Origin: Eukaryota sp. GEM-RC1
Lineage: Eukaryota
Assembly (NCBI GenBank): GCA_040285855.1
Contig: JAUFOQ010000010.1
Coordinates: forward strand, 682,001-746,000
Direction of reading: 5' to 3'
Length of the DNA: 64,000 bases
Position 1 is the stretch's first letter. The number at the start of each line of letters is the position of its first letter. The translations under genes and the position numbers were made by a program. The notes under the pieces were generated by a model. It was not told the DNA's origin. It worked only from the letters and a program-made list of their open reading frames with translations, and did no database searches. Shown piece after piece: positions 1-64,000 of the stretch.

Positions 1-2046
1 GTGTCAAAGTCTTTACGATTTGATTGTTTCCGGACATGAATTGCCCAATAACTAAATTCATGGATGAACTTAATTATGTCCTCGCGACTCTCGGATTTGA
101 GGCAGCTGGGTCTTGATTTCTTTGAAATGGACTTTTTCTTTGTTCGATCTTTTCTTTGAGGGACACCAGACAAAATGATGGGAGTATCAGCCAAAACGTT
201 AGGTTCTTCGTCTTCAGATGAGCTATCTTCAGACATAGAGTCAGTGACATCAGAAAGTTCTGCCAAAGGTGATTTTGATTGAGAAGTTAGATCACTTATC
301 TCGATCGAATTTGATCGTTTAGGAGTTTTTCTACTTCTGGTCATGTGAGCAACATGATTTTTTCTATTTTGAGCAAGCTGTTCTGAGGAGAGAGCCATGG
401 ACATAGATTCATCACAACCTTTAGCAAAGCCTTCTGGCTTACGATAAACACTTTCATGTTCTTCTAAGCTGATGAATCTTTCTTCACCACCAAATTGAGC
501 TTCAAAATTTTGGGTAGAGATACCATCTCTAAGACCGTGTGTAAATCTATCAACCTGCTCAGGTCTGTAAACTTCACCAGGGAAGAATCTTTGAACACTA
601 TCTAAGCCATTTAAATCAGAAAGGTTCGGAGCAAATGTAGCTTTTTCACACATAGCTTGAGAAGCTAATGGGAGTACCAATTGGGAACCACCAATTCCAG
701 AAAAAGGTTGAACAGGGACAGAGTCAACATCTTGTGGTGAAGTTGACAAACTATCCAGAACTCTTGTCGCCGCAGGTAAATGACTATACTGATGACCAGT
801 AGGGAGCCATTCGGTACTTACAGAAACGTTGTGATATAACTTGCGTTTATTGTTCAACGAATGTAAGTACCAGGCGGAGTATTCATATGAAACTGACTGA
901 CCATCAGCACTGAATATCTGGACTAAAGGTTCAATGATGATACCATGTCTAGGATCCCAAGAGTAGGTGGAAGGAAACCTATAAGTATCACCAGCTCTAC
1001 TATCATATAAGTCACCCAAAAACTGTTTTATGGCTTGAGGAGACGTGCCAGGAGGAACATTTTTCAGCAAGTAATGTCTTCCAGCAGGCATTCTATGACG
1101 CAAAGTGGGATGCCAGGGAGCAAATTTGGCAAGATGCCACAAGTCGTAGTCAGAGATGGAGACACTCTGATCGTACGGACTTACAAACGGGATGAGATCG
1201 TTGGGAACTGCATCTCTATGAGGTCTAGACACATAACCGGTTTGTTGTTCTACAGCTAGAGCTCTCTCAGTCATGGAAAGATTGGCTGTTTTTTGCTGTT
1301 GCTCCAGAAGCTGTCGTTTTGCTTCTTCTGCCCTGGTCTTATGCTGAGCTAGGACTGTTTGAAGTTGCCTAAGGCTCTCTTCAACCTCTCTAGACAGAGG
1401 AACTGAAGGATCAACGTTATCTTTATTTAATAAACTACTAACTAACAAGGAAGAATCAGAAACACGATGAGAGGGCAATGATGTTGGTGGAACTACAGAC
1501 GAAGTAGCATTACCCACAACATTGTCTCCCGGAGTACTAGTGGTATCTGAAGAGATAACGGGGACTCCGTATTTCTCCAGAACCTTCTTGATTCCAAGAG
1601 GATCTTCCTGTTCTGGTCCAATGGATGACTCCAAAGGACCAGGGTTGCCGCCAGACTCCGAAGAGCCCAAGGGTCTTATACCAGTCGTTTCGCCGGCTTC
1701 CGAAGAAGCCAAGGAACTTCCATCAACGTTTGAAGATGGGCTCTCGTGTGAGGAGAGACTCTCGGGTGAGGAGAGTTCGGACACAAAGTCCTCTTCATCT
1801 ACTGAGGATTCAGTAGGCACTTCGATCGGGGTGGCAGAGCTCTTCGATACTCTGGTGTTTTTGACAGACCTACTTGGCTGTCTGCGGTTAGTAACTCCTT
1901 TCTTAGGAGCAGCTGTAGTAAGATTCCTCTTTTTTACCATGAGGATAATAATTATTAATACCTAAAGGTGCAAAGGGGAAGGTAAAGGGTGTTTATAAAT
2001 CAAATTATACGTACTAGTAACACTTCACTAACACCTGTGGCTAACA
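1..2046 (-). mobile_element. 5' part of a Ty3/Gypsy LTR retrotransposon (second copy of the element at 37079-42560), cut by the window edge
   Basis: Near-identical reverse complement of 37079-39124 with a few substitutions. 91-bp LTR at 1956-2046; gag-like ORF starts at 1940 and runs off the left edge. Confidence 0.93.
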
Positions 2047-2059
2047 TATTGACAAGTGA

Positions 2060-2578
2060 ATGAGACTTATCACTCTCCTTTTTCTTATATTGACCATTGT
2101 TTGGGCTGGCTGTCGTTGTCCAAGTGGATGTAGCTTTCCTTACAGAGGTTCTCATGCTAATTGCTTCTGTTTCTGTCAGAGAACTGCTAAATCTCTTGAT
2201 GTTTCTCCTGGTGCTCGTTGTACCTTCGTTAATCACTTTTCACGTGGAAGTTGCAGTCTCTGCGACATCTACATCTCCAGTTCTTCAGATGATAGCTCAA
2301 GTGTTACTGAAGTCTTTGAACGTTCCTTATCAGATGCCATTCTTCCTATAGTTGACTCTAATGCTGATTTCATATTCCCTATAACCAGATGCAAATGCCC
2401 TAGTGGCTGTGACTGGCCTTACAGAGGAAGTCACAGTCAGTGCGCCAATTGGGCTCGTGAGCAGGCTCATCTCTTTGTCAATGAGCAGTTTACGATTAAG
2501 TATTACCCTTCTGGTCAATTCAGTCGTGGAGGTTGCTCTGTGTGTGGGAAAACTGATCCTTGTAAGGAGTTTAGATAG
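2060..2578 (+). CDS. Secreted cysteine-rich protein with an internally duplicated domain
   Basis: 172-aa ATG ORF with an N-terminal hydrophobic signal peptide (MRLITLLFLILTIVWAG). Two copies of CxCPSGCxxPYRGSHxxC...FSRGxCSxC are separated by a Ser/Asp linker. Confidence 0.8.
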   Translation: MRLITLLFLILTIVWAGCRCPSGCSFPYRGSHANCFCFCQRTAKSLDVSPGARCTFVNHFSRGSCSLCDIYISSSSDDSSSVTEVFERSLSDAILPIVDSNADFIFPITRCKCPSGCDWPYRGSHSQCANWAREQAHLFVNEQFTIKYYPSGQFSRGGCSVCGKTDPCKEFR

Positions 2579-3270
2579 ATTTTGTTGACTTCAATATTTG
2601 GTTGACCATAAAGTATTCCAATGTATGTACTGTACTCTTGCTTTTTTCCTGAACAGAACATAGTAAGTCGTCACGTCTTAACACATGTTTGAGGATTGTT
2701 TGATTGGTTCGTTGAAGGAGATTAATATGTTGCTGATTTTGCGTTATACATCGCCAATAAAGCACAAGACAGCCCCAGACACGACTTATGTGATAGTAGT
2801 GAGGCTGAATCACTACCACGTTTCTATCCCTGCTGGTATAAACAGCAGGGATAGAAACGGTTTTGTCAGCAACAAGAAACCAAGGGTGGATTATTTTTTC
2901 CTAAAATAAAGGATGCTGGCAAAAGTATAGTTGTGACAACAATGGAGCGGTAAAGCTTTGTTTGTAGTGTTGACAAATTATTTGACTCAATTGATTTTCA
3001 AGTCAAATCATTTTTTCTCATTTGACCCAAGTCAAATTGTTCGAATTGACTTGGAAATCGTAGACTTGAACTGTATTTTTTATTTGTACTTATATTAATA
3101 GGGAAACTGACTATATTGTGTTTTTAGTCAATGTTGTGTAAGTTGTCAGTTTAGTCAGCTAGAATTTCTTACTAAATTGGTGTTAACTAGGATAAGCAAG
3201 ATTGACGAAGTATCTTTATCAGCACAAGTCATTTCGCAAGTCAAGTCGCTTTGTTTGTGTTGAATCACTC

Positions 3271-4549
3271 ATGTCCAAGTTTATGTCAGTTACTACATAT
3301 TCCCACATTCATTCCTGCAAACACCGTCTTCTCCAGCCCATCAGGCTTCAATTCTCTTTGCTTGTACTTGTCAATTCTCACTTCCTCAATCGTATTTTCA
3401 AGTTCTCTCTTGAGGAAGACCTTTGGGATCCACATCTTCCCTTCCTTCTTTTAATAAAGAAACTTCCCTTCTTCTTTGAAAAACTTGGTTACGTGAGTCA
3501 ACGTTTCTTTGATTCTACTTATCCATCACTACAAGTGTTATTGGAAACACACACGTTTCCGATTGCTTCTGAACAACTTTCTCAGCTACTTTCACTTGCT
3601 TCGTTCTTTGGTGCAAATGTTCGATCTCTTTTCTTACACGTGGACCGCTGTTTCGACCCTGAAGCTCTTTTCTCATCACGTCACGTGATTTCAGGATTAA
3701 AGTTGAATATTGAGCTTACTTCAGACTTTAACTTTTTGAACTTCTCTTCTCCTTTCTTCTTTCCACAACTTAAACGTCTGGACCTCTTTGTTGGGCAAGA
3801 CAGTGATTTTGATACAGATTCTGATCACCAAATCATTGTATTGAGTGAATCACTGTTGTTTAATACTACTATTACTGACATTAATCTCAGTAGAAACTTC
3901 ATTGGTCCTAAAGGTGCAGTAGCTTTAGGTTCATGGTTAAGATTAAATACTACAGTTATTAGAATTCATTTAGGGTGGAATTATATTTGAGTTGAAGGGG
4001 CAATTGCATTAGCTGGAAGCATTGAAAGTTAATTCTTCTCTATGTGAACTTAATCTAGAACTTGCTGGTGTTGAGGCTGAAGGTGCAATTGCATTGGCTG
4101 AAGCATTGAAAGTTAATTGTTCAATTACTAAAATTAAGCTTCGAAGTAATTCTATTGGTTCTAAGGGTGGTATCGCAATAGCTAATTCTTTGAAAATGAA
4201 TTCTACTGTTACTGAAATATCTCTTAATCATAATTCTATTGATGACGTTTGTATGATTGCTCTTGCCGAAATGTTAAAAGTCAATTCAACTCTTATTGAA
4301 ATAGATCTTCGGAATAACTCTATTGGAAATGAAGGAGCTATAGCTTTGGCTCATGGATTGAAATTGAATTCTACTTTGACTAAAGTCAATCTATGGGGAA
4401 ATTCGATTGTTACTGAAGGAGCTATGCAATTAGCTTATAGCATTCAGTACAATTCCGCAATTATTGGTATTAATTTAGTCAAAAACTCTATTGATAAGGA
4501 AAACATTCAATTAATCAGAACTATTTCAAATGATCGTATTAAGTGTTGA
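3271..4549 (+). pseudogene. RI-like (NLRC3-type) LRR gene, disrupted
   Basis: N-terminal domain resembles that of 7841-9034, followed by 28-aa LRRs. In-frame TGA at 3988-3990 where Gly is expected, plus a frameshift near 4015. Confidence 0.75.
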
Positions 4550-6134
4550 ACGACTTTTTCTATTTCATACACGTTTTCTTTGGAAATAACTCTTTTCAAG
4601 GTCAATTTTTACATTTCAGGACTAATTTTAAAATTTGCAATGTTGGCTTCCTCCTCCTCATATGATTTCGTATATGCTACTCAACTAGAAGGATTTTGTC
4701 CCGCTAATTAATAATTGTTTATTCATGAGCCTGTTCTGTAGAGAAAGTAATGTTCTTTACAAATTTCAAAATTTATCAATATTTTAATTGTTTATCTTTG
4801 AATTCATTTTTATCCCTAACAATGTTTTGCTGCATTGTGAACATAACAATCAAGTACTTTTGCAGTACATACAAAACACTTACTACAACCACATCGTTCA
4901 TATGGTGTTCTATTGACAAAGGTCTATCCCTTGTATTCACTTTGATCTTGACATGGTAATTCTGCTATTACAATGTCTCGTATTGCTTCTCTTTTTAATC
5001 GAAAACGTTCAAGATTAGTTGAAGTGTTCATTTATTTAGGACAAGTCAGAAGCACTTTTACCGTATTCTGATGTGCTTGTCCCGCTACTATGTTTCTGAA
5101 GTTCAACCTCTACTGGTGAGGTTGTAACAACTCTATATTCATATCTGTTCAAAGCATATGAGGATAATGTATTCAGAGTACAACAAGTTACCTTGGGCGA
5201 ATCAATCAAGCCACCAATCGCTAACCCAAAAGTAGGACGTCCAAAGGTTAAGAGACCCGGGCGGGGAAACGGTAGAAGAAACGGACGGAAGACAATGACG
5301 TGGCAACGTACAGTCACAATAACAGTTGATGACAGGAAGAAGAAGAGTTCTCTGTAAGAGTTGTTGTACACGAGGAACCTCAATTGTCAAGAATGTCTCT
5401 GTCAAGAAGACCACTACTACTTCCACTTTTGAGAAAGGCAGGCGGGTCACAAGACTTTGACGGCTCTTCGGCTTGGATCATATTAACTTTCTTTTCTGGG
5501 CAATCTGAGAAGTAAATCATCAGAAGTGAAACAAATAGTGGCTGATGATGAGTACCAGATGCATGTTAGGGAATTTATTGACTTTTTAGTCAGGTGACGA
5601 TGCTGACTTTGGATCACCCACTGTGTATTCTCTGCGTGCGTTTAGTGTGTTGTTGATTTGAGTATACAACTCTAATAGGCGTTCCATGACCAAATTTGAA
5701 AGCTGTATTAATTTTATTACACTAATTACTTGCTACTTTCCAGACTTCTCCATTTTGAGACACTTAAATGGCAACATGTCAAATTGTACCTGCTTTTTCT
5801 TTGGTTGCTGGACAAATATCAACATTATTGATGTCATCTAACGCAACTTGACGTCACGTCGACTTGAAATCACCAAGTTATGATGCATAGTGACACGTGG
5901 CACCCAAAAAGTGGTCATTTCTTAAGCCTCGTGGGGGGGGCTAAGCACGTGTGTCATTGTCATCAACATCCCCGAATATTTCTTACGTTAGTCAATCTTA
6001 AGTAAAGTTTTTGTAGAACAAACAAATTAAAACCAATATATTATCACCACAACTATAACTTCAATCTGTTCCACAACCGCCGATATAGTTGGCCCTGTAT
6101 AATGTCATCATTTAGACTGCTTTAAACGCTTTGA

Positions 6135-6270
6135 AGTATCCACTAAATCTGATTGTGAAACAGGTTGTTCAGCAGGACCTGAAGTGGCCTGGATACAAAA
6201 GCAATCCCGTGCAGTTTTAGCTAATGATGGAAATCTCCGTAAATTGACCTTTCAGTAGTCAATAGATCAG
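6135..6270 (-). mobile_element. Remnant of hAT transposase C-terminal dimerisation domain
   Basis: Minus-strand translation gives RFPSLAKTARDCFCIQATSGPAEQ, matching the hAT dimerisation motif pattern; contains a stop. Confidence 0.55.
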
Positions 6271-6929
6271 GAATTAGAAGGTCTTTCTTGTAGGGAGTTA
6301 TCTAGTTCATCAATTTTCTCTAAAGGTACGAAATTATCTGTTTCTGATAAGTCGGCACACTCGTCAAGTTCGCTGGATCCTGGATCTACCTCTGACTTCT
6401 TCAAAAAGAGATAGTCCTTATTGACTACAATGTGATTCGTTTTAACCTAGGGTCAAGAACTGATGTGAGAAATGTTGGAAAATTAACTATGAATGGAACA
6501 AATGAGTTGAGTTGTAAATGAATAGCTTCAATCATCGGGTGAATGGTATCATCCAGATAAACCATGGATGATACCATGCATCGTATCGGTTGGTGACACC
6601 AACCGGGATTATTTACCTTAGTAACACTAAGACGTTTAGCAAGATGGAAGTCTTCCAAGTCATGTAAAACACAATTTTGCAATTTTACAACAGATAAATG
6701 TAGAAACTCGATTGATCTATCAGGAATAGAAGAGATTGACTTAGGAAAACACTTGTTCCAAATGTCAAACGGAATTCGAAAGGAAATTTTTGAAACCTCC
6801 AAGATATGCACTTCGACACAAATATTCCGCTCTAGAAAATCCAACACCACCAAAAGAAGCAGAAAAGAATGCATGATAATGAAGTTTGGTTCAATTTTGT
6901 TTACAAGATTGCTCAAAAATTTAGTTCTA

Positions 6930-7660
6930 CTTCATTGAATTTTTGAGCTACTTCCTTGAAATATCAGGAGGTATAGATGACAAAAAATGATTAATCTTTG
7001 AACTATAACAAACTGAAAGCATCGAAAAAGCATCGAAATGTTTTTCAGTTTTTAAATCTTGAATTGATTGTAACTGGGATTGAAGCTTATTCAAAGAATT
7101 ATACAAACTATCTAAAATTTTACCTCGGTTTCCAAAGTAGGAACCGAAAAATTTGATAAACTCAACAGAATAGTTAATGAACTGTATAACTTCAGTACCA
7201 TATATAATTTTAGCATTTTCTCATCCGATCAAGAAACACTTAGTCAATTTGATCTCCAAACCAGTAGATTTGGAAAGCTCAAGAAAATCATCAAGACTCG
7301 ATTGTAAAACACCCATAGGTCCAATCAATGAAGAATCATTAACATAGGTGCAAAATCCACCTCAGGGTGTTTCTCTTTAAATTTGATATAAACTGATTGT
7401 AATGTGAGACAAAAGAAAAAAGGACCAAGTGGATCACCTTGTTTAACACCTCTAGTTGACTTGATGAGGTATGAATTAAACACTAAATCAGAAGAAACAC
7501 CATACATTAAACGAAAATACAATTGTGGAAAATGAACTTCTAATTGTTCGTATATACTTCAACGAAAAATTGAATTAAATACATTCTTATAATCAATATT
7601 CTACAAGTAATTAGTGTTACTCTGATTAAACAATAAATCTGCTGAAAGTGCCGCACAAGT
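6930..7660 (-). mobile_element. Decayed non-LTR (RLE/CRE-like) reverse transcriptase fragment
   Basis: Motif STRGVKQGDPLGPFFFCL; homologous to 44816-46062; multiple frameshifts. Confidence 0.75.
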
Positions 7661-7840
7661 TGTAATAAACAAAAATACAATCGATGTACATAGATGTAGG
7701 TGTAGTTGTACTACGATTTCCGTATCAGCCTTTGACAAACACCATCTGCAATCCCGCCACAACAATCACTTGGTTCATGGACACATAGACGAATTGTTGG
7801 TTCAGCACAATTTCCCCATACCTCTTCTACTTCATAGAAC

Positions 7841-9034
7841 ATGAACATGTCACACCCTCTTATCAATTCTTTAGACCATTATCATCCAGATAATGTAACT
7901 TCTCTTTCTGCTATCTCATCCTCCAAACCTAGTTCTAATGCTTCATCCTCTTCTTGTTTCGTTGTCCGTTCTCCTTCCCGCCCCATGTATTTTCAACAAA
8001 CACTGCTCACCTTGGTAGATGTTCACTTATTGAATCATTTGTTAGCGTCTTCTCTTGAATGGAAACGTGATGAACCTCGTCGCTCTATTACCTATATGAT
8101 GAATGATGTTCTTACTTTCTTCAAGAAAGTTGGCTATGTAAGCGACCGCTTCTTTGAATCTGCTCTTCTGGCAACCAATGTGTTTCTTCAAACAAACACG
8201 TTTCATGTAACACCTCAAGATCTTCCTCAAATCTGTTCATTTCCTTCTCTCTTTGGAGCAGAAGTACGATCTGTTTTCTTACACGTAGACGGGACTTTTA
8301 AAGTTGAAGAGATGCTTAGTTATTCTTCTATAATTTCAGGATTGGAATTGACAGTAGGTAATCCCAATGACTTGGAGTTTTTTAACAAGTCTTCGCTCTT
8401 CTTTCCAAATCTTAAAGAACTTCACATTGATGGTGTTCTTTATCTTGTGTTTATGTCATTGATGGAATCGTTGAAAGTTAATGATACAGTGACAAGTATT
8501 AATCTGAGTGGTAACTATTACCATGATGAACTTATCATTGCATTGGCAGATATGTTGAAAGTGAATGCTAGATTAGCAATTGTTAATTTGTCGGGAAATA
8601 ATGTAGGATGTGAAGGTATCAGAGCATTGGCAGAAGCGTTAAAGGTTAATACTTCAGTTACAAGTGTTGATCTTAGTGCCAACTCTATTGAAGATGAAAG
8701 TGTTAGAGATTTGGCAGAGATGTTGAAAGTGAATGCCAGAGTTACAAATGTTAATTTGTCTGAAAATAATATACGTAATCAAGGTATTACAGCATTGGCA
8801 GAAGCGTTAAAGGTTAATACCACGGTTACAAGTGTTGATCTTAGTATCAATTTTATTGAAGATGAAGGCGCTAGAGCTTTATCAGATATGTTAAAAGTTA
8901 ATACTACAGTTACAAGTGTTGATGTGAGTTTCAACTCTATTGGAGATGAAGGTGCTAGAGCTTTAGCAGAGATGTTAAAAGTAAATCGAAAAGTTAAAAT
9001 AGTAGAAGTGAATCTATTGAATCTCTATTCATAA
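7841..9034 (+). CDS. RI-like LRR protein with lineage-specific N-terminal domain
   Basis: Intact 397-aa ORF with about six LKVNxxVTxVxLxxNxIxxEG repeats; paralogue of 3271-4549. Confidence 0.85.
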   Translation: MNMSHPLINSLDHYHPDNVTSLSAISSSKPSSNASSSSCFVVRSPSRPMYFQQTLLTLVDVHLLNHLLASSLEWKRDEPRRSITYMMNDVLTFFKKVGYVSDRFFESALLATNVFLQTNTFHVTPQDLPQICSFPSLFGAEVRSVFLHVDGTFKVEEMLSYSSIISGLELTVGNPNDLEFFNKSSLFFPNLKELHIDGVLYLVFMSLMESLKVNDTVTSINLSGNYYHDELIIALADMLKVNARLAIVNLSGNNVGCEGIRALAEALKVNTSVTSVDLSANSIEDESVRDLAEMLKVNARVTNVNLSENNIRNQGITALAEALKVNTTVTSVDLSINFIEDEGARALSDMLKVNTTVTSVDVSFNSIGDEGARALAEMLKVNRKVKIVEVNLLNLYS

Positions 9035-9598
9035 GGTTTTCTACACATGTATTTCAATAGTTTAGCTTCTGTATTTCAAAACTTAATGTCTGAAGTGTAG
9101 AGCTGTCAACGACTTGAACCATATCACTTGATTCGGAAAATTTCAAACCAACTTGAATTTGACTGTGTCATTTGATTAAGTCATGTCGATTCTTTTTGAG
9201 CACAACAACCTTGTTTAATCTTAAAAAAGTTCTTTTTTCAGAAACTAGTCAAAAACTACTCTTCAAATAGTACAAATGTCAAGTTGAGCACAACTAGTTT
9301 AGCGTTTTCGTCATTAAAGCAATCAAGTCATTGATAAAATAATTTACAAACACTAACGAAGTAATTGCAAGATGTCGTTTTGCTTCTAATGTAAACATCA
9401 ATGGAAGAACCTCCTACACAGGAAGAGCACATTGAAGTGATCATGTATTATGTATGCTAGATAGATTCTTAACTAAAGTTGACTTCAATATTTTGTCCTC
9501 AAAGTTTTCCAATTAACACAGTTGTGCAATGTCAAACAGACGCCGTTTTGGTTTCAAAAACGGAAATGCGTTTTGTACAACACTAAAACTTTTCAGTC

Positions 9599-10990
9599 AT
9601 GTCCTCATCAGACAAACTTCTCTCTTTCCTTTCTGAAGCCAAGAGTACCTACCATTGTATAGCATCTGCACGATCTCGACTTCTTGAAGCACAATTCAAA
9701 GAAATCTCTTTATCCGCCAATGTTTGGGATCTCCAACCAGGGAACAAGTACTTCTTCACTTCCAATCAAACCACCCTCTTTGCTTTCATCGTTGGATCTT
9801 CCTTCGATACCACCACGAGCAAGATCTCGATCATTGGTTCTCACTCCGATTCACCCACTCTAAAGATCCGATCTAAAAACAACTTACCCAATAAGTCCTC
9901 TGGTTCTGTTTGCCTTGACTTTAGTACTTATGGTGGTGGTCTCTGGTCTACTTTCTTTGATCGTGATCTAACTGTAGCTGGACGAGTATTGTACAAGAAG
10001 AGTGATGACTCCGTTGCTACTAAACTTGTACATATCCAAAAGCCTCTGCTCTTCATTCCTTCACTAGCTATTCATCTTCGAAAAAACAAAAGCGAGGGCC
10101 AACAACTTGACCTAGACAAGGACCTTAAGCCAGTGTTCTATCTAGATCATGAGGAGAAGAAAGAAGAAACAAAAGAAGGACGAAGGCAAAAGGAAGATAA
10201 CTTTCTTGTCTCTTCAACTTCAAACTCAATTCTTCTCCAAGAACTTTCCTCTTTAATTGATGTAGAACCTTCATCCATCCTTCACTTAGATCTTGAACTG
10301 GCTGACACTCAACCTCCATCAATTCTTGGTCCACGTGGAGACTTCGTCCTTGGTCAAGGTCTAGATAACAAAGTCTCTGCCTTCTGTTCCCTTGAAGCCC
10401 TACTATCTCTATCTACCACTGATTTCTCTTCCATCAAGAGTCTTGTGATCTTTGACCATGAAGAAGTTGGAAGTTGCTCTAACGTTGGTGCCAAGAGTAA
10501 CTTCACTTCATATGCATGTGAACGTATCTTTTCATCTCTAAACAATTCCTCTTCAGTTGGAGTTGAAGGTTTCATTAACAGATCCTTCATCATTTCTGCT
10601 GACGGTGCACATGCTATCCACCCTGCTCATTCTGATAGATCTGACTCTCAACATCAATGTAAGCTTGGAAAGGGGGTTTGTATTAAGACATCAGCCAAAG
10701 TAAAGTATATGACAAACCTATCACCTTTGTCTCTTGTAATGAAAGTGTCTCAGAACAATGGAATTCCTTTACAATGGTTCACTGGTAAGGAAAGTGTTCC
10801 TGGTGGTAGTACTATTGGACCTCATATATCCAGTCATTCTACCATGCAAGTACTTGACTTGGGATTAGGAATGTGGGGTATGCACTCTATTAGGGAGACT
10901 TGCTCAGTGGTTGATGTTGAGTGGCTGGTGAAGTTGTTGACTGGTGTGTATATGAGTGAAGATGATGCTGTTGTTGAAGAGATTTGGTAG
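9599..10990 (+). CDS. Aspartyl aminopeptidase (peptidase family M18)
   Basis: 463-aa ORF with M18 motifs SHSDSP, YGGGLWSTFFDRDL, LAIHL, LDN, DHEEVGS, SADGAHAIHP, GGSTIGP and MHSIRE. Confidence 0.93.
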   Translation: MSSSDKLLSFLSEAKSTYHCIASARSRLLEAQFKEISLSANVWDLQPGNKYFFTSNQTTLFAFIVGSSFDTTTSKISIIGSHSDSPTLKIRSKNNLPNKSSGSVCLDFSTYGGGLWSTFFDRDLTVAGRVLYKKSDDSVATKLVHIQKPLLFIPSLAIHLRKNKSEGQQLDLDKDLKPVFYLDHEEKKEETKEGRRQKEDNFLVSSTSNSILLQELSSLIDVEPSSILHLDLELADTQPPSILGPRGDFVLGQGLDNKVSAFCSLEALLSLSTTDFSSIKSLVIFDHEEVGSCSNVGAKSNFTSYACERIFSSLNNSSSVGVEGFINRSFIISADGAHAIHPAHSDRSDSQHQCKLGKGVCIKTSAKVKYMTNLSPLSLVMKVSQNNGIPLQWFTGKESVPGGSTIGPHISSHSTMQVLDLGLGMWGMHSIRETCSVVDVEWLVKLLTGVYMSEDDAVVEEIW

Positions 10991-11160
10991 GTTGTTTTGG
11001 AACTAATTTGAAATAAATCGAATTTTGTTCTACACTGAAAACAACATGTATTCTTCGTTTATCACAATATGTTTGTATTTGATAATTGAAGCAGTAATCG
11101 ACAAAAGTTTTTGTTGTTATCTACATTTAGTCATGAAAATAGTATTTGAAAACAACAATA

Positions 11161-11251
11161 CATTCTACCCTCTAATTAGTGACACCCCAGCGGCAGTCAC
11201 TATATCGAGGGTGTCACTATTCAGAAATGTCACTATTCAGAGGGTAGACTG
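11161..11251. mobile_element. 91-bp pogo/Tigger-type MITE
   Basis: Imperfect 23-bp TIRs (CATTCTACCCTCTAATTAGTGAC / GTCACTATTCAGAGGGTAGACTG) flanked by TA; termini shared with 17140-17998. Confidence 0.7.
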
Positions 11252-11519
11252 TACTGTATTCATGTACAAATTTGAGTTATTATAGTAGACATAACCAGCT
11301 ATTCTTGATAAAGATTGTCATTGCAGTCAAATTGGTAGTGTTATATATTGATGACGTGACCAACACTGTCTTATTCCACGCAATGAATAAAAAGATTACC
11401 TAAAACATTATTTTTGGCGATGTAAATATTTTGAATTACAAAGACTTTCAAACCGTAGCGAAAAACTAAACAACCTTTGATAGTCAGACTCTCGTATTTT
11501 ACTGACCATAACAGCCAAG

Positions 11520-12576
11520 TGTTAGTGAAGATAGCGACACCTAGTAGATATCTTCACATCTGATGACGTGTCACTTAGTCTTAAGGATTTCTTTATATAA
11601 TAAACTCTTTTTTCTTATCAACGTTGACCTTACGGCAACAATAATTATTGGCCTATGACTTTCTCATCTACTAACCCTAGAAAGTTCCGTGATCTTGCTT
11701 TCGTTGTCCCGCCAAAGCCTGCAACCTTCACAAGGAACGAGATTCAAACCTTCCTGGAGGAAGTTGATGTGTATACGTCTATTACAGACAAGAAGCATCA
11801 GGTAACCCTCCGGCTTATGCTGGATCCGGTTTTGCTCAGGTCGCTCCATCTCTCCGAGCCTGACCTTGAAGCTTCTGATGAGGCTCTCCTTGAGTATCTC
11901 AAACGGCAGGTACAATTCTCAACTTACGAGGAGTTCAACCAGACGATTTCTGGTTTGCGTATGGATGTACGCATTTGTGAACCTCGTGAGCGGATGAACC
12001 AGTATCTGCGCAGGTTTGTGAGAATTCGGGATCGAGCTGAATTTCTCAGCTTACCAGATAAGGTTCTGGTCAAGCGTTTTGCCAGAGGGATTTGTCCCAA
12101 AGGTCTGTCCAGTTCGTTGATTTCGCGTATTAACGATGAACTCATAACTTCACTCCCTGAAGCTATTTCCGTTGCATCTGATGAACTTCTTGATCTTTCA
12201 CGAGTTTCGTCGTGGTTAAAGAAAGACAGTTCTGTGCTCGGCTCTCTTCCAGCCGTGGAATCTCGTAACCAACAGCGTTGTAATGACAGAAAACGCAACA
12301 GTTGCTTTAAATGCCATAGGTCTGGCCACAAAGCCAATGAATGCTCTTATGCAACCAAAGTGGAGTCCGTCAACTCCATCATCGTAGATGAACCTAAACA
12401 TACTTTTGAAAATACCTGTTATACAAACCCTATAAAAAAAGCTGAGAAGGGGTAGTGTTAGTGAAGATAGCGATACCTAGTAGATATCTTCACATCTGAT
12501 GACGTGTCACTTAGTCTTAAGGATTTCTTTATACAATAAACTCTTCTTTCTTATCAACGTTGACCTTACGGCAACA
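11520..12576 (+). mobile_element. Gag-only miniature LTR retroelement (1057 bp)
   Basis: 121-bp LTRs (11520-11640 and 12456-12576; TG..CA; 3 mismatches), CAAG TSD, polypurine tract GAGAAGGGG before the 3' LTR; the interior is one gag ORF. Confidence 0.92.
11655..12455 (+). CDS. Retrotransposon Gag with CCHC zinc knuckle
   Basis: Intact 266-aa ORF containing CFKCHRSGHKANEC; its stop codon abuts the 3' LTR. Confidence 0.85.
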   Translation: MTFSSTNPRKFRDLAFVVPPKPATFTRNEIQTFLEEVDVYTSITDKKHQVTLRLMLDPVLLRSLHLSEPDLEASDEALLEYLKRQVQFSTYEEFNQTISGLRMDVRICEPRERMNQYLRRFVRIRDRAEFLSLPDKVLVKRFARGICPKGLSSSLISRINDELITSLPEAISVASDELLDLSRVSSWLKKDSSVLGSLPAVESRNQQRCNDRKRNSCFKCHRSGHKANECSYATKVESVNSIIVDEPKHTFENTCYTNPIKKAEKG

Positions 12577-12605
12577 CAAGATACTTACATTATCAATTTT
12601 TAGAA

Positions 12606-13166
12606 CTATCGTGATAGATATAAAAAAGCATAAGCCACAACAGCAGCACCCGCAACAATAGCTGACCAAATCCCGTCAGAGTTAGAGGACTTCCTAAACG
12701 AACTGAACGAATGGTCAATACTACGTGTAACTTCATATCCCCTATTTACAAGATTTCTATAAGATCGTGCTAGATCGTATTCAGTAATATAGTTTTCAAA
12801 GCTTCCTGTAGGTTCCAGAACGTTTAGAACCTGAATACGCAGGTTTTTCCATATTATCCTTTTGGCAGATACATAGTCTTTGTGTGTAAGGACAATCACG
12901 TGTATTAGTATATCAGTAAGATCGTTGGCCTTGCAAAACTTGGTGGCTACTATTATAGCTGAACGTATCTTCTTGTTAGTCCACGAAAATCTACCAAACT
13001 GGACTCCAATAGCGTAGAGAACGCCTTTGGTTTGAATGAGTTCTATTCGGTTTTGGTCTCGATGTTTGGATTTCTGGACTCTGCTATTCGGCAGTCTGGA
13101 AGAAAGATGAGCAACGAAGTCCTTTGTAAGCAAGCGAGAGGCTTTAGCGGGTGTGTAGGCGCCCAT
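12606..13166 (-). CDS. Hypothetical protein with C-terminal transmembrane anchor
   Basis: 186-aa ATG ORF ending in GIWSAIVAGAAVVAYAFLYLSR; no recognisable domain. Confidence 0.5.
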   Translation of the reverse strand: MGAYTPAKASRLLTKDFVAHLSSRLPNSRVQKSKHRDQNRIELIQTKGVLYAIGVQFGRFSWTNKKIRSAIIVATKFCKANDLTDILIHVIVLTHKDYVSAKRIIWKNLRIQVLNVLEPTGSFENYITEYDLARSYRNLVNRGYEVTRSIDHSFSSFRKSSNSDGIWSAIVAGAAVVAYAFLYLSR

Positions 13167-13224
13167 GGAAGAAGATAAGTATGAATGTCGTGTTGGTGAA
13201 GAATGTCATGCTGATCATAATTCT

Positions 13225-13340
13225 TTTGAAATGCGAAATTCTATTGGAGCTGAAGGTGCTATTGCTTTGGTACAGATGTTAAAAACCAACGCCACAGTAA
13301 CAAGTCTTATCCTAATCGGAAATGGAGTTGGTAAGGAAGT
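13225..13340 (+). pseudogene. Isolated LRR fragment
   Basis: Translates as RNSIGAEGAIALVQMLKTNATVTSLILIGNGVG. Confidence 0.55.
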
Positions 13341-15807
13341 ATACGAAGAATCTGATGTTGTCCTAGCACCAGAAGTGTGATTAGCATCAGTTGTAGAACA
13401 ATCTATCAATGATTGATTGTGTAGATCCCCCTGTGTTTTAAGCTGCAAATTCGTTTTCTGAATTGTTTGTCAGTTGTCACACTAATGGTATTGGTATACT
13501 TTCTTGTGAGAAAAAAAAGTAAATGATTGATTAATAAAATTATCAACAACCATCGCCCTTAGTCAAGCGTCATGAATGAAGGGATTACTAAAGACACACA
13601 GATATCTCGTATCGCCTACCCATTTTAACGAAAACAGGGTGATCTGATAGAAATTGAAGATATCTGCGGACTTTGTACATTTGCCCTTAAATTTGAAGAA
13701 GCATCCCAAATGCACATTATTTTGGCTACATTGTACTTCTGATTTGTGCTTGTAGTTCTACACAGTAAAAGAAGGAATTTCTTGTACTCAGAACTCCAAG
13801 TTTGTCATGTGTAAAAAGAATACCATTAATATTTACTGATACTTTGAAGATATAACACCTTCATCATTTTGGAAAATTCTGGATCCTTCACTCGTAAAGT
13901 ATCATATACTTCAGAATAGATAGCATCCATAACATCGACAAGCTGATACATCTCACTGGCCTGTTTTCGACATCTAATCGAGAACAGAATAGCAACTGGT
14001 GGAGATGATTCAAGACTCTGAATGAATTGAGTTGCCAGTTGTTTCTTGTTTCGGTAATCAGATTTTGCATCAATACCAACAATCAAACGTGATTCAGTTC
14101 TGTCATCAATCAAAATAAGATCAGGACCAGCTGCTCCTGCTGAATTCTTCCAGCTCTTACCTCTACATGATTCTAAATCCTCCCAGGTACATACAAGTTT
14201 AGGGTCAATTGGAGGTTGAATCACAAGAGACTTGGGGGTTTTCTTTTTGTTCAAATTTTTGGGTACCATAGAAAGACTCTCCAAACGAACAGTAGAACGA
14301 AGCTTGATCACGTAATCTCGAGAACTCCAAGCACAAACAGCAGGCATGCGTGACGTTTGACTTGGTCCAAATAGATAAATTATTGAATGGAAAATTGAAA
14401 CATGAATTACTTTTGAAAGTAGTGTAATTCTCAACATAAAATCAATTAAGTCTTCAAAAGATTCACCCATTATCTTGGCAAATTGATCTTTAGCTCGTCG
14501 AACTTCCTCATCTTGAAATTTACCTTGGTTGTTTGATTCATTAATTTTTGCAGTTGAAACAAATCAACAATGGTAAATCTACCAAGACTGCAAGTTTAAT
14601 TAATAAAGCCTGAGGAAGGAAACACTTTGGATTCCATTTGAGACTAAATGTAGACAAAAGACAATGAAAACGGGTACACTGAAACGAATCTGAATTGTTT
14701 CGATTGTGCTTTTGAGGAGGAAGTGGACTTATCATTATGTATGCAGAGGTTTCAAATGTGTCCATGCTATGTTCCCCAAAGTTTGTAAGAAGTATATCAC
14801 AGTGAAATTCACTTTAAGAAAGTTGAGATGATAGAGCTAGAGGAAATGCTTCAACATCGAATGCTTGTATCAGTGGATCTGAAAGGGAAATACCAGAGTC
14901 ATTTTGCTCAGGACAAACACGCCTATTTTTGGTTTTAATAAAATTTTCAATTGTTCTGGATACGGTACTTGGGTTTCCAGAACACATAATAAGACATTTT
15001 AAAGCATCGTTAAGATTAAATCCAGGTGAATTGGTAAGATTAGCTTCCTTAATAAATTGGTGTAGATGAACCAAGTCAGAAATGGCTTCAAGTCGATATG
15101 TCACAACCTTGAACTGTGAACTTTCTAAGCTCTGATGTATATATTGGCGATAAAGTCCCGCAACGTATGGTACCCCTATTGAGTGTGTAATCAGATCTCT
15201 ATAAAAGGAAACCATTCTAATAGTCCTGAATCACTGGAGTTTAGTGTATTCTTACAAGGGATTTCGTTGGAAAAAAACAAGAATGGTAATTCAATCTCCA
15301 AGTTATTATGGTTATTCACTGGACCAATTAATTTGTACATCTTTTTGTCAAAATGATAGATGTCAATTTTTAATTGATTCGAGCTAGGCGTGTAAATTGA
15401 GATTGATGGAATTTCTATTTGTTTTCAATTTGTTAGAAATTTTCTGAAAGAAATGAAATGTAAGCATGATTCAAATAAAGCGTCGATATCAGTTCAATAT
15501 TTCAAAGACTGTGAGAGATCTGATTTACGTCTCAACAAAAGTTTAAAACAATTATAGCACCATTGTGTTTTGTATGAGAACCAGATCACTCTTGTAAATA
15601 ATGACCTGCTGATCGATAAAGTCAACTGATCAACAATTTCGACAACTTCGACAAACGAAACGGAAATTGAAAGCAGTTGCTGGTGGATTGGTAACAGGAC
15701 GGTAATCAAATTCCTTAGGGATGGCCCTGATGTAAATAATAAATGATTGGATTGCAAGAAGAATCGTCGATTAGATATACTCAATTTCAAGATGTACGTG
15801 TTGGCAC

Positions 15808-16980
15808 TAGGGTTCTCAAATCACCCAGGTCAGATCACCTCACTCAGCATTTGTTGATTTCACTTGGGGTTCACCTGGAAAATGATTTGGGTGAATTAAT
15901 ACTCACCAAGTGACCTGAGTGGCCCAGGTCAATAAAAATAATCAATTTTATTAATAATACTACTCAAGGTACAATACTGAACATACACTGAACAAATCTA
16001 TGAGTGTGATCAGTTTTTTACACCACAACCAATCCACTTCTGCAAGCACAAGCCAGACGTTAAAGTCTGATTTTTCATTGAAGCCCTTTCCTTTTTCTTA
16101 ATTAACCATACCATTGAAGCAAAACTTTCAGAATCTCCAAAAAATGCAGGACTAGCTGGAAATGTTTTTGTAATTTTGGTAGAGCATGGAAATCTTTATT
16201 TCGTTCAAACACCACCACACGAGAGGATCTTGGTACACATCGATCGTCGGTTCAACAATTAGTGTATCAAACTCGCTTTCCAAGTAGATCACCTTTTTTC
16301 TTTGGAGATGTAATCAATCTTCCTGATAGTGTTGAACAATATCTCCTACTAGGAGGTTCTTCAATAACCTGACATTCTTGGTCTTGATCACCATCATTCT
16401 GTATATCCTGATCTTCATCATTATTTAACTCGACCTCACCGCTGTTCAAGTCCGCAGTCATCATCTTTTTTAACCGCTGAATATAATCTTCATTCTTTAA
16501 ATCATCAGGAATTTCCATCCAGTCAAATTTGGGATCTGAGTGCAACAAACGATGAGAAAGATAAAACTTATTTTTTGTAGTTTTGCAGAAAGAATAGGAG
16601 CGACTAAGGCATCTATAGCAGGTATCCCATTGTTGTTTTTGTGCGAAAAAATGGACAAGTCCTTCATTTATTTTAGCTGACAAACTCAGCGAAACTTGTG
16701 TGAAAGTACTTAATGTAATGGAAGATTGTTCTAATACAAGACAAAATAGTTCCAAATCACTGTTATATTTGATTAATAAATTTTTGAATTCATGATTGTC
16801 AGTGTGCATGAGGAAGGAATTAATTTTGAAAAATATATTAATGTTTATTACGTTATGTGTTGATTGATAAATTATAAACAACAAACATGTATTCTTAGTA
16901 ATTTAATAGCACAGGTAAGCTCACCTGGATGACAGACAAAATGACCTGCGGTCACCCAGCCGGAAACTCACCCAGTGCGT
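15808..16980 (-). mobile_element. Degraded hAT-like element
   Basis: TAGGGTT-like terminus at 15808, subterminal TCACC(T/C) motifs at both ends, decayed dimerisation-like coding at ~16000-16260; no matching TIR or TSD found. Confidence 0.35.
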
Positions 16981-17139
16981 TGTTAACTCCGAGTGTTTGC
17001 TCACTCAAGTAGACTATTAGCACAAAACTGTACTTTATGATTAACATATATTGAGTAAACAAAAAGAATTGAAACGAGCACAATTAGTTCCAAGTTGGAA
17101 CTTCCAATACAATTTTAATGAATCTGAGTAATAGCAATA

Positions 17140-17998
17140 CAGTCTACCCTCCCATTAGTGCAAGCTTTTGGGCAGACCTTAATGGGAGTTTTACCTTAAT
17201 GGGAGGTTTTGAATGTACAGACATGAACAGCTGACGACAGCTTTTTATGATAAATAAACCAACAAACTATGACTATTGTGCACCATTTGGTGATGAATTG
17301 AAGATGGCACGGATGTACCACCACGGGTAATCGTCGTCCAAATTTAAGTGGTGGGATTGAGGAAAAATATTGCTGAACACTCAATCGTCAGCAAATAGCA
17401 ATAATCTCTCAGATATCTGCTAAATGGATGGATGAGAGAAGGAGAGAACTAGTGCTAACGGGGAGGGCGATATAAGAGCGAGAAAGGTCAAGGATGGATG
17501 GGAAAGTACCAATATAGGAAATGAGAAAGGCTACAACTTCAAATCCAGCAGTTACAGGCATCAGCAGGGGGAGATGTTCATAAGAAGGTCTTCCATTTCA
17601 AGACCATCAACAAGGAGCAACTTTAGAACACTGTCAAGGAGCTCCTCTTCTTCATCATGGATCAGTACGTCCTCTTCTTCGTCGAGGCATTCGCCATGAT
17701 CAAAGCCCAGAGAACTGATGGGATGAAGTCCTATGGATAAGGTATTCATCACAAATCACTGAAGTAACGGATCCAGAGGCTTGTAACTGTTTAACTGGTT
17801 GAAAGTGTCATGAAAAGAAGGTATGTAATGATGTGATACGAAAAATATAAGAGCGAAAAAGTTTATGTTAAGAACTGTAGTGCAATGGCAAGGGCACGGG
17901 AATCAAAAAGATCACGACAAAAAAGCGGGCAGTGAAAATTTTACCTTAATGGGAGGGAAACCTTAATGAGAGGGTGACCTTAATGGGAGGGTAGACTG
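17140..17998. mobile_element. pogo/Tigger-type non-autonomous element
   Basis: Perfect 18-bp TIRs (CAGTCTACCCTCCCATTA), TA on both sides, subterminal CCTTAATGGGAG repeats. Confidence 0.85.
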
Positions 17999-18207
17999 TA
18001 ATAGAATTGTGTTTCTACACTAAATAGAAAATAGTACATTGTAGTTACATATCGGATATCTCCCGTCTCGATCTGTTCCTACCAGATTAACGTATGAAAG
18101 TCCCTTATCAGTTTTGCTAGTGTTTTCAGACTGACGAAGACTGTTTTTGTGTCTACGTGATCAGTGCAACCATAAATAATTTTGCCTGCGTTTTATTTTC
18201 TCCTTGA

Positions 18208-18450
18208 ATGCCAAACTCTTCTCTGACATTGAACCAGAAACGCGGATTGTGCAACTATGCCTCTTCACAAGTACCCTCTCCATCTTTATCTCAACTAGTT
18301 TTGTGCCTTTCAAACACTTTCAACGTAACTGTTGACAACACAACTGTCAGCAAGATTCTTAAAGACACTAACAGGTACCAGCAGCTCCGCATCATGGCTG
18401 TGAATAGAAATCTCAAAAGAATACGAACTGTTGAGTTTCCAGAGAAGCAG
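18208..18450 (+). pseudogene. CENP-B/Tigger-type N-terminal HTH transposase fragment
   Basis: Translates as LTLNQKRGLC...SLSQL...FNVTVDNTTVSKILK...RIRTVEFPE. Confidence 0.6.
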
Positions 18451-19681
18451 GATTTCCCTGTTGCGCTGGTTGGATGTTCAAGAACTTCCGAATTAGTATC
18501 AACAAGAAAAGAACAACGAAAAGACTGAGGACAAGAAACAGCTCTAATACAGTGCAAAAAATCAGAAGAATTTAAATGTTCCACATTCCAAGTCAAAACA
18601 CTGCACATCTCATCAAGAACAAGAATAAGTGGAGTTTTAGTGGAAAGCTTAGAGAAATCTGGAGTTTGAAGTGTTTTGATCAAATCAAGGAATTTGTCAA
18701 CAATTAAGAGTTGTCCTTTAGGACTGGTGGAAAAATGGAACCACAACTTTGGGTCCAAATGTGTTTGTGTACGTTCATAATCCTGAAAGACTTCCACATG
18801 GGCAAACAAAAGCTGTAAAAAAATTGCCTGAATGGCTTCAACATTATTCATGAAACCAGTATTCATGAAATAAGGCCTATTAAAACCGTGTTCTACAACC
18901 AATTTGAAGGGGTGATTCCAGGAGTTCCTGCACCAAAGTTGAGGTAGAATCCAGGATTATTTTCAAGAGCGTCAGCAAGAGCAGCAGTTTTACCAGTACC
19001 TGATCCAGATACAACAAAGGCAATCCTACACCCCACAGCAGCAGCTTCGTCTTGAAGAAAACTTCGAACAGTCTGAGACATACCACTTTCACAGTCAATC
19101 TCAAAAAAAATTCTGTTTGGATTCTGCCTGTAAAAAAAGGGAGAAGGACCAGTCACGGAGCGTAAAAAAGGTGGCTTTATGGTATAATTTTCGTTCTCAA
19201 GTATGGTACATAAACCAGAAGGTGGAAGGTACTGGGAGTGATATAAGACATGGTGGTTGAAATAGGTAAAGTAATTTGGTTCTCCAGGTAAAGTGACAGC
19301 AATGGTAACATCACCGTAAAAACGAGTATGTAGTTCAAACTGGATGAGACGGGGTTTCAAATGAAAAGAGACGGTTTCACCAAGGCGGATATAAGATTGA
19401 AATTTGTCTGTGAGAAAAAATACAACCGTGTTTATGACGAGACAATGTGTCGGTGATTCGAAATATTTCGAAACATATAGTATAATGTTACATCATTTCC
19501 AGATACCAATTAATACGTGGTGTTGTTGAAAACAATAGCAAATGAACTTTTCGATATGACGAGTGTTAATTACCGGGTAAAACTGAAAATCAATCTGTGT
19601 ATGATCGACTGCTAAACTGCTTTGATATTTGTTTATGTGTGACTTATAATGGGGTGATCTTTCTATCAGAGGAAAATATCT

Positions 19682-20265
19682 TTAGAAATGAATTCTATTC
19701 TTGTGTAGTGATTTTAATGATTGTTGTGTTTGACTGTTAATTGAGTTGTTACGTAGATAAATCGTAGACAGTGAAGAATTCACCTTCAAAGCTTCAGCAA
19801 TTGCAATAGCGCCTTCATTACCAATTGAGTTGCTATGTAGATAGATCGTAGAAACAGACGAATTCACCTTCAAAGCTTCAGCAATTGCAATAGCGCCTTC
19901 AGGACCAATTGAGTTGTTATGTAGATAGATCGTAGAAACAGACGAATTTACCTTCAAAGCTTCAGCAATTGCAATAGCGCCTTCATTATCAATTGAGTTG
20001 TTACGTAGATCGATCGTAGAAACAGACGAATTCACCTTCAAAGCTTCAGCAATTGCAATAGCGCCTTCAGGACCAATTGAGTTGTTATGTAGATAGATCG
20101 TAGAAACAGACGAATTCACCTTCAAAGCTTCAGCAATTGCAATAGCACCTTCATTACCAATTGAGTTGTTATCTAGACCAATCGTAGAAACAAACTAATT
20201 CACCTTTAAAGCTTCAGCAATTGCAATAGCGCCTTCAGGACCAGTTGAGTTGTAATGTAGATAGA
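19682..20265 (-). pseudogene. LRR cassette 1 (6 modules + cap; internal TAG at 20195-20197)
   Basis: No in-frame ATG; same cap and stop as the gene. Confidence 0.85.
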
Positions 20266-20847
20266 AATCGGAAATGCTAGCCGGTTCATAGAACCCATAT
20301 CCAGTAAAGAGAAGCTTAGATAATGTTAGATAATAAACTCAATTTAAGATAAACAAAAACCTACTTTGTATGTTAGGACAATTGTGTGACAAGATTTCCA
20401 ATTAAATCACAGATCACTAAAACAGAATCTAACGAACAACCTAATTTTGACCAATATTTAATAAATTACCATGACTAAAATATCTTTGGAGTAGATACAA
20501 AAGGATACTGTACATCTTATAAATCACTAAGAATAATCAAAGCATCACTCAACTCATGGACAATTAAGCTGTTTTTTGAGAAAAAATACAACCGTGTTTA
20601 TGACGCGACAATGTGTCGGTGATTCGAAATATTTCGAAACATATAGTATAATGTTACATCATTTCCAGATACCAATTAATACGTGGTGTTGTTGAAAACA
20701 ATAGCAAATGAACTTTTCGATATGACGAGTGTTAATTACCGGGTAAAACTGAAAATCAATCTGTGTATGATCGACTGTTAAACTGCTTTGATATTTGTTT
20801 ATGTGTGACTTATAATGGGGTGATCTTTCTATCAGAGGAAAATATCT

Positions 20848-21011
20848 TTAGAAATGAATTCTATTCTTGTGTAGTGATTTTAATGATTGTTGTGTTTGAC
20901 TGTTAATTGAGTTGTTACGTAGATAAATCGTAGACAGTGAAGAATTCACCTTCAAAGCTTCAGCAATTGCAATAGCGCCTTCAGGACCAGTTGAGTTGTA
21001 ATGTAGATAGA
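20848..21011 (-). pseudogene. LRR cassette 2 (1 module + cap)
   Basis: Not in the ORF track; has the same junction, cap and spacer as the other cassettes. Confidence 0.85.
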
Positions 21012-21592
21012 AATCGGAAATGCTAGCCGGTTCATAGAACCCATATCCAGTAAAGAGAAGCTTAGATAATGTTAGATAATAAACTCAATTTAAGATAAAC
21101 AAAAACCTACTTTGTATGTTAGGACAATTGTGTGACAAGATTTCCAATTAAATCACAGATCACTAAAACAGAATCAAACGAACAACCTAATTTTGACCAA
21201 TATTTAATAAATTACCATGACTAAAATATCTTTGGAGTAGATACAAAAGGATACTGTACATCTTATAAATCACTAAGAATAATCAAAGCATCACTCAACA
21301 TAACGACAATTAAGCTGTTTTTTGAGAAGAAATACAACCGTGTTAATAACGAGACATTGTGTCGGTGATTCGAATCATTTCAAAACAAAAGAATAATGTT
21401 ACTTCATTTCCCGATACCAATTAATACGTGGTGTTGTTGAAAACAATAGCAAATGAACTTTTCGATATGACGAGTCTTAATTACAGGGTAAAACTGAAAA
21501 TCAATCTGTGTATGATCGACTGCTAAACTGCTTTGATATTTGTTCATGTGTGACTTATAATGGGGTGATCTTTATATCAGAGGAAAATATCT

Positions 21593-21756
21593 TTAGAAAC
21601 GAATTCTATTCTTGTGCAGTGATTTTAACGACTGTTGTGTTTGACTGTTAATTGAGTTGTTACCTAGATAGATCGTAGACAGTGAAGAATTCACCTTCAA
21701 AGCTTCAGCAATTGCAATAGCGCCTTCAGAACCAATTGAGTTGTTATGTAGATAGA
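21593..21756 (-). pseudogene. LRR cassette 3 (1 module + cap; most divergent flank)
   Basis: First module is YLHNNSIGSEG rather than YLHYNSTGPEG. Confidence 0.85.
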
Positions 21757-22335
21757 AATCAGAAATTCTAGCCGGTTTAGAGAACACATATCTAGTAAAG
21801 AGAAGCTTAGATAACGTTAGATAATACACTCAATTTAAGATAAGCAAAGACCTACTTTGTATGTTAAGAGTGCGCGACAAGATTTCCAATTAAATAACAG
21901 ATCACTAAAACAGAATCTAACGAACAATCTAATTTTGACCAATATTCAATAAATTACCATGACTAAAATATCTATGGAACACATACAAAAGGATACTGTA
22001 CATCTTATATATCACTGAGAATAATCAAAGCATCACTCAACTCAAGGACAATTAAGCTGTTTTTTGAGAAAAAATACAACCGTGTTAACAGCGAGACAAT
22101 GTGTCGGTGATTCGAAATATTTCGAAACATATAGTATAATGTTACATCATTTCCAGATACCAATTAATACGTGGTGTTGTTGAAAACAATAGCAAATGAA
22201 CTTTTCGATATGACGAGTCTTAATTACTGGGTAAAACTGAAAATCAATCTGTGTATGATCGACTGCTAAACTGCTTTGATATTTGTTCATGTGTGACTTA
22301 TAATGGGGTGATCTTTATATCAGAGGAAAATATCT

Positions 22336-23507
22336 TTAGAAACGAATTCTATTCTTATGCAGTGATTTTAATGACTGTTGTGTTTGACTGTTAATTGAGT
22401 TATTAGATAGATAAATCGTAGAAACAAACGAATTCACCTTCAAAGCTTCAGCAATTGCAATAGCGCCTTCAGGACCAATTGAGTTGTTACCTAGACCAAT
22501 CGTAGAAACAAACGAATTCACCTTCAAAGCTTCAGCAATTGCAATAGCGCCTTCAGGACCAGTTGAGTTGTAAAGTAGATAAATCGTAGAAACAAACGAA
22601 TTCACCTTCAAAGCTTCAGCAATTGCAATAGCGCCTTCAGAACCAATAGAGTTGTTATTTAGATATATCGTAAAAACAGACGAATTCACCTTCAAAGCTT
22701 CAGCAATTGCAATAGCGCCTTCAGGACCAATTGAGTTGTTCCTTAGATAAATCGTAGAAACTGAAGAATTCACCTTCAAAGCTTCAGCAATTGCAATAGC
22801 GCCTTCATTACCAATTGAGTTGCTATGTAGATAAATCGTAGAAACTGAAGAATTCACCTTCAAAGCTTCAGCAATTGCAATAGCGCCTTCAGGACCAATT
22901 AAGTTGTTATCTAGATAAATCGTAGAAACTGAAGAATTCACCTTCAAAGCTTCAACAATTGCAATAGCGCCTTCATTACCAATTGAGTTGCTATGTAGAT
23001 AAATCGTAGAAACTGAAGAATTCACCTTCAAAGCTTCAGCAATTGCAATAGCGCCTTCAGGACCAATTAAGTTGTTATGTAGATCGATCTGAGAAACTGA
23101 AGAATTCACCTTTAAAGCTTCAGCAATTGCAATAGCACCTTCAGGACCAATTGAGTTGTTATATAGATAAATCGTAGAAACTGAAGAATTCACCTTCAAA
23201 GCTTCAGCAATTGCAATAGCGCCTTCAGGACCACTTGAGTTGTCACCTAGATAAATCGTAGAAACTGAAGAATTCACCTTCAAAGCTTCAGCAATTGCAA
23301 TAGCGCCTTCAGGACCAATTGAGTTGCTATGTAGATCGATCTGAGAAACTGAAGAATTCACCTTTAAAGCTTCAGCAATTGCAATAGCACCTTCAGGACC
23401 AATTGAGTTGTTATATAGATAAATCGTAGAAACTAAAGAATTCACCTTCAAAGCTTCAGCAATTGCAATAGCGCCTTCAGGACCAGTTGAGTTGTAATGT
23501 AGATAGA
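22336..23507 (-). pseudogene. LRR cassette 4 (13 modules + cap, open frame)
   Basis: Open reading frame with no ATG. Confidence 0.85.
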
Positions 23508-24089
23508 AATCGGAAATGCTAGCCGGTTCATAGAACCCATATCCAGTAAAGAGAAGCTTAGATAATGTTAGATAATAAACTCAATTTAAGATAAACAAAA
23601 ACCTACTTTGTATGTTAGGACAATTGTGTGACAAGATTTCCAATTAAATCACAGATCACTAAAACAGAATCTAACGAACAACCTAATTTTGACCAATATT
23701 TAATAAATTACCATGACTAAAATATCTTTGGAGTAGATACAAAAGGATACTGTACATCTTATAAATCACTAAGAATAATCAAAGCATCACTCAACTCATG
23801 GACAATTAAGCTGTTTTTTGAGAAAAAATACAACCGTGTTAACAACGAGACAATGTGTCGGTGATTCGAAATATTTCGAAACATGTAGTATAATGTTACA
23901 TCATTTCCAGATACCATTTAATACGTGGTGTTGTTGAAAACAATAGCAAATGAACTTTTCGATATGACGAGTCTTAATTACCGGGTAAAACTGAAAATCA
24001 ATCTGTGTATGATCGACTGCTAAACTGCTTTGATATTTGTTTATGTGTGACTTATAATGGGGTGATCTTTATATCAGAGGAAAATATCT

Positions 24090-24337
24090 TTAGAAATGAA
24101 TTCTATTCTTGTGTAGTGATTTTAACGACTGTTGTGTTTGACTGTTAATTGAGTTGCTATGTAGATAAATCGTAGAAACAGACGAATTCACCTTCAAAGC
24201 TTCAGCAATTGCAATAGTGCCTTCAGGACCAATTGAGTTGTTACCTAGACCAATCGTAGAAACAAACGAATTCACCTTCAAAGCTTCAGCAATTGCAATA
24301 GCGCCTTCAGGACCAGTTGAGTTGTAATGTAGATAGA
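24090..24337 (-). pseudogene. LRR cassette 5 (2 modules + cap)
   Basis: Open reading frame with no ATG. Confidence 0.85.
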
Positions 24338-24920
24338 AATCGGAAATTCTAGCCGGTTCATAGAACCCATATCCCGTAAAGAGAAGCTTAGATAATGTTA
24401 GATAATAAACTCAATTTAAGATAAACAAAAACCTACTTTGTATGTTAAGACAATTGTGTGACAAGATTTCCAATTAAATTACAGATCACTAAAACAGAAT
24501 CTAACGAATAACCTAATTTTGACCAATATTCAATAAATTACCATGACTAAAATATCTTTGGAATAGATACAAAAGGATACTGATACATCTTATAAATCAC
24601 TAAGAATAATCAAAGCATCACTCAACATAACGACAATTAAGCTGTTTTTTGAGAAAAAATACAACCGTGTTAATAACGAGACACTGTGTCGGTGATTCGA
24701 ATCATTTCAAAAGAAAAAGAATAATGTTACATCATTTCCAGATACCAATTAATACGTGGTGTTGTTGAAAACAATAGCAAATGAACTTTTCGATATGACG
24801 AGTCATAATTACCGGGTAAAACTGAAAATCACCCTGTGTATGTACAACTGCCAAACTGCTTTGATATTTGTTCATGTGTGACTTTTGATGGGGTGATCTT
24901 TATATCAGAGGAAAATATCT

Positions 24921-25504
24921 TTAGAAACGAATTCTATTCTTGTACAGTGATTTTAATGATTGTTTTGTTGGACTTTTAATTGAGTTGAAACATAGATCGA
25001 TCGTAGAAACTGAAGAATTCACCTTCAAGGCTTCAGCAATTGCAATAGCTTCTTCATTACCAATTGAGTTGTCACCTAGATAAATCGAAGAAACAGACGA
25101 ATTCACCTTCAAAGCTTCAGCAATTGCAATAGCGCCTTCATTACCAATTGAGTTGTTACCTAGATTGATCGTAGAAACAGACGAATTCACCTTCAAAGCT
25201 TCAGCAATTGCAATAGCGCCTTCATTACCAATTGAGTTGTTATATAGATAAATCGTAGAAACAGAAGAATTCACCTTCAAAGCTTCAGCAATTGCAATAG
25301 CGCCTTCAGAACCAATTGAGTTGCTAAATAGATCGATCGTAGAAACAGAAGAATTCACCTTCAAAGCTTAAGCAATTGCAATAGCACCTTCAGGACCAAT
25401 TGAGTTGCTACGTAGATCGATCTGAGAAACTGAAGAATTCACCTTCAAAGCTTCAGCAATTGCAATAGCACCTTCAGGACCAGTTGAGTTGTAATGTAGA
25501 TAGA
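24921..25504 (-). pseudogene. LRR cassette 6 (6 modules + variant cap; TAA at 25368-25370)
   Basis: Variant cap LCFNSIKSPTKQ; 3' part identical to cassette 7. Confidence 0.85.
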
Positions 25505-26087
25505 AATCGGAAATTCTAGCCGGTTCATAGAACCCATATCCCGTAAAGAGAAGCTTAGATAATGTTAGATAATAAACTCAATTTAAGATAAACAAAAACC
25601 TACTTTGTATGTTAAGACAATTGTGTGACAAGATTTCCAATTAAATTACAGATCACTAAAACAGAATCTAACGAATAACCTAATTTTGACCAATATTCAA
25701 TAAATTACCATGACTAAAATATCTTTGGAATAGATACAAAAGGATACTGATACATCTTATAAATCACTAAGAATAATCAAAGCATCACTCAACATAACGA
25801 CAATTAAGCTGTTTTTTGAGAAAAAATACAACCGTGTTAATAACGAGACACTGTGTCGGTGATTCGAATCATTTCAAAAGAAAAAGAATAATGTTACATC
25901 ATTTCCAGATACCAATTAATACGTGGTGTTGTTGAAAACAATAGCAAATGAACTTTTCGATATGACGAGTCATAATTACCGGGTAAAACTGAAAATCACC
26001 CTGTGTATGTACAACTGCCAAACTGCTTTGATATTTGTTCATGTGTGACTTTTGATGGGGTGATCTTTATATCAGAGGAAAATATCT

Positions 26088-26923
26088 TTAGAAACGAATT
26101 CTATTCTTGTACAGTGATTTTAATGATTGTTTTGTTGGACTTTTAATTGAGTTGAAACATAGATCGATCGTAGAAACTGAAGAATTCACCTTCAAGGCTT
26201 CAGCAATTGCAATAGCTTCTTCATTACCAATTGAGTTGTCACCTAGATAAATCGAAGAAACAGACGAATTCACCTTCAAAGCTTCAGCAATTGCAATAGC
26301 GCCTTCATTACCAATTGAGTTGTTACCTAGATTGATCGTAGAAACAGACGAATTCACCTTCAAAGCTTCAGCAATTGCAATAGCGCCTTCATTACCAATT
26401 GAGTTGTTATATAGATAAATCGTAGAAACAGAAGAATTCACCTTCAAAGCTTCAGCAATTGCAATAGCGCCTTCAGAACCAATTGAGTTGCTAAATAGAT
26501 CGATCGTAGAAACAGAAGAATTCACCTTCAAAGCTTAAGCAATTGCAATAGCACCTTCAGGACCAATTGAGTTGCTACGTAGATCGATCTGAGAAACTGA
26601 AGAATTCACCTTCAAAGCTTCAGCAATTGCAATAGCACCTTCAGGACCAATTGAGTTGTTATATAGATAAATCGTAGAAACTGAAGAATTCACCTTCAAA
26701 GCTTCAGCAATTGCAATAGCGCCTTCAGGACCAATTGAGTTGCTACGTAGATCGATCTGAGAAACTGAAGAATTCACCTTTAAAGCTTCAGCAATTGCAA
26801 TAGTGCCTTCAGGACCAATTGAGTTGTTACCTAGACCAATCGTAGAAACAAACGAATTCACCTTCAAAGCTTCAGCAATTGCAATAGCGCCTTCAGGACC
26901 AGTTGAGTTGTAATGTAGATAGA
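26088..26923 (-). pseudogene. LRR cassette 7 (9 modules + variant cap; TAA at 26535-26537)
   Basis: Shares the stop and 3' modules with cassette 6. Confidence 0.85.
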
Positions 26924-27505
26924 AATCGGAAATTCTAGCCGGTTCATAGAATCCATATCCCGTAAAGAGAAGCTTAGATAATGTTAGATAATAAACTCAA
27001 TTTAAGATAAACAAAAACCTACTTTGTATGTTAAGACAATTGTGTGACAAGATTTCCAATTAAATTACAGATCACTAAAACAGAATCTAACGAATAACCT
27101 AATTTTGACCAATATTCAATAAATTACCATGACTAAAATATCTATGGAACACATACAAAAGGATACTGTACATCTTATAAATCACTAAGAATAATCAAAG
27201 CATCACTCAACTCATGGACAATTAAGCTGTTTTTTGAGAAAAAATACAACCGTGTTAACAGCGAGACAATGTGTCGGTGATTCGAAATATTTCGAAACAT
27301 ATAGTATAATGTTACATCATTTCCAGATACCAATTAATACGTGGTGTTGTTGAAAACAATAGCAAATGAACTTTTCGATATGACGAGTCTTAATTATCGG
27401 GTAAAACTGAAAATCAATCTGTGTATGTTCGACTGCTAAACTGCTTTGATATTTGTTCATGTGTGACTTATAATGGGGTGATCTTTATATCAGAGGAAAA
27501 TATCT

Positions 27506-27921
27506 TTAGAAACGAATTCTATTCTTATGCAGTGATTTTAATGACTGTTGTGTTTGACTGTTAATTGAGTTGCTACGTAGATCGATCTGAGAAACTGAAG
27601 AATTCACCTTTAAAGCTTCAGCAATTGCCATAGTGCCTTCAGGACCAATTGAGTTGCTATGTAGATAAATCGTAGAAACAGACGAATTTACCTTCAAAGC
27701 TTCGACAATTGCAATAGCGCCTTCATTATCAATTGAGTTGTTACATAGATCGATCGTAGAAACAGACGAATTTACCTTCAAAGCTTCAGCAATTGCAATA
27801 GCGCCTTCAGGACCAATTGAGTTGTTATGTAGATAGATCGTAGAAACAAACGAATTCACCTTCAAAGCTTCAGCAATTGCAATAGCGCCTTCAGGACCAG
27901 TTGAGTTGTAATGTAGATAGA
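27506..27921 (-). pseudogene. LRR cassette 8 (4 modules + cap)
   Basis: Open reading frame; no N-terminal start (one internal Met only). Confidence 0.85.
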
Positions 27922-28503
27922 AATCGGAAATTCTAGCCGGTTCATAGAAACCATATCCCGTAAAGAGAAGCTTAGATAATGTTAGATAATAAACTCAATT
28001 TAAGATAAACAAAAACCTACTTTGTATGTTAAGACAATTGTGTGACAAGATTTCCAATTAAATTACAGATCACTAAAACAGAATCTAACGAATAACCTAA
28101 TTTTGACCAATATTCAATAAATTACCATGACTAAAATATCTATGGAACACATACAAAAGGATACTGTACATCTTATAAATCACTAAGAATAATCAAAGCA
28201 TCACTCAACTCATGGACAATTAAGCTGTTTTTTGAGAAAAAATACAACCGTGTTAACAGCGAGACAATGTGTCGGTGATTCGAAATATTTCGAAACATAT
28301 AGTATAATGTTACATCATTTCCAGATACCAATTAATACGTGGTGTTGTTGAAAACAATAGCAAATGAACTTTTCGATATGACGAGTCTTAATTATCGGGT
28401 AAAACTGAAAATCAATCTGTGTATGTTCGACTGCTAAACTGCTTTGATATTTGTTCATGTGTGACTTATAATGGGGTGATCTTTATATCAGAGGAAAATA
28501 TCT

Positions 28504-29339
28504 TTAGAAACGAATTCTATTCTTATGCAGTGATTTTAACGACTGTTGTGTTTGACTGTTAATTGAGTTGTTACGTAGATCGATCTGAGAAACTGAAGAA
28601 TTCACCTTCAAAGCTTCAGCAATTGCAATAGCACCTTCAGGACCAATTGAGTTGTAATGTAGATAGATCGTAGAAACAAACGAATTCACCTTCAAAGCTT
28701 CAGCAATTGCAATAGCGCCTTCAGGACCAGTTGAGTTGTAATGTAGATAGATCGTAGAAACAAACGAATTCACCTTCAAAGCTTCAGCAATTGCAATAGC
28801 GCCTTCAGGACCAATTGAGTTGTTACATAGATCGATTCTAGAAAGTGAAGAATTCACCTTCAAAGCTTCAGCAATTGCAATAGCGCCTTCAGGACCAATT
28901 GAGTTGTTATATAGATCGATTCTAGAAAGTGAAGAATTCACCTTCAAAGCTTCAGCAATTGCAATAGCGCCTTCAGGACCAGTTGAGTTGTAATGTAGAT
29001 AGATCGTAGAAACAAACGAATTCACCTTCAAAGCTTCAGCAATTGCAATAGCGCCTTCAGGACCAATTGAGTTGTTACATAGATAGATCGTAGAAAGTGA
29101 AGAATTCACCTTCAAAGCTTCAGCAATTGCAATAGCGCCTTCATTACCAATTGAGTTCTTACGTAGATCGATCTGAGAAACTGAAGAATTCACCTTCAAA
29201 GCTTCAGCAATTGCAATAGCGCCTTCAGGACCAATTGAGTTGTTATGTAGATAGATCGTAGAAACAAACGAATTCACCTTCAAAGCTTCAGCAATTGCAA
29301 TAGCGCCTTCAGGACCAGTTGAGTTGTAATGTAGATAGA
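28504..29339 (-). pseudogene. LRR cassette 9 (9 modules + cap, open frame)
   Basis: Largely collinear with the LRR region of the gene, with module substitutions. Confidence 0.85.
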
Positions 29340-29921
29340 AATCGGAAATTCTAGCCGGTTCATAGAAACCATATCCCGTAAAGAGAAGCTTAGATAATGT
29401 TAGATAATAAACTCAATTTAAGATAAACAAAAACCTACTTTGTATGTTAAGACAATTGTGTGACAAGATTTCCAATTAAATTACAGATCACTAAAACAGA
29501 ATCTAACGAATAACCTAATTTTGACCAATATTCAATAAATTACCATGACTAAAATATCTATGGAACACATACAAAAGGATACTGTACATCTTATAAATCA
29601 CTAAGAATAATCAAAGCATCACTCAACTCATGGACAATTAAGCTGTTTTTTGAGAAAAAATACAACCGTGTTAACAGCGAGACAATGTGTCGGTGATTCG
29701 AAATATTTCGAAACATATAGTATAATGTTACATCATTTCCAGATACCAATTAATACGTGGTGTTGTTGAAAACAATAGCAAATGAACTTTTCGATATGAC
29801 GAGTCTTAATTATCGGGTAAAACTGAAAATCAATCTGTGTATGTTCGACTGCTAAACTGCTTTGATATTTGTTCATGTGTGACTTATAATGGGGTGATCT
29901 TTATATCAGAGGAAAATATCT

Positions 29922-31779
29922 TTAGAAACGAATTCTATTCTTATGCAGTGATTTTAACGACTGTTGTGTTTGACTGTTAATTGAGTTGTTACGTAGATCG
30001 ATCTGAGAAACTGAAGAATTCACCTTCAAAGCTTCAGCAATTGCAATAGCACCTTCAGGACCAATTGAGTTGTAATGTAGATAGATCGTAGAAACAAACG
30101 AATTCACCTTCAAAGCTTCAGCAATTGCAATAGCGCCTTCAGGACCAGTTGAGTTGTAATGTAGATAGATCGTAGAAACAAACGAATTCACCTTCAAAGC
30201 TTCAGCAATTGCAATAGCGCCTTCAGGACCAATTGAGTTGTCACATAGATCGATTCTAGAAAGTGAAGAATTCACCTTCAAAGCTTCAGCAATTGCAATA
30301 GCGCCTTCAGGACCAATTGAGTTGTTATATAGATCGATTCTAGAAAGTGAAGAATTCACCTTCAAAGCTTCAGCAATTGCAATAGCGCCTTCAGGACCAA
30401 TTGAGTTGCTATGTAGATAAATCGTAGAAACAGACGAATTTACCTTCAAAGCTTCAGCAATTGCAATAGCGCCTTCATTACCAATTGAGTTGTTACATAG
30501 ATAGATCGTAGAAAGTGAAGAATTCACCTTCAAAGCTTCAGCAATTGCAATAGCGCCTTCATTACCAATTGAGTTCTTACGTAGATCGATCTGAGAAACA
30601 GAAGAATTCACCTTCAAAGCTTCAGCAATTGCAATAGCGCCTTCAGAACCAATTGAGTTGCTAAATAGATCGATCGTAGAAACCTCATTTCTCACCATCT
30701 CATCATAAAAACTCTTCAACTTAGAGCTAAGCTTGCTCCAATCAATAACAAGTTTCTTCTCTTCAACTTGTTGTACAGGGCAGACACTTTCAATACACTT
30801 GATTGGTAAAGGAGGGTCTTCTAAAAGCCTATCAGAAGCAACGCTAGACTCCGAATCAACAGAAAGAGAGGTCAAACGACGAGAAGCATCGGAGTGGATG
30901 GAGAACAGTTCTTCATTTAAATAGGAGATGATATCAGATTGGTTGTTGAGAAGGGTTGAAGTGGTGGTAGTGAATTTTTCGCTGATCTTTGGCTTAAACA
31001 CGACAGGTTTCCCAGATTGTAAGTTATTCATAATGGTAGCAGAATCTAACATAGTTTCTTGCAAAATGACAGTCAGACTTTCTTTGAGTTGGACAAAACC
31101 ATTTGTTGCTTGCTGGATGGCAGCTTCAGCTGACTGTGATATTTTTCAATGGCTAACGACAACTCTTGATTAATGGAGTTAATATTCTTTTCAATGGAGG
31201 TTCGACCTTCATTGAAGGGAAGCAACTTCTTTTGTGTTGGTCATGGTCACCAAGGAAAGCACACGTGGAACAAAGGGCAACGGAGCAGAAGGTGCAGAAC
31301 AACTCTAACGACTTCATACTGTGGCTGGGGCACTTGGGAACAAGGTAGGCATGCTTCTTATTTAGGGGGACAGCAACATGAGATCGTAGCACCTTAGGGC
31401 GATGAGCAGGGTTAAAACAGTCGTCACAGAAATCAGTGTCACATTCTGCGCAATAACAAGTGGCAGCAGCTTCATCACACTCAAAACAAATAGTCTCACC
31501 CTGACCAGCAACGAAGGCTTCAACAGCTTCTTTCAACTTGTAGTTAGGACACAGCCTTGACTTGTCCACTTCAGCTCGACAGATCGGACATCCGTTATGA
31601 GAAACAAGCCACTCCTGCAAGTCCGACATACAAAAGGTGTGGCCACACCAAGTAGTTACCGGATTCTTGAGAATTTCGTGACAAATATCACAGAGATAGT
31701 GAGACATTTGAGGAAGAAAATAGTCCGCAGTCGAAGAGTTCATTCTGGAAAACTCCGACATCATTTTGTCGCACGACAT
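29922..31779 (-). CDS. TRIM-like E3 ligase (RING, B-box, B-box, coiled coil) fused to 8 RI-like LRRs + cap; ~619 aa after restoring two 1-bp homopolymer deletions
   Basis: RING CDIC..CGHTFC..CPIC; B-boxes CFECD..CAEC..CDDC..H..H and CPSH..CTFC..CSTC..H..H. Adding one base to each T runs at 31230-31233 and 31142-31146 joins ORFs 31153-31779 and 29922-31064 through a helical segment (HKKKLLPFNEGRTSIEKNINSINQELSLAIEKISQSAEAAIQQ). Confidence 0.85.
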
Positions 31780-32585
31780 TTTTTTCCCTTCTCGGGTTCT
31801 TTTTCAACCTCTTCCAACAGTTACAGTACCATATATAAGCCAGGATCGATACCTTATCTTTGCAACAATCACACACATCCAATCTAGCTTAACCGGGATC
31901 ATTGGTTTTTATTTTTGACTTTCAGAAAGAGCAGATAACAGAGAGTATTGTTTCTTAGGCAGCAAAAGAAACAAGGGGTAAACTTAAGACATGAGCTTCC
32001 CCTTTTTCATCACCAATCGTCTGCTCTTTTCGTTGTCATCTTGGGAATACGATTTTAGGTGTGTCTGTACTTCTTGAATATATTACCCTATCTTTTCATA
32101 TCCCTCTTGTAGATTCTCTTCTTTAAGAACACTCTTCTCTAGCAATGTTAATGCTGCTATTGTCGTCTCAATGCTTTGAAGGGGTTCTTCTCTTCACATA
32201 TTCAATTCTGCGTACTAACTCAGAAGAAGTTCTCTGTGATTTGTTTCTTTGAGTATCTGAAACTTTCTCCTTTCCTATATTGGTAGTTTCAGGTCCGTCC
32301 TTGACCTTTCTCGCTCTTATATCGCCCTCCCCGTTAGTTCTGGAAGCAAAGTTAGGTCTGAAGCAAAGTTTGAGGTACCTTTAAATCTCTACTAAATCCT
32401 ATCCAAAAACCCATGTTTCTCTTATCGCCTCTGCACCAAGCCTGGGTCGGTTACAATCTTTGATTTCGCTCCTTGGGTTACTTTACCTTGGGTTATACCA
32501 AACAAGGTAAATATAACAAAACAACCGAAAACGGTGGCATCAAACTGTTGATGGTGTCAATACGACAACACCAAAGTTTTTCGTT

Positions 32586-34112
32586 TTGTACAAGTCTGTG
32601 TTACCGAAACCAGCCTGGGTACGAGAAATACTACTTACCGAGATTCAAAACAAGTTTCCAGATTTTGATTCCCATGATCCATTCCTCACCAAGACAGTCA
32701 ATTTCCTAGAGTTAATTTTCCGTGGGTGGTTCTTTTCCATTGGAATCTTTGTCAATCGTTTGCGTTCTTCCACTGAATCCAAGTGTTCTGATGCCATTGT
32801 GGACATTCTTGCTGAAATGGACTGTCTTGCTCGGATGAAGGTATTCCCCGAGTCTGTTAAAAGGATACAAAACCTCGAGATTGCCGCTATTTGTGTCGCG
32901 TCATCAATTCTTGGCTCAGGTGTGTCCAAACTTCAATCAGCAGAGTTTGTTCATCGACGATCTGCTAGAATTAATTCCATTGTTTCTGATGAAGATCTCG
33001 TTGATCATCCACCATCAACATCTGGGTAGATTGAGTGGGGATCTCGAGGTCGTTTTTCTTTTAATATTGAATTACAACAATCTCTCTTGTCAGCATATGC
33101 TGTCTCCTATTCTGTGTGTAGCCTTCCACCATCTGAAAGAATGAATGTTTTTAAAACTCTTTCTGCAATAATCGTGGGACCCTCGTTTCATGGCCGCTTG
33201 GACATGAAACATATTAGTCCCATTTTGAATGAAATCTTTACAGTTTTCAATTTCATTCACCACTCTTTTGAAGTGGTTTGCAAGAAGACGTCTTCAATTT
33301 CTTCCTTTCTTTACAGGGTGTGTGTTGGTGAAATTGATTTTAAAGAGACTGACGTTTCCGGCTATAAGTTGCCTAATGATGAGAATCAGAAACTATTTGA
33401 AACTGTGTTTCATTGTAATGATCTCGAATGTTCGGTACATCATTACGAAACCCAATACCCTAAGTTTTTATTTCCTTGTTTTCCTCTTCGAAACGGCTCT
33501 TTCGATTTTTGCGATACAGATGCTGTTGGTATTTGCAACAACTTAGAATACGATTATGTTCTAAATCATGATTCTTTCTCCCAATCTCTTTCGACTGTTG
33601 GTGATCAGTCTACTACCAACATCAGTATAAGTCAATTGGGTGTCGCTATTCTGCCAATAGACCCGGACTCTCGTTTTGATTTGTTTGTTCCTTCTACTTC
33701 GTTCAATTGTTATGTTCCTGTTGAAGTTCATACTCGGGAAGACCCCAGTTATGCAGATATCTACAGCAAGTTTGATTCTCTTGAGAAAGCTTCACATCAT
33801 TTATATAGAGATGAAGCTGGTGGAAAATGTATGATTATTGTCAACTACGTACCCCGAATCTATGAACAGTCAACAATTGCACGACCAAGAACTAACGATT
33901 TTGTACTACAGTTGAATGGAGAATCACTTTATGCGCCCACAATTGCTGGTCAACTTGACATTCCGATTGATAGAGGTGCTTCTTTTAGACTTTCTCCGTC
34001 TCCTGACTCTCATTATGTTTCTTCTTCCGAACGTGAGACACCCAGACGTTTACGGCTCTCTACGGATGCTGATGTTAAAAGGGAAAAGAGAATTGAAGAG
34101 ACTTTTCAGTAG
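32586..34112 (+). CDS. Hypothetical protein(s), possibly one disrupted gene
   Basis: Adjacent 147-aa and 341-aa ORFs with coding-like composition; weak FDLFV..VEVH nuclease-like motif. Confidence 0.4.
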
Positions 34113-35044
34113 CTATAGATTGTATAATTGGACTCTTTTCTCTCACAAATCTTTTTAGTCGACGTTATTCAATAAACCAGTGTATCTGCAATACCAGTTA
34201 CTAAGCAGTTTCTTAAAGAAAAATCCACTGGAGACATTCTAATGCTTTACGATTTTCCTAAGAGGTTTGTGTGAAAACAAAAGAAATCAAAATCAAATTT
34301 ATGATTCACTTGCAAATCGATAAACTACATCAAACCGGAGAATTTTACTTACAGTATTAGTCATACCTACGAAAAACATCATCTCAAGAATGGCTCAGCC
34401 ACTAGTCTGGATCCAATTTGGTATAGATGAAATTGGTTATATGACATCAACACAAAGATTGTGTCAACATCAACACTTTCGTCTTGTCGATAGTTGACAA
34501 TAATTATGCTGTTGACACTTTGAACTAAACATTTTGTTTGCCAGAACTTGCTGTAAAGGCACTTTGAAAGTATAAAGAAGACTTTAAGTTGTTGACAGAG
34601 TGTACGGAGTATTAAGTTACTAATACAGATAATAGTTGACCATGAAGACAGCAAGAGCCTACATTTCCATTTAAAATGCATGGCTCGAGTTAAAATGCCA
34701 AAACGTTGCAGCAATGACAACCTGCATGTTCAATAACTTTCATTAAAGTTTTTTCGTATTATTTATACAACTTTCTATAAGACAACATAAGCTTACTACA
34801 AAAATTGTGGAAATAGGAATGTCAGAATAACCAATGGTTCTGGTTAAACCAATGGATTGGATTGGTTTGGTCTGGTTTGGTTCTAAAATCCGGAATCATC
34901 ATGGTTTTGGTCCTGGTTTTGGTTCCAACTGTCAAAACCAGAATCAAACCAGAATTATGATGACTTCAGAATATATGTTACTTACATGACATCCCAAAAG
35001 TAACTAAGAACAAAAGTGTTTGAAACCTCATTTTTACTAATATA

Positions 35045-36211
35045 CTGTCAGGCACCAATTAGTGACCCACCTCCTAATAGTGCCCCCCTCCTAATAGTGA
35101 CCCACTTTAGGGGTGGGGCTATAATTTAGTGCCCCAGTGTTGATCAAGATCACACAAATGGGTGATAAAAACAGTCTTATGTCAATAAAAAGAATATACG
35201 ATTAGATTCAGATTTAATAGTGGTATTTGGAACTGTGATGAAACTGCCATATTTTGTGAACCAAATGAATCAAGAACAATTGATTTTATTGACCAAAAGA
35301 TTGTTGTTGTTAAGTCTGCAGGTCTCGCAAAGGTACGTTTGACCGGAATCGTTATGGCTAACGCTCTAGGAGTGAAAAAACTCCTGCCATTATAGCACAA
35401 AGATCAGGAAACAGAACCAATAGAGAAGAAGGCTGCTTTATCTTGAAAAGAGAATCATCTTTGATGAATGGAGATTTATTCATCAAATATCTGCAGTTAA
35501 TGTTTCCATTGACCAGTAAGGCTGCTGCCAACAGAATGCTATTGGTATTTGATTCAGCTCCTGCCCATCGAAGTAAGAAGGTCAAGGCTTATCTCAAGGA
35601 AAGGGGGTTCAACTATGTTTTGACTCTCGGTGGTTTAACTGGATTATTACAGCCAGCAGACGTCAGTTGGTTCAAACCTATGAAAGCAACTATCAGGAAT
35701 TGTATTGAAGAATGGTTGGAGACTGCACCTGTAACGACCTCCAATCGAGTTAGAGCACCTTTGGCTAACGATATGGCAAAATGGATGAAAGAGTCGTTGG
35801 ACAAGTTAAAGAGTGAAGTAATATCAAAATCTTTTCAAGTGTCTTTTCTAGGGCCTTCGCAGACCTTATTGATTTCTCGCCATCCATCAATCCGTCCTCA
35901 CTTAGATATCAATAGTTTCGATGCATTATTACCATATTCATCAAGTGATGAGGAGGAAGTAATCGATTTGGATTCATCGTCTGATGATGACATCGATGAC
36001 CTTCTTCAACTCAACAATTCATTGAATTTGGGGATGGATAATGATGTTGTTGCAGTCTTTGACTAGAGTTATATTGAAATATAAAGTTGTTTTATGGGTC
36101 ATTTATGAACAAAGACAAAAGAATCCTAATAGTGACCCCCTCCTAATAGTGACCCAGTTTGGGGGTGGGGCTATAATTTAGTGACCCGGGGTACTATTTG
36201 GCGCCTGACAG
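35045..36211 (+). mobile_element. Internally deleted pogo/Tigger DNA transposon with DDE_1 transposase remnant
   Basis: 19-bp TIRs (CTGTCAGGCACCAATTAGT, 2 mismatches), TA TSD, subterminal CCTAATAGTGACCC repeats. Motifs WNCDET, LVFDSAPAH and LQPADVSWFKPMK; no HTH; frameshift near 35385. Confidence 0.9.
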
Positions 36212-37184
36212 TATGTATACTAAAGTAGTTATTTACGCTTTCACAATAGCTCAGCTATCATCTATTGTTATTTTGGAGAAAAGATCGCAGAGTCATCAAG
36301 GCATATACACTGTCATAGCTTAATCGATTACGTAATTTTGTGACAGTACATCCAGCAAAAAAAAATACTTGGTTCTAAGAAGAAGTTGTGGCTTGAATTG
36401 CAAGAAAGTGCCTTGCAATTTTGGAAAGTCCACTCAAAAGCATTTCTAGATGAGCACCGCCACTTCAATGAATCTTTGTCTGGTCCGATTATTTTTCCGC
36501 AAGATATTTAGTAATTTTGGTAGATTTTAATTGTTAATTTTAGGGAGACATCTTGCCTTTCGACAAAACCAATTTTCGAGAAGTAGTTCCACTCGATATA
36601 CTTCGTTGGAGAAATAGGGCGAGTTTCAGGTTGGGGTTCAGGTTGGGGTCAGCTTCAGGTTGAGATTGAGGTTCCTCTCCCAAAAGATATTGTATATCAG
36701 AAATGTAAGAAAAATGTGTATTATATGATTCCAGGTAAACAAAAAACAATTGATAAAAATAAATAGAACCATATGGTTCGTGGTTCTGGTTTGGTTCAGA
36801 CGTCTATGGTACTGGTTTGGTGTGATTTAGACGTTTGTGGTTCTGGGTTGGTTTGGTTCAAATTTTGAGAACGAAAACCAAACCAAACCAATCCATTACA
36901 ATCCCAAATTTCCACAGTGTTAATTTGGATAGAAAACGGATGAAACTCAAATGGATGGTGTCGACGAGAATTCAAATTTACAATTAGAACAATCATGAAC
37001 TAAATGTGATCCTTTCAGCAGTTTCCAGAGTTAAGATTATTTCATTTGATCCAATTCCTTTCGTTAATTACTGTAATGTGTTAGCCACAGGTGTTAGTGA
37101 AGTGTTACTAGTACGTATAATTTGATTTATAAACACCCTTTACCTTCCCCTTTGCACCTTTAGGTATTAATAATTATTATCCTC

Positions 37185-39413
37185 ATGGTAAAAAAGAGGA
37201 ATCTTACTACAGCTGCTCCTAAGAAAGGAGTTACTAACCGCAGACAGCCAAGTAGGTCTGTCAAAAAGACCAGAGTATCGAAGAGCTCTGCCACCCCGAT
37301 CGAAGTGCCTACTGAATCCTCAGTAGATGAAGAGGACTTTGTGTCCGAACTCTCCTCACCCGAGAGTCTCTCCTCACACGAGAGCCCATCTTCAAACGTT
37401 GATGGAAGTTCCTTGGCTTCTTCGGAAGCCGGCGAAACGACTGGTATAAGACCCTTGGGCTCTTCGGAGTCTGGCGGCAACCCTGGTCCTTTGGAGTCAT
37501 CCATTGGACCAGAACAGGAAGATCCTCTTGGAATCAAGAAGGTTCTGGAGAAATACGGAGTCCCCGTTATGTTTTCAGATACCACTAGTACTCCGGGAGA
37601 CAATGTTGTGGGTAATGCTACTTCGTCTGCAGTTCAGCCAACATCATTGCCATCTCATCATGTTTCTGATTCTTCCTTGTTAGTTAGTAGTTTATTAAAT
37701 AAAGATAACGTTGATCCTTCAGTTCCTCTGTCTAGAGAGGTTGAAGAGAGCCTTAGGCAACTTCAAACAGTCCTAGCTCAGCATAAGACCAGGGCAGAAG
37801 AAGCAAAACGACAGCTTCTGGAGCAACAGCAAAAAACAGCTAATCTTTCCATGACTGAGAGAGCTCTAGCTGTAGAACAACAAACCGGTTATGTGTCTAG
37901 ACCTCATAGAGATGCAGTTCCCAACGATCTCATCCCGTTTGTAAGTCCGTACGATCAGAGTGTCTCCATCTCTGACTACGACTTGTGGCATCTTGCCAAA
38001 TTTGCTCCCTGGCATCCCACTTTGCGTCATAGAAAGCCTGCTGGAAGACATTACTTGCTGAAAAATGTTCCTCCTGGCACGTCTCCTCAAGCCATAAAAC
38101 AGTTTTTAGGTGACTTATATGATAGTAGAGCTGGTGATACTTATAGGTTTCCTTCCACCTACTCTTGGGATCCTAGACATGGTATCATCATTGAACCTTT
38201 AGTCCAGATATTCAGTGCTGATGGTCAGTCAGTTTCATATGAATACTCCGCCTGGTACTTACATTCGTTGAACAATAAACGCAAGTTATATCACAACGTT
38301 TCTGTAAGTACCGAATGGCTCCCTACTGGTCATCAGTATAGTCATTTACCTGCGGCGACAAGAGTTCTGGATAGTTTGTCAACTTCACCACAAGATGTTG
38401 ACTCTGTCCCTGTTCAACCTTTTTCTGGAATTGGTGGTTCCCAATTGGTACTCCCATTAGCTTCTCAAGCTATGTGTGAAAAAGCTACATTTGCTCCGAA
38501 CCTTTCTGATTTAAATGGCTTAGATAGTGTTCAAAGATTCTTCCCTGGTGAAGTTTACAGACCTGAGCAGGTCGATAGATTTACACACGGCCTTAGAGAT
38601 GGTATCTCTACCCAAAATTTTGAAGCTCAATTTGGTGGTGAAGAAAGATTCATCAGCTTAGAAGAACATGAAAGTGTTTATCGTAAGCCAGAAGGCTTTG
38701 CTAAAGGTTGTGATGAATCTATGTCCATGGCTCTCTCCTCAGAACAGCTTGCTCAAAATAGAAAAAATCATGTTGCTCACATGACCAGAAGTAGAAAAAC
38801 TCCTAAACGATCAAATTCGATCGAGATAAGTGATCTGACTTCTCAATCAAAATCACCTTTGGCAGAACTTTCTGATGTCACTGACTCTATGTCTGAAGAT
38901 AGCTCATCTGAAGACGAAGAACCGAACGTTTTGGCTGATACTCCCATCATTTTGTCTGGTGTCCCTCAAAGAAAAGATCGAACAAAGAAAAAGTCCATTT
39001 CAAAGAAATCAAGACCCAGCTGCCTCAAATCCGAGAGTCGCGAGGACATAATTAAGTTCATCCATGAATTTAGTTATTGGGCAATTCATGTCCGGAAACA
39101 ATCAAATCGTAAAGACTTTGACACTCGTTTAGGTATCGCTCCAATCAATAAATTTGATCTCGTAAGACTCACTTTGTTAGAGATTGATCCTACTGGTGTT
39201 TCCGAATTCATTGATCGTCAATTGCTGAGTGACTGGAAGCTTCTAAATGTTCCAGGTCCAGATTCAAACATAACTGAAAAAGACCTTTGGTTCAGATTGG
39301 TTCTCCTGAGCCAATACACTTCTACTACTCAAGCTATGGGTGATCTGAAGAATCTTAGACTTAGTCAATCTAATGATCCTAATCTAATGATGGTATTGAT
39401 TGTCCACCCATGA
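37185..39413 (+). CDS. ORF1/Gag-like protein (Ser-rich, no zinc knuckle seen)
   Basis: 742-aa ORF starting 15 bp after the 5' LTR. Confidence 0.75.
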   Translation: MVKKRNLTTAAPKKGVTNRRQPSRSVKKTRVSKSSATPIEVPTESSVDEEDFVSELSSPESLSSHESPSSNVDGSSLASSEAGETTGIRPLGSSESGGNPGPLESSIGPEQEDPLGIKKVLEKYGVPVMFSDTTSTPGDNVVGNATSSAVQPTSLPSHHVSDSSLLVSSLLNKDNVDPSVPLSREVEESLRQLQTVLAQHKTRAEEAKRQLLEQQQKTANLSMTERALAVEQQTGYVSRPHRDAVPNDLIPFVSPYDQSVSISDYDLWHLAKFAPWHPTLRHRKPAGRHYLLKNVPPGTSPQAIKQFLGDLYDSRAGDTYRFPSTYSWDPRHGIIIEPLVQIFSADGQSVSYEYSAWYLHSLNNKRKLYHNVSVSTEWLPTGHQYSHLPAATRVLDSLSTSPQDVDSVPVQPFSGIGGSQLVLPLASQAMCEKATFAPNLSDLNGLDSVQRFFPGEVYRPEQVDRFTHGLRDGISTQNFEAQFGGEERFISLEEHESVYRKPEGFAKGCDESMSMALSSEQLAQNRKNHVAHMTRSRKTPKRSNSIEISDLTSQSKSPLAELSDVTDSMSEDSSSEDEEPNVLADTPIILSGVPQRKDRTKKKSISKKSRPSCLKSESREDIIKFIHEFSYWAIHVRKQSNRKDFDTRLGIAPINKFDLVRLTLLEIDPTGVSEFIDRQLLSDWKLLNVPGPDSNITEKDLWFRLVLLSQYTSTTQAMGDLKNLRLSQSNDPNLMMVLIVHP

Positions 39414-42400
39414 CAATTCCATTTTATGATGAATCTGTCACTGTATTACGCCCTCCTAGAAGGCTTAACCCTGAAAAACAGCGAATAGCCGAAGAAATTT
39501 TTAATGAACTTATACGACAAGGATGGGCCGTACCATCAACTGGTAAGTTCAGTAGTCCCATAGTCTTGGTGGTATATAATGATCACCGTAAGCCTCGTTT
39601 AACTGGAGATTTCAGTGGACCTGATGGGATTAATGCTAATACCAGACCGGTGAAACCAAATTTACCACGGATCTGTGATGTTCTAGAGTTCCTTTCCAAA
39701 GCTAATTTCATTGGAACACTTGACCTTCCTAAAGCATTCTGGCAGCTAAATGTAGCTGAAGAAGATGTCGAGAAGACCAGTGTGTCTATACCTGGAATGT
39801 CTATTAGCTTTAAACGAGCATGTTTTGGATTGAAAAACGTACCAGCAATCTTTCAAAACATCATGATGGAAATTTTCAATGTCGAAGGTGTTTTCATTTA
39901 TATTGATGATATAATTGTTGTAGGCAATACCTTTGAAGAGTTTATTTCAAGAATATATCTAGTACTGGAACGAGCAGAACGTTTTAGAGTACGGATTGGA
40001 TTGAAGAAGTGTAGGTTCACCACTTCTAGACATCCTAATAAGATTCTGGGCAGCAACTTTTGTAATAAAACCCGTTGCATAGATGACAAAAGAGTTTCGG
40101 CGTTGATTGAGTTACCTGCTCCTTCAACTTTACCTGAAGTAAGAAGTTTACTTGGTGCTTTAAATTATGTTCGTGAATGGATTCCAAACTACTCGAACTT
40201 GACTGCATCAATCAATGAACTGACTCGTGGTAAACCCAAGAGAATTGCTTGGACAAAAGACCATGATGCTTTATTAGACAAAATTAAAACTGAAATAATA
40301 AACCATATGGCTTTAGACTTACCTGATACTGATAAGAACATTATCATATCAACTGATGCATCCGACATTGCTGTTGGTGGAGTGATCTGGCAGGAAGAAA
40401 ATCCTCCAGCTCCTCCAGGTACTCCGTTAGAAGAACGTAGAGTTAGACCTGTATCGTTTTATAGCCGTTTACTCAATGATAGTCAACAGAATTGGGCAGC
40501 TATCCAGAAAGAGCTGTATGCCATTCTCTTGATTCTGACCGAATCTAGTTTAGAAGGTTTCCTATTAAGTAGGCATTTGACGATCTTTACAGATCATAGG
40601 AACCTTGCTTATCTGATTTCAGCTCCAGAGAAGAATCGTATTGTCAAACGATGGATTCCAATTTTCTCGGAGTTTGATTTTGAGATAGAGCATGTAGCTG
40701 GTACAAACAATCAATGGGCTGACATGTTATCACGTGTCATTGACCGTCGCCCAGTTGAAACAATCAAATCTCTGTTGATCTCAAATCATACCATCAAAAA
40801 TGATATAATTCTTTCTCACGAAGTTTTAATCTATGATGAAGCTGATTACGTTGAGATGCTTCCTTGTAACACCAACATACTAGCTATCAAGAGTCTACAA
40901 GACCTCTCAACATACAATAAATTGCCTTTATTTGATTCTTGGTTATCAACCATTCGAGCTGAACAACATAAAGCTATCAATGAAGGAGATCAAATGTTTC
41001 AGGATTCAACACTGTGTACTATGAGCAATGTATACATCAACTCCAAGAACAAGATTTTGATTCCATCTAGTTTGAGGACGAAAGTTCTTTACACGCTACA
41101 TGGATTAGTCCAGTCAGGACATCCAAACAAGAAACGAAGTTTGGAAATATTGTTCAATAGTGGTTACTTTTGGCCAAGTATGAAAGCTGACATGGTCAAA
41201 CATGTTAAGCAATGCCCTGCGTGTCAGAAAACGGCACCTGTCCCTAAAAAGATAATTGAATCGACGGGTTCTCTATGGGCTGATAGACCTTTTGCTAGAC
41301 TTAATGTCGACACAATTGGTCCACTTCCAAAAGATCAAAATGGAAACCAATTCCTATTGGTGTTTGTAGATTCTTTCACCAGATACACCATTTTGAGCCC
41401 CCTCGAAGAACTTAACAGTAGAGAAGTAGCATATCGTCTTGTGTGGGATGTGATTGCTATCTTTGGAATACCGTTTTGTATCCATAGTGATAATGGTACC
41501 GAGTTTGCCAATGCTATTTTCGAGGCAATATGTAACCTACTGGCGATTGAAGTAAGTCGTTCGATTCCTCATTTCTCCCAGAGTAATGGACTGGTGGAAC
41601 GACGTCACAGAGACGTTCTGCAAAGCCTACGTCGTCTTCTTGTGGACTTCAATGATTATAACAATTGGTCAACGTACATTCCAACTGTACAATTGCAAAT
41701 CAACGCAACGAATAGTTCTGTGACTGGGCACTCACCTTATGAATTGATGTTTGGTAGTGACATAAGTCCTGGTGCAGATCCTAGTAATTTACTAGCTGCT
41801 GTTGAGAAATCCACAAAGAATGTTCCGTTTATTAACGACATTAAAATGAAACTGGATCGTCTTACTAAAAAGAGAGAAGAGGCAGAGGTTCGTCAATCGA
41901 GACTCAAGCCAAAGAAGAAGTCTGGCCCCAGTCAATCATTCAATGTTGGAGACCTTGTTTTAAAAGCATCCAAAACTAGTAAGCTTCATGGTAATTACAC
42001 TGGACCTTATTTAGTTGTCTCAATTGATTCGAAATCGTCAGTTTCCTTAAAGAATCTGATCACTGGATATGTTAGTAAAACTAGCATTCATCAATGTAAG
42101 ATCTTTCAATCAGATCTACCTGCTGATCATGTTCTCCACAGAGCAATTGCTTCTGGGGATTCTGAAGAACACATCGTGGTTAAGATCCTAGATAGGTTCA
42201 ATACACCCGATGGTGAACATCGTACTGTTCTTTGGTTTGGTGGTGATACTTCATCAGTTCCCACCAAGGACATCAAGAACACCAAGGCGTACAGTGAATT
42301 TGTAAAATTAGAAAATGTAGATTTATTTTGTAATAGTAGAAACGTAGCTAAGAGTAAACCCACTAAGCTTAAACGTACCTCAAGTAGTATGAGTATTCCA

Positions 42401-42469
42401 AAGTCATCGTCTGTAGTTAAGACACCTGTAGCTAAGAGGACAAGGAGCTCAAGAAGAGAGAAGAGGTAA
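39410..42469 (+). CDS. Pol: reverse transcriptase, RNase H, integrase, degenerate chromodomain
   Basis: Motifs LDLPKAFWQ, YIDD, TDASD, TDHRNL, HHCC (H..H..CPAC), HSDNG, NGLVER and GPY; C-terminal IVVKILD..VLWFG. Confidence 0.93.
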   Translation: MTIPFYDESVTVLRPPRRLNPEKQRIAEEIFNELIRQGWAVPSTGKFSSPIVLVVYNDHRKPRLTGDFSGPDGINANTRPVKPNLPRICDVLEFLSKANFIGTLDLPKAFWQLNVAEEDVEKTSVSIPGMSISFKRACFGLKNVPAIFQNIMMEIFNVEGVFIYIDDIIVVGNTFEEFISRIYLVLERAERFRVRIGLKKCRFTTSRHPNKILGSNFCNKTRCIDDKRVSALIELPAPSTLPEVRSLLGALNYVREWIPNYSNLTASINELTRGKPKRIAWTKDHDALLDKIKTEIINHMALDLPDTDKNIIISTDASDIAVGGVIWQEENPPAPPGTPLEERRVRPVSFYSRLLNDSQQNWAAIQKELYAILLILTESSLEGFLLSRHLTIFTDHRNLAYLISAPEKNRIVKRWIPIFSEFDFEIEHVAGTNNQWADMLSRVIDRRPVETIKSLLISNHTIKNDIILSHEVLIYDEADYVEMLPCNTNILAIKSLQDLSTYNKLPLFDSWLSTIRAEQHKAINEGDQMFQDSTLCTMSNVYINSKNKILIPSSLRTKVLYTLHGLVQSGHPNKKRSLEILFNSGYFWPSMKADMVKHVKQCPACQKTAPVPKKIIESTGSLWADRPFARLNVDTIGPLPKDQNGNQFLLVFVDSFTRYTILSPLEELNSREVAYRLVWDVIAIFGIPFCIHSDNGTEFANAIFEAICNLLAIEVSRSIPHFSQSNGLVERRHRDVLQSLRRLLVDFNDYNNWSTYIPTVQLQINATNSSVTGHSPYELMFGSDISPGADPSNLLAAVEKSTKNVPFINDIKMKLDRLTKKREEAEVRQSRLKPKKKSGPSQSFNVGDLVLKASKTSKLHGNYTGPYLVVSIDSKSSVSLKNLITGYVSKTSIHQCKIFQSDLPADHVLHRAIASGDSEEHIVVKILDRFNTPDGEHRTVLWFGGDTSSVPTKDIKNTKAYSEFVKLENVDLFCNSRNVAKSKPTKLKRTSSSMSIPKSSSVVKTPVAKRTRSSRREKR

Positions 42470-44207
42470 TGTTAGCCACAGGTGTTAGTGAAGTGTTACT
42501 AGTACGTATAATTTGATTTATAAACACCCTTTACCTTCCCCTTTGCACCTTTAGGTATTAAATGAGTCTATAAGGTTATTAGTGTTGGTAACACTACTGA
42601 GACCCCACGAAGGATCAATGAAGGAAGTTGATCTGAAATCAATTAATCTAGGGACGGATCCTGTTAAGCATCTGTCTCGATTGTACATGAAATACAATTC
42701 ATGTCTGAGTCTTTAGGTTGTTTCGACAACAACAAAAAGTCAGATCTGGATTGAATTTGGAACGAATATATTCAGTCTGTTAGCAGTCGTAAGATTGGAA
42801 TTATCGACCGTCATGAATGAACTATAAGTGTCCGTAGTTAGCACTGATCTGGTTTGGGCGCCATAAAGTAGAAACATAAAATCCGCTTGGGGATGGCGTT
42901 TACAATGAGTCGTGGGCTTGCTTGGGGTTGGACTCAGAATGTCCAGAGAATGTGGAAATTGTGGCAGATGATATTTATTTGGTAACATCATTGTTTGCTT
43001 ACAAGATAGGGGACAAAATAGGGGATATGACTTTAAAACCTGACTGACCAAAACTCTACACAGAAGGTTTGTCCTTGATTCTCTTGATCCATTAATACAG
43101 GTCTATTAGGCTTTTATTCATCCTAAGACGAGGTTTATAATGTTAAATTAACAACGTTATCTAAATTTGGGTATGACTTGTCACATGAAACATTCTTTAA
43201 AAAACACCATCAAAGGAAACTCCTTTTCCGTACTGGCCAGGTCTGTATTGCTTAGGATTCTGATCAGATGACTCTTATTTTACGAGGTTTATCAATGCTC
43301 ATTGTTAAAACGAATGAGCCACTAGGAGAAAAATATCTATGAGTTTAAGTAGGGTTGGTGATGTTGTTGGAATTTCTATGAAAGCAAGACTTTATGAACT
43401 TTGCCGCAGCTTCGCCAAGTTGTTATTTGTGCTGTTTAAATAGAAGATGAGTATTTAAACAGGCATCTGACATTCTTTTCTTTATCAAGTTTTACTAATG
43501 CTTCAACCATGCCAGGACTACTTGCATTTCTATTTACTTAATATAACTTAAACTCACTTGAGCTATAGATCACTTTTAAATGGTTATTGTTTTTGTTATG
43601 TTCAACTTGAAAAGACACTTAACATTTATTTAAGTAAATTTATTTTGCAGAATAGAATGTACGTTGATATGTCGTACTATTAAAGCAAGTTAACACTATG
43701 ATCTTCCAGAATCTTTTTTACGGCTTAGTTTTAGTAAACCCAATCGTAGTCCCATCCCCTCTAGACACTACTGTAGAACTATTGCTCTTTGAATGTTTAA
43801 TGACTGCAACACATTTTGCAATTTACAATTATTGACAATTTGTCGTGTTTGGCACATCTGGTATTCTTACAATATGTAAAAAAGATGCTTTAAATATAGT
43901 TCGTTTTCTTAAACAAACTCAGATTGTACAAACATCAATTTTACGACATACAAACAACTAGTAGCTAAACGATAATTAATGCTCTACAAACATTTGAACC
44001 ATTGGCACAATTTTTCTAGTATACGATTCAATTACATGTAATTTGGGCATCTTCCATTGTTTTCTTGTTCAAACAATAAATGAAAAACCTTTGTTACTAC
44101 TTGAGCAGACAACAACAAGAAGTAAAGTTTTTTGATAAATGGATTGATAGGTAATTAACGAAATACATATGTTTTTCTAAATACGTGCAACACGATATCT
44201 GATTAAA

Positions 44208-44541
44208 CAGTGAACGCTAACACGTAACAAAATTGTATCTAACATGTGTTAACACGTGTTAACACGCGTGTTACGTGTTTGCGCTACAAGAATTTTTGCT
44301 GGTTTCTTGTTCAACGATAAATAGCTCATTTCTTCTACACATTCATCCTTACGATACTCTACATCCCTATAGAGGACTTCTAAAACGTCGCACTTCAATT
44401 TTTTAGGAACAAAAGACATTTTTAGGTCATTCAGACCGAAAATTATACACGTTGTTTGCGTGTTAGAAATCAGTGAGAATTCCTAACACGTGTTAACACG
44501 CGTGTTACGTGTCAGGCCGTGTTACGTGTTAGCGTTCACTG
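44208..44541. mobile_element. hAT-type MITE
   Basis: Perfect 21-bp TIRs (CAGTGAACGCTAACACGTAAC), 8-bp TSD TGATTAAA, internal ACACG repeats. Confidence 0.9.
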
Positions 44542-44815
44542 TGATTAAACATCATGTAGTTAATGACACATTATCGAATTGTATACATTCTGAGTACATA
44601 GCTTGTGTGTAATTTATTGAGAGTTGAATGTAGTTAAGTTACAGTTCGAAAATCAACTTGTCTTGCAAGCATTGCCTTACAGTACCGAAATATAAGTTAG
44701 TGTGACTAATAACGATAGGCTGTTATTTTCAGCGTTTGCATTCTACATTTAATAATATATCAGTCATATCAATGCCCTACCCAATTGTCGAGGTCGTTTT
44801 CGATTCACATGACAA

Positions 44816-47800
44816 ATGATACTTAGAAGCATAATATATTATTTCAGACCTTTTCAGTTTTGCATTGGAATTGTAGATGGTACAATAAGTGCTAGTTTGA
44901 TGACTGACATCTTTTTAAATTCAAATGCAGAAAATTATGTATTGAATGTTGATTACAAAAATGCGTTTAATTGTGTTTATCGTTCACAGATCCACTTGGA
45001 ACTGTTAGATCATTTTCCTGAATTGATGTCCTATTTTAAAATTATGTATGGTCATTCATCATCATTAATTTTTCACGAACACACAATTTCTTCCACTCGT
45101 GGTGTGAAACAAGGTGATCCTTTGGACCCTTTTTTTTCTGTTTGCCGTTGCAAAGAATTCTTTGCACATTCTCAAGCGAATTCCCAGGATTAAGGTTGAA
45201 CTCGTATTCTGATGATACCTCTTTGGTTGGCCCTTTGGAAGTCATTAAATCGAGTTTTCCTCGTTTTGTTGAATTGTCTTCAAGTATTGGATTGTCAATC
45301 AATTTTCAAAAATGTCTGGTCATTGGACGTTCTTCAGTTGATTTGAATTTTGGGAAATCTTCCATTCCGTTTGTCAATTATTCGGATGAATGTGTCAAGT
45401 TTTTGGGCAATTATATTGGTAATGATGACAAAATTAAGGAGATTTTATCACATAAGAATAATTGTATCTTTCAGCAGCTTAACCAAATTGTTGATCTAGA
45501 TGTAGGCAAACAAGTTTCTTTTGCTATGCTGCAAGTTTGTTTTGGTGGTAAAATTAATCACTATTTACGTGGTTTACCGCCTGAACTAACTCTCGAATTA
45601 TCTCGTAATTTTAATTCATTGCGCACAAATTTTGTTAGTTATCTGGTTGGTAACAAAGACTCTTCACTTACTTCTCATTGTTTCACTTCTACTGCTTTTG
45701 ATGGTATTGGTTTGACGAAAGCTAAGTACATGCGTGAGGGTGCCTTTTTGGGGTCTTTAAAGAATTTTTTGTTTGAATTTCAGAATCGTTATCCTGTGTT
45801 ATGGAAAACAAAAGATTTTTTACTTCACTCACCTTGTGCATGGTTAATTAGTCTTCAAAATTTAATTGATAGTCTTGACTCCAATTTGAGGTCAGATTTA
45901 CTTCCTGTTGGGGTAACAGAAATTCAGCAGAGAAGCATTTTCTCTTTGCCTTTGTGTGTTCGCAAGTTACAGAAGAAGTTTGTTTTGTTTCACGAAAGCT
46001 TGGACTTTAAAAACTGTATTAGCTTGGCTAAGACTAAGAGTCCAGCTTTTTGTGCTTTTTGAATGATATTTCTTCAAGCGCTGCGTCTTCTTTTGTTTCT
46101 CGTTTGCCAAAAATTTTTGTTTTAATCTTGAGGATCATGAATGGCTTATAAACATGAGGCTTAGGTTGGGTTTATGGCCTTCAGGTCTTTTGAAGCATTC
46201 TCCATGTCTTTGTGGTCGTTCAAAGGCTTCAAATTTTCATCATTTAGTTAACTGTCATCAATTTATTCATTTTCGATCAATTATTGACAACAGTATCCGA
46301 GATACATGTTTGGATATGTTTAAGGCTAATGGTTTTCATGGAAAAATTGAACCTTTACTTGCTAATCTTTCTGATCAGCCAAAAGTTGATAGAAGTCGTG
46401 GTGATTTGATTGGTCCTTGGTTATCTTGTCAGGAAATTATCATGGATTTCACGACTGTTGATCCGTGTAATTCAAGATCAATTTCCAAAATTTTTGATGA
46501 TGATTTTTCTGCTCTTGAAGTGGCTGAAAAAGGAAAAAATACAAAGAACTGTCACTCAATTAACCATTTGAATGTTGACAGGTACAATTCTTTTGTGTTT
46601 CAACCTTTTGCGATGTCGATATACGGTAATATTGGACCAGCTGTTATGTAAAGTAGAATTATAGTTTTCATTCTTTGCTTTTTCTAGCTACAATAAACCT
46701 TTGTTAGCTTTACTAGCATCAATACGTAAGCGGATTGGCTTTTACGCTAACCCAAGTCATTACCTACCCGTATGTTATCCAACAACTATTACTACAGGTT
46801 CAGTAAAACGAAAAACTCCTCGTCCCGCCGAGGCCGCTCTACCCTGCTGATGCCGTGGACTCCTCCCTTGCAGCCCCCACCCTCAGCTCCCCTAACCGCA
46901 GGCGCCGTTTCATCCTTCCTCTGGAAGATAGCCGTCTACCTAGAAGAAGAAGTTGCCTCTAATGAACTTCCCGAAACCCGACCATCCTTAACCACAGATT
47001 CGCACGCAGCCACGTCAGCAGACGATATTAGTTCTCTACTTAACGCCCCTAGTATTTCCTCCGAACAAATGTCGGACCTCCTCTCCCTAACCAACAAATT
47101 GGTAAAACGCCTGGTCCCAGAAGCCAACGATACCCACAACGCTATCATAAAAGAAGCAGCCAAAAAACTTAGGAAATCCGCTGCCCAGTCCTCATTCTCC
47201 GAGGATCAAAGTGCCCTATTGAACAAACTAGACGCTCTTGAGTCATCCCTTTCAGAAAACCCGTCTTCTACTTCCAACCTGACTTATGGGACTACCTCAT
47301 TTCTCGCTCTTTGGTCTCGAACGCCCAAGATGCCACATACTTCTTTAAAAACCTTCTCCTCGACACTTCCATCAGTAACCCTGACGCTCGCTTGGCTAAA
47401 TACCTTCTTACTTTCAAACAGACTATTTCTCGTTGCCGTCACTTTATCTCTAACTCCAACAAGCTTATCAAACTGTTTATCCGAGGTACTGCACCCCGTG
47501 AACTCAATCAGCTCCTTTTTAACGAGCATTCATAGTCAAATCTCCACTCTCCCCGAAGTTATCAACCGTCTTAAGGAACTTATGGCCACCTTTTCGCTTT
47601 TCAGACGCTCCCCCCGTGAATCACCGATCCCTCGTCCCTTGTCTGGAAAACCTTTCTCGGAAAATCAAAAGAAGACCCACGGTAACTCTTATCGTCCGAA
47701 CCCTGGAACTTTAACTCCCAAAGACACAAATAAAAATGATCTTTTCTGCAACTTCTGTAAGAAAAAGGCCACTCAATCGAATTCTGCCGAGACCCCGCCT

Positions 47801-50800
47801 GCAAACGCAGCACCGTGAACTCTAACGCTCCTTCTCAACCCTCTTCATCAAACACTCCCTCATTTCATAAAAACAATTCTCACAATTCCCAATCAAAGTT
47901 CAAGAACCCGAGACTACCTACAACCAACAAACTTCATCTCACACGTTCCAAGTCTAATGCTACGAATTTTATCGAAGACACGCCCAATAACGAATCCCCT
48001 CAAGATGAATGTGTATCTTGCTCTGAAAGTCTCCCAATAGAATTCGACCTTGACCTGCCAAAGTTTCTCAATGCCCCTTATGCTCCTGATTGTGATACTT
48101 TCGCTATCTCTTCCAAGACTAACTCCCCTCCATCAAAGATAACCAAAATAGAAACATCTCCCTTTTTAAAAATGCAAGTGCTCATTAACAATAAGCCTTT
48201 TAACGCAACCATTGACTCAGCCTGTCAAACATCTTGTATTTCTTTAGATATTGCTCAAGCTTCCAAGTGTCAAATCACTCCCTCCAACGTTGCCTTTACA
48301 GTTGCTGATGGTAACAAAGTTAAATCCCAAGGCGATGCTCACTGTGTACTTACCTTTAACTTCGCTCGTACTCTCACCCCAAATCTTCATCTCAAATCTA
48401 AAATCCCCATCATTCCAGGTCAAAACCAATTCTTAGTTGGATGTGATATCTTGAAACAACTTGGCTTACTTTCTAGAGACTCCTTGATCATTCGACTCGA
48501 CAAGGAACACAAAAAATTCTCGACGCTGAAGCTTGTTTAGACGAATTCATCATTCCCCCGACCATCCCCTCTTCTCCAACCTCCGTAAACTCTCTAAGCT
48601 CCACTGATCTCAACCTATGCCGCATTGAGCTACCATCTGCTGAGAAGTCTATTCTCATAGACATTATGAACCAATTCAAAGAAGTCTTCGGTCCACCTGC
48701 TGCGGAAGGTATCGATTGTCCCCCTATGCCGATTCCATTTTACGATGAATCTTCAACCTGCTGGAAACCTCCCCGTCACCTTACCAAAGAAAAACTTAAA
48801 ATCGCAAACGACCAAATAGATGACTTAATATCTTGTGGATTCGCTGAGGAAGCTCCACCTAATTGCCCTTTCTCATCCCCTATTGTGCTCATTATTTACC
48901 CAGATGGAAAAAAGCCACACCTAACTGGCGATTACTCCGGCTCCCCCTGGCATAAACAGCCTAACCAGACCTCTTCAGGCCGACCTCCCGAAAATTTCTG
49001 ATGTTTCGCTTTTTCTTTCAAAAGCTAAATTCATCGCTACTCTAGACTTACCAAAGGCCTTCTGGCAACTTAACCTCAGACCAGAAGATTATCTCAAAAC
49101 AACTCTCCACATCCTTGGACGCAAATTCTTTTCAAACGAGCTGCCTTTGGTTTAAAAAACGTTCCTGCCTTTTTTCAGAACGTCATGGCTGAAATCTTCG
49201 CTATGGAAAACGTCTTTATTTATTTAGACGACATCATTGTTGCTTCAGACAACTTCGACAACTTTATCTCCACCCTCAAACGTATCTTTGAAAGTGCTTT
49301 AGTTCACCGCGTACGACTCGGTCTCGCAAAATGTACCTTCGTCACTGCAGACAAACCTGTGAAAATCCTCGGTGCCATTTTTGAGAATGGTACACGTAAG
49401 ATCGATCCTACCCGGATATCCTCCATCCTAAAACTACCAATGCCCAAAACTCTCGGTGAGCTGCGTAGCTTCGCAGGCTCTGTAAACTATCTCCGAGACT
49501 GGATCCCAAATCTTTCCTTCCTTCTTCAACCTCTAACCAAATTAACTCGCAAGGATCCCAAAGACAAACGAACCGTCTCTGCCAAGTGGTCTACGATTCA
49601 CACTGAAAACTTTATCAGAATCAAAGAACTCATCGCCGAAAGCACCACGCTTACCTTACCAGAACGTGATGCTAACATCATCATCTCGACAGACGCTTCT
49701 GATTGTGCCATCGCTGGTGTAGTATGGAAGAAATTAGATGCCCTACCGCCAACTGCCTCGCTTAAGGACCAGAAGCTTGAACCTATATCTTTTTTCAGCA
49801 AAACACTTTCTCCTACTCAACAAAATTGGCCCATAATTCAGAAGGCTCTTTGCGTTAGTCTGCACTCTAAATCAACCAAGTCTCTCCTTCTATCTCCTTA
49901 CTCAACATCTGACCATTTTCTGTGATCATAAAAACTTGGTTTACTTAATCAACCAACCGGATAAATCCAGAATTGTAACCAGATGGGTTGCTCTCTTAGC
50001 AAACTTTGATTTCGACATCGTTCACGTTGAAGGAGAGAACAATCTCTTTGCCGACTTACTTTCCAGGCTGACTCCAGCAAACACTAAAACACCCGCTGAC
50101 AATCCTTACTCATCCTCATATGATCCTACACTTGATACATCGTCTCCAGACACAGCATTTGTTTCCTCGGAAGACCCTGCTCATACAGACTTTGAATACG
50201 AACCTTCAATCTCCGACGATGACGCTGAAATTTGTTTTGACCTATTTTCCGTATCCTCTTCCAATGCCACCATCAACACTGACGCTTTGTCCCCTTTTTA
50301 CAATGTCTCCGAAAAACCCCCAAGCTTGATTGGTGCCCTCCCCCAATCTTACAACGACTCACTTCCCAGACGAAGCAAAACTGCTGATGTAACTTCTATG
50401 TGCCTCAGTAACATTGCCAGGGATCCTAGAGATTCGAGTCTTTCTCAAGTCGACGACTTAGTCGTTATGGCTCGCCCAGTTGTCCGAGATAGTGGAAGGG
50501 AACTCGACCCTGAGGCTACTTCTCATTTAAGGACACGCAATTCTGCTCAGCAGTTCGGGTTGAATCCGGGCTTGAGAAGTCTCAACTCTTTGGACTCCTA
50601 CATGGTACTTATTGAAAGCAACATAGGCTTTACATCTCAGGATACTCTTCCCTTCGGCTGGCATACCTCCCAAAAACTTTCCAAATTCTGTCAACACCCA
50701 AGACCACTCCGGTCTCTTGAAGAGAGGAATTCGTGGAACCTTCTATCTGACACCTTAAACATGTTAACCGAAGTGAACCACACCATCGACATGTACACCC

Positions 50801-52700
50801 AAGACAAGTTCACCGATCTCACTAGCATGAAACTCTACCGCTGTGAACTCCTAAAAGAATGCTGCATCTTACATAGTTTCCTAGCTGATAAAACAGAAGA
50901 CACATTCTTCATCCCCCCAGATTATTTCGAAGACTGCTTCCTTTTACCCGAAAACTGGCCACCCAAAACTCTACCACAAACTCCAAACATCTGCCCTGTA
51001 TACTCCATAACTTCCTCAGAAGCTGACAAATCCTGGGTTCATCGACTTAAAACCGCTCAACACCTAGAACTGGCTACGGACAAAGACGACATCCTCTGGA
51101 ATAGTGATCTTGATCTATTTACCAACACTGACAACAAAATAGTTGTTCCTCTCTCTCTTAAAAAAGAAGTACTATTAAACTTTCACGGATATGACCACGC
51201 TGGTCACGAACCGTACTCAATCTGCTCTAAAAAACTTCGAGACTCTGAATACTACTGGCCAGATATGGACAAAGACTTAGCCTTGCACATTAAATGTTGC
51301 CACAGCTGCCAGAAAACAGGTCCTGCAACTAAAGGTAAAGTACCGCACTCAGGTGCCCTTTTGCCAAAAAAACCCTTTGAATGCCTCCATCTAGATACTT
51401 TAGTCTTGCCCGAAGAATCCCTTGGCAACACTCGTGTAGTAGTGTTTGTCGACGCTTTTACTCGTTATACAGTACTAGCCGCAATCCCCAATGCCACCGC
51501 TCGAGAATGCGCTTTTGCTCTAATATCCTCGGTAGTATGTCACTACGGAATCCCAGCATCCATTCACTCTGATAATGGACCAGAATTTGCGAATAGAACT
51601 TTTGAAGAGCTCTGTGCCTTCCTGAACATATCCATGTCATACTCTCTCCCTCACCACCATGAATCAAACAGTCTCGTTGAACGAAGAAACCGAGAGATCA
51701 ATAAAGATCTTATCCGTAATCTACTTGACACTGGCAATCATCAGAACTGGTCTGCCCAAATTCCTCTTGTTCAGCTCCTCATCAACTCACAGAAACATTC
51801 TGTAACTAAGATGACACCTTTCTCTCTTATGTTTGGAACAAACTTAGACCCGAGAAGACCTCCTATGAGCCTTATCGAAGCTCTCAAAAGTCGTTCAAAA
51901 CCAAGTTCGAACACTAAACCTAACTTCGTCGACGAACTTGCTATCAAAACCAGTTCTCTGCTCATAAAATGGGAAGAAGCTGCAAGAAATCAACAGGCTC
52001 ATCTAAATTCTATCTTCAAACCCTCTCCTCTTCCTCCTTCTTTCAATGAAGGAGATGTTGTCCTCAGATTAGCTGAGAATCCGAAAAGACTCCATGGTGC
52101 ATGGCGTGGCCTCTTTCAAATAGTCAAAACTTACCCCAAAAGCTGATCATCAACTTACTTACTGGCAATAGGACTTCTTGCTCCACACGCTTACTTAAAC
52201 CTTTTCACACCACTTCTGTCAACCTTGACTATCTCAAAGCTGTCGCTGCTCTCGACAACCAAGAAGCTGTACTCGACGCCGTACTTGAGTACGATCACAA
52301 CAAAGGCTACTGCCTAGTCAGATGGAAAGATGAGTCAACAACATGGGAACCCCATCATTCCATATCTAAAACCGAAGCCTGGAAGAGTCTCATGGCTTCA
52401 CAAAATTAATCATTCAGCAAAGAATTCAATGGTATTGCTTGATCATGAGAGATCAAGCAACGAGAGAAAAAACCAGTGTTATGTAAAGTAGAATTATAGT
52501 TTTCATTCTTTGCTTTTTCTAGCTACAATAAACCTTTGTTAGCTTTACTAGCATCACAGCTGCACAAAGTTTTTTAACTTCCTTTGGTAAATTGTGTTCT
52601 GAGGATGGTAAAGTTTTCAATGAAAATTTTTGGTTGAATAGGTTAACGTTTGCGTTGTTTCGTTCAATGCACAGATATTTAATTCAATTTTAGGTAAGTT
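44816..52700 (+). mobile_element. 5'-truncated RLE-type (CRE-like) non-LTR retrotransposon, split by an LTR element at 46642-52556
   Basis: RT motifs VDYKNAFN, GVKQGDPL and YSDD; knuckle CLCG..HLVNC; RGD..D..EKGK endonuclease. Coding resumes at 52561 and matches the uninterrupted copy near 62210. Confidence 0.85.
46642..52556 (+). mobile_element. Ty3/Gypsy chromovirus-like LTR retrotransposon (gag, protease, RT, RNase H, integrase, chromodomain; frameshifted)
   Basis: Identical 80-bp LTRs (46642-46721 and 52477-52556; TG..CA) and CAGC TSD. CCHC knuckle across a frameshift near 47765, protease IDSA, YLDD, TDASD, HSDNG, and chromodomain YCLVRWKDESTTWEP. Confidence 0.95.
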
Positions 52701-53228
52701 GTTCGGTGATGGACAGAAGGATCATAATTTAGATACTTTAGTTAGTGTCTGTTAGTTATTAACTTCTGCAAATGCATTTATTTCACTGACTGATCATAAA
52801 CCCCGTTGTTTTTTAATATATGTTTTCCGAAATTTTTTCCAAGTATGTTGCACGATAAGTGAATCTATTCATATAATAAAGATCATACAGCTAGTTAACG
52901 ACATATTGCTTGTTGTAAAATATATTTACAACGTCCGTATATTATATAATGGTATTAACGATGCAACGTATGTGTTGTTCGTACCATATGACCCTTTTTT
53001 AAGGTATAGCAGATTTGAGACTGTGTTCTCATTAAGAACTCTCGAGTTAAAATGCAGAATTTCAGGTCTTTTCAGGTTTTACATCAGGGCGTGTTAAATA
53101 AGTGCTGCAAATATTCTAAATGTGATTAATACTGCTAAGATAACACTTTTATGACAAGGAACGATTGAGATCGCTTCAAAATTGCCGTTGATATGATGTT
53201 CAAAATTAAGAAAAAAGGCAGCAGACAT

Positions 53229-53468
<240 letters not shown>

Positions 53469-53719
53469 TTAAGAATTTGAGATTTTAAATTTGGAATCCT
53501 CTTCCCACAACATTTCTGACGCAATAATGGATATAGGAAAGTATACACGTGCGTATAAATACACATTTCTCTTCAGTATGCCGCTAGAGACGTTAGATTT
53601 GAATTGTTTGGAGCTTGTGGATATCAAGCAGATCATTCTGCATTCAAGGAGATACACAAGAATTTCTGTTAAACTCAAATCAGTTAAACTTTGCTGATGT
53701 TACCACAGTAGTTCCTTAT

Positions 53720-55048
53720 CAGACCTTGGAATCGGCTTTTTCATCTCAAATCCGATCCGATCAAATCTGACTGATCGAAATGTGAATCCGATCTGGATCC
53801 TGGTGTTCAATATCGGCATCTGATCCGAAAGATCCGATCAGATTGAGCTTTTTTAATCTAATACATAGTGTTGCACGAAACGTGTGAAAATTCTTGTGGA
53901 AACGCGTTTCCCTTTCCGAAACGTCATTTTATGGTTCTACATCTCAATTTTTCTCCACAAACATTCTCTCTTCGAAAAAATTCCGTTTAATGGGTATATT
54001 TGATTTTTATCAGTTCTTTGTTGTACGTGCAGGTGTTATACATGTTGTTATGGATTGCAATTCTCAATGTTGAGAAATTGAGAGAGAAAATTGGATCACA
54101 AACTACAGTTATGCCTGTAAGTGTTTTCGTTTTAGTGGTTTGCTACTGTGCATCCAATTTTATTGGCAACAATCATATAAAGAGTATTAAAGTTCAATAA
54201 ACGGAACATACTTTTCAACAAGTTTACGGGAATCGTCAAGTTTTGAAAACGTTTATTCACGTTTCGGATGCGTTTCCTGTGATGACGTTTCTGAAACGTC
54301 TCGGAAACGGAAACCTTGGAAACGCCGAAACGTTTCGTGCAACACTACTAATACATTTCATTGAGTCTGTTTTAGTTCTGCACTTATCTTACGGTTTTGT
54401 TCCATAAAGAAATGACGTCCTTTAAACTTTTTGTACTAGAAGGCAGGATAACAGAATTCTACAATGTTTTATTAGTCAAAAAGTAACATTAATTGCCATA
54501 TTCGGAGAAAAGTCTATCATCAGCCATAAGTCCCGGTTTTGTTCACGAATCGAAACCAATACTTGAATTGTGTCATATTTGAGAGATTCTCTATTTTGGA
54601 CACAATTAACCCAGCACAGGAAAAGAGTTTTTCACATGATACAAATGATGCCTGAACAAAAATCAAAGAAGATTCGAGCAAGCGTGGTATAAGTGTTTTC
54701 ATTTCGCTTCCACCAAATTACTTAGGAAGGAGTCATGTTCAACAGTCGGATTTTCAAATCAATCGTTTTAAATACATGTATCGTATAATATCAGTAAAGA
54801 AACAAAGTTTATGATCAATACAGTGAAATTCAGTATTTGATTTTGTGAAAATAAAAACTAAATGACGCCAATTAATGTATCTATATTAGTATTAGTAAAG
54901 TGATCAGATGTATTTGGCGTCCACAACAATACCAAAATCAGTAAAAATGCGATCCGAATCCAAATCCGAACAATACCAAGAAAATCGCTCCGAACCGAGA
55001 AATCCGATCGTATTATTCGGTCTGAAGTTGATCGAATTCCAAGGTCTA
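53720..55048 (-). mobile_element. Non-autonomous hAT element with dimerisation-domain remnant
   Basis: TIRs (C/T)AGACCTTGGAAT, near-identical 8-bp flanks TTCCTTAT/TTTCTTAT, ATCCG subterminal repeats, and ASFVSCEKLFSCAG at ~54610-54655. Confidence 0.75.
53866..54347. mobile_element. hAT-type MITE nested in 53720-55048
   Basis: 18-bp TIRs (TAGTGTTGCACGAAACGT), 8-bp TSD CTAATACA, GAAACG repeats. Confidence 0.9.
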
Positions 55049-55791
55049 TTTCTTATCCACTGACTTTTGTTAGCACTCTGACTTTCGAGCGGTTATATCA
55101 ATTAGTGAAAGCCAAACAACTTCAAATTGATTTACATTTTGGTTTAGTGACAGAAATCAATCAATCTTTTTTATGCATAGTAGTCATTTTTGTTCCACGA
55201 ACTGTTGTTTGAGATAAGATAATGTGCCGGAATAGATATGTTGTTAACAAAATCTGTGAATGAATACACAAACATAGTATGTAGCAACCACCTCTTGCCT
55301 TAAGTTAGGCCAGCCCTTAGACGAATCCTTCGTTAAAGAATCCAAGTACAAATTTACATTAGTGTTCTGATTCAACTCTCTAGTCAATCGACTCTTCAAG
55401 TCCTATTAGAAAACACATTCATGATCAACTAAAGAGTATTAAGCATAGGTTTAAATGCTTCAAAAAGTGAAAGTAAACGTTCTTTTCAAACATTTCTTCA
55501 GACTTGTGGATGAATGTATCAATTTCAAAATCCCGTTCTCCTGATACACCATTCATGAGTTTATCATTTACCATGCAGAAATGTGGACCTCACATTGGGA
55601 TCATGAAAACCTCAATGATTCGGCAAATACATTAACTCAACATTAGCTATCAGTTGTGGGTTGAAGATAGTGTCTCAATCACAAGTAGTTAATGGTTGTA
55701 TTATGATTGAAACAGACATCAAAACTCTGAATCCAACGATCAGCTTAAATCTATCAAGTTTCTAGTTAATTTTTTGAAGAGCAATTATGTC

Positions 55792-56697
55792 TAGACCTGT
55801 GCAATCGACTCAGATAGTCGACTAAGTCGACTCCCCCTACATCAGTCGACTCAAGTCATTTATTACGTTGCATGAAATTACCCTACACGTGGTTTATAGA
55901 TATTATCTTCATAAATTAGTACAAGAAAGAATACTAAAACAACACCAATTGACTTTCAACTTTGTGGTTAAATAGTTGAGTGTAAAGTACAGACACCGTT
56001 ACTACATGTAGTGCTCAATTGATTTTTGTTAAACCAGTTTCTTTTTTTTATATAAGGCACAGTTTATGGAATAAAAACACTAAAATAAACACAAATACTA
56101 GAACTCAATATCATTAAAGCAACAATCATTGCCATTAAAACTCACATCAGCTTTTTTCTTCATAAAAAACACAGTTTCTTGTTTCTGCTCTTTGAGTGTT
56201 TACCTCCAACAAAGACCTGTAGAATTCAGCTCTTTCTCCAGATGAGGAATCTACTCTAAATCAATGCCTAGAACTGCTTAAACCGTTATTCGCTGTCACT
56301 GAAGCTATTTCGGGAGAATCGTACCCCACCATGAGTTTTCTTGTTCTTTGAGTGACGAAAATATTAGAGCATCTGTATGTTTGCAGTCATGGAGCATCTT
56401 TCTTGGTGATGAATTTGTGTTATAGCTACTTCTGTACTTATAGACTTTATTTGTGATGATATACTAATAGCTTTTCTTGTTTCTTGTTATAAAAATGTCC
56501 TGCATTTTGCCCGTTTTTTAGACAAATAACTTTCAATAATTGGGCTATAGTTACTGTGCTACTCAATAGTCGACTCGAGTCGACTCAGATAAATATTTAG
56601 TCGAGTCGAGTCGACTACACGATTCGTAGAGCCGAGTCGAGTCGACTCAGATAAATTTCTAGTCGAGTCGAGTTGAGTCGAGTCGTGCACAGGTCTA
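55792..56697 (+). mobile_element. Non-autonomous hAT element
   Basis: TIRs TAGACCTGTGCA, 8-bp TSD ATTATGTC, GTCGA subterminal arrays, remnant ELLKPLFAVTEAISGESYPT. Confidence 0.88.
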
Positions 56698-57346
56698 ATT
56701 ATGTCTATTACACTTGACACAAACACAGTACTTAAGTTGTACTGGGCCAACAAATTGTGATACATCCCACATCAATTTGATCAAAACGAACAAATGATTG
56801 ACCTAAATTCATTTCTATTTCCATTGTTTATGAGAACCATGTGCATAATGGAATTTGATAATAATGTCAAATAGAGAATTCCCGACAATCCACTTATGTT
56901 AAACCAACGGAATGCTCAATTACGAGTTCAAATGCCATCATAACGTATGTCAACAACTAACACAGTTGACTACCTCATTTTGGACAGAAATTATAACTGT
57001 CCACGCACTAAAGATTCTAGGAAACTACATCGTTTGAATGAAAACAAATTTTGAAATTTTGAAGCGGTCTAAATTGTCATGTTTTGAACAAGCATCCACT
57101 ACGCAATAGTTATAATATAACACCAACAACTGTAATTATTTTCACCATAAAAATTTGAGTAGTTTTTTGTTTGTATTCATATTTGTTGCACTTGTTAATA
57201 AGAAGTACTTAGCTTGACCATATAATTACTACATTGTAGTACATCTTCTATGACTTAGATATTGCAGCTGGTACTAATTTAAAATTGTTTAAAGATCCAC
57301 ATCAAAAGTGAAAACTTCGAGAACTTATGATTACCGAAAAGGTCTA

Positions 57347-57881
57347 TTTTCATAGAAAGTTTGGTGGACGGTTACCTTTTTGGGTAGCGAATACAGTTTC
57401 GTCTTCTTCTTTTAATATTAAAGATATTCTACATTTGTAGTGGGGTTAATAAAAGACGTTTTGTTTGAATTCCAACAAAAATGTTACATGTATGAACCTT
57501 GAAATATCATATTATCAATTTCTTCAGTATCAATGTATCTGCTAATAATCCCTCACCTTTAACTCCAGCAGAGTTGATGTAATAATTACTTGTAACTGAA
57601 ACAAGACATTGATAACGTCTCCATATTAAAATAGATACATCTGTCCAGTTAATGTTGTTGTCCAAATCGACACTTGTCACAGATACAAAAATTTCCATCA
57701 ACGCAATGTAAACATTCACAGAAAACATGATGTATTTCTGATTCAAACTTATTTGAAGATCCACACATCTCCGTTTCATATTCTGTCAACTTTTATAGTA
57801 AACATCAACAAAACATTTCAGTTAAAACATTTTACTTTATTCGGTACCCAATAGGGTAACCGTCCTACAAAACTATGAAAT
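57347..57881. mobile_element. Possible TIR element with ~45-bp imperfect inverted repeats
   Basis: TTTCATAG..GGACGGTTACC..TTGGGTA(G/C)CGAAT is inverted at 57839-57881; no TSD found. Confidence 0.45.
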
Positions 57882-58265
57882 TGTAAAAACAGACAAATAA
57901 TATTTAGATTAAATCCAAACGACTTCTTCACCACCCTGTAAAAGATTACGTTTTTCAACATTAACATTCACACCAAACTTGTACAATTTCTCAATTAATC
58001 ATTAAGTTAAATGATTTAATCAAATAGAATACAGTCATGTTTCAAATCAACGTCATTCAGTGATTAGTTTTGATCTACAAATACTTCATCTCACCAAAAA
58101 ATAATACCGATTCTCATTATTTATTTAAAAAATTAAAAACACCTCCACACAAAACTTCACGTTAACGCCCAAATGATGTATAATGCATTCAATGAAAAAG
58201 TTGAATTAGTACCAAATTGACTACCAACCGACTTTGTTTACAAACTGAACAGCAAAAACTGTTTC

Positions 58266-60008
58266 TTACTTTAGAAATAGATAAAGGCATACAACAGCAC
58301 ATAGAGAAAAAAACACCAACTTGAAATTAATAAATGAGGCAAACGATTGTTTAACACGTAGATCATTAGAACTACTTAGACCAGCACTCTTTTGGGACTT
58401 ATTTGAATTCTGATTGTTTTGGTTTCTCTTATCAATTTGACGACATTCATTAAGTTTGAACAGTGCACCAGGATGACCTAGAGCAGCAGCCTTTTGGAAC
58501 CAGTAGATAGCTTGTCTTGGGTCTTGTTGAATTCCTTCGCCACGTTGGTAGCATATGCCAAGTCTGAACATTGCACCTGAATGATTCAAATCAGCAGCCT
58601 TTTGAAACCAAACAACTGCTTGTGACTGATTTTTCTGGATACCATTACCGTGTTGACAACATTCACCAAGACTAAACATTGCACCTGAATGATTCAAATC
58701 AGCAGCCTTTTGAAACCAATCAACGGCTTGTGATTGGTTTTTCTGGATGCCATAACCGTGTTGACAACATTCACCAAGACTAAACATTGCACCTGAATGA
58801 TTCAAATCAGCAGCCTTTTGAAACCAAACAACTGCTTGTGACTGATTTTTCTGGATACCATTACCGTGTTGACAACATTCACCAAGACTAAACATTGCAC
58901 CTGAATGATTCAAATCAGCAGCCTTTTGAAACCAATCAACGGCTTGTGATTGGTTTTTCTGGATGACATAACCGTGTTGACAACATTCACCAAGACTAAA
59001 CATTGCACCTGAATGATTCAAATCAGCAGCCTTTTGAAACCAAACAACTGCTTGTGACTGATTTTTCTGGATACCATTACCGTGTTGACAACATTCACCA
59101 AGACTAAACATTGCATTAGAGTTCTTCCAAGCAGCAGCCTTTTCGAACCAATACACAGCTTTCGAATGATCTGGTTCTAAACCATGTCCATGAATATAAC
59201 AATCACCAAGTCTAAAAAAAGCCCCAGAATGGCCTAAACGAGCAGCTTCTTGGAACCAATACAGAGCTTTCGAGTAGTCCTTTGGAACACCTTCCCCATT
59301 TTTGAACCATAAACCAAGAGTCAGCATAGCAGATGAGTTTTCCAAAGCAATGGCCTTTCGCAACCAATAGAGACCTTTGCAATGGTCTTCTAAAGCAGCA
59401 TTTAACTGGCCTAGAAGAAACATGGACTTAGAATCATTTAGAGCAGCTGCCGTATGAAGCCAAAACATGACACGTGGCAAAGTACTATCAGCATTTTCCT
59501 TTGACAAGCAAAATACGCAAGCAAGCATACGCATTGACTCAATGTTACCTAAACAAGCAGCTTTGTGAAACCAATCCATAGCCTGAATTACGTCTCGTTC
59601 AACTCCAACTCCCCAAAAATAACAAAAAGCAAGGAAATCCATGCCCTCCGCATGACCAAAATCCGCAGCTTTCTGGAACCATTCTACTGCTCTTGATGAA
59701 TTTTGCTGGATTTCATCCCCATGCAAATACCGTAGACCAAGAAGGAACATCGGATGAGAGTTACGTAGATCAGAGAGATTCTTCTTCACCAAATCACCAA
59801 AAGTAAGAACAGCGTCACAAAGAGTTTCACATGATACCACATCAGACAGAGCAGCCTCGGAGTGGCAAATCGGGCAGATATTATTATCTTTAAGACATTT
59901 GGTGATACACGAAAGACAGAAGCAGTGTCCACAGGGAAGTGTACCAGCATCTTGAAAGAAAGAGTTGGTTTGACAGATTCGGCATTCGACTTTAAGTGTG
60001 GTTGTCAT
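58266..60008 (-). CDS. RING finger + SEL1-like repeats + C-terminal transmembrane helix
   Basis: C3HC4 RING (CRIC..CGHCFCLSC..CPIC), about twelve 36-aa SEL1 repeats and a hydrophobic tail; first ATG at 60008. Confidence 0.9.
   Translation of the reverse strand: MTTTLKVECRICQTNSFFQDAGTLPCGHCFCLSCITKCLKDNNICPICHSEAALSDVVSCETLCDAVLTFGDLVKKNLSDLRNSHPMFLLGLRYLHGDEIQQNSSRAVEWFQKAADFGHAEGMDFLAFCYFWGVGVERDVIQAMDWFHKAACLGNIESMRMLACVFCLSKENADSTLPRVMFWLHTAAALNDSKSMFLLGQLNAALEDHCKGLYWLRKAIALENSSAMLTLGLWFKNGEGVPKDYSKALYWFQEAARLGHSGAFFRLGDCYIHGHGLEPDHSKAVYWFEKAAAWKNSNAMFSLGECCQHGNGIQKNQSQAVVWFQKAADLNHSGAMFSLGECCQHGYVIQKNQSQAVDWFQKAADLNHSGAMFSLGECCQHGNGIQKNQSQAVVWFQKAADLNHSGAMFSLGECCQHGYGIQKNQSQAVDWFQKAADLNHSGAMFSLGECCQHGNGIQKNQSQAVVWFQKAADLNHSGAMFRLGICYQRGEGIQQDPRQAIYWFQKAAALGHPGALFKLNECRQIDKRNQNNQNSNKSQKSAGLSSSNDLRVKQSFASFINFKLVFFSLCAVVCLYLFLK
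58560..59115 (-). repeat. Five near-identical 108-bp SEL1 repeats alternating A-B-A-B-A
   Basis: GNGIQ..AVVW units alternate with GY(V/G)IQ..AVDW units. Confidence 0.9.
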
Positions 60009-60992
60009 CAAGACGTGCAAATTTTTTTGAAGAGAAGATACGATGTTTCATTCTTCTGAGAGGTGAAATAGATATCATATTCATTGTTTGGTTATTGCTG
60101 AAGAAGTAGAAGAAGTGCATTACGACTCGGTAGCAGTGATCCTTAAAGTATAAGCAAATTCCTTAAATTCTACATTAAATTATGGGTTTAGTTTGTCTAG
60201 AACAAGAACTGAGATCATACCATTCGTATATTTGTTCTCAAAATCATAGTCAAAATTCATAAGTATTTCTAACACCACAATCCTCTTATTTTCGTTTTGG
60301 AAGTACATCGAAAATCAAATTGGTCGATATTTCCTTGAAGTTCTGAAAATTCAAACCTTTGATAGTCATCCAAATGGTCATTTTTGATACAAAAGATCGG
60401 TGTAACCGTTCCACTACTTAATCCAACTGAAAATTATGGGTTGACAGTGCTTGCACTTGCAGCAGTTAGTAGAGGTTACAGAATGGATCCTGGGAGAGAG
60501 TTATACGGTGACGTGATGAAGTGGTTGTTGAGATCGTCTTGTTTACGCAAATGTATATCTATTACGCAATTTTTAATCGGTTAATATTTTTTGCATTTTA
60601 GTGGAAACTTTTCTTTATGTAAAACAATTGTTTGCACCGTATCGCAATTATGGCAATTCCATAAATACCCTGTTTTTAGTTTGCGGTTCAACTGATACTG
60701 TTGAAAAGGGACACTTCAATTCTCGTTCATCAGTTCAAACCTCAATTGTATTCTACATTGTAAAATTATGACATTATTACATAGACACTCTATATTGAGG
60801 TAGTGGTAGTGTTTCATATCAGACTTACATTCAATTCATCAATTTGTTATGCAGCTTTTCTAATTCATTGATAAGTAATTCAAAACAGAAACAACGTAAC
60901 AACTTTGAAAGAGACATCAAAGGTTTTGGAATCAGTGGACGCTGCCATCTGAGACACCCAAACACGTACTACGGGCATTAACATGTTAGAGG

Positions 60993-61323
60993 CAGTAAAC
61001 GCTAGTACGTTCAAAAATCTAATCTATGACGTATTAACTCGTGTCAGGCCGTGTTACGTGTTAGCGTTACAACTTCATTTCTGGTTCAACGATAAATAGC
61101 TCATTGCTTCTTCACATTCACCAAAACTGTACTCTACATCCCTGTATGGGACTTCCAGAACGGTGTCTTTCATTCTTTCAGCAGCAGAAGGCATTTTCAT
61201 ATCATTCAGAACGGAAATTGTTTCCGATATTTGCGTAATAGAAATCAGTTAAAATTCCTGACACGTAGCACGCGTGTTAGCGCGTGTTACGTGTCAGGCC
61301 GTGTTACGTGTTAGCGTTCACAG
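60993..61323. mobile_element. Diverged copy of the hAT MITE at 44208-44541
   Basis: Homologous interior, degenerate TIRs, 8-bp TSD GTTAGAGG. Confidence 0.8.
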
Positions 61324-61977
61324 GTTAGAGGTCGACTTTGCAACAGTTACCGTGAACTACATGTATGTAGAATGTTACTATTATCAAAGATATTTAGTGT
61401 GCAGTCATGTATTGTTTGAACATGTACTACATCTTCGATCATGATAAAGAAGCAGATATATGTGCTGACAAACACACAACAAGACACTAAACTAAATTAA
61501 AGATTATTAAAACCAACATTCAATCAGACTAACTTACCCAATGCCCATATGAAGTTTTATTTTACCACCAAACATATTGGCCAAAATTTTAATGACTACA
61601 TCTTTTCTGTGACTCAAAAAGCCAAAAAAATAATGTACAGTTCCAGTTCAAACTGCTGAACTTCTTACCAAAGTCTAATTGTTTGAATAATTCCTACAAC
61701 TGAATATAACTCCCATAATTTTAATATTGTATTTTTAGAGTGTTATTAACTTTTAGGGTACAATTCAAAAACACTCATGTCCCAAATCGATATTTCATAA
61801 CCACTCAAATGGAATTTGATATTACACAAAACACTCATTAGATCACTATAATATTGATATCAGCACATTTTAACATGTCTGCCAAAATTCTTGCACATTC
61901 ATCTGCAAAATGGTAGTGGTCACGAATGAACCATGTAACTGTTTCGTCTTTCTGATCAGTCAAAAACTGATATATTT

Positions 61978-62305
61978 TGTGGGGATTTGATTGGTCTTTC
62001 GTTATCTTGTCAGGAAATTGTCATGGATTTCACAACTGTTGAACCTTACAATTTAAAAATCAATTTCCAAAAAATTTGATGACTTTTCTAATCTTGAAGT
62101 GGCTTAAAAAGGAAAAAATACATAGTTATGTCACTTAAGCAACCAATTGAATGTTGACAGGTACAATCTTATGAGTTTCAACCGTTTGCGATGTCGATTT
62201 ACGGTAATGGTGGACCAGCTGCACAAGGGTTTCTAACTTCCTTTGGTAAATTGTGTTCTGAGTACGGAAAAGTTTTCAATGCAAATTTTTGGTCGAGTAG
62301 GTTAT
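61978..62305 (+). mobile_element. Decayed 3' fragment of the RLE non-LTR element (no LTR insertion)
   Basis: Aligns to 46398-46641 joined directly to 52561-52645 across GGACCAGCTGCACAA. Confidence 0.88.
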
Positions 62306-64000
62306 GACGTCGTCATGACTTTGGGTCTGTTTATTTAAATTCTTTTATTGTATTTGATGATGGGTTATTTGTTACTCATGTCTACTTTACCCCTTGTCTT
62401 TTATAAAAATGATAGATATCAATGTGTGACTCATTTTGTGGTGACTAGAAATATATTAAACTAGTTCTTGTGTTCAAAATGGTATTTGTATATGTGATCA
62501 AAGAATTGTTCTGTGTACCGGATGTGACAGTCTCAGTTTTTGATTCTGTGACCGTAACCATTCTGATTTTTAGATCAAGGATATGCAATATGTCGTTTCA
62601 TACACTCGGAACGTATTTCATCATTTATCAAAAGAGTTGGTGTATTAGAATTTATGATGGATACTACAGGCAACTCAACCGCTTCACAAACACTCATCAT
62701 ATTTGACAAAACACGACTATTGGGCGTCAAGTTCGAGAAAAAAAGAACTGTTTTGAGCTAGCTTAAATTCAGCGGAACCAAATTTAGTTTTCGTATTTCT
62801 ACTTTCGCGTTGATCTAGAGTATGGAACGCAAATGTGCCGTAGCGTAGCGTACGTACGGATGTACGGTACATGTACCGTTACTGTACTTTTGGCCGACTA
62901 AAATACATTATTACTAATTTGAACATGATAATCCACTGTGACATTTTAAGAGTTATCATCGTCATACATTGTGCCGTTGAACAAAGCTCATGATCTCAAG
63001 ATGACGATTGTCATACTTATTCAAATTTAGGGTACATCATTTGCTGACCACAACTTACCCAAAATGACAATGGTACATACATATCTCAGTAATCGCATGG
63101 AATTAACAATGGTAGCGTCTCCGACTCACAGCGCATGTAATGAGTGACTGTTACGAGATATAACAAGGATGAAGGGCCCTAAAACCCAAAGAGTCTGTTT
63201 TTAAACGATTATAAGATGCAGAAGCAAATTGTATTAGTACAGTGTTTGACGAGGCAATGAATCTCCACTCCACAAATGGTATTTGAAAATAAATTTAGAC
63301 CATTCGTAAACAGGGCATTTAAATAAAATCAAATGACATCGGTACGGATAAAAGAAATCGGTACGTACCAAAGATTTGCGCACATTGATTTAGAGGAACA
63401 AAATCAAATGTAAAGTACATCACGGTTGAAAACGTTTAATCGGAGTTTTGTCACACGTGTTATCTTACTGTGTTGAATGCATCATAATCAGTTTTTAAAA
63501 ACACAGTATATCAAAGATTTCTTAGAATTCGAGATGAACTCAGTTGTATTCGTATCGATATTCAAACAACAATTTATTGTTGCTGATTGTCAGTCAATGT
63601 GACTGTACCATAGAATAGGACACTATTCATAAATTGAAGATGCTACCTGATACTAACTACCAGCTGCTAGCTATGTTCCGAGTAATGGCACTAGTAATCT
63701 CCAGGTCGAACCAGAAATCTACATGTAAGTTCTGGTAACTCTCCTCCACTCACGCTAGATCATCCATCAACAAGAGAAAACGAAAATAGAACTACAGTAG
63801 AAGCCTAACTAAACTCCTGTCTCTGAAGGAGAATTTTGTTTTCCTCTCTGCTTCATACTATGAAGTTTTCACGTATACTTCTGAAGCTCATAGGGGTATC
63901 ATTGAATACTATCTTCTCTTCTGAAACTGATGCTGAACCTAAACAACTTGAAGTTCTCCCTTTGACATCCTCTCTCCATTGTCCTTCAAGAAACTTACAC

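Follow-up and report, generated by a model that had tools for sequence, protein, structure and literature searches.

The window analysed here is a stretch of 64,000 nucleotides from Eukaryota sp. GEM-RC1. On its minus strand, a gene with a RING and two B-boxes in its 5' part (the lead gene) runs into an array of leucine-rich repeat (LRR) modules that extends from 30683 to 19682. The array contains 69 modules in 10 blocks, namely 59 full modules of 84 bp, the number and length given in an earlier note on this DNA, and 10 C-terminal caps. Directly behind the lead gene, a headless cassette unit is repeated nine times in tandem, each unit consisting of LRR modules, a cap, a stop codon and a spacer of 585 bp. 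Transposons are abundant in the window.

Table 1. Features of the lead gene and the cassette array, in window positions.
Feature	Position	Strand	Basis
Lead gene 5' part: RING, B-box 1, B-box 2	31153..31707	-	Pfam zf-C3HC4, ANCHR-like B-box, zf-B_box
RING of lead gene	about 31692-31579	-	Pfam zf-C3HC4 families
B-box 1 of lead gene	about 31488-31375	-	Pfam
B-box 2 of lead gene	about 31338-31228	-	Pfam
Frame break 1, one base short, A-rich run	31227..31233	-	tblastn frame change
Frame break 2, one base short, A run	31142..31146	-	tblastn frame change
Predicted coiled-coil helices, low-confidence linker, LRR N-cap helix	30684..31226	-	Model of paralogue P0002; match of paralogue P0125 to TRIM28
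Lead LRR array (block B0): 8 modules, cap, stop; RI/NOD2-type 28-residue LRR	29922..30683	-	
First spacer, about 585 bp, non-coding	29340..29921	-	Copy after every block
Headless cassette B1, 10 modules with cap	28504..29339	-	
Headless cassette B2, 5 modules	27506..27921	-	
Headless cassette B3, 10 modules, internal TAA	26088..26923	-	
Headless cassette B4, 7 modules, internal TAA	24921..25504	-	
Headless cassette B5, 3 modules	24090..24337	-	
Headless cassette B6, 14 modules, open frame without start	22336..23507	-	
Headless cassette B7, 2 modules	21593..21756	-	
Headless cassette B8, 2 modules	20848..21011	-	
Headless cassette B9, 7 modules, internal TAG	19682..20265	-	
Last spacer: 272 of 585 bases, then unrelated sequence	19411..19681	-	

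At the N-terminus of the lead gene product, Pfam recognizes a RING (zf-C3HC4 families), followed by two stretches that match zf-B_box; the ANCHR-like B-box scores slightly below its cut-off. The lead frame as assembled stops early, after a one-base gap. The 5' part is 94.5% identical to that of the intact paralogue P0128, and the reading frame is continuous in paralogues P0001, P0002, P0122 and P0128. Frame break 1 is shared by paralogues P0126, P0127 and P0129 and is absent from P0125 and P0128. Downstream of it, all of the distinct differences (6/6) are silent in the long frame. Judging indirectly, from these protein comparisons and silent differences, the long frame appears to be preserved across break 1, which is likely a sequencing error, and break 2 may be either an error or real.

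In the model of the intact paralogue P0002, helices span residues 165–221, 224–232 and 244–282 (pLDDT 60–75), and the heptad signal in this predicted coiled-coil region is weak. Residues 39–229 of paralogue P0125 match a region of TRIM28 (E 2.7e-9). The RING-B-box-coiled-coil (RBCC) part matches TRIM28, TRIM2, TRIM3 and TRIM25 in sequence, with the TRIM28 and TRIM3 matches spanning the coiled-coil region. Foldseek, given a full-length paralogue model, returned only LRR proteins among the matches listed, and no NACHT or NB-ARC domain was found in the lead gene or the intact paralogues. We predict that the lead product is a TRIM-like ubiquitin ligase with the order RING-B-box-B-box-coiled-coil-LRR.

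The array is built of RI-like LRRs of 28 residues with an LxxLxLxxNxL core, and Pfam assigns it to LRR_6. Its model (pLDDT 96) matches NOD2 (TM 0.89), ribonuclease inhibitor (TM 0.88) and also NLRP3 in Foldseek. The most variable positions of the core are 3, 5, 7 and 8. Among the 69 modules, position 5 is encoded by TAT (42), GAT (21), GGT (4) and AAT (2), position 7 by 11 codons for 10 amino acids, and position 8 by 7 codons for 6 amino acids, while position 13 (P/N/S) uses CCT, AAT and TCT in 39, 15 and 5 of 59 modules. The codon lists of the earlier note were right except for one AGG at position 7 and one AAT at position 8, which it overlooked; position 3, which it did not name, varies too (ACG/CAG/AGA/TCG). 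Based on strand alternation in the model and published LRR geometry, the variable x positions are predicted to lie on the concave binding face. Mapping the variable sites on the model, a check that the note had proposed, places a strand at positions 3–5 and a helix at positions 12–25 in every repeat. Position 13 comes second in this convex helix, and the variation is therefore not confined to the concave face, as had been claimed. Positions 1 (V/L), 11 (I/T) and 28 (S/F) are moreover dimorphic.

Silent change is not scarce in the modules, contrary to the same note. We count about 13–17 synonymous steps over the module. Its pS is 0.11 as a whole and rises to 0.25 next to the variable strand, and common silent variants occur in the block of ~42 bp described as nearly invariant (GGC/GGT 48/9, TCT/TCG 33/25). 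No indel occurs among the 69 modules. The 38 distinct modules have a mean nucleotide identity of 0.90, which places them, in mode of evolution, among HNWD-type concertedly evolving repeats by the threshold taken from PMC4986451.

Recombination is heavy in the modules and spacers, and we therefore used tree-free codon tests (pairwise, minimum-step and site-independent coalescent), assuming a Kingman genealogy and a kappa of 2. At positions 3, 5, 7 and 8, pN reaches 0.34 against a module pS of 0.11, and the framework pN is 0.03. The minimum-step omega is about 2.5 for these four positions pooled (p 0.004) and 0.34 for the framework (p 0.003). In the site simulation, which kept 51 of the 69 modules, none of 5000 neutral runs reached the 10 amino acids of position 7. 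Position 8 yields P 0.007, or P 0.04 at a doubled mutation rate, and would fail correction for 28 sites; positions 3, 5 and 13, taken singly, do not depart significantly from neutrality (P 0.10, 0.10 and 0.31). Our results support diversifying selection at position 7 and at positions 3/5/7/8 pooled, and weakly at position 8. To this extent the selection and the dN/dS above 1 expected earlier are borne out, although not for positions 3, 5 and 13 individually.

Third bases are nearly fixed at positions 5, 7 and 8, as had been observed. Their allele count, 3, agrees with the prediction of the selection model (P 0.30–0.75), and their allele frequency is low at a borderline level (P 0.02–0.14), with a heterozygosity of 0.04 here versus 0.22–0.56 in control arrays. 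The near-fixed third bases are no separate phenomenon, and a special mutator is unnecessary. The controls are distant LRRs from a metagenome protein scan, of which 80 of 231 were kept, and all of the distant control arrays (39/39) show the same excess at x positions. This excess is a general feature of this LRR type, already published and common. Among the metagenome proteins kept there were distant LRRs only, and a protein scan of viral contigs gave one locus, at 41% identity; an exact 33-base module pattern has no match in metagenome contigs. The site-level signal thus adds little, and it is the architecture of the locus that is unusual.

None of the nine cassettes has an in-frame ATG upstream (9/9), and three, B3, B4 and B9, contain internal stops, which represent two events. 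From these features we infer that the cassettes are silent and untranslated. In all nine, the 3' flank is fused to codon 4–5 of a module at a single junction in the same position. The spacers diverge by 0–7.5% and recombine; no Rfam family reaches its gathering score in them, and promoter-like sites are not in excess.

Adjacent units were copied from one another recently, and the modules are mosaic. B0 and B1 are followed by identical spacers, the B2 spacer differs by one base, the last 904 bp of B1, spacer included, are identical to those of the lead, and B3 and B4 are identical over 1147 bp. Exact cassette copies exist for 5 of the 8 lead modules (0.03 expected), one of them in the distant B3/B4 (p 0.02). 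Lead module 1 is an internal module of B3/B4, the B3 copy being exact, and lead module 7 is the head module of most cassettes. Four-gamete incompatibility affects 24 of 55 site pairs in the modules and 88 of 496 in the spacers. Residues found only in cassettes show an enrichment of about 4-fold at the four x positions (9 vs 11, p 0.002). Cassette-only framework changes are near neutral (12 non-silent, 5 silent). The earlier note had reasoned that untranslated cassettes would carry such a pattern only if their modules passed through an expressed gene, and the enrichment in start-less cassettes upholds this point. Of the two directions of copying, gene to cassette is better supported, and the shared modules would fit one-way export from the gene; its clearest trace is B1, in a single haplotype.

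The exchange of units between gene and cassettes is seen in DNA, and exchange among paralogues is suggested by protein sequences. The paralogue comparison used protein sequences with 50 modules from 7 paralogues, in which 7 of the 9 cassette-only x residues and 2 of the 11 framework ones recur. Some of this sharing is to be expected, given the many states that paralogues show at x sites (11 at position 7). The variation of close paralogues at these sites means that the gene through which cassette modules passed need not be the neighbour. P0001 and P0122 match in 113 of 118 linker residues and have different numbers of LRRs and different x residues. Paralogue P0128 bears an in-frame triplication of linker and LRR, and 3' duplication is therefore recurrent in the family.

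We consider the following reading probable. A predicted TRIM-like RING-B-box-B-box-LRR gene is accompanied by nine start-less copies of its LRR end; translated members of the family have likely been under diversifying selection on the predicted binding face, which would account for the variable codons, and unequal crossover and conversion likely move modules between gene, cassettes and paralogues, much as in fungal HNWD or PRDM9 arrays. The cassettes would then likely be a reservoir of surface variants. A short-homology duplication may have created the cassette junction, and unequal crossover between 84-bp modules would produce mosaic modules and recently copied units. Selection would keep position 7, the pooled positions 3/5/7/8 and, weakly, position 8 above the synonymous rate, while purifying the framework. 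Crossover between lead and cassette could carry lead modules into the first cassette, and B1 resembles such a product; the reciprocal product would equip the gene with a different LRR end, in frame and complete with cap and stop. In this way untranslated cassettes might archive surface variants and later return them. The predicted LRR would bind a variable foreign ligand, such as a prey, symbiont or viral protein, which the RING would ubiquitinate. A bolder version, in which a free-living protist has a selected germline 'archive and reload' and its silent LRR cassette bank swaps binding surfaces into a TRIM-like ligase gene at high rate, seems unlikely to us.

The cassettes may instead be a dead-end by-product, decaying debris of an unstable repeat that receives modules from the gene or from paralogues and returns none to effect, with codons that are snapshots of past alleles. 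The absent starts, the stops in three of nine cassettes, the near-neutral framework changes, the resemblance of B1 to a copy of the lead, the truncated last spacer and the transposon-rich window would all suit such debris. Decay is harder to reconcile with modules that have gained no indel and just two stop events while the spacers diverged up to 7.5%, or with the recurrence of lead modules 7 and 1 as a cassette head and an internal module. In addition, an in-register module crossover should have a reciprocal product that loads the gene. We regard a dead end as rather unlikely. It is very improbable that part of the array, or some variant combinations, arose in assembly or polishing. The identical or nearly identical spacers of B0, B1 and B2, the 1147 identical bases of B3 and B4, and the two A-run frame breaks, read as residual errors, could hint at it, but the spacers of most units differ by 2–7.5% and their modules and caps are distinct, and the variation follows codon structure and is found again in paralogues. 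Long reads also reconstruct such repeat arrays accurately in the published test described in PMC12222747, which counts against an artefact.

Two further explanations concern how the modules are expressed or written. Cassettes could serve as alternative last exons spliced onto the RING-B-box-coiled-coil part, given a GTGAG donor-like word at 30695, immediately upstream of module one, and, within every spacer, a CTAAC...AG stretch that would allow an in-frame join via 17 open codons. However, GTRAG occurs by chance twice per kb there, the would-be exon shows no higher conservation than the remaining spacer sequence (8/55 vs 55/525 variable sites, p 0.36), stops interrupt three of the nine cassettes, and three window proteins are recorded as unspliced ORFs, so splicing of this kind is highly improbable. 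A targeted mutator, by DGR-like adenine mutagenesis or similar, that writes variation into codon positions 1–2 strikes us as extremely improbable. The NNT/NNC codon sets at positions 5, 7, 8 and 13 do resemble AAT/AAC templates, and third-base heterozygosity is lowish and below that of the control arrays. Against this, adenines at silent sites in or beside the variable stretch are fixed (CTA 69/69, GCA 59/59, third base of position 10 68/69), the third-base allele count matches the selection expectation, the reverse transcriptases (RTs) among 27 scanned ORFs occur only in LTR-retrotransposon-type polyproteins with RNase H and integrase, and self-comparison of the window revealed no separate template repeat. 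A diversity-generating retroelement was rejected on the fixed silent adenines and the lack of a dedicated RT and a template repeat.

We retain the reading of a selected LRR gene that likely exchanges modules with its cassettes and paralogues. Its TRIM-like head is paired with a fast-evolving LRR sensor, a pairing absent from the searches made, and a presumably silent module bank lies directly behind. If cassette modules return to the gene, the locus would offer a compact and testable model for how a single 3' duplication can give rise to a cassette-based receptor repertoire in a protist that feeds on bacteria and lacks adaptive immunity. Archive and reload, if true, would give a unicellular eukaryote a receptor repertoire of the VLR or vls kind for its cell-autonomous defence.

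TRIM/RBCC ligases, as defined in PMC5758549, have a RING, B-boxes and a coiled coil, together with a variable C-terminal domain for substrate binding. The lead gene has a RING, B-boxes, a predicted coiled coil and a variable C-terminal domain, which is, unlike theirs, an LRR array. This LRR was found in none of 146 other relatives of the RBCC part among the matches listed, and four known positives scored. Among the freely accessible papers listed in literature searches, no description came up of a RING-B-box-LRR protein or, for any protist, of headless LRR cassettes in an array.

According to the accounts in PMC1805685, PMC2873952 and PMC4986451, fungal HNWD/NWD receptors (het-d, het-e, het-r of Podospora) and fungal NLRs with highly conserved WD/ANK/TPR repeats have near-identical units under concerted evolution, with four positively selected codons per unit, intact repeats in pseudogenes and rearrangement that makes new units. 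The array studied here likewise has near-identical units with few positively selected codons at a predicted binding face. It differs in its repeat (LRR, not WD/ANK/TPR), in its head (RING-B-box, not NACHT/NB-ARC), and in its silent repeats, which are tandem headless 3' copies behind the gene and not dispersed pseudogenes.

For the Ectocarpus ROCO LRR-GTPases, PMC3341825 reports positively selected sites 15, 17, 19 and 20 of the exon motif on the concave face and proposes nearby non-coding LRRs as a source of diversity. By our count, these sites equal positions 3, 5, 7 and 8 of LxxLxLxxNxL. Each 24-residue LRR described there forms one exon, with spares in introns, whereas the 28-residue RI-type modules here form an intronless minisatellite, with spares downstream that have a cap and a stop. 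The minisatellite unit of PRDM9 is 84 bp long, as in the modules here, and we know of no silent cassette array for it. Its products, unlike LRRs, are DNA-binding zinc fingers. This coding minisatellite changes copy number and shows non-synonymous diversity at few contact codons per unit, as described in PMC3890296.

In Borrelia vlsE/vls, unexpressed paralogous cassettes with amino-acid diversity are said to recombine into the expression site (PMC3828179). Nine start-less, diverse cassettes adjoin the gene here and, judging by their sequence, are probably silent. In the vls system, dedicated one-way conversion serves to vary a pathogen surface antigen, whereas our locus encodes a predicted cytosolic protein and is known from the sequence of one haplotype. 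Agnathan VLRs are assembled somatically, by a programmed process that begins with an incomplete germline gene. The LRR array of the lead gene here is complete, and we saw no assembly enzyme. As portrayed in PMC3341825 and PMC2873952, the VLR gene is flanked by silent LRR cassettes and its product varies on the concave face.

The codon variation described in the earlier note for the 84-bp leucine-rich repeat (LRR) modules is real; however, the pattern is known and widespread, and it was overstated in two respects. The codons listed there are correct except for one missed AGG and one missed AAT. With module positions numbered along LxxLxLxxNxL, amino-acid entropy is highest at position 7 (2.6 bits), followed by positions 8 (2.0), 5 (1.3), 13 (1.2) and 3 (1.2), and then by 28, 11 and 1. 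The 50 internal modules reduce to 38 distinct ones, and across these pN is 0.34 at the x sites (3, 5, 7 and 8), compared with 0.03 in the framework; pS is 0.11 module-wide and 0.25 in the codons adjoining the strand. In minimum-step counts, which are biased toward synonymous paths, omega is about 4.6 for position 7 (p 0.0008) and 2.5 when the x sites are pooled (p 0.004); the framework value is 0.34 (p 0.003).

We compared this diversity with a neutral simulation of 51 of the 69 modules (nine junction modules and nine recent copies were dropped), in which each codon follows its own genealogy at a mutation rate taken from 13 fourfold sites. The 10 amino acids of position 7 were reached in none of 5000 runs, likewise at a doubled rate, and position 8 gave P 0.007 (0.04 with the rate doubled). 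Positions 3, 5, 11, 13 and 28 showed no significant excess over neutrality in these 51 modules (P 0.10–0.60). Based on omega and simulation together, the diversifying selection proposed earlier is firm for the codon at position 7 and fair for the set of x positions, with no clear support for the rest.

At positions 5, 7 and 8, extra alleles number 7, 6 and 3 at the first, second and third bases, and a plain selection model expects 2.6–4.3 extra third-base alleles (P 0.30–0.75). Only the low frequency of the third-base alleles is borderline (P 0.02–0.14); it lies below that in control arrays from distant loci, which are more diverged. An adenine-directed mutator is ruled out by fixed silent adenines (CTA in 69/69 and GCA in 59/59 modules).

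An AlphaFold2 model (55 sequences, pLDDT 96) predicts a strand at module positions 3–5 and a helix at 12–25, and matches NOD2, NLRP3 and ribonuclease inhibitor. Given I4 and L6 as core residues, strand alternation and the geometry described in PMC3138743 place 3 and 5 outward on the concave sheet of the model and 7 and 8 in the following turn. The variable position 13 sits on the predicted convex helix, so the statement that variation is confined to the concave face was too strong.

Seven close paralogues, with 50 modules between them, vary at the same positions. Of 81 distant loci, 38 supplied 39 distinct arrays, and pN at 3/5/7/8 exceeds pS in every one of them; the loci are not mutually independent. 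The four selected sites reported for Ectocarpus ROCO genes correspond to 3, 5, 7 and 8 when counted on the printed motif (PMC3341825). Variability at x sites is therefore very ordinary for LRRs. One metagenome contig carries two adjoining full LRR genes (L023:482-1417 and 2982-4439, plus strand), with a shared N-terminus and strongly variable x positions.

The head of the lead gene is less ordinary. Its RING, B-box and coiled-coil (RBCC) part has a sequence match to TRIM28 over residues 39–229, and an intact paralogue is predicted to form long helices beyond B-box 2. Of the 150 relatives of this part that were listed, four, all known beforehand, carry the LRR of the lead's type, and none of the remaining 146 does. 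Five related RBCC proteins (P0123, P0139, P0141, P0145 and P0147) have different C-terminal domains, RRM-like and SPRY-like by eye and unnamed by Pfam. According to 10.1101/2023.05.03.539051, the GEM-RC1 lineage consists of free-living bacterivorous metamonads of soda lakes and was sequenced from R9.4 nanopore reads corrected with Illumina data.

The lead frame contains two one-base gaps, both in A-rich runs. The first lies at the identical place in three of five paralogues of the lead's cluster. In the shifted tail, all six distinct differences (five sites) are silent in the long frame, against a chance expectation of 26% in a test inferred from proteins and assuming single-base changes. The long frame therefore appears to be kept by selection, which favours a systematic sequencing error at the first gap; such errors at short homopolymers have been reported for R9 data (PMC12222747). 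A recent real break of the lead, or ribosomal slippage, is a possible alternative to sequencing error.

The second less ordinary feature is a cassette bank. Nine more blocks follow 3' of the lead down to 19682, with 10, 5, 10, 7, 3, 14, 2, 2 and 7 modules. In each, a partial module leads into full modules, closed by a cap and stop, with a spacer of ~585 bp behind. Counting the 10 caps together with the 59 full ones, the whole array holds 69 modules. One junction opens all nine cassettes, passing from the 3' flank into module codon 4–5 through a few bases common to both. No in-frame ATG occurs within the 21 open upstream codons of any of the nine, and B3, B4 and B9 (the third, fourth and ninth cassettes) contain internal stops. 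Long out-of-register direct repeats number one or two in seven of the 81 control loci and 179 rows in the window. By coordinates, none of these loci has an array resembling the bank; the comparison is weak, since short contigs would collapse such arrays. The linker and LRR of the paralogue P0128 are triplicated in frame, so 3' duplication recurs in the lead's family; at the protein level, the breakpoints fall at module positions 4–6, like the cassette junction here.

The spacers differ by 0–7.5% and recombine (88/496 site pairs incompatible), and the modules are mosaic (24/55). Identical stretches reach 904 bases between the lead and B1, the first cassette, and 1147 bases between B3 and B4. 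Five of the eight lead modules have an exact cassette copy, against 0.03 expected, and one of the five lies in B3/B4. In B1, lead-like modules come after a cassette head, the arrangement that unequal crossover should give; the other, reciprocal product of such an exchange would be a gene ending, in frame, in a cassette end. Of the residues confined to cassettes, 9 lie at the four x sites and 11 elsewhere, an enrichment at the x sites (p 0.002); 7/9 of those at x sites also occur in paralogues, versus 2/11 in the framework. Cassette-only framework changes (12 non-silent, 5 silent) look close to neutral, with a non-significant comparison to the lead (p 0.19). From these sequence patterns, the cassettes look untranslated, yet stocked from translated genes.

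Coordinates of the lead gene and of further features in the window
Feature	Position	Strand	Remarks
Lead gene start	31707	-	RING and two B-boxes first (Pfam)
Lead gene stop	29922	-	after predicted long helices, linker, 8 LRR modules, cap
LTR-retrotransposon-type element 1	37164-42469	+	RT, RNase H, integrase; long open frames
LTR-retrotransposon-type element 2	46751-52409	+	RT, RNase H, integrase; fragmented
Inverted copy of element 1's 5' part	1-2050 and 37075-39124		99.2% identity, 2050 bp
ORF fragments	18291-19492 and 13826-14563	-	P-loop-like motif, nuclease-like motif
RI-like LRR gene, diverged repeats	3196-4549	+	TGA and frame break
RI-like LRR gene, diverged repeats	7838-9034	+	
DDE transposase and ABP1-type HTH fragments	35362-36066, 18208-18528	+	
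Short 17-bp tandem repeats near transposase fragments	17176, 17943, 32333, 35060		

The last spacer ends after 272 bases, and the P-loop- and nuclease-like ORF fragments adjoin it at 19411. These fragments have no convincing Pfam match, and they may resemble Crinkler-type NTPase/nuclease genes. A RING and Sel1-repeat gene (58266-60047, minus strand) contains five near-identical 108-bp repeats of two alternating types, a few codons apart (NG/YV/YG, V/D). They reflect a recent duplication inside the gene and lack the hypervariability of the LRR modules.

Membership of the locus in the NLR or diversity-generating retroelement families is rejected. Our literature searches listed no description of a TRIM-like LRR gene followed by a tandem bank of presumably silent modules, a setting that we regard as a new form of concertedly evolving recognition repeats. 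In layout, it resembles vls cassettes as described in PMC3828179. The LRR modules share their mode of evolution with fungal HNWD repeats, of which intact repeats are reported to persist in pseudogenes (PMC1805685, PMC2873952, PMC4986451), and with PRDM9 (PMC3890296), and the locus probably works in a similar way to HNWD or PRDM9 arrays.

Follow-up and report, generated by a model that had tools for sequence, protein, structure and literature searches.

Nine headless 3'-end copies behind a TRIM-like gene: a leucine-rich repeat patchwork likely generated by ordinary homologous recombination

In the NWD/HNWD genes of Podospora anserina (het-d, het-e, het-r; PMC1805685, PMC2873952), WD40 repeats are exchanged between expressed and non-expressed sequences. 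Exon shuffling of leucine-rich repeats (LRRs) has been described for ROCO genes of Ectocarpus (PMC3341825, PMC11378527), and Tetrahymena carries LRR genes with 90-bp exons (PMC6564038). In the VLR loci of lamprey and hagfish (PMC3308329), germline genes are incomplete, donors remain unchanged and somatic assembly is tied to CDA enzymes. The sections of these papers on which we draw, and of a paper on TRIM (RBCC) E3 ligases (PMC5620554), are compared here with a locus in a window of 64 kb (the whole stretch of DNA analysed, with positions counted from its first letter). This locus comprises a TRIM-like gene and nine headless copies of its 3' end. Its patchwork was probably, though not securely, produced by ordinary homologous recombination, with selection likely acting on four surface positions; it works like the Podospora WD40 repeats and unlike programmed VLR assembly. 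No description of the gene family or locus was found in the literature, and the term 'leucine-rich' does not occur in the main text of PMC11316075, whose supplements may bear on novelty.

Architecture of the gene and its array

Pfam searches of the gene detected an N-terminal RING finger (zf-C3HC4_2, E = 1.6e-9, above cut-off; zf-C3HC4/U-box stretch), two subsequent zf-B_box stretches (E = 1.7e-11) and LRR_6. These were the only domain types found by Pfam, with NACHT and WD40, the domains of NWD/STAND membership, being absent. The 5' part was also supported by tblastn with residues 1-164 of paralog P0015. A crude heptad scan of P0015 peaked at residues 159-197, and a coiled coil in the TRIM-like gene is likely; the start of this region matched P0015 residues 159-193 at 83% (tblastn), its frame was supported by translation, and the paralogs read through. 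The LRR tail consists of a first half-module (DLFS), eight full 28-aa RI-like LRR modules and a cap. Sequence matches to RI-like LRR structures were found for the modules. An earlier, sequence-only reading of this DNA had overlooked the RING/B-box/coiled-coil/LRR nature of the gene, as well as the clustering of variation at four surface codons. The gene likely encodes a ubiquitin-tagging sensor. Its architecture suggests a protein that recognises a variable target via the LRR face and ubiquitinates it, which would probably serve defence against microbes or viruses.

Two 1-nt breaks in A runs split the gene; RBCC and LRR parts are uninterrupted in paralogs P0002, P0003, P0005, P0011 and P0015. 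The first break was common to 4 of the 13 listed family proteins and the second occurred alone in one, a pattern to be expected both from repeated sequencing errors in homopolymers and from genuine decay. Six unbroken ORFs in the window contained 123 A/T runs of at least 4, a count biased by the selection of these ORFs as unbroken.

The array spans positions 19411-30690 (Table 1), beyond the range of 24921..30684 covered by the sequence-only reading, whose cassette k corresponds to unit u(10-k), with the gene as u0. The nine cassettes hold 51 LRR modules of 84 bp and, together with the gene, 59 modules (mean identity 90.7%, minimum 82%; 42 distinct), spaced at exactly 84 bp and without introns. 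No frameshift was found in the 51 cassette modules. The cassettes look silent, since they have no head, the open stretch before the cassette lead contains no in-frame ATG, and two independent stop lesions occur (a TAA common to u3 and u4, and a TAG in u9), so that three cassettes carry stops. One old non-homologous junction, which joins the spacer to module position 56, is common to all nine cassettes. Spacer copies differ by 0-8%. No other copy of the distal half of the spacer was found in the 64-kb window, and the ORF neighbouring the array end gave weak atlas matches only. The A6 run at the end of the last spacer raised the idea of a retrocopy origin, which was set aside since the gene's own flank carries the same run.

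Table 1. Features of the locus, with positions counted from the start of the window
Feature	Position	Strand	Remarks
TRIM-like gene u0 (RING/B-box/B-box/coiled-coil/LRR)	31779-29922	-	3' end repeated in tandem, without head, in cassettes u1-u9
Gene 5' part: RING finger, B-box 1, B-box 2	31153..31779	-	Pfam and tblastn; frame break near 31230
Start of coiled-coil region, second frame	31127..31234	-	between 1-nt A-run breaks near 31230 and 31140
Gene 3' part: remaining coiled coil, linker, LRR tail, stop	29922..31145	-	
90-bp DLFS tract in gene	30594..30683	-	identical to 26424-26513 and 25257-25346
Perfect 1050-bp repeat pair	27774..30241		29192-30241 = 27774-28823; period 1418 = 746 + 8 x 84
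Non-coding spacer, one of nine	29340..29921	-	stop-to-lead length about 580 bp
Cassette u1 (earlier cassette 9)	28504..29339	-	lead half-module, 9 modules, cap; product of 1418-bp duplication
Conversion-like patch in u1	28982-29061		
Cassette u2 (earlier 8)	27506..27921	-	4 modules
Cassette u3 (earlier 7)	26088..26923	-	9 modules; TAA stop at 26537
Perfect 1179-bp repeat pair	24304..26649		25471-26649 = 24304-25482; period 1167 = 747 + 5 x 84
Cassette u4 (earlier 6)	24921..25504	-	6 modules; TAA of u3 recurs at 25370; product of 1167-bp duplication
Cassette u5 (earlier 5)	24090..24337	-	2 modules
Cassette u6 (earlier 4)	22336..23507	-	13 modules; uninterrupted frame; richest in private surface variants
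Cassette u7 (earlier 3)	21593..21756	-	1 module; divergent lead and upstream spacer
Cassette u8 (earlier 2)	20848..21011	-	1 module; u9-type lead joined to u9.m6 type
Cassette u9 (earlier 1)	19682..20265	-	6 modules; TAG stop at 20196
Last spacer, truncated	19411..19681	-	stops at 19411 against unrelated P-loop-like ORF fragment

Among named relatives of the gene, the closest are proteins from Eukaryota sp. GEM-RC1, which is a metamonad of the Skoliomonas type. When the protein sequence of cassette u1 served as query, 21 LRR proteins were retrieved at E ≤ 1e-60 (12 named GEM-RC1, 4 Capsaspora and 5 others), and no cassette-like gene models were found among the matches of this search. The RING/B-box/LRR combination occurred in 3 of 150 matches, one of them from Rotaria magnacalcarata, and is thus not unique to the lineage; other C-terminal domains occur in relatives. 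The model of paralog P0015 combines one RBCC head with three linker-LRR blocks whose modules differ between blocks, and it probably represents a second locus with headless tandem tails. A metagenome scan with P0015 reduced 110 pattern matches to one locus, with a distant LRR at 34%.

Duplications, conversion-like patches and junctions

Two recent tandem duplications, each with its junction inside a module, were identified. The sequence facts stated in the earlier reading were all recovered, including the gene's module order in cassette 9, with YLHN at the place of DLFS and YLHY-T at that of YLHS. Its interpretation of YLHN as a replaced module did not hold: the 1418-bp duplication accounts for cassette 9 and for the change from DLFS to YLHN, which marks the duplication junction. 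Lead and m1 of u1 are identical to those of u2 and lie within the 1050-bp perfect repeat. A single 1167-bp duplication explains why cassette 6 has three modules fewer than cassette 7 (six versus nine full modules). The variable half IGLGNNSI, as already noticed, is identical in u3.m1, u5.m1 and u6.m12 (cassettes 7, 5 and 4).

Beyond these duplications, two conversion-like patches remain, and tracts of 80-150 bp are common to copies out of order. The gene's first module does lie inside cassettes 6 and 7: the 90-bp tract of the DLFS module and its flank has exactly three copies in the window, at 25257 (cassette 6), 26424 (cassette 7) and, in the gene, 30594. Codon 18 is CAG in ten modules, of which nine carry TCTTCA and gene m1 alone carries TCTTCT, which is otherwise confined to u3.m5, u3.m6, u4.m2 and u4.m3; u1.m2, the gene's own recent duplicate, keeps TCTTCA. 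The gene probably acquired the tract by copying from a cassette with a stop, a direction based on one synonymous SNP and on timing. Cassette u1 also received a tract (m3-m4), and flow was therefore not one-way. Changes after the 1418-bp duplication amounted to two conversion-like events versus one point change, the latter at surface codon 23 of the gene. Formally, conversion is not distinguishable here from two unequal crossovers in succession.

Whole-unit duplication with point mutation had been judged insufficient to produce the patchwork, and incompatibilities with a single tree in both spacers and synonymous sites agreed with this judgement. Among seven distinct spacers, 151 of 406 informative-site pairs were incompatible with one tree, compatibility between neighbouring sites greatly exceeded that after shuffling (p = 5e-5 to 1.5e-4), and spacers S3_4 and S7_8 had a run of about ten sites in common. 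At synonymous module sites, 7 of 15 pairs were incompatible versus 0.07-0.17 expected from tree-only simulations (p = 0.002-0.043). Weaker evidence came from a PHI-like test within the 84-bp module, with p = 0.075 for nucleotides, 0.37 for the variable half and 0.037 for codons; part of the sub-module mixing may reflect recurrent mutation. Unequal exchange and conversion are needed, as had been proposed, but they are not channelled through the 42-bp constant block. All seven mapped two-parent junctions were clean single switches in register, of which four lay in or almost wholly in the block, one half in it and two wholly outside; because the block makes up half of each module, four of seven represents no enrichment. 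LRR-free spacers are, moreover, mosaic as well, and no hairpin was found in the block (z = +1.95).

Surface variation and explanations for the patchwork

Amino-acid changes cluster at module codons 18, 20, 22 and 23, whose surface position follows from the LxxLxLxxNxL consensus of LRRs. In a home-made test that counts minimal steps among alleles, 21 nonsynonymous steps over 9.9 sites at these codons (2.13 per site) compared with 16 synonymous steps over 21.0 sites (0.76 per site; p = 0.0016), this strongest form of the test using sites chosen after inspection of the data; site sets defined a priori gave p = 0.005 and 0.012. The other codons showed 0.32 steps per site (p = 0.011 below neutral). 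Across 54 modules from eight paralog proteins, variation again falls on these four codons, and the remainder is nearly fixed. In a set of 48 modules, 9 of 21 singleton codons fell on the four surface codons, all nine in u3 and u6 (p = 0.0014). Selection likely diversifies the four surface positions of each LRR.

Under the favoured explanation, homologous recombination would act among 84-bp modules of about 91% identity. The array would grow and shrink by unequal crossover, and conversion would carry tracts between any copies in any direction. Cassettes would be silent archives of formerly selected repeats that now and then return a tract to the gene, as the DLFS tract likely did, and no dedicated machinery would be required.

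The strongest competitor, which we regard as unlikely, is a dedicated cassette system in which a selected donor library serves the gene as expression site by directed conversion or tail-switching deletions, as in VLRs or antigenic variation. It could draw on the probable transfer from a stop-carrying cassette to the gene, on 20 four-residue surface combinations in cassettes that have no counterpart in the gene, on the restriction of surface-codon singletons to cassettes, on the 51 modules without frameshift, on the predominance of conversion-like events after the 1418-bp duplication and on the seemingly similar array of P0015. However, the LRR array of the gene is complete, unlike an incomplete germline form, and the donors are altered: cassettes recombine mutually, a tract has entered one of them, and recombination is just as free in the spacers. 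The distribution of junctions and the hairpin-free constant block likewise argue against it, and no candidate enzyme was seen near the array. With equally low expectation, a free-living anaerobic metamonad might keep silent LRR cassette libraries behind TRIM-like ligases and rewrite the binding face by conversion or tail switching, as a single-celled, intracellular counterpart of the lamprey VLR design that recurs at two or more loci of the family.

It appears improbable that the order of the repeat array and part of the mosaic arose as artefacts during assembly or polishing. Such artefacts would fit the perfect identity of both long repeats (1050 and 1179 bp), the two homopolymer breaks of the gene and the construction of related named genomes from Nanopore reads with Illumina correction (PMC11316075). 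Majority polishing would, however, erase the minority blocks of many SNPs that occur in non-adjacent copies (S3_4, S7_8), and 42 distinct modules, clean in-register junctions and variation on surface codons, as in paralogs, also speak against artefacts. At most the two perfect duplications could be assembly errors.

Still harder to sustain is the use of cassettes as alternative terminal exons spliced to the RBCC head in a Dscam-like manner. Each module contains an AAG|GT donor-like site, a CTAAC...AG stretch of compatible phase precedes the lead in the spacer, and one spacer site has three alleles that all encode glycine in that frame. A phase match has, however, a one-in-three chance, the CTAAC...AG stretch shows five amino-acid changes across copies, three cassettes contain stops, and the gene has its own stop and cap. 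Targeted DGR-like adenine mutagenesis, to which most alleles of codons 20, 22 and 23 would conform by differing from AAT/AAC only at the first two positions, deserves next to no credence and is already refuted unless mutagenesis is codon-specific, as the silent adenines of CTA codon 21, GCA codon 5 and AAC codon 24 are untouched in 42 of 42 distinct modules each.

Comparison with known systems

Ordinary recombination at this locus would add metamonad-type protists, and a TRIM-like ligase, to the known range of a repeat-reshuffling strategy described for non-self recognition genes of fungi and LRR receptors of algae. One 11-kb stretch displays duplications, conversion tracts and putatively selected surface codons at base resolution. 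The locus provides a testable case of a broken copy returning sequence to its gene and bears on whether unicellular eukaryotes have cassette-based receptor diversification.

The series of RING, B-box 1, B-box 2, probable coiled-coil-like stretch and variable C-terminal binding domain is that of TRIM ligases as described in the source cited, with the difference that the C-terminal domain is here an LRR array diversified by repeat recombination. As in the accounts of VLR loci considered, LRR cassettes flank the gene, modules form a patchwork and copying appears to be guided by short homology; here, in contrast, the gene holds a full LRR array, and its cassettes have undergone rearrangement and overwriting. 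The locus shares with the Ectocarpus and Tetrahymena genes, as portrayed in the reports used, shuffled LRR units in a non-animal eukaryote, diversifying selection, high birth and death, and non-coding LRR units near genes that have been proposed as a reservoir. Whereas those genes have one LRR per exon, modules are here contiguous in one frame with junctions inside them, and each donor is an entire tail that includes the cap and the 3' flank.

The closest likeness is to the NWD genes of Podospora, whose described features of highly similar intragenic repeats, recombination with chimeric repeats and a few surface codons under diversifying selection recur here. One polarised tract, between the gene and presumably silent cassettes, is a candidate for exchange of the kind described between expressed and non-expressed NWD repeats. 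Relative to the NWD genes as described, the present gene has 28-aa RI-like LRRs as its repeats and a RING/B-box/coiled-coil head in place of HET-NACHT. It belongs to a metamonad-type protist, and the presumably non-expressed repeats adjoin it immediately downstream, in the form of nine tandem 3' copies that lack a head.

Structure of the gene and its headless units

The 42-bp constant half of the 84-bp LRR modules occurred in 59 copies at 84-bp steps, grouped in ten runs, the first of which is part of the gene (u0). Since the paralog protein P0015 aligned with the gene across three successive frames (94%, 83%, and 93% identity), the two annotated parts represent a single gene, broken by two 1-nt breaks that sit in A-runs near 31230 and near 31140. 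Behind the gene, nine headless units (u1-u9, numbered away from it; cassette k of the sequence-only reading corresponds to u(10-k)) each begin with a partial module from position 56, continue with full modules (9, 4, 9, 6, 2, 13, 1, 1, and 6, respectively), and close with cap, stop, and spacer. No frameshifts were found among the 51 cassette modules. Two independent cassette stops were present, a TAA common to u3.m5 and u4.m2 (modules 5 and 2 of these units) and a TAG in u9.m1. The ORF that abuts the last spacer suggests that the array's end has undergone deletion or fusion.

Features of the gene, the array and the surrounding sequence
Feature	Position	Strand	Remarks
RING + two B-boxes	31153-31779	minus	Pfam domains of the gene's 5' part
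LRR_6 repeats	29922-31145	minus	3' part of the gene
Array holding the mosaic	19411-30690	minus	11.3 kb
P-loop ATPase-like ORF	18291-19411		two overlapping frames, without start; meets the final, truncated spacer at 19411
Element with terminal inverted repeats	17141-17999		TA flanks, 17-bp subterminal repeats; presumably non-autonomous mariner/pogo-like
75 bp of this element, inverted	32263-32337		92%; upstream of the gene
Ty3/gypsy-type element, left copy	1-2050		99.2% identical to right copy, opposite orientation
Ty3/gypsy-type element, right copy	37075-42561		gag-like and pol ORFs intact, 92-bp terminal repeats
Gag-like ORF	11518-12576		zinc-knuckle-like motif; small non-autonomous LTR element with flanking direct repeats of 123 bp (97.6%)
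RING + Sel1 gene	58266-60020		second RING ligase; homogenised tail of near-identical 108-bp repeats
LRR_6 gene	3196-4549		84-bp period, another subfamily, repeats diverged; broken near 3990-4020
LRR_6 gene	7841-9034		84-bp period, another subfamily, repeats diverged

Candidate sources of the two A-run breaks (31127-31234) are assembly error, decay, and slippage-based phase variation. Among 13 family proteins, the window's own included, four had the first break (paralog models P0012, P0013, and P0016 among them), one only the second (P0095), and eight neither. That the same two A-runs appear to have been hit separately across proteins is consistent with homopolymer errors recurring in near-identical paralogs; a recent surface-codon change in the gene is compatible with ongoing use. 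Inherited decay combined with conversion is consistent with the data too; error is slightly favoured over decay.

Recombination in the array

The mosaic array is real and well resolved. All statements of the sequence-only reading on module order and sharing were correct, as was its argument that whole-unit duplication alone is insufficient: a single tree fails in spacers and modules alike. Of the site pairs in seven distinct spacers (nine minus two identical copies; last truncated spacer excluded), 151/406 were incompatible and strongly clustered (p 5e-5 to 1.5e-4). For modules (42 distinct of 59; lead half-modules excluded and the two final codons masked in cap modules), this number was 131/325. 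Synonymous module sites yielded 7/15 incompatible pairs, whereas tree-only simulations produced 0.07-0.17 (p 0.002, 0.035, and 0.043 under three rate models). PHI-like tests inside the module gave weak signals (p 0.075, 0.37, and 0.037). Of all spacer ends, the one before u7 (21730-21850) diverges most: ten changes are private to it, and the lead half-module is of another kind. It is either the most ancient copy or was brought in from a different locus.

Maximal exact matches revealed two perfect duplications, both in module register. The first (30241-29192 = 28823-27774, period 1418 bp) built u1 from the gene's tail and the start of u2; the second (26649-25471 = 25482-24304, period 1167 bp) built u4 out of u3. 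The proposed replacement of module type DLFS by YLHN in u1 was thus no replacement, as YLHN is u2's first module, brought in by the 1418-bp duplication. Similarly, the three-module difference between u3 and u4 is real, and a single 1167-bp duplication accounts for it. Since the 1418-bp duplication the two copies have come to differ by three events. First, positions 28982-29061, within u1, form a tract that matches u1.m6-m7 or gene m5-m6 exactly; this tract made the correctly noted change from YLHS to YLHY-T. Second, gene m5 has one changed base at 30242 (AAC to GAC at surface codon 23). Third, one base differs at 30600, where the DLFS tract terminates.

All seven mapped two-parent junctions were clean single switches. 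Four fell inside the 42-bp block entirely or nearly so, one was half in, and two were wholly outside. The DLFS tract likewise has its left end outside, because no block lies upstream of the tract in the gene. As junctions occur outside the block and spacers switch too, the block is an ordinary share of the homology and not, as had been proposed, a special site of exchange. A hairpin was sought in the block and none formed.

Probable transfer to the gene and selection on surface codons

The 90 bases at 30594-30683 were present in the gene, u3, and u4 only. In nine of the ten modules with CAG at codon 18, this codon is preceded by TCTTCA; gene m1 alone has TCTTCT, a haplotype elsewhere confined to u3.m5, u3.m6, u4.m2, and u4.m3. 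Since u1.m2, the gene's own very recent duplicate, retains TCTTCA, it was in the gene that the change took place, later than a duplication in which one point change has accumulated up to now. A single copy event from u3 or u4 into the gene would suffice, whereas the reverse direction would require mutation, conversion, spread in u3, and the second (1167-bp) duplication, all in that short time. The DLFS tract therefore quite probably went from cassette to gene. In the donor module, a stop lies upstream of the tract. An outside donor was not apparent, as F at codon 22 was absent from 54 modules of eight paralog proteins.

The x positions of the LRR motif LxxLxLxxN face the concave surface. Based on this consensus and on matches to RI-like structures, codons 18, 20, 22, and 23 are predicted to be such positions. 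They showed 21 nonsynonymous steps over 9.9 sites, whereas synonymous steps, counted across the entire module, numbered 16 over 21.0 sites (p 0.0016). The remaining codons fell short of the neutral rate (0.32 per site, p 0.011). When five or six x positions were chosen a priori, p was 0.005 and 0.012. Paralogs varied at the same four codons. Among 48 modules, left after 11 copies produced by the two perfect duplications had been removed, 21 singleton codons were counted, all in cassettes: nine at the four surface codons and 12 elsewhere. The latter, two stops among them, mostly change the amino acid, a pattern expected from drift. In our reading, the cassettes are drifting at present, yet store variants that selection had favoured in the past, while they stood in a coding context. 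DGR-like mutagenesis was rejected, as silent adenines were invariant.

Relatives and comparison with known systems

All four longer homologs at E <= 1e-10 (94 candidates) and all seven linker matches (of 291) were from Eukaryota sp. GEM-RC1, with 49-91% identity. We infer that this name denotes Skoliomonas sp. GEMRC, an anaerobic, free-living metamonad according to PMC11316075. Full-length RING/B-box/coiled-coil/LRR proteins were present among these GEM-RC1 proteins; in more distant relatives the same head is joined to other tails, by eye apparently RRM-like and SPRY-like. At least three LRR motifs occurred in three of the best 150 matches to the head, two from GEM-RC1 and one from Rotaria magnacalcarata. 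The GEM-RC1 and TZLM1-RC proteomes contain a wider RING/B-box family (P0019, P0023, P0024, P0025, P0027, and P0028) in which C-terminal domains have been swapped; judged by eye, some of these are SPRY-like. The P0015 gene model (985 aa) contains one RBCC head and three tandem linker+LRR blocks; the linkers vary at 0-2 of 95 residues, yet the modules of the blocks are unlike one another. This protein model probably reflects a second locus with another headless tandem array and a different, independent junction.

The literature searched, with incomplete coverage and supplements outside it, yielded no published account of this family or layout; TRIM was used as defined in PMC5620554. Ordinary recombination and selection, with the cassettes as an incidental reservoir, form a fairly likely explanation of the array, and a dedicated donor library an unlikely one. 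According to PMC3308329, VLR loci require an incomplete gene and unchanged donors; the array has neither. According to PMC3341825 and PMC11378527 (Ectocarpus ROCO genes) and PMC6564038 (Tetrahymena), LRRs shuffled there are one-exon units, which is not so in the present array.
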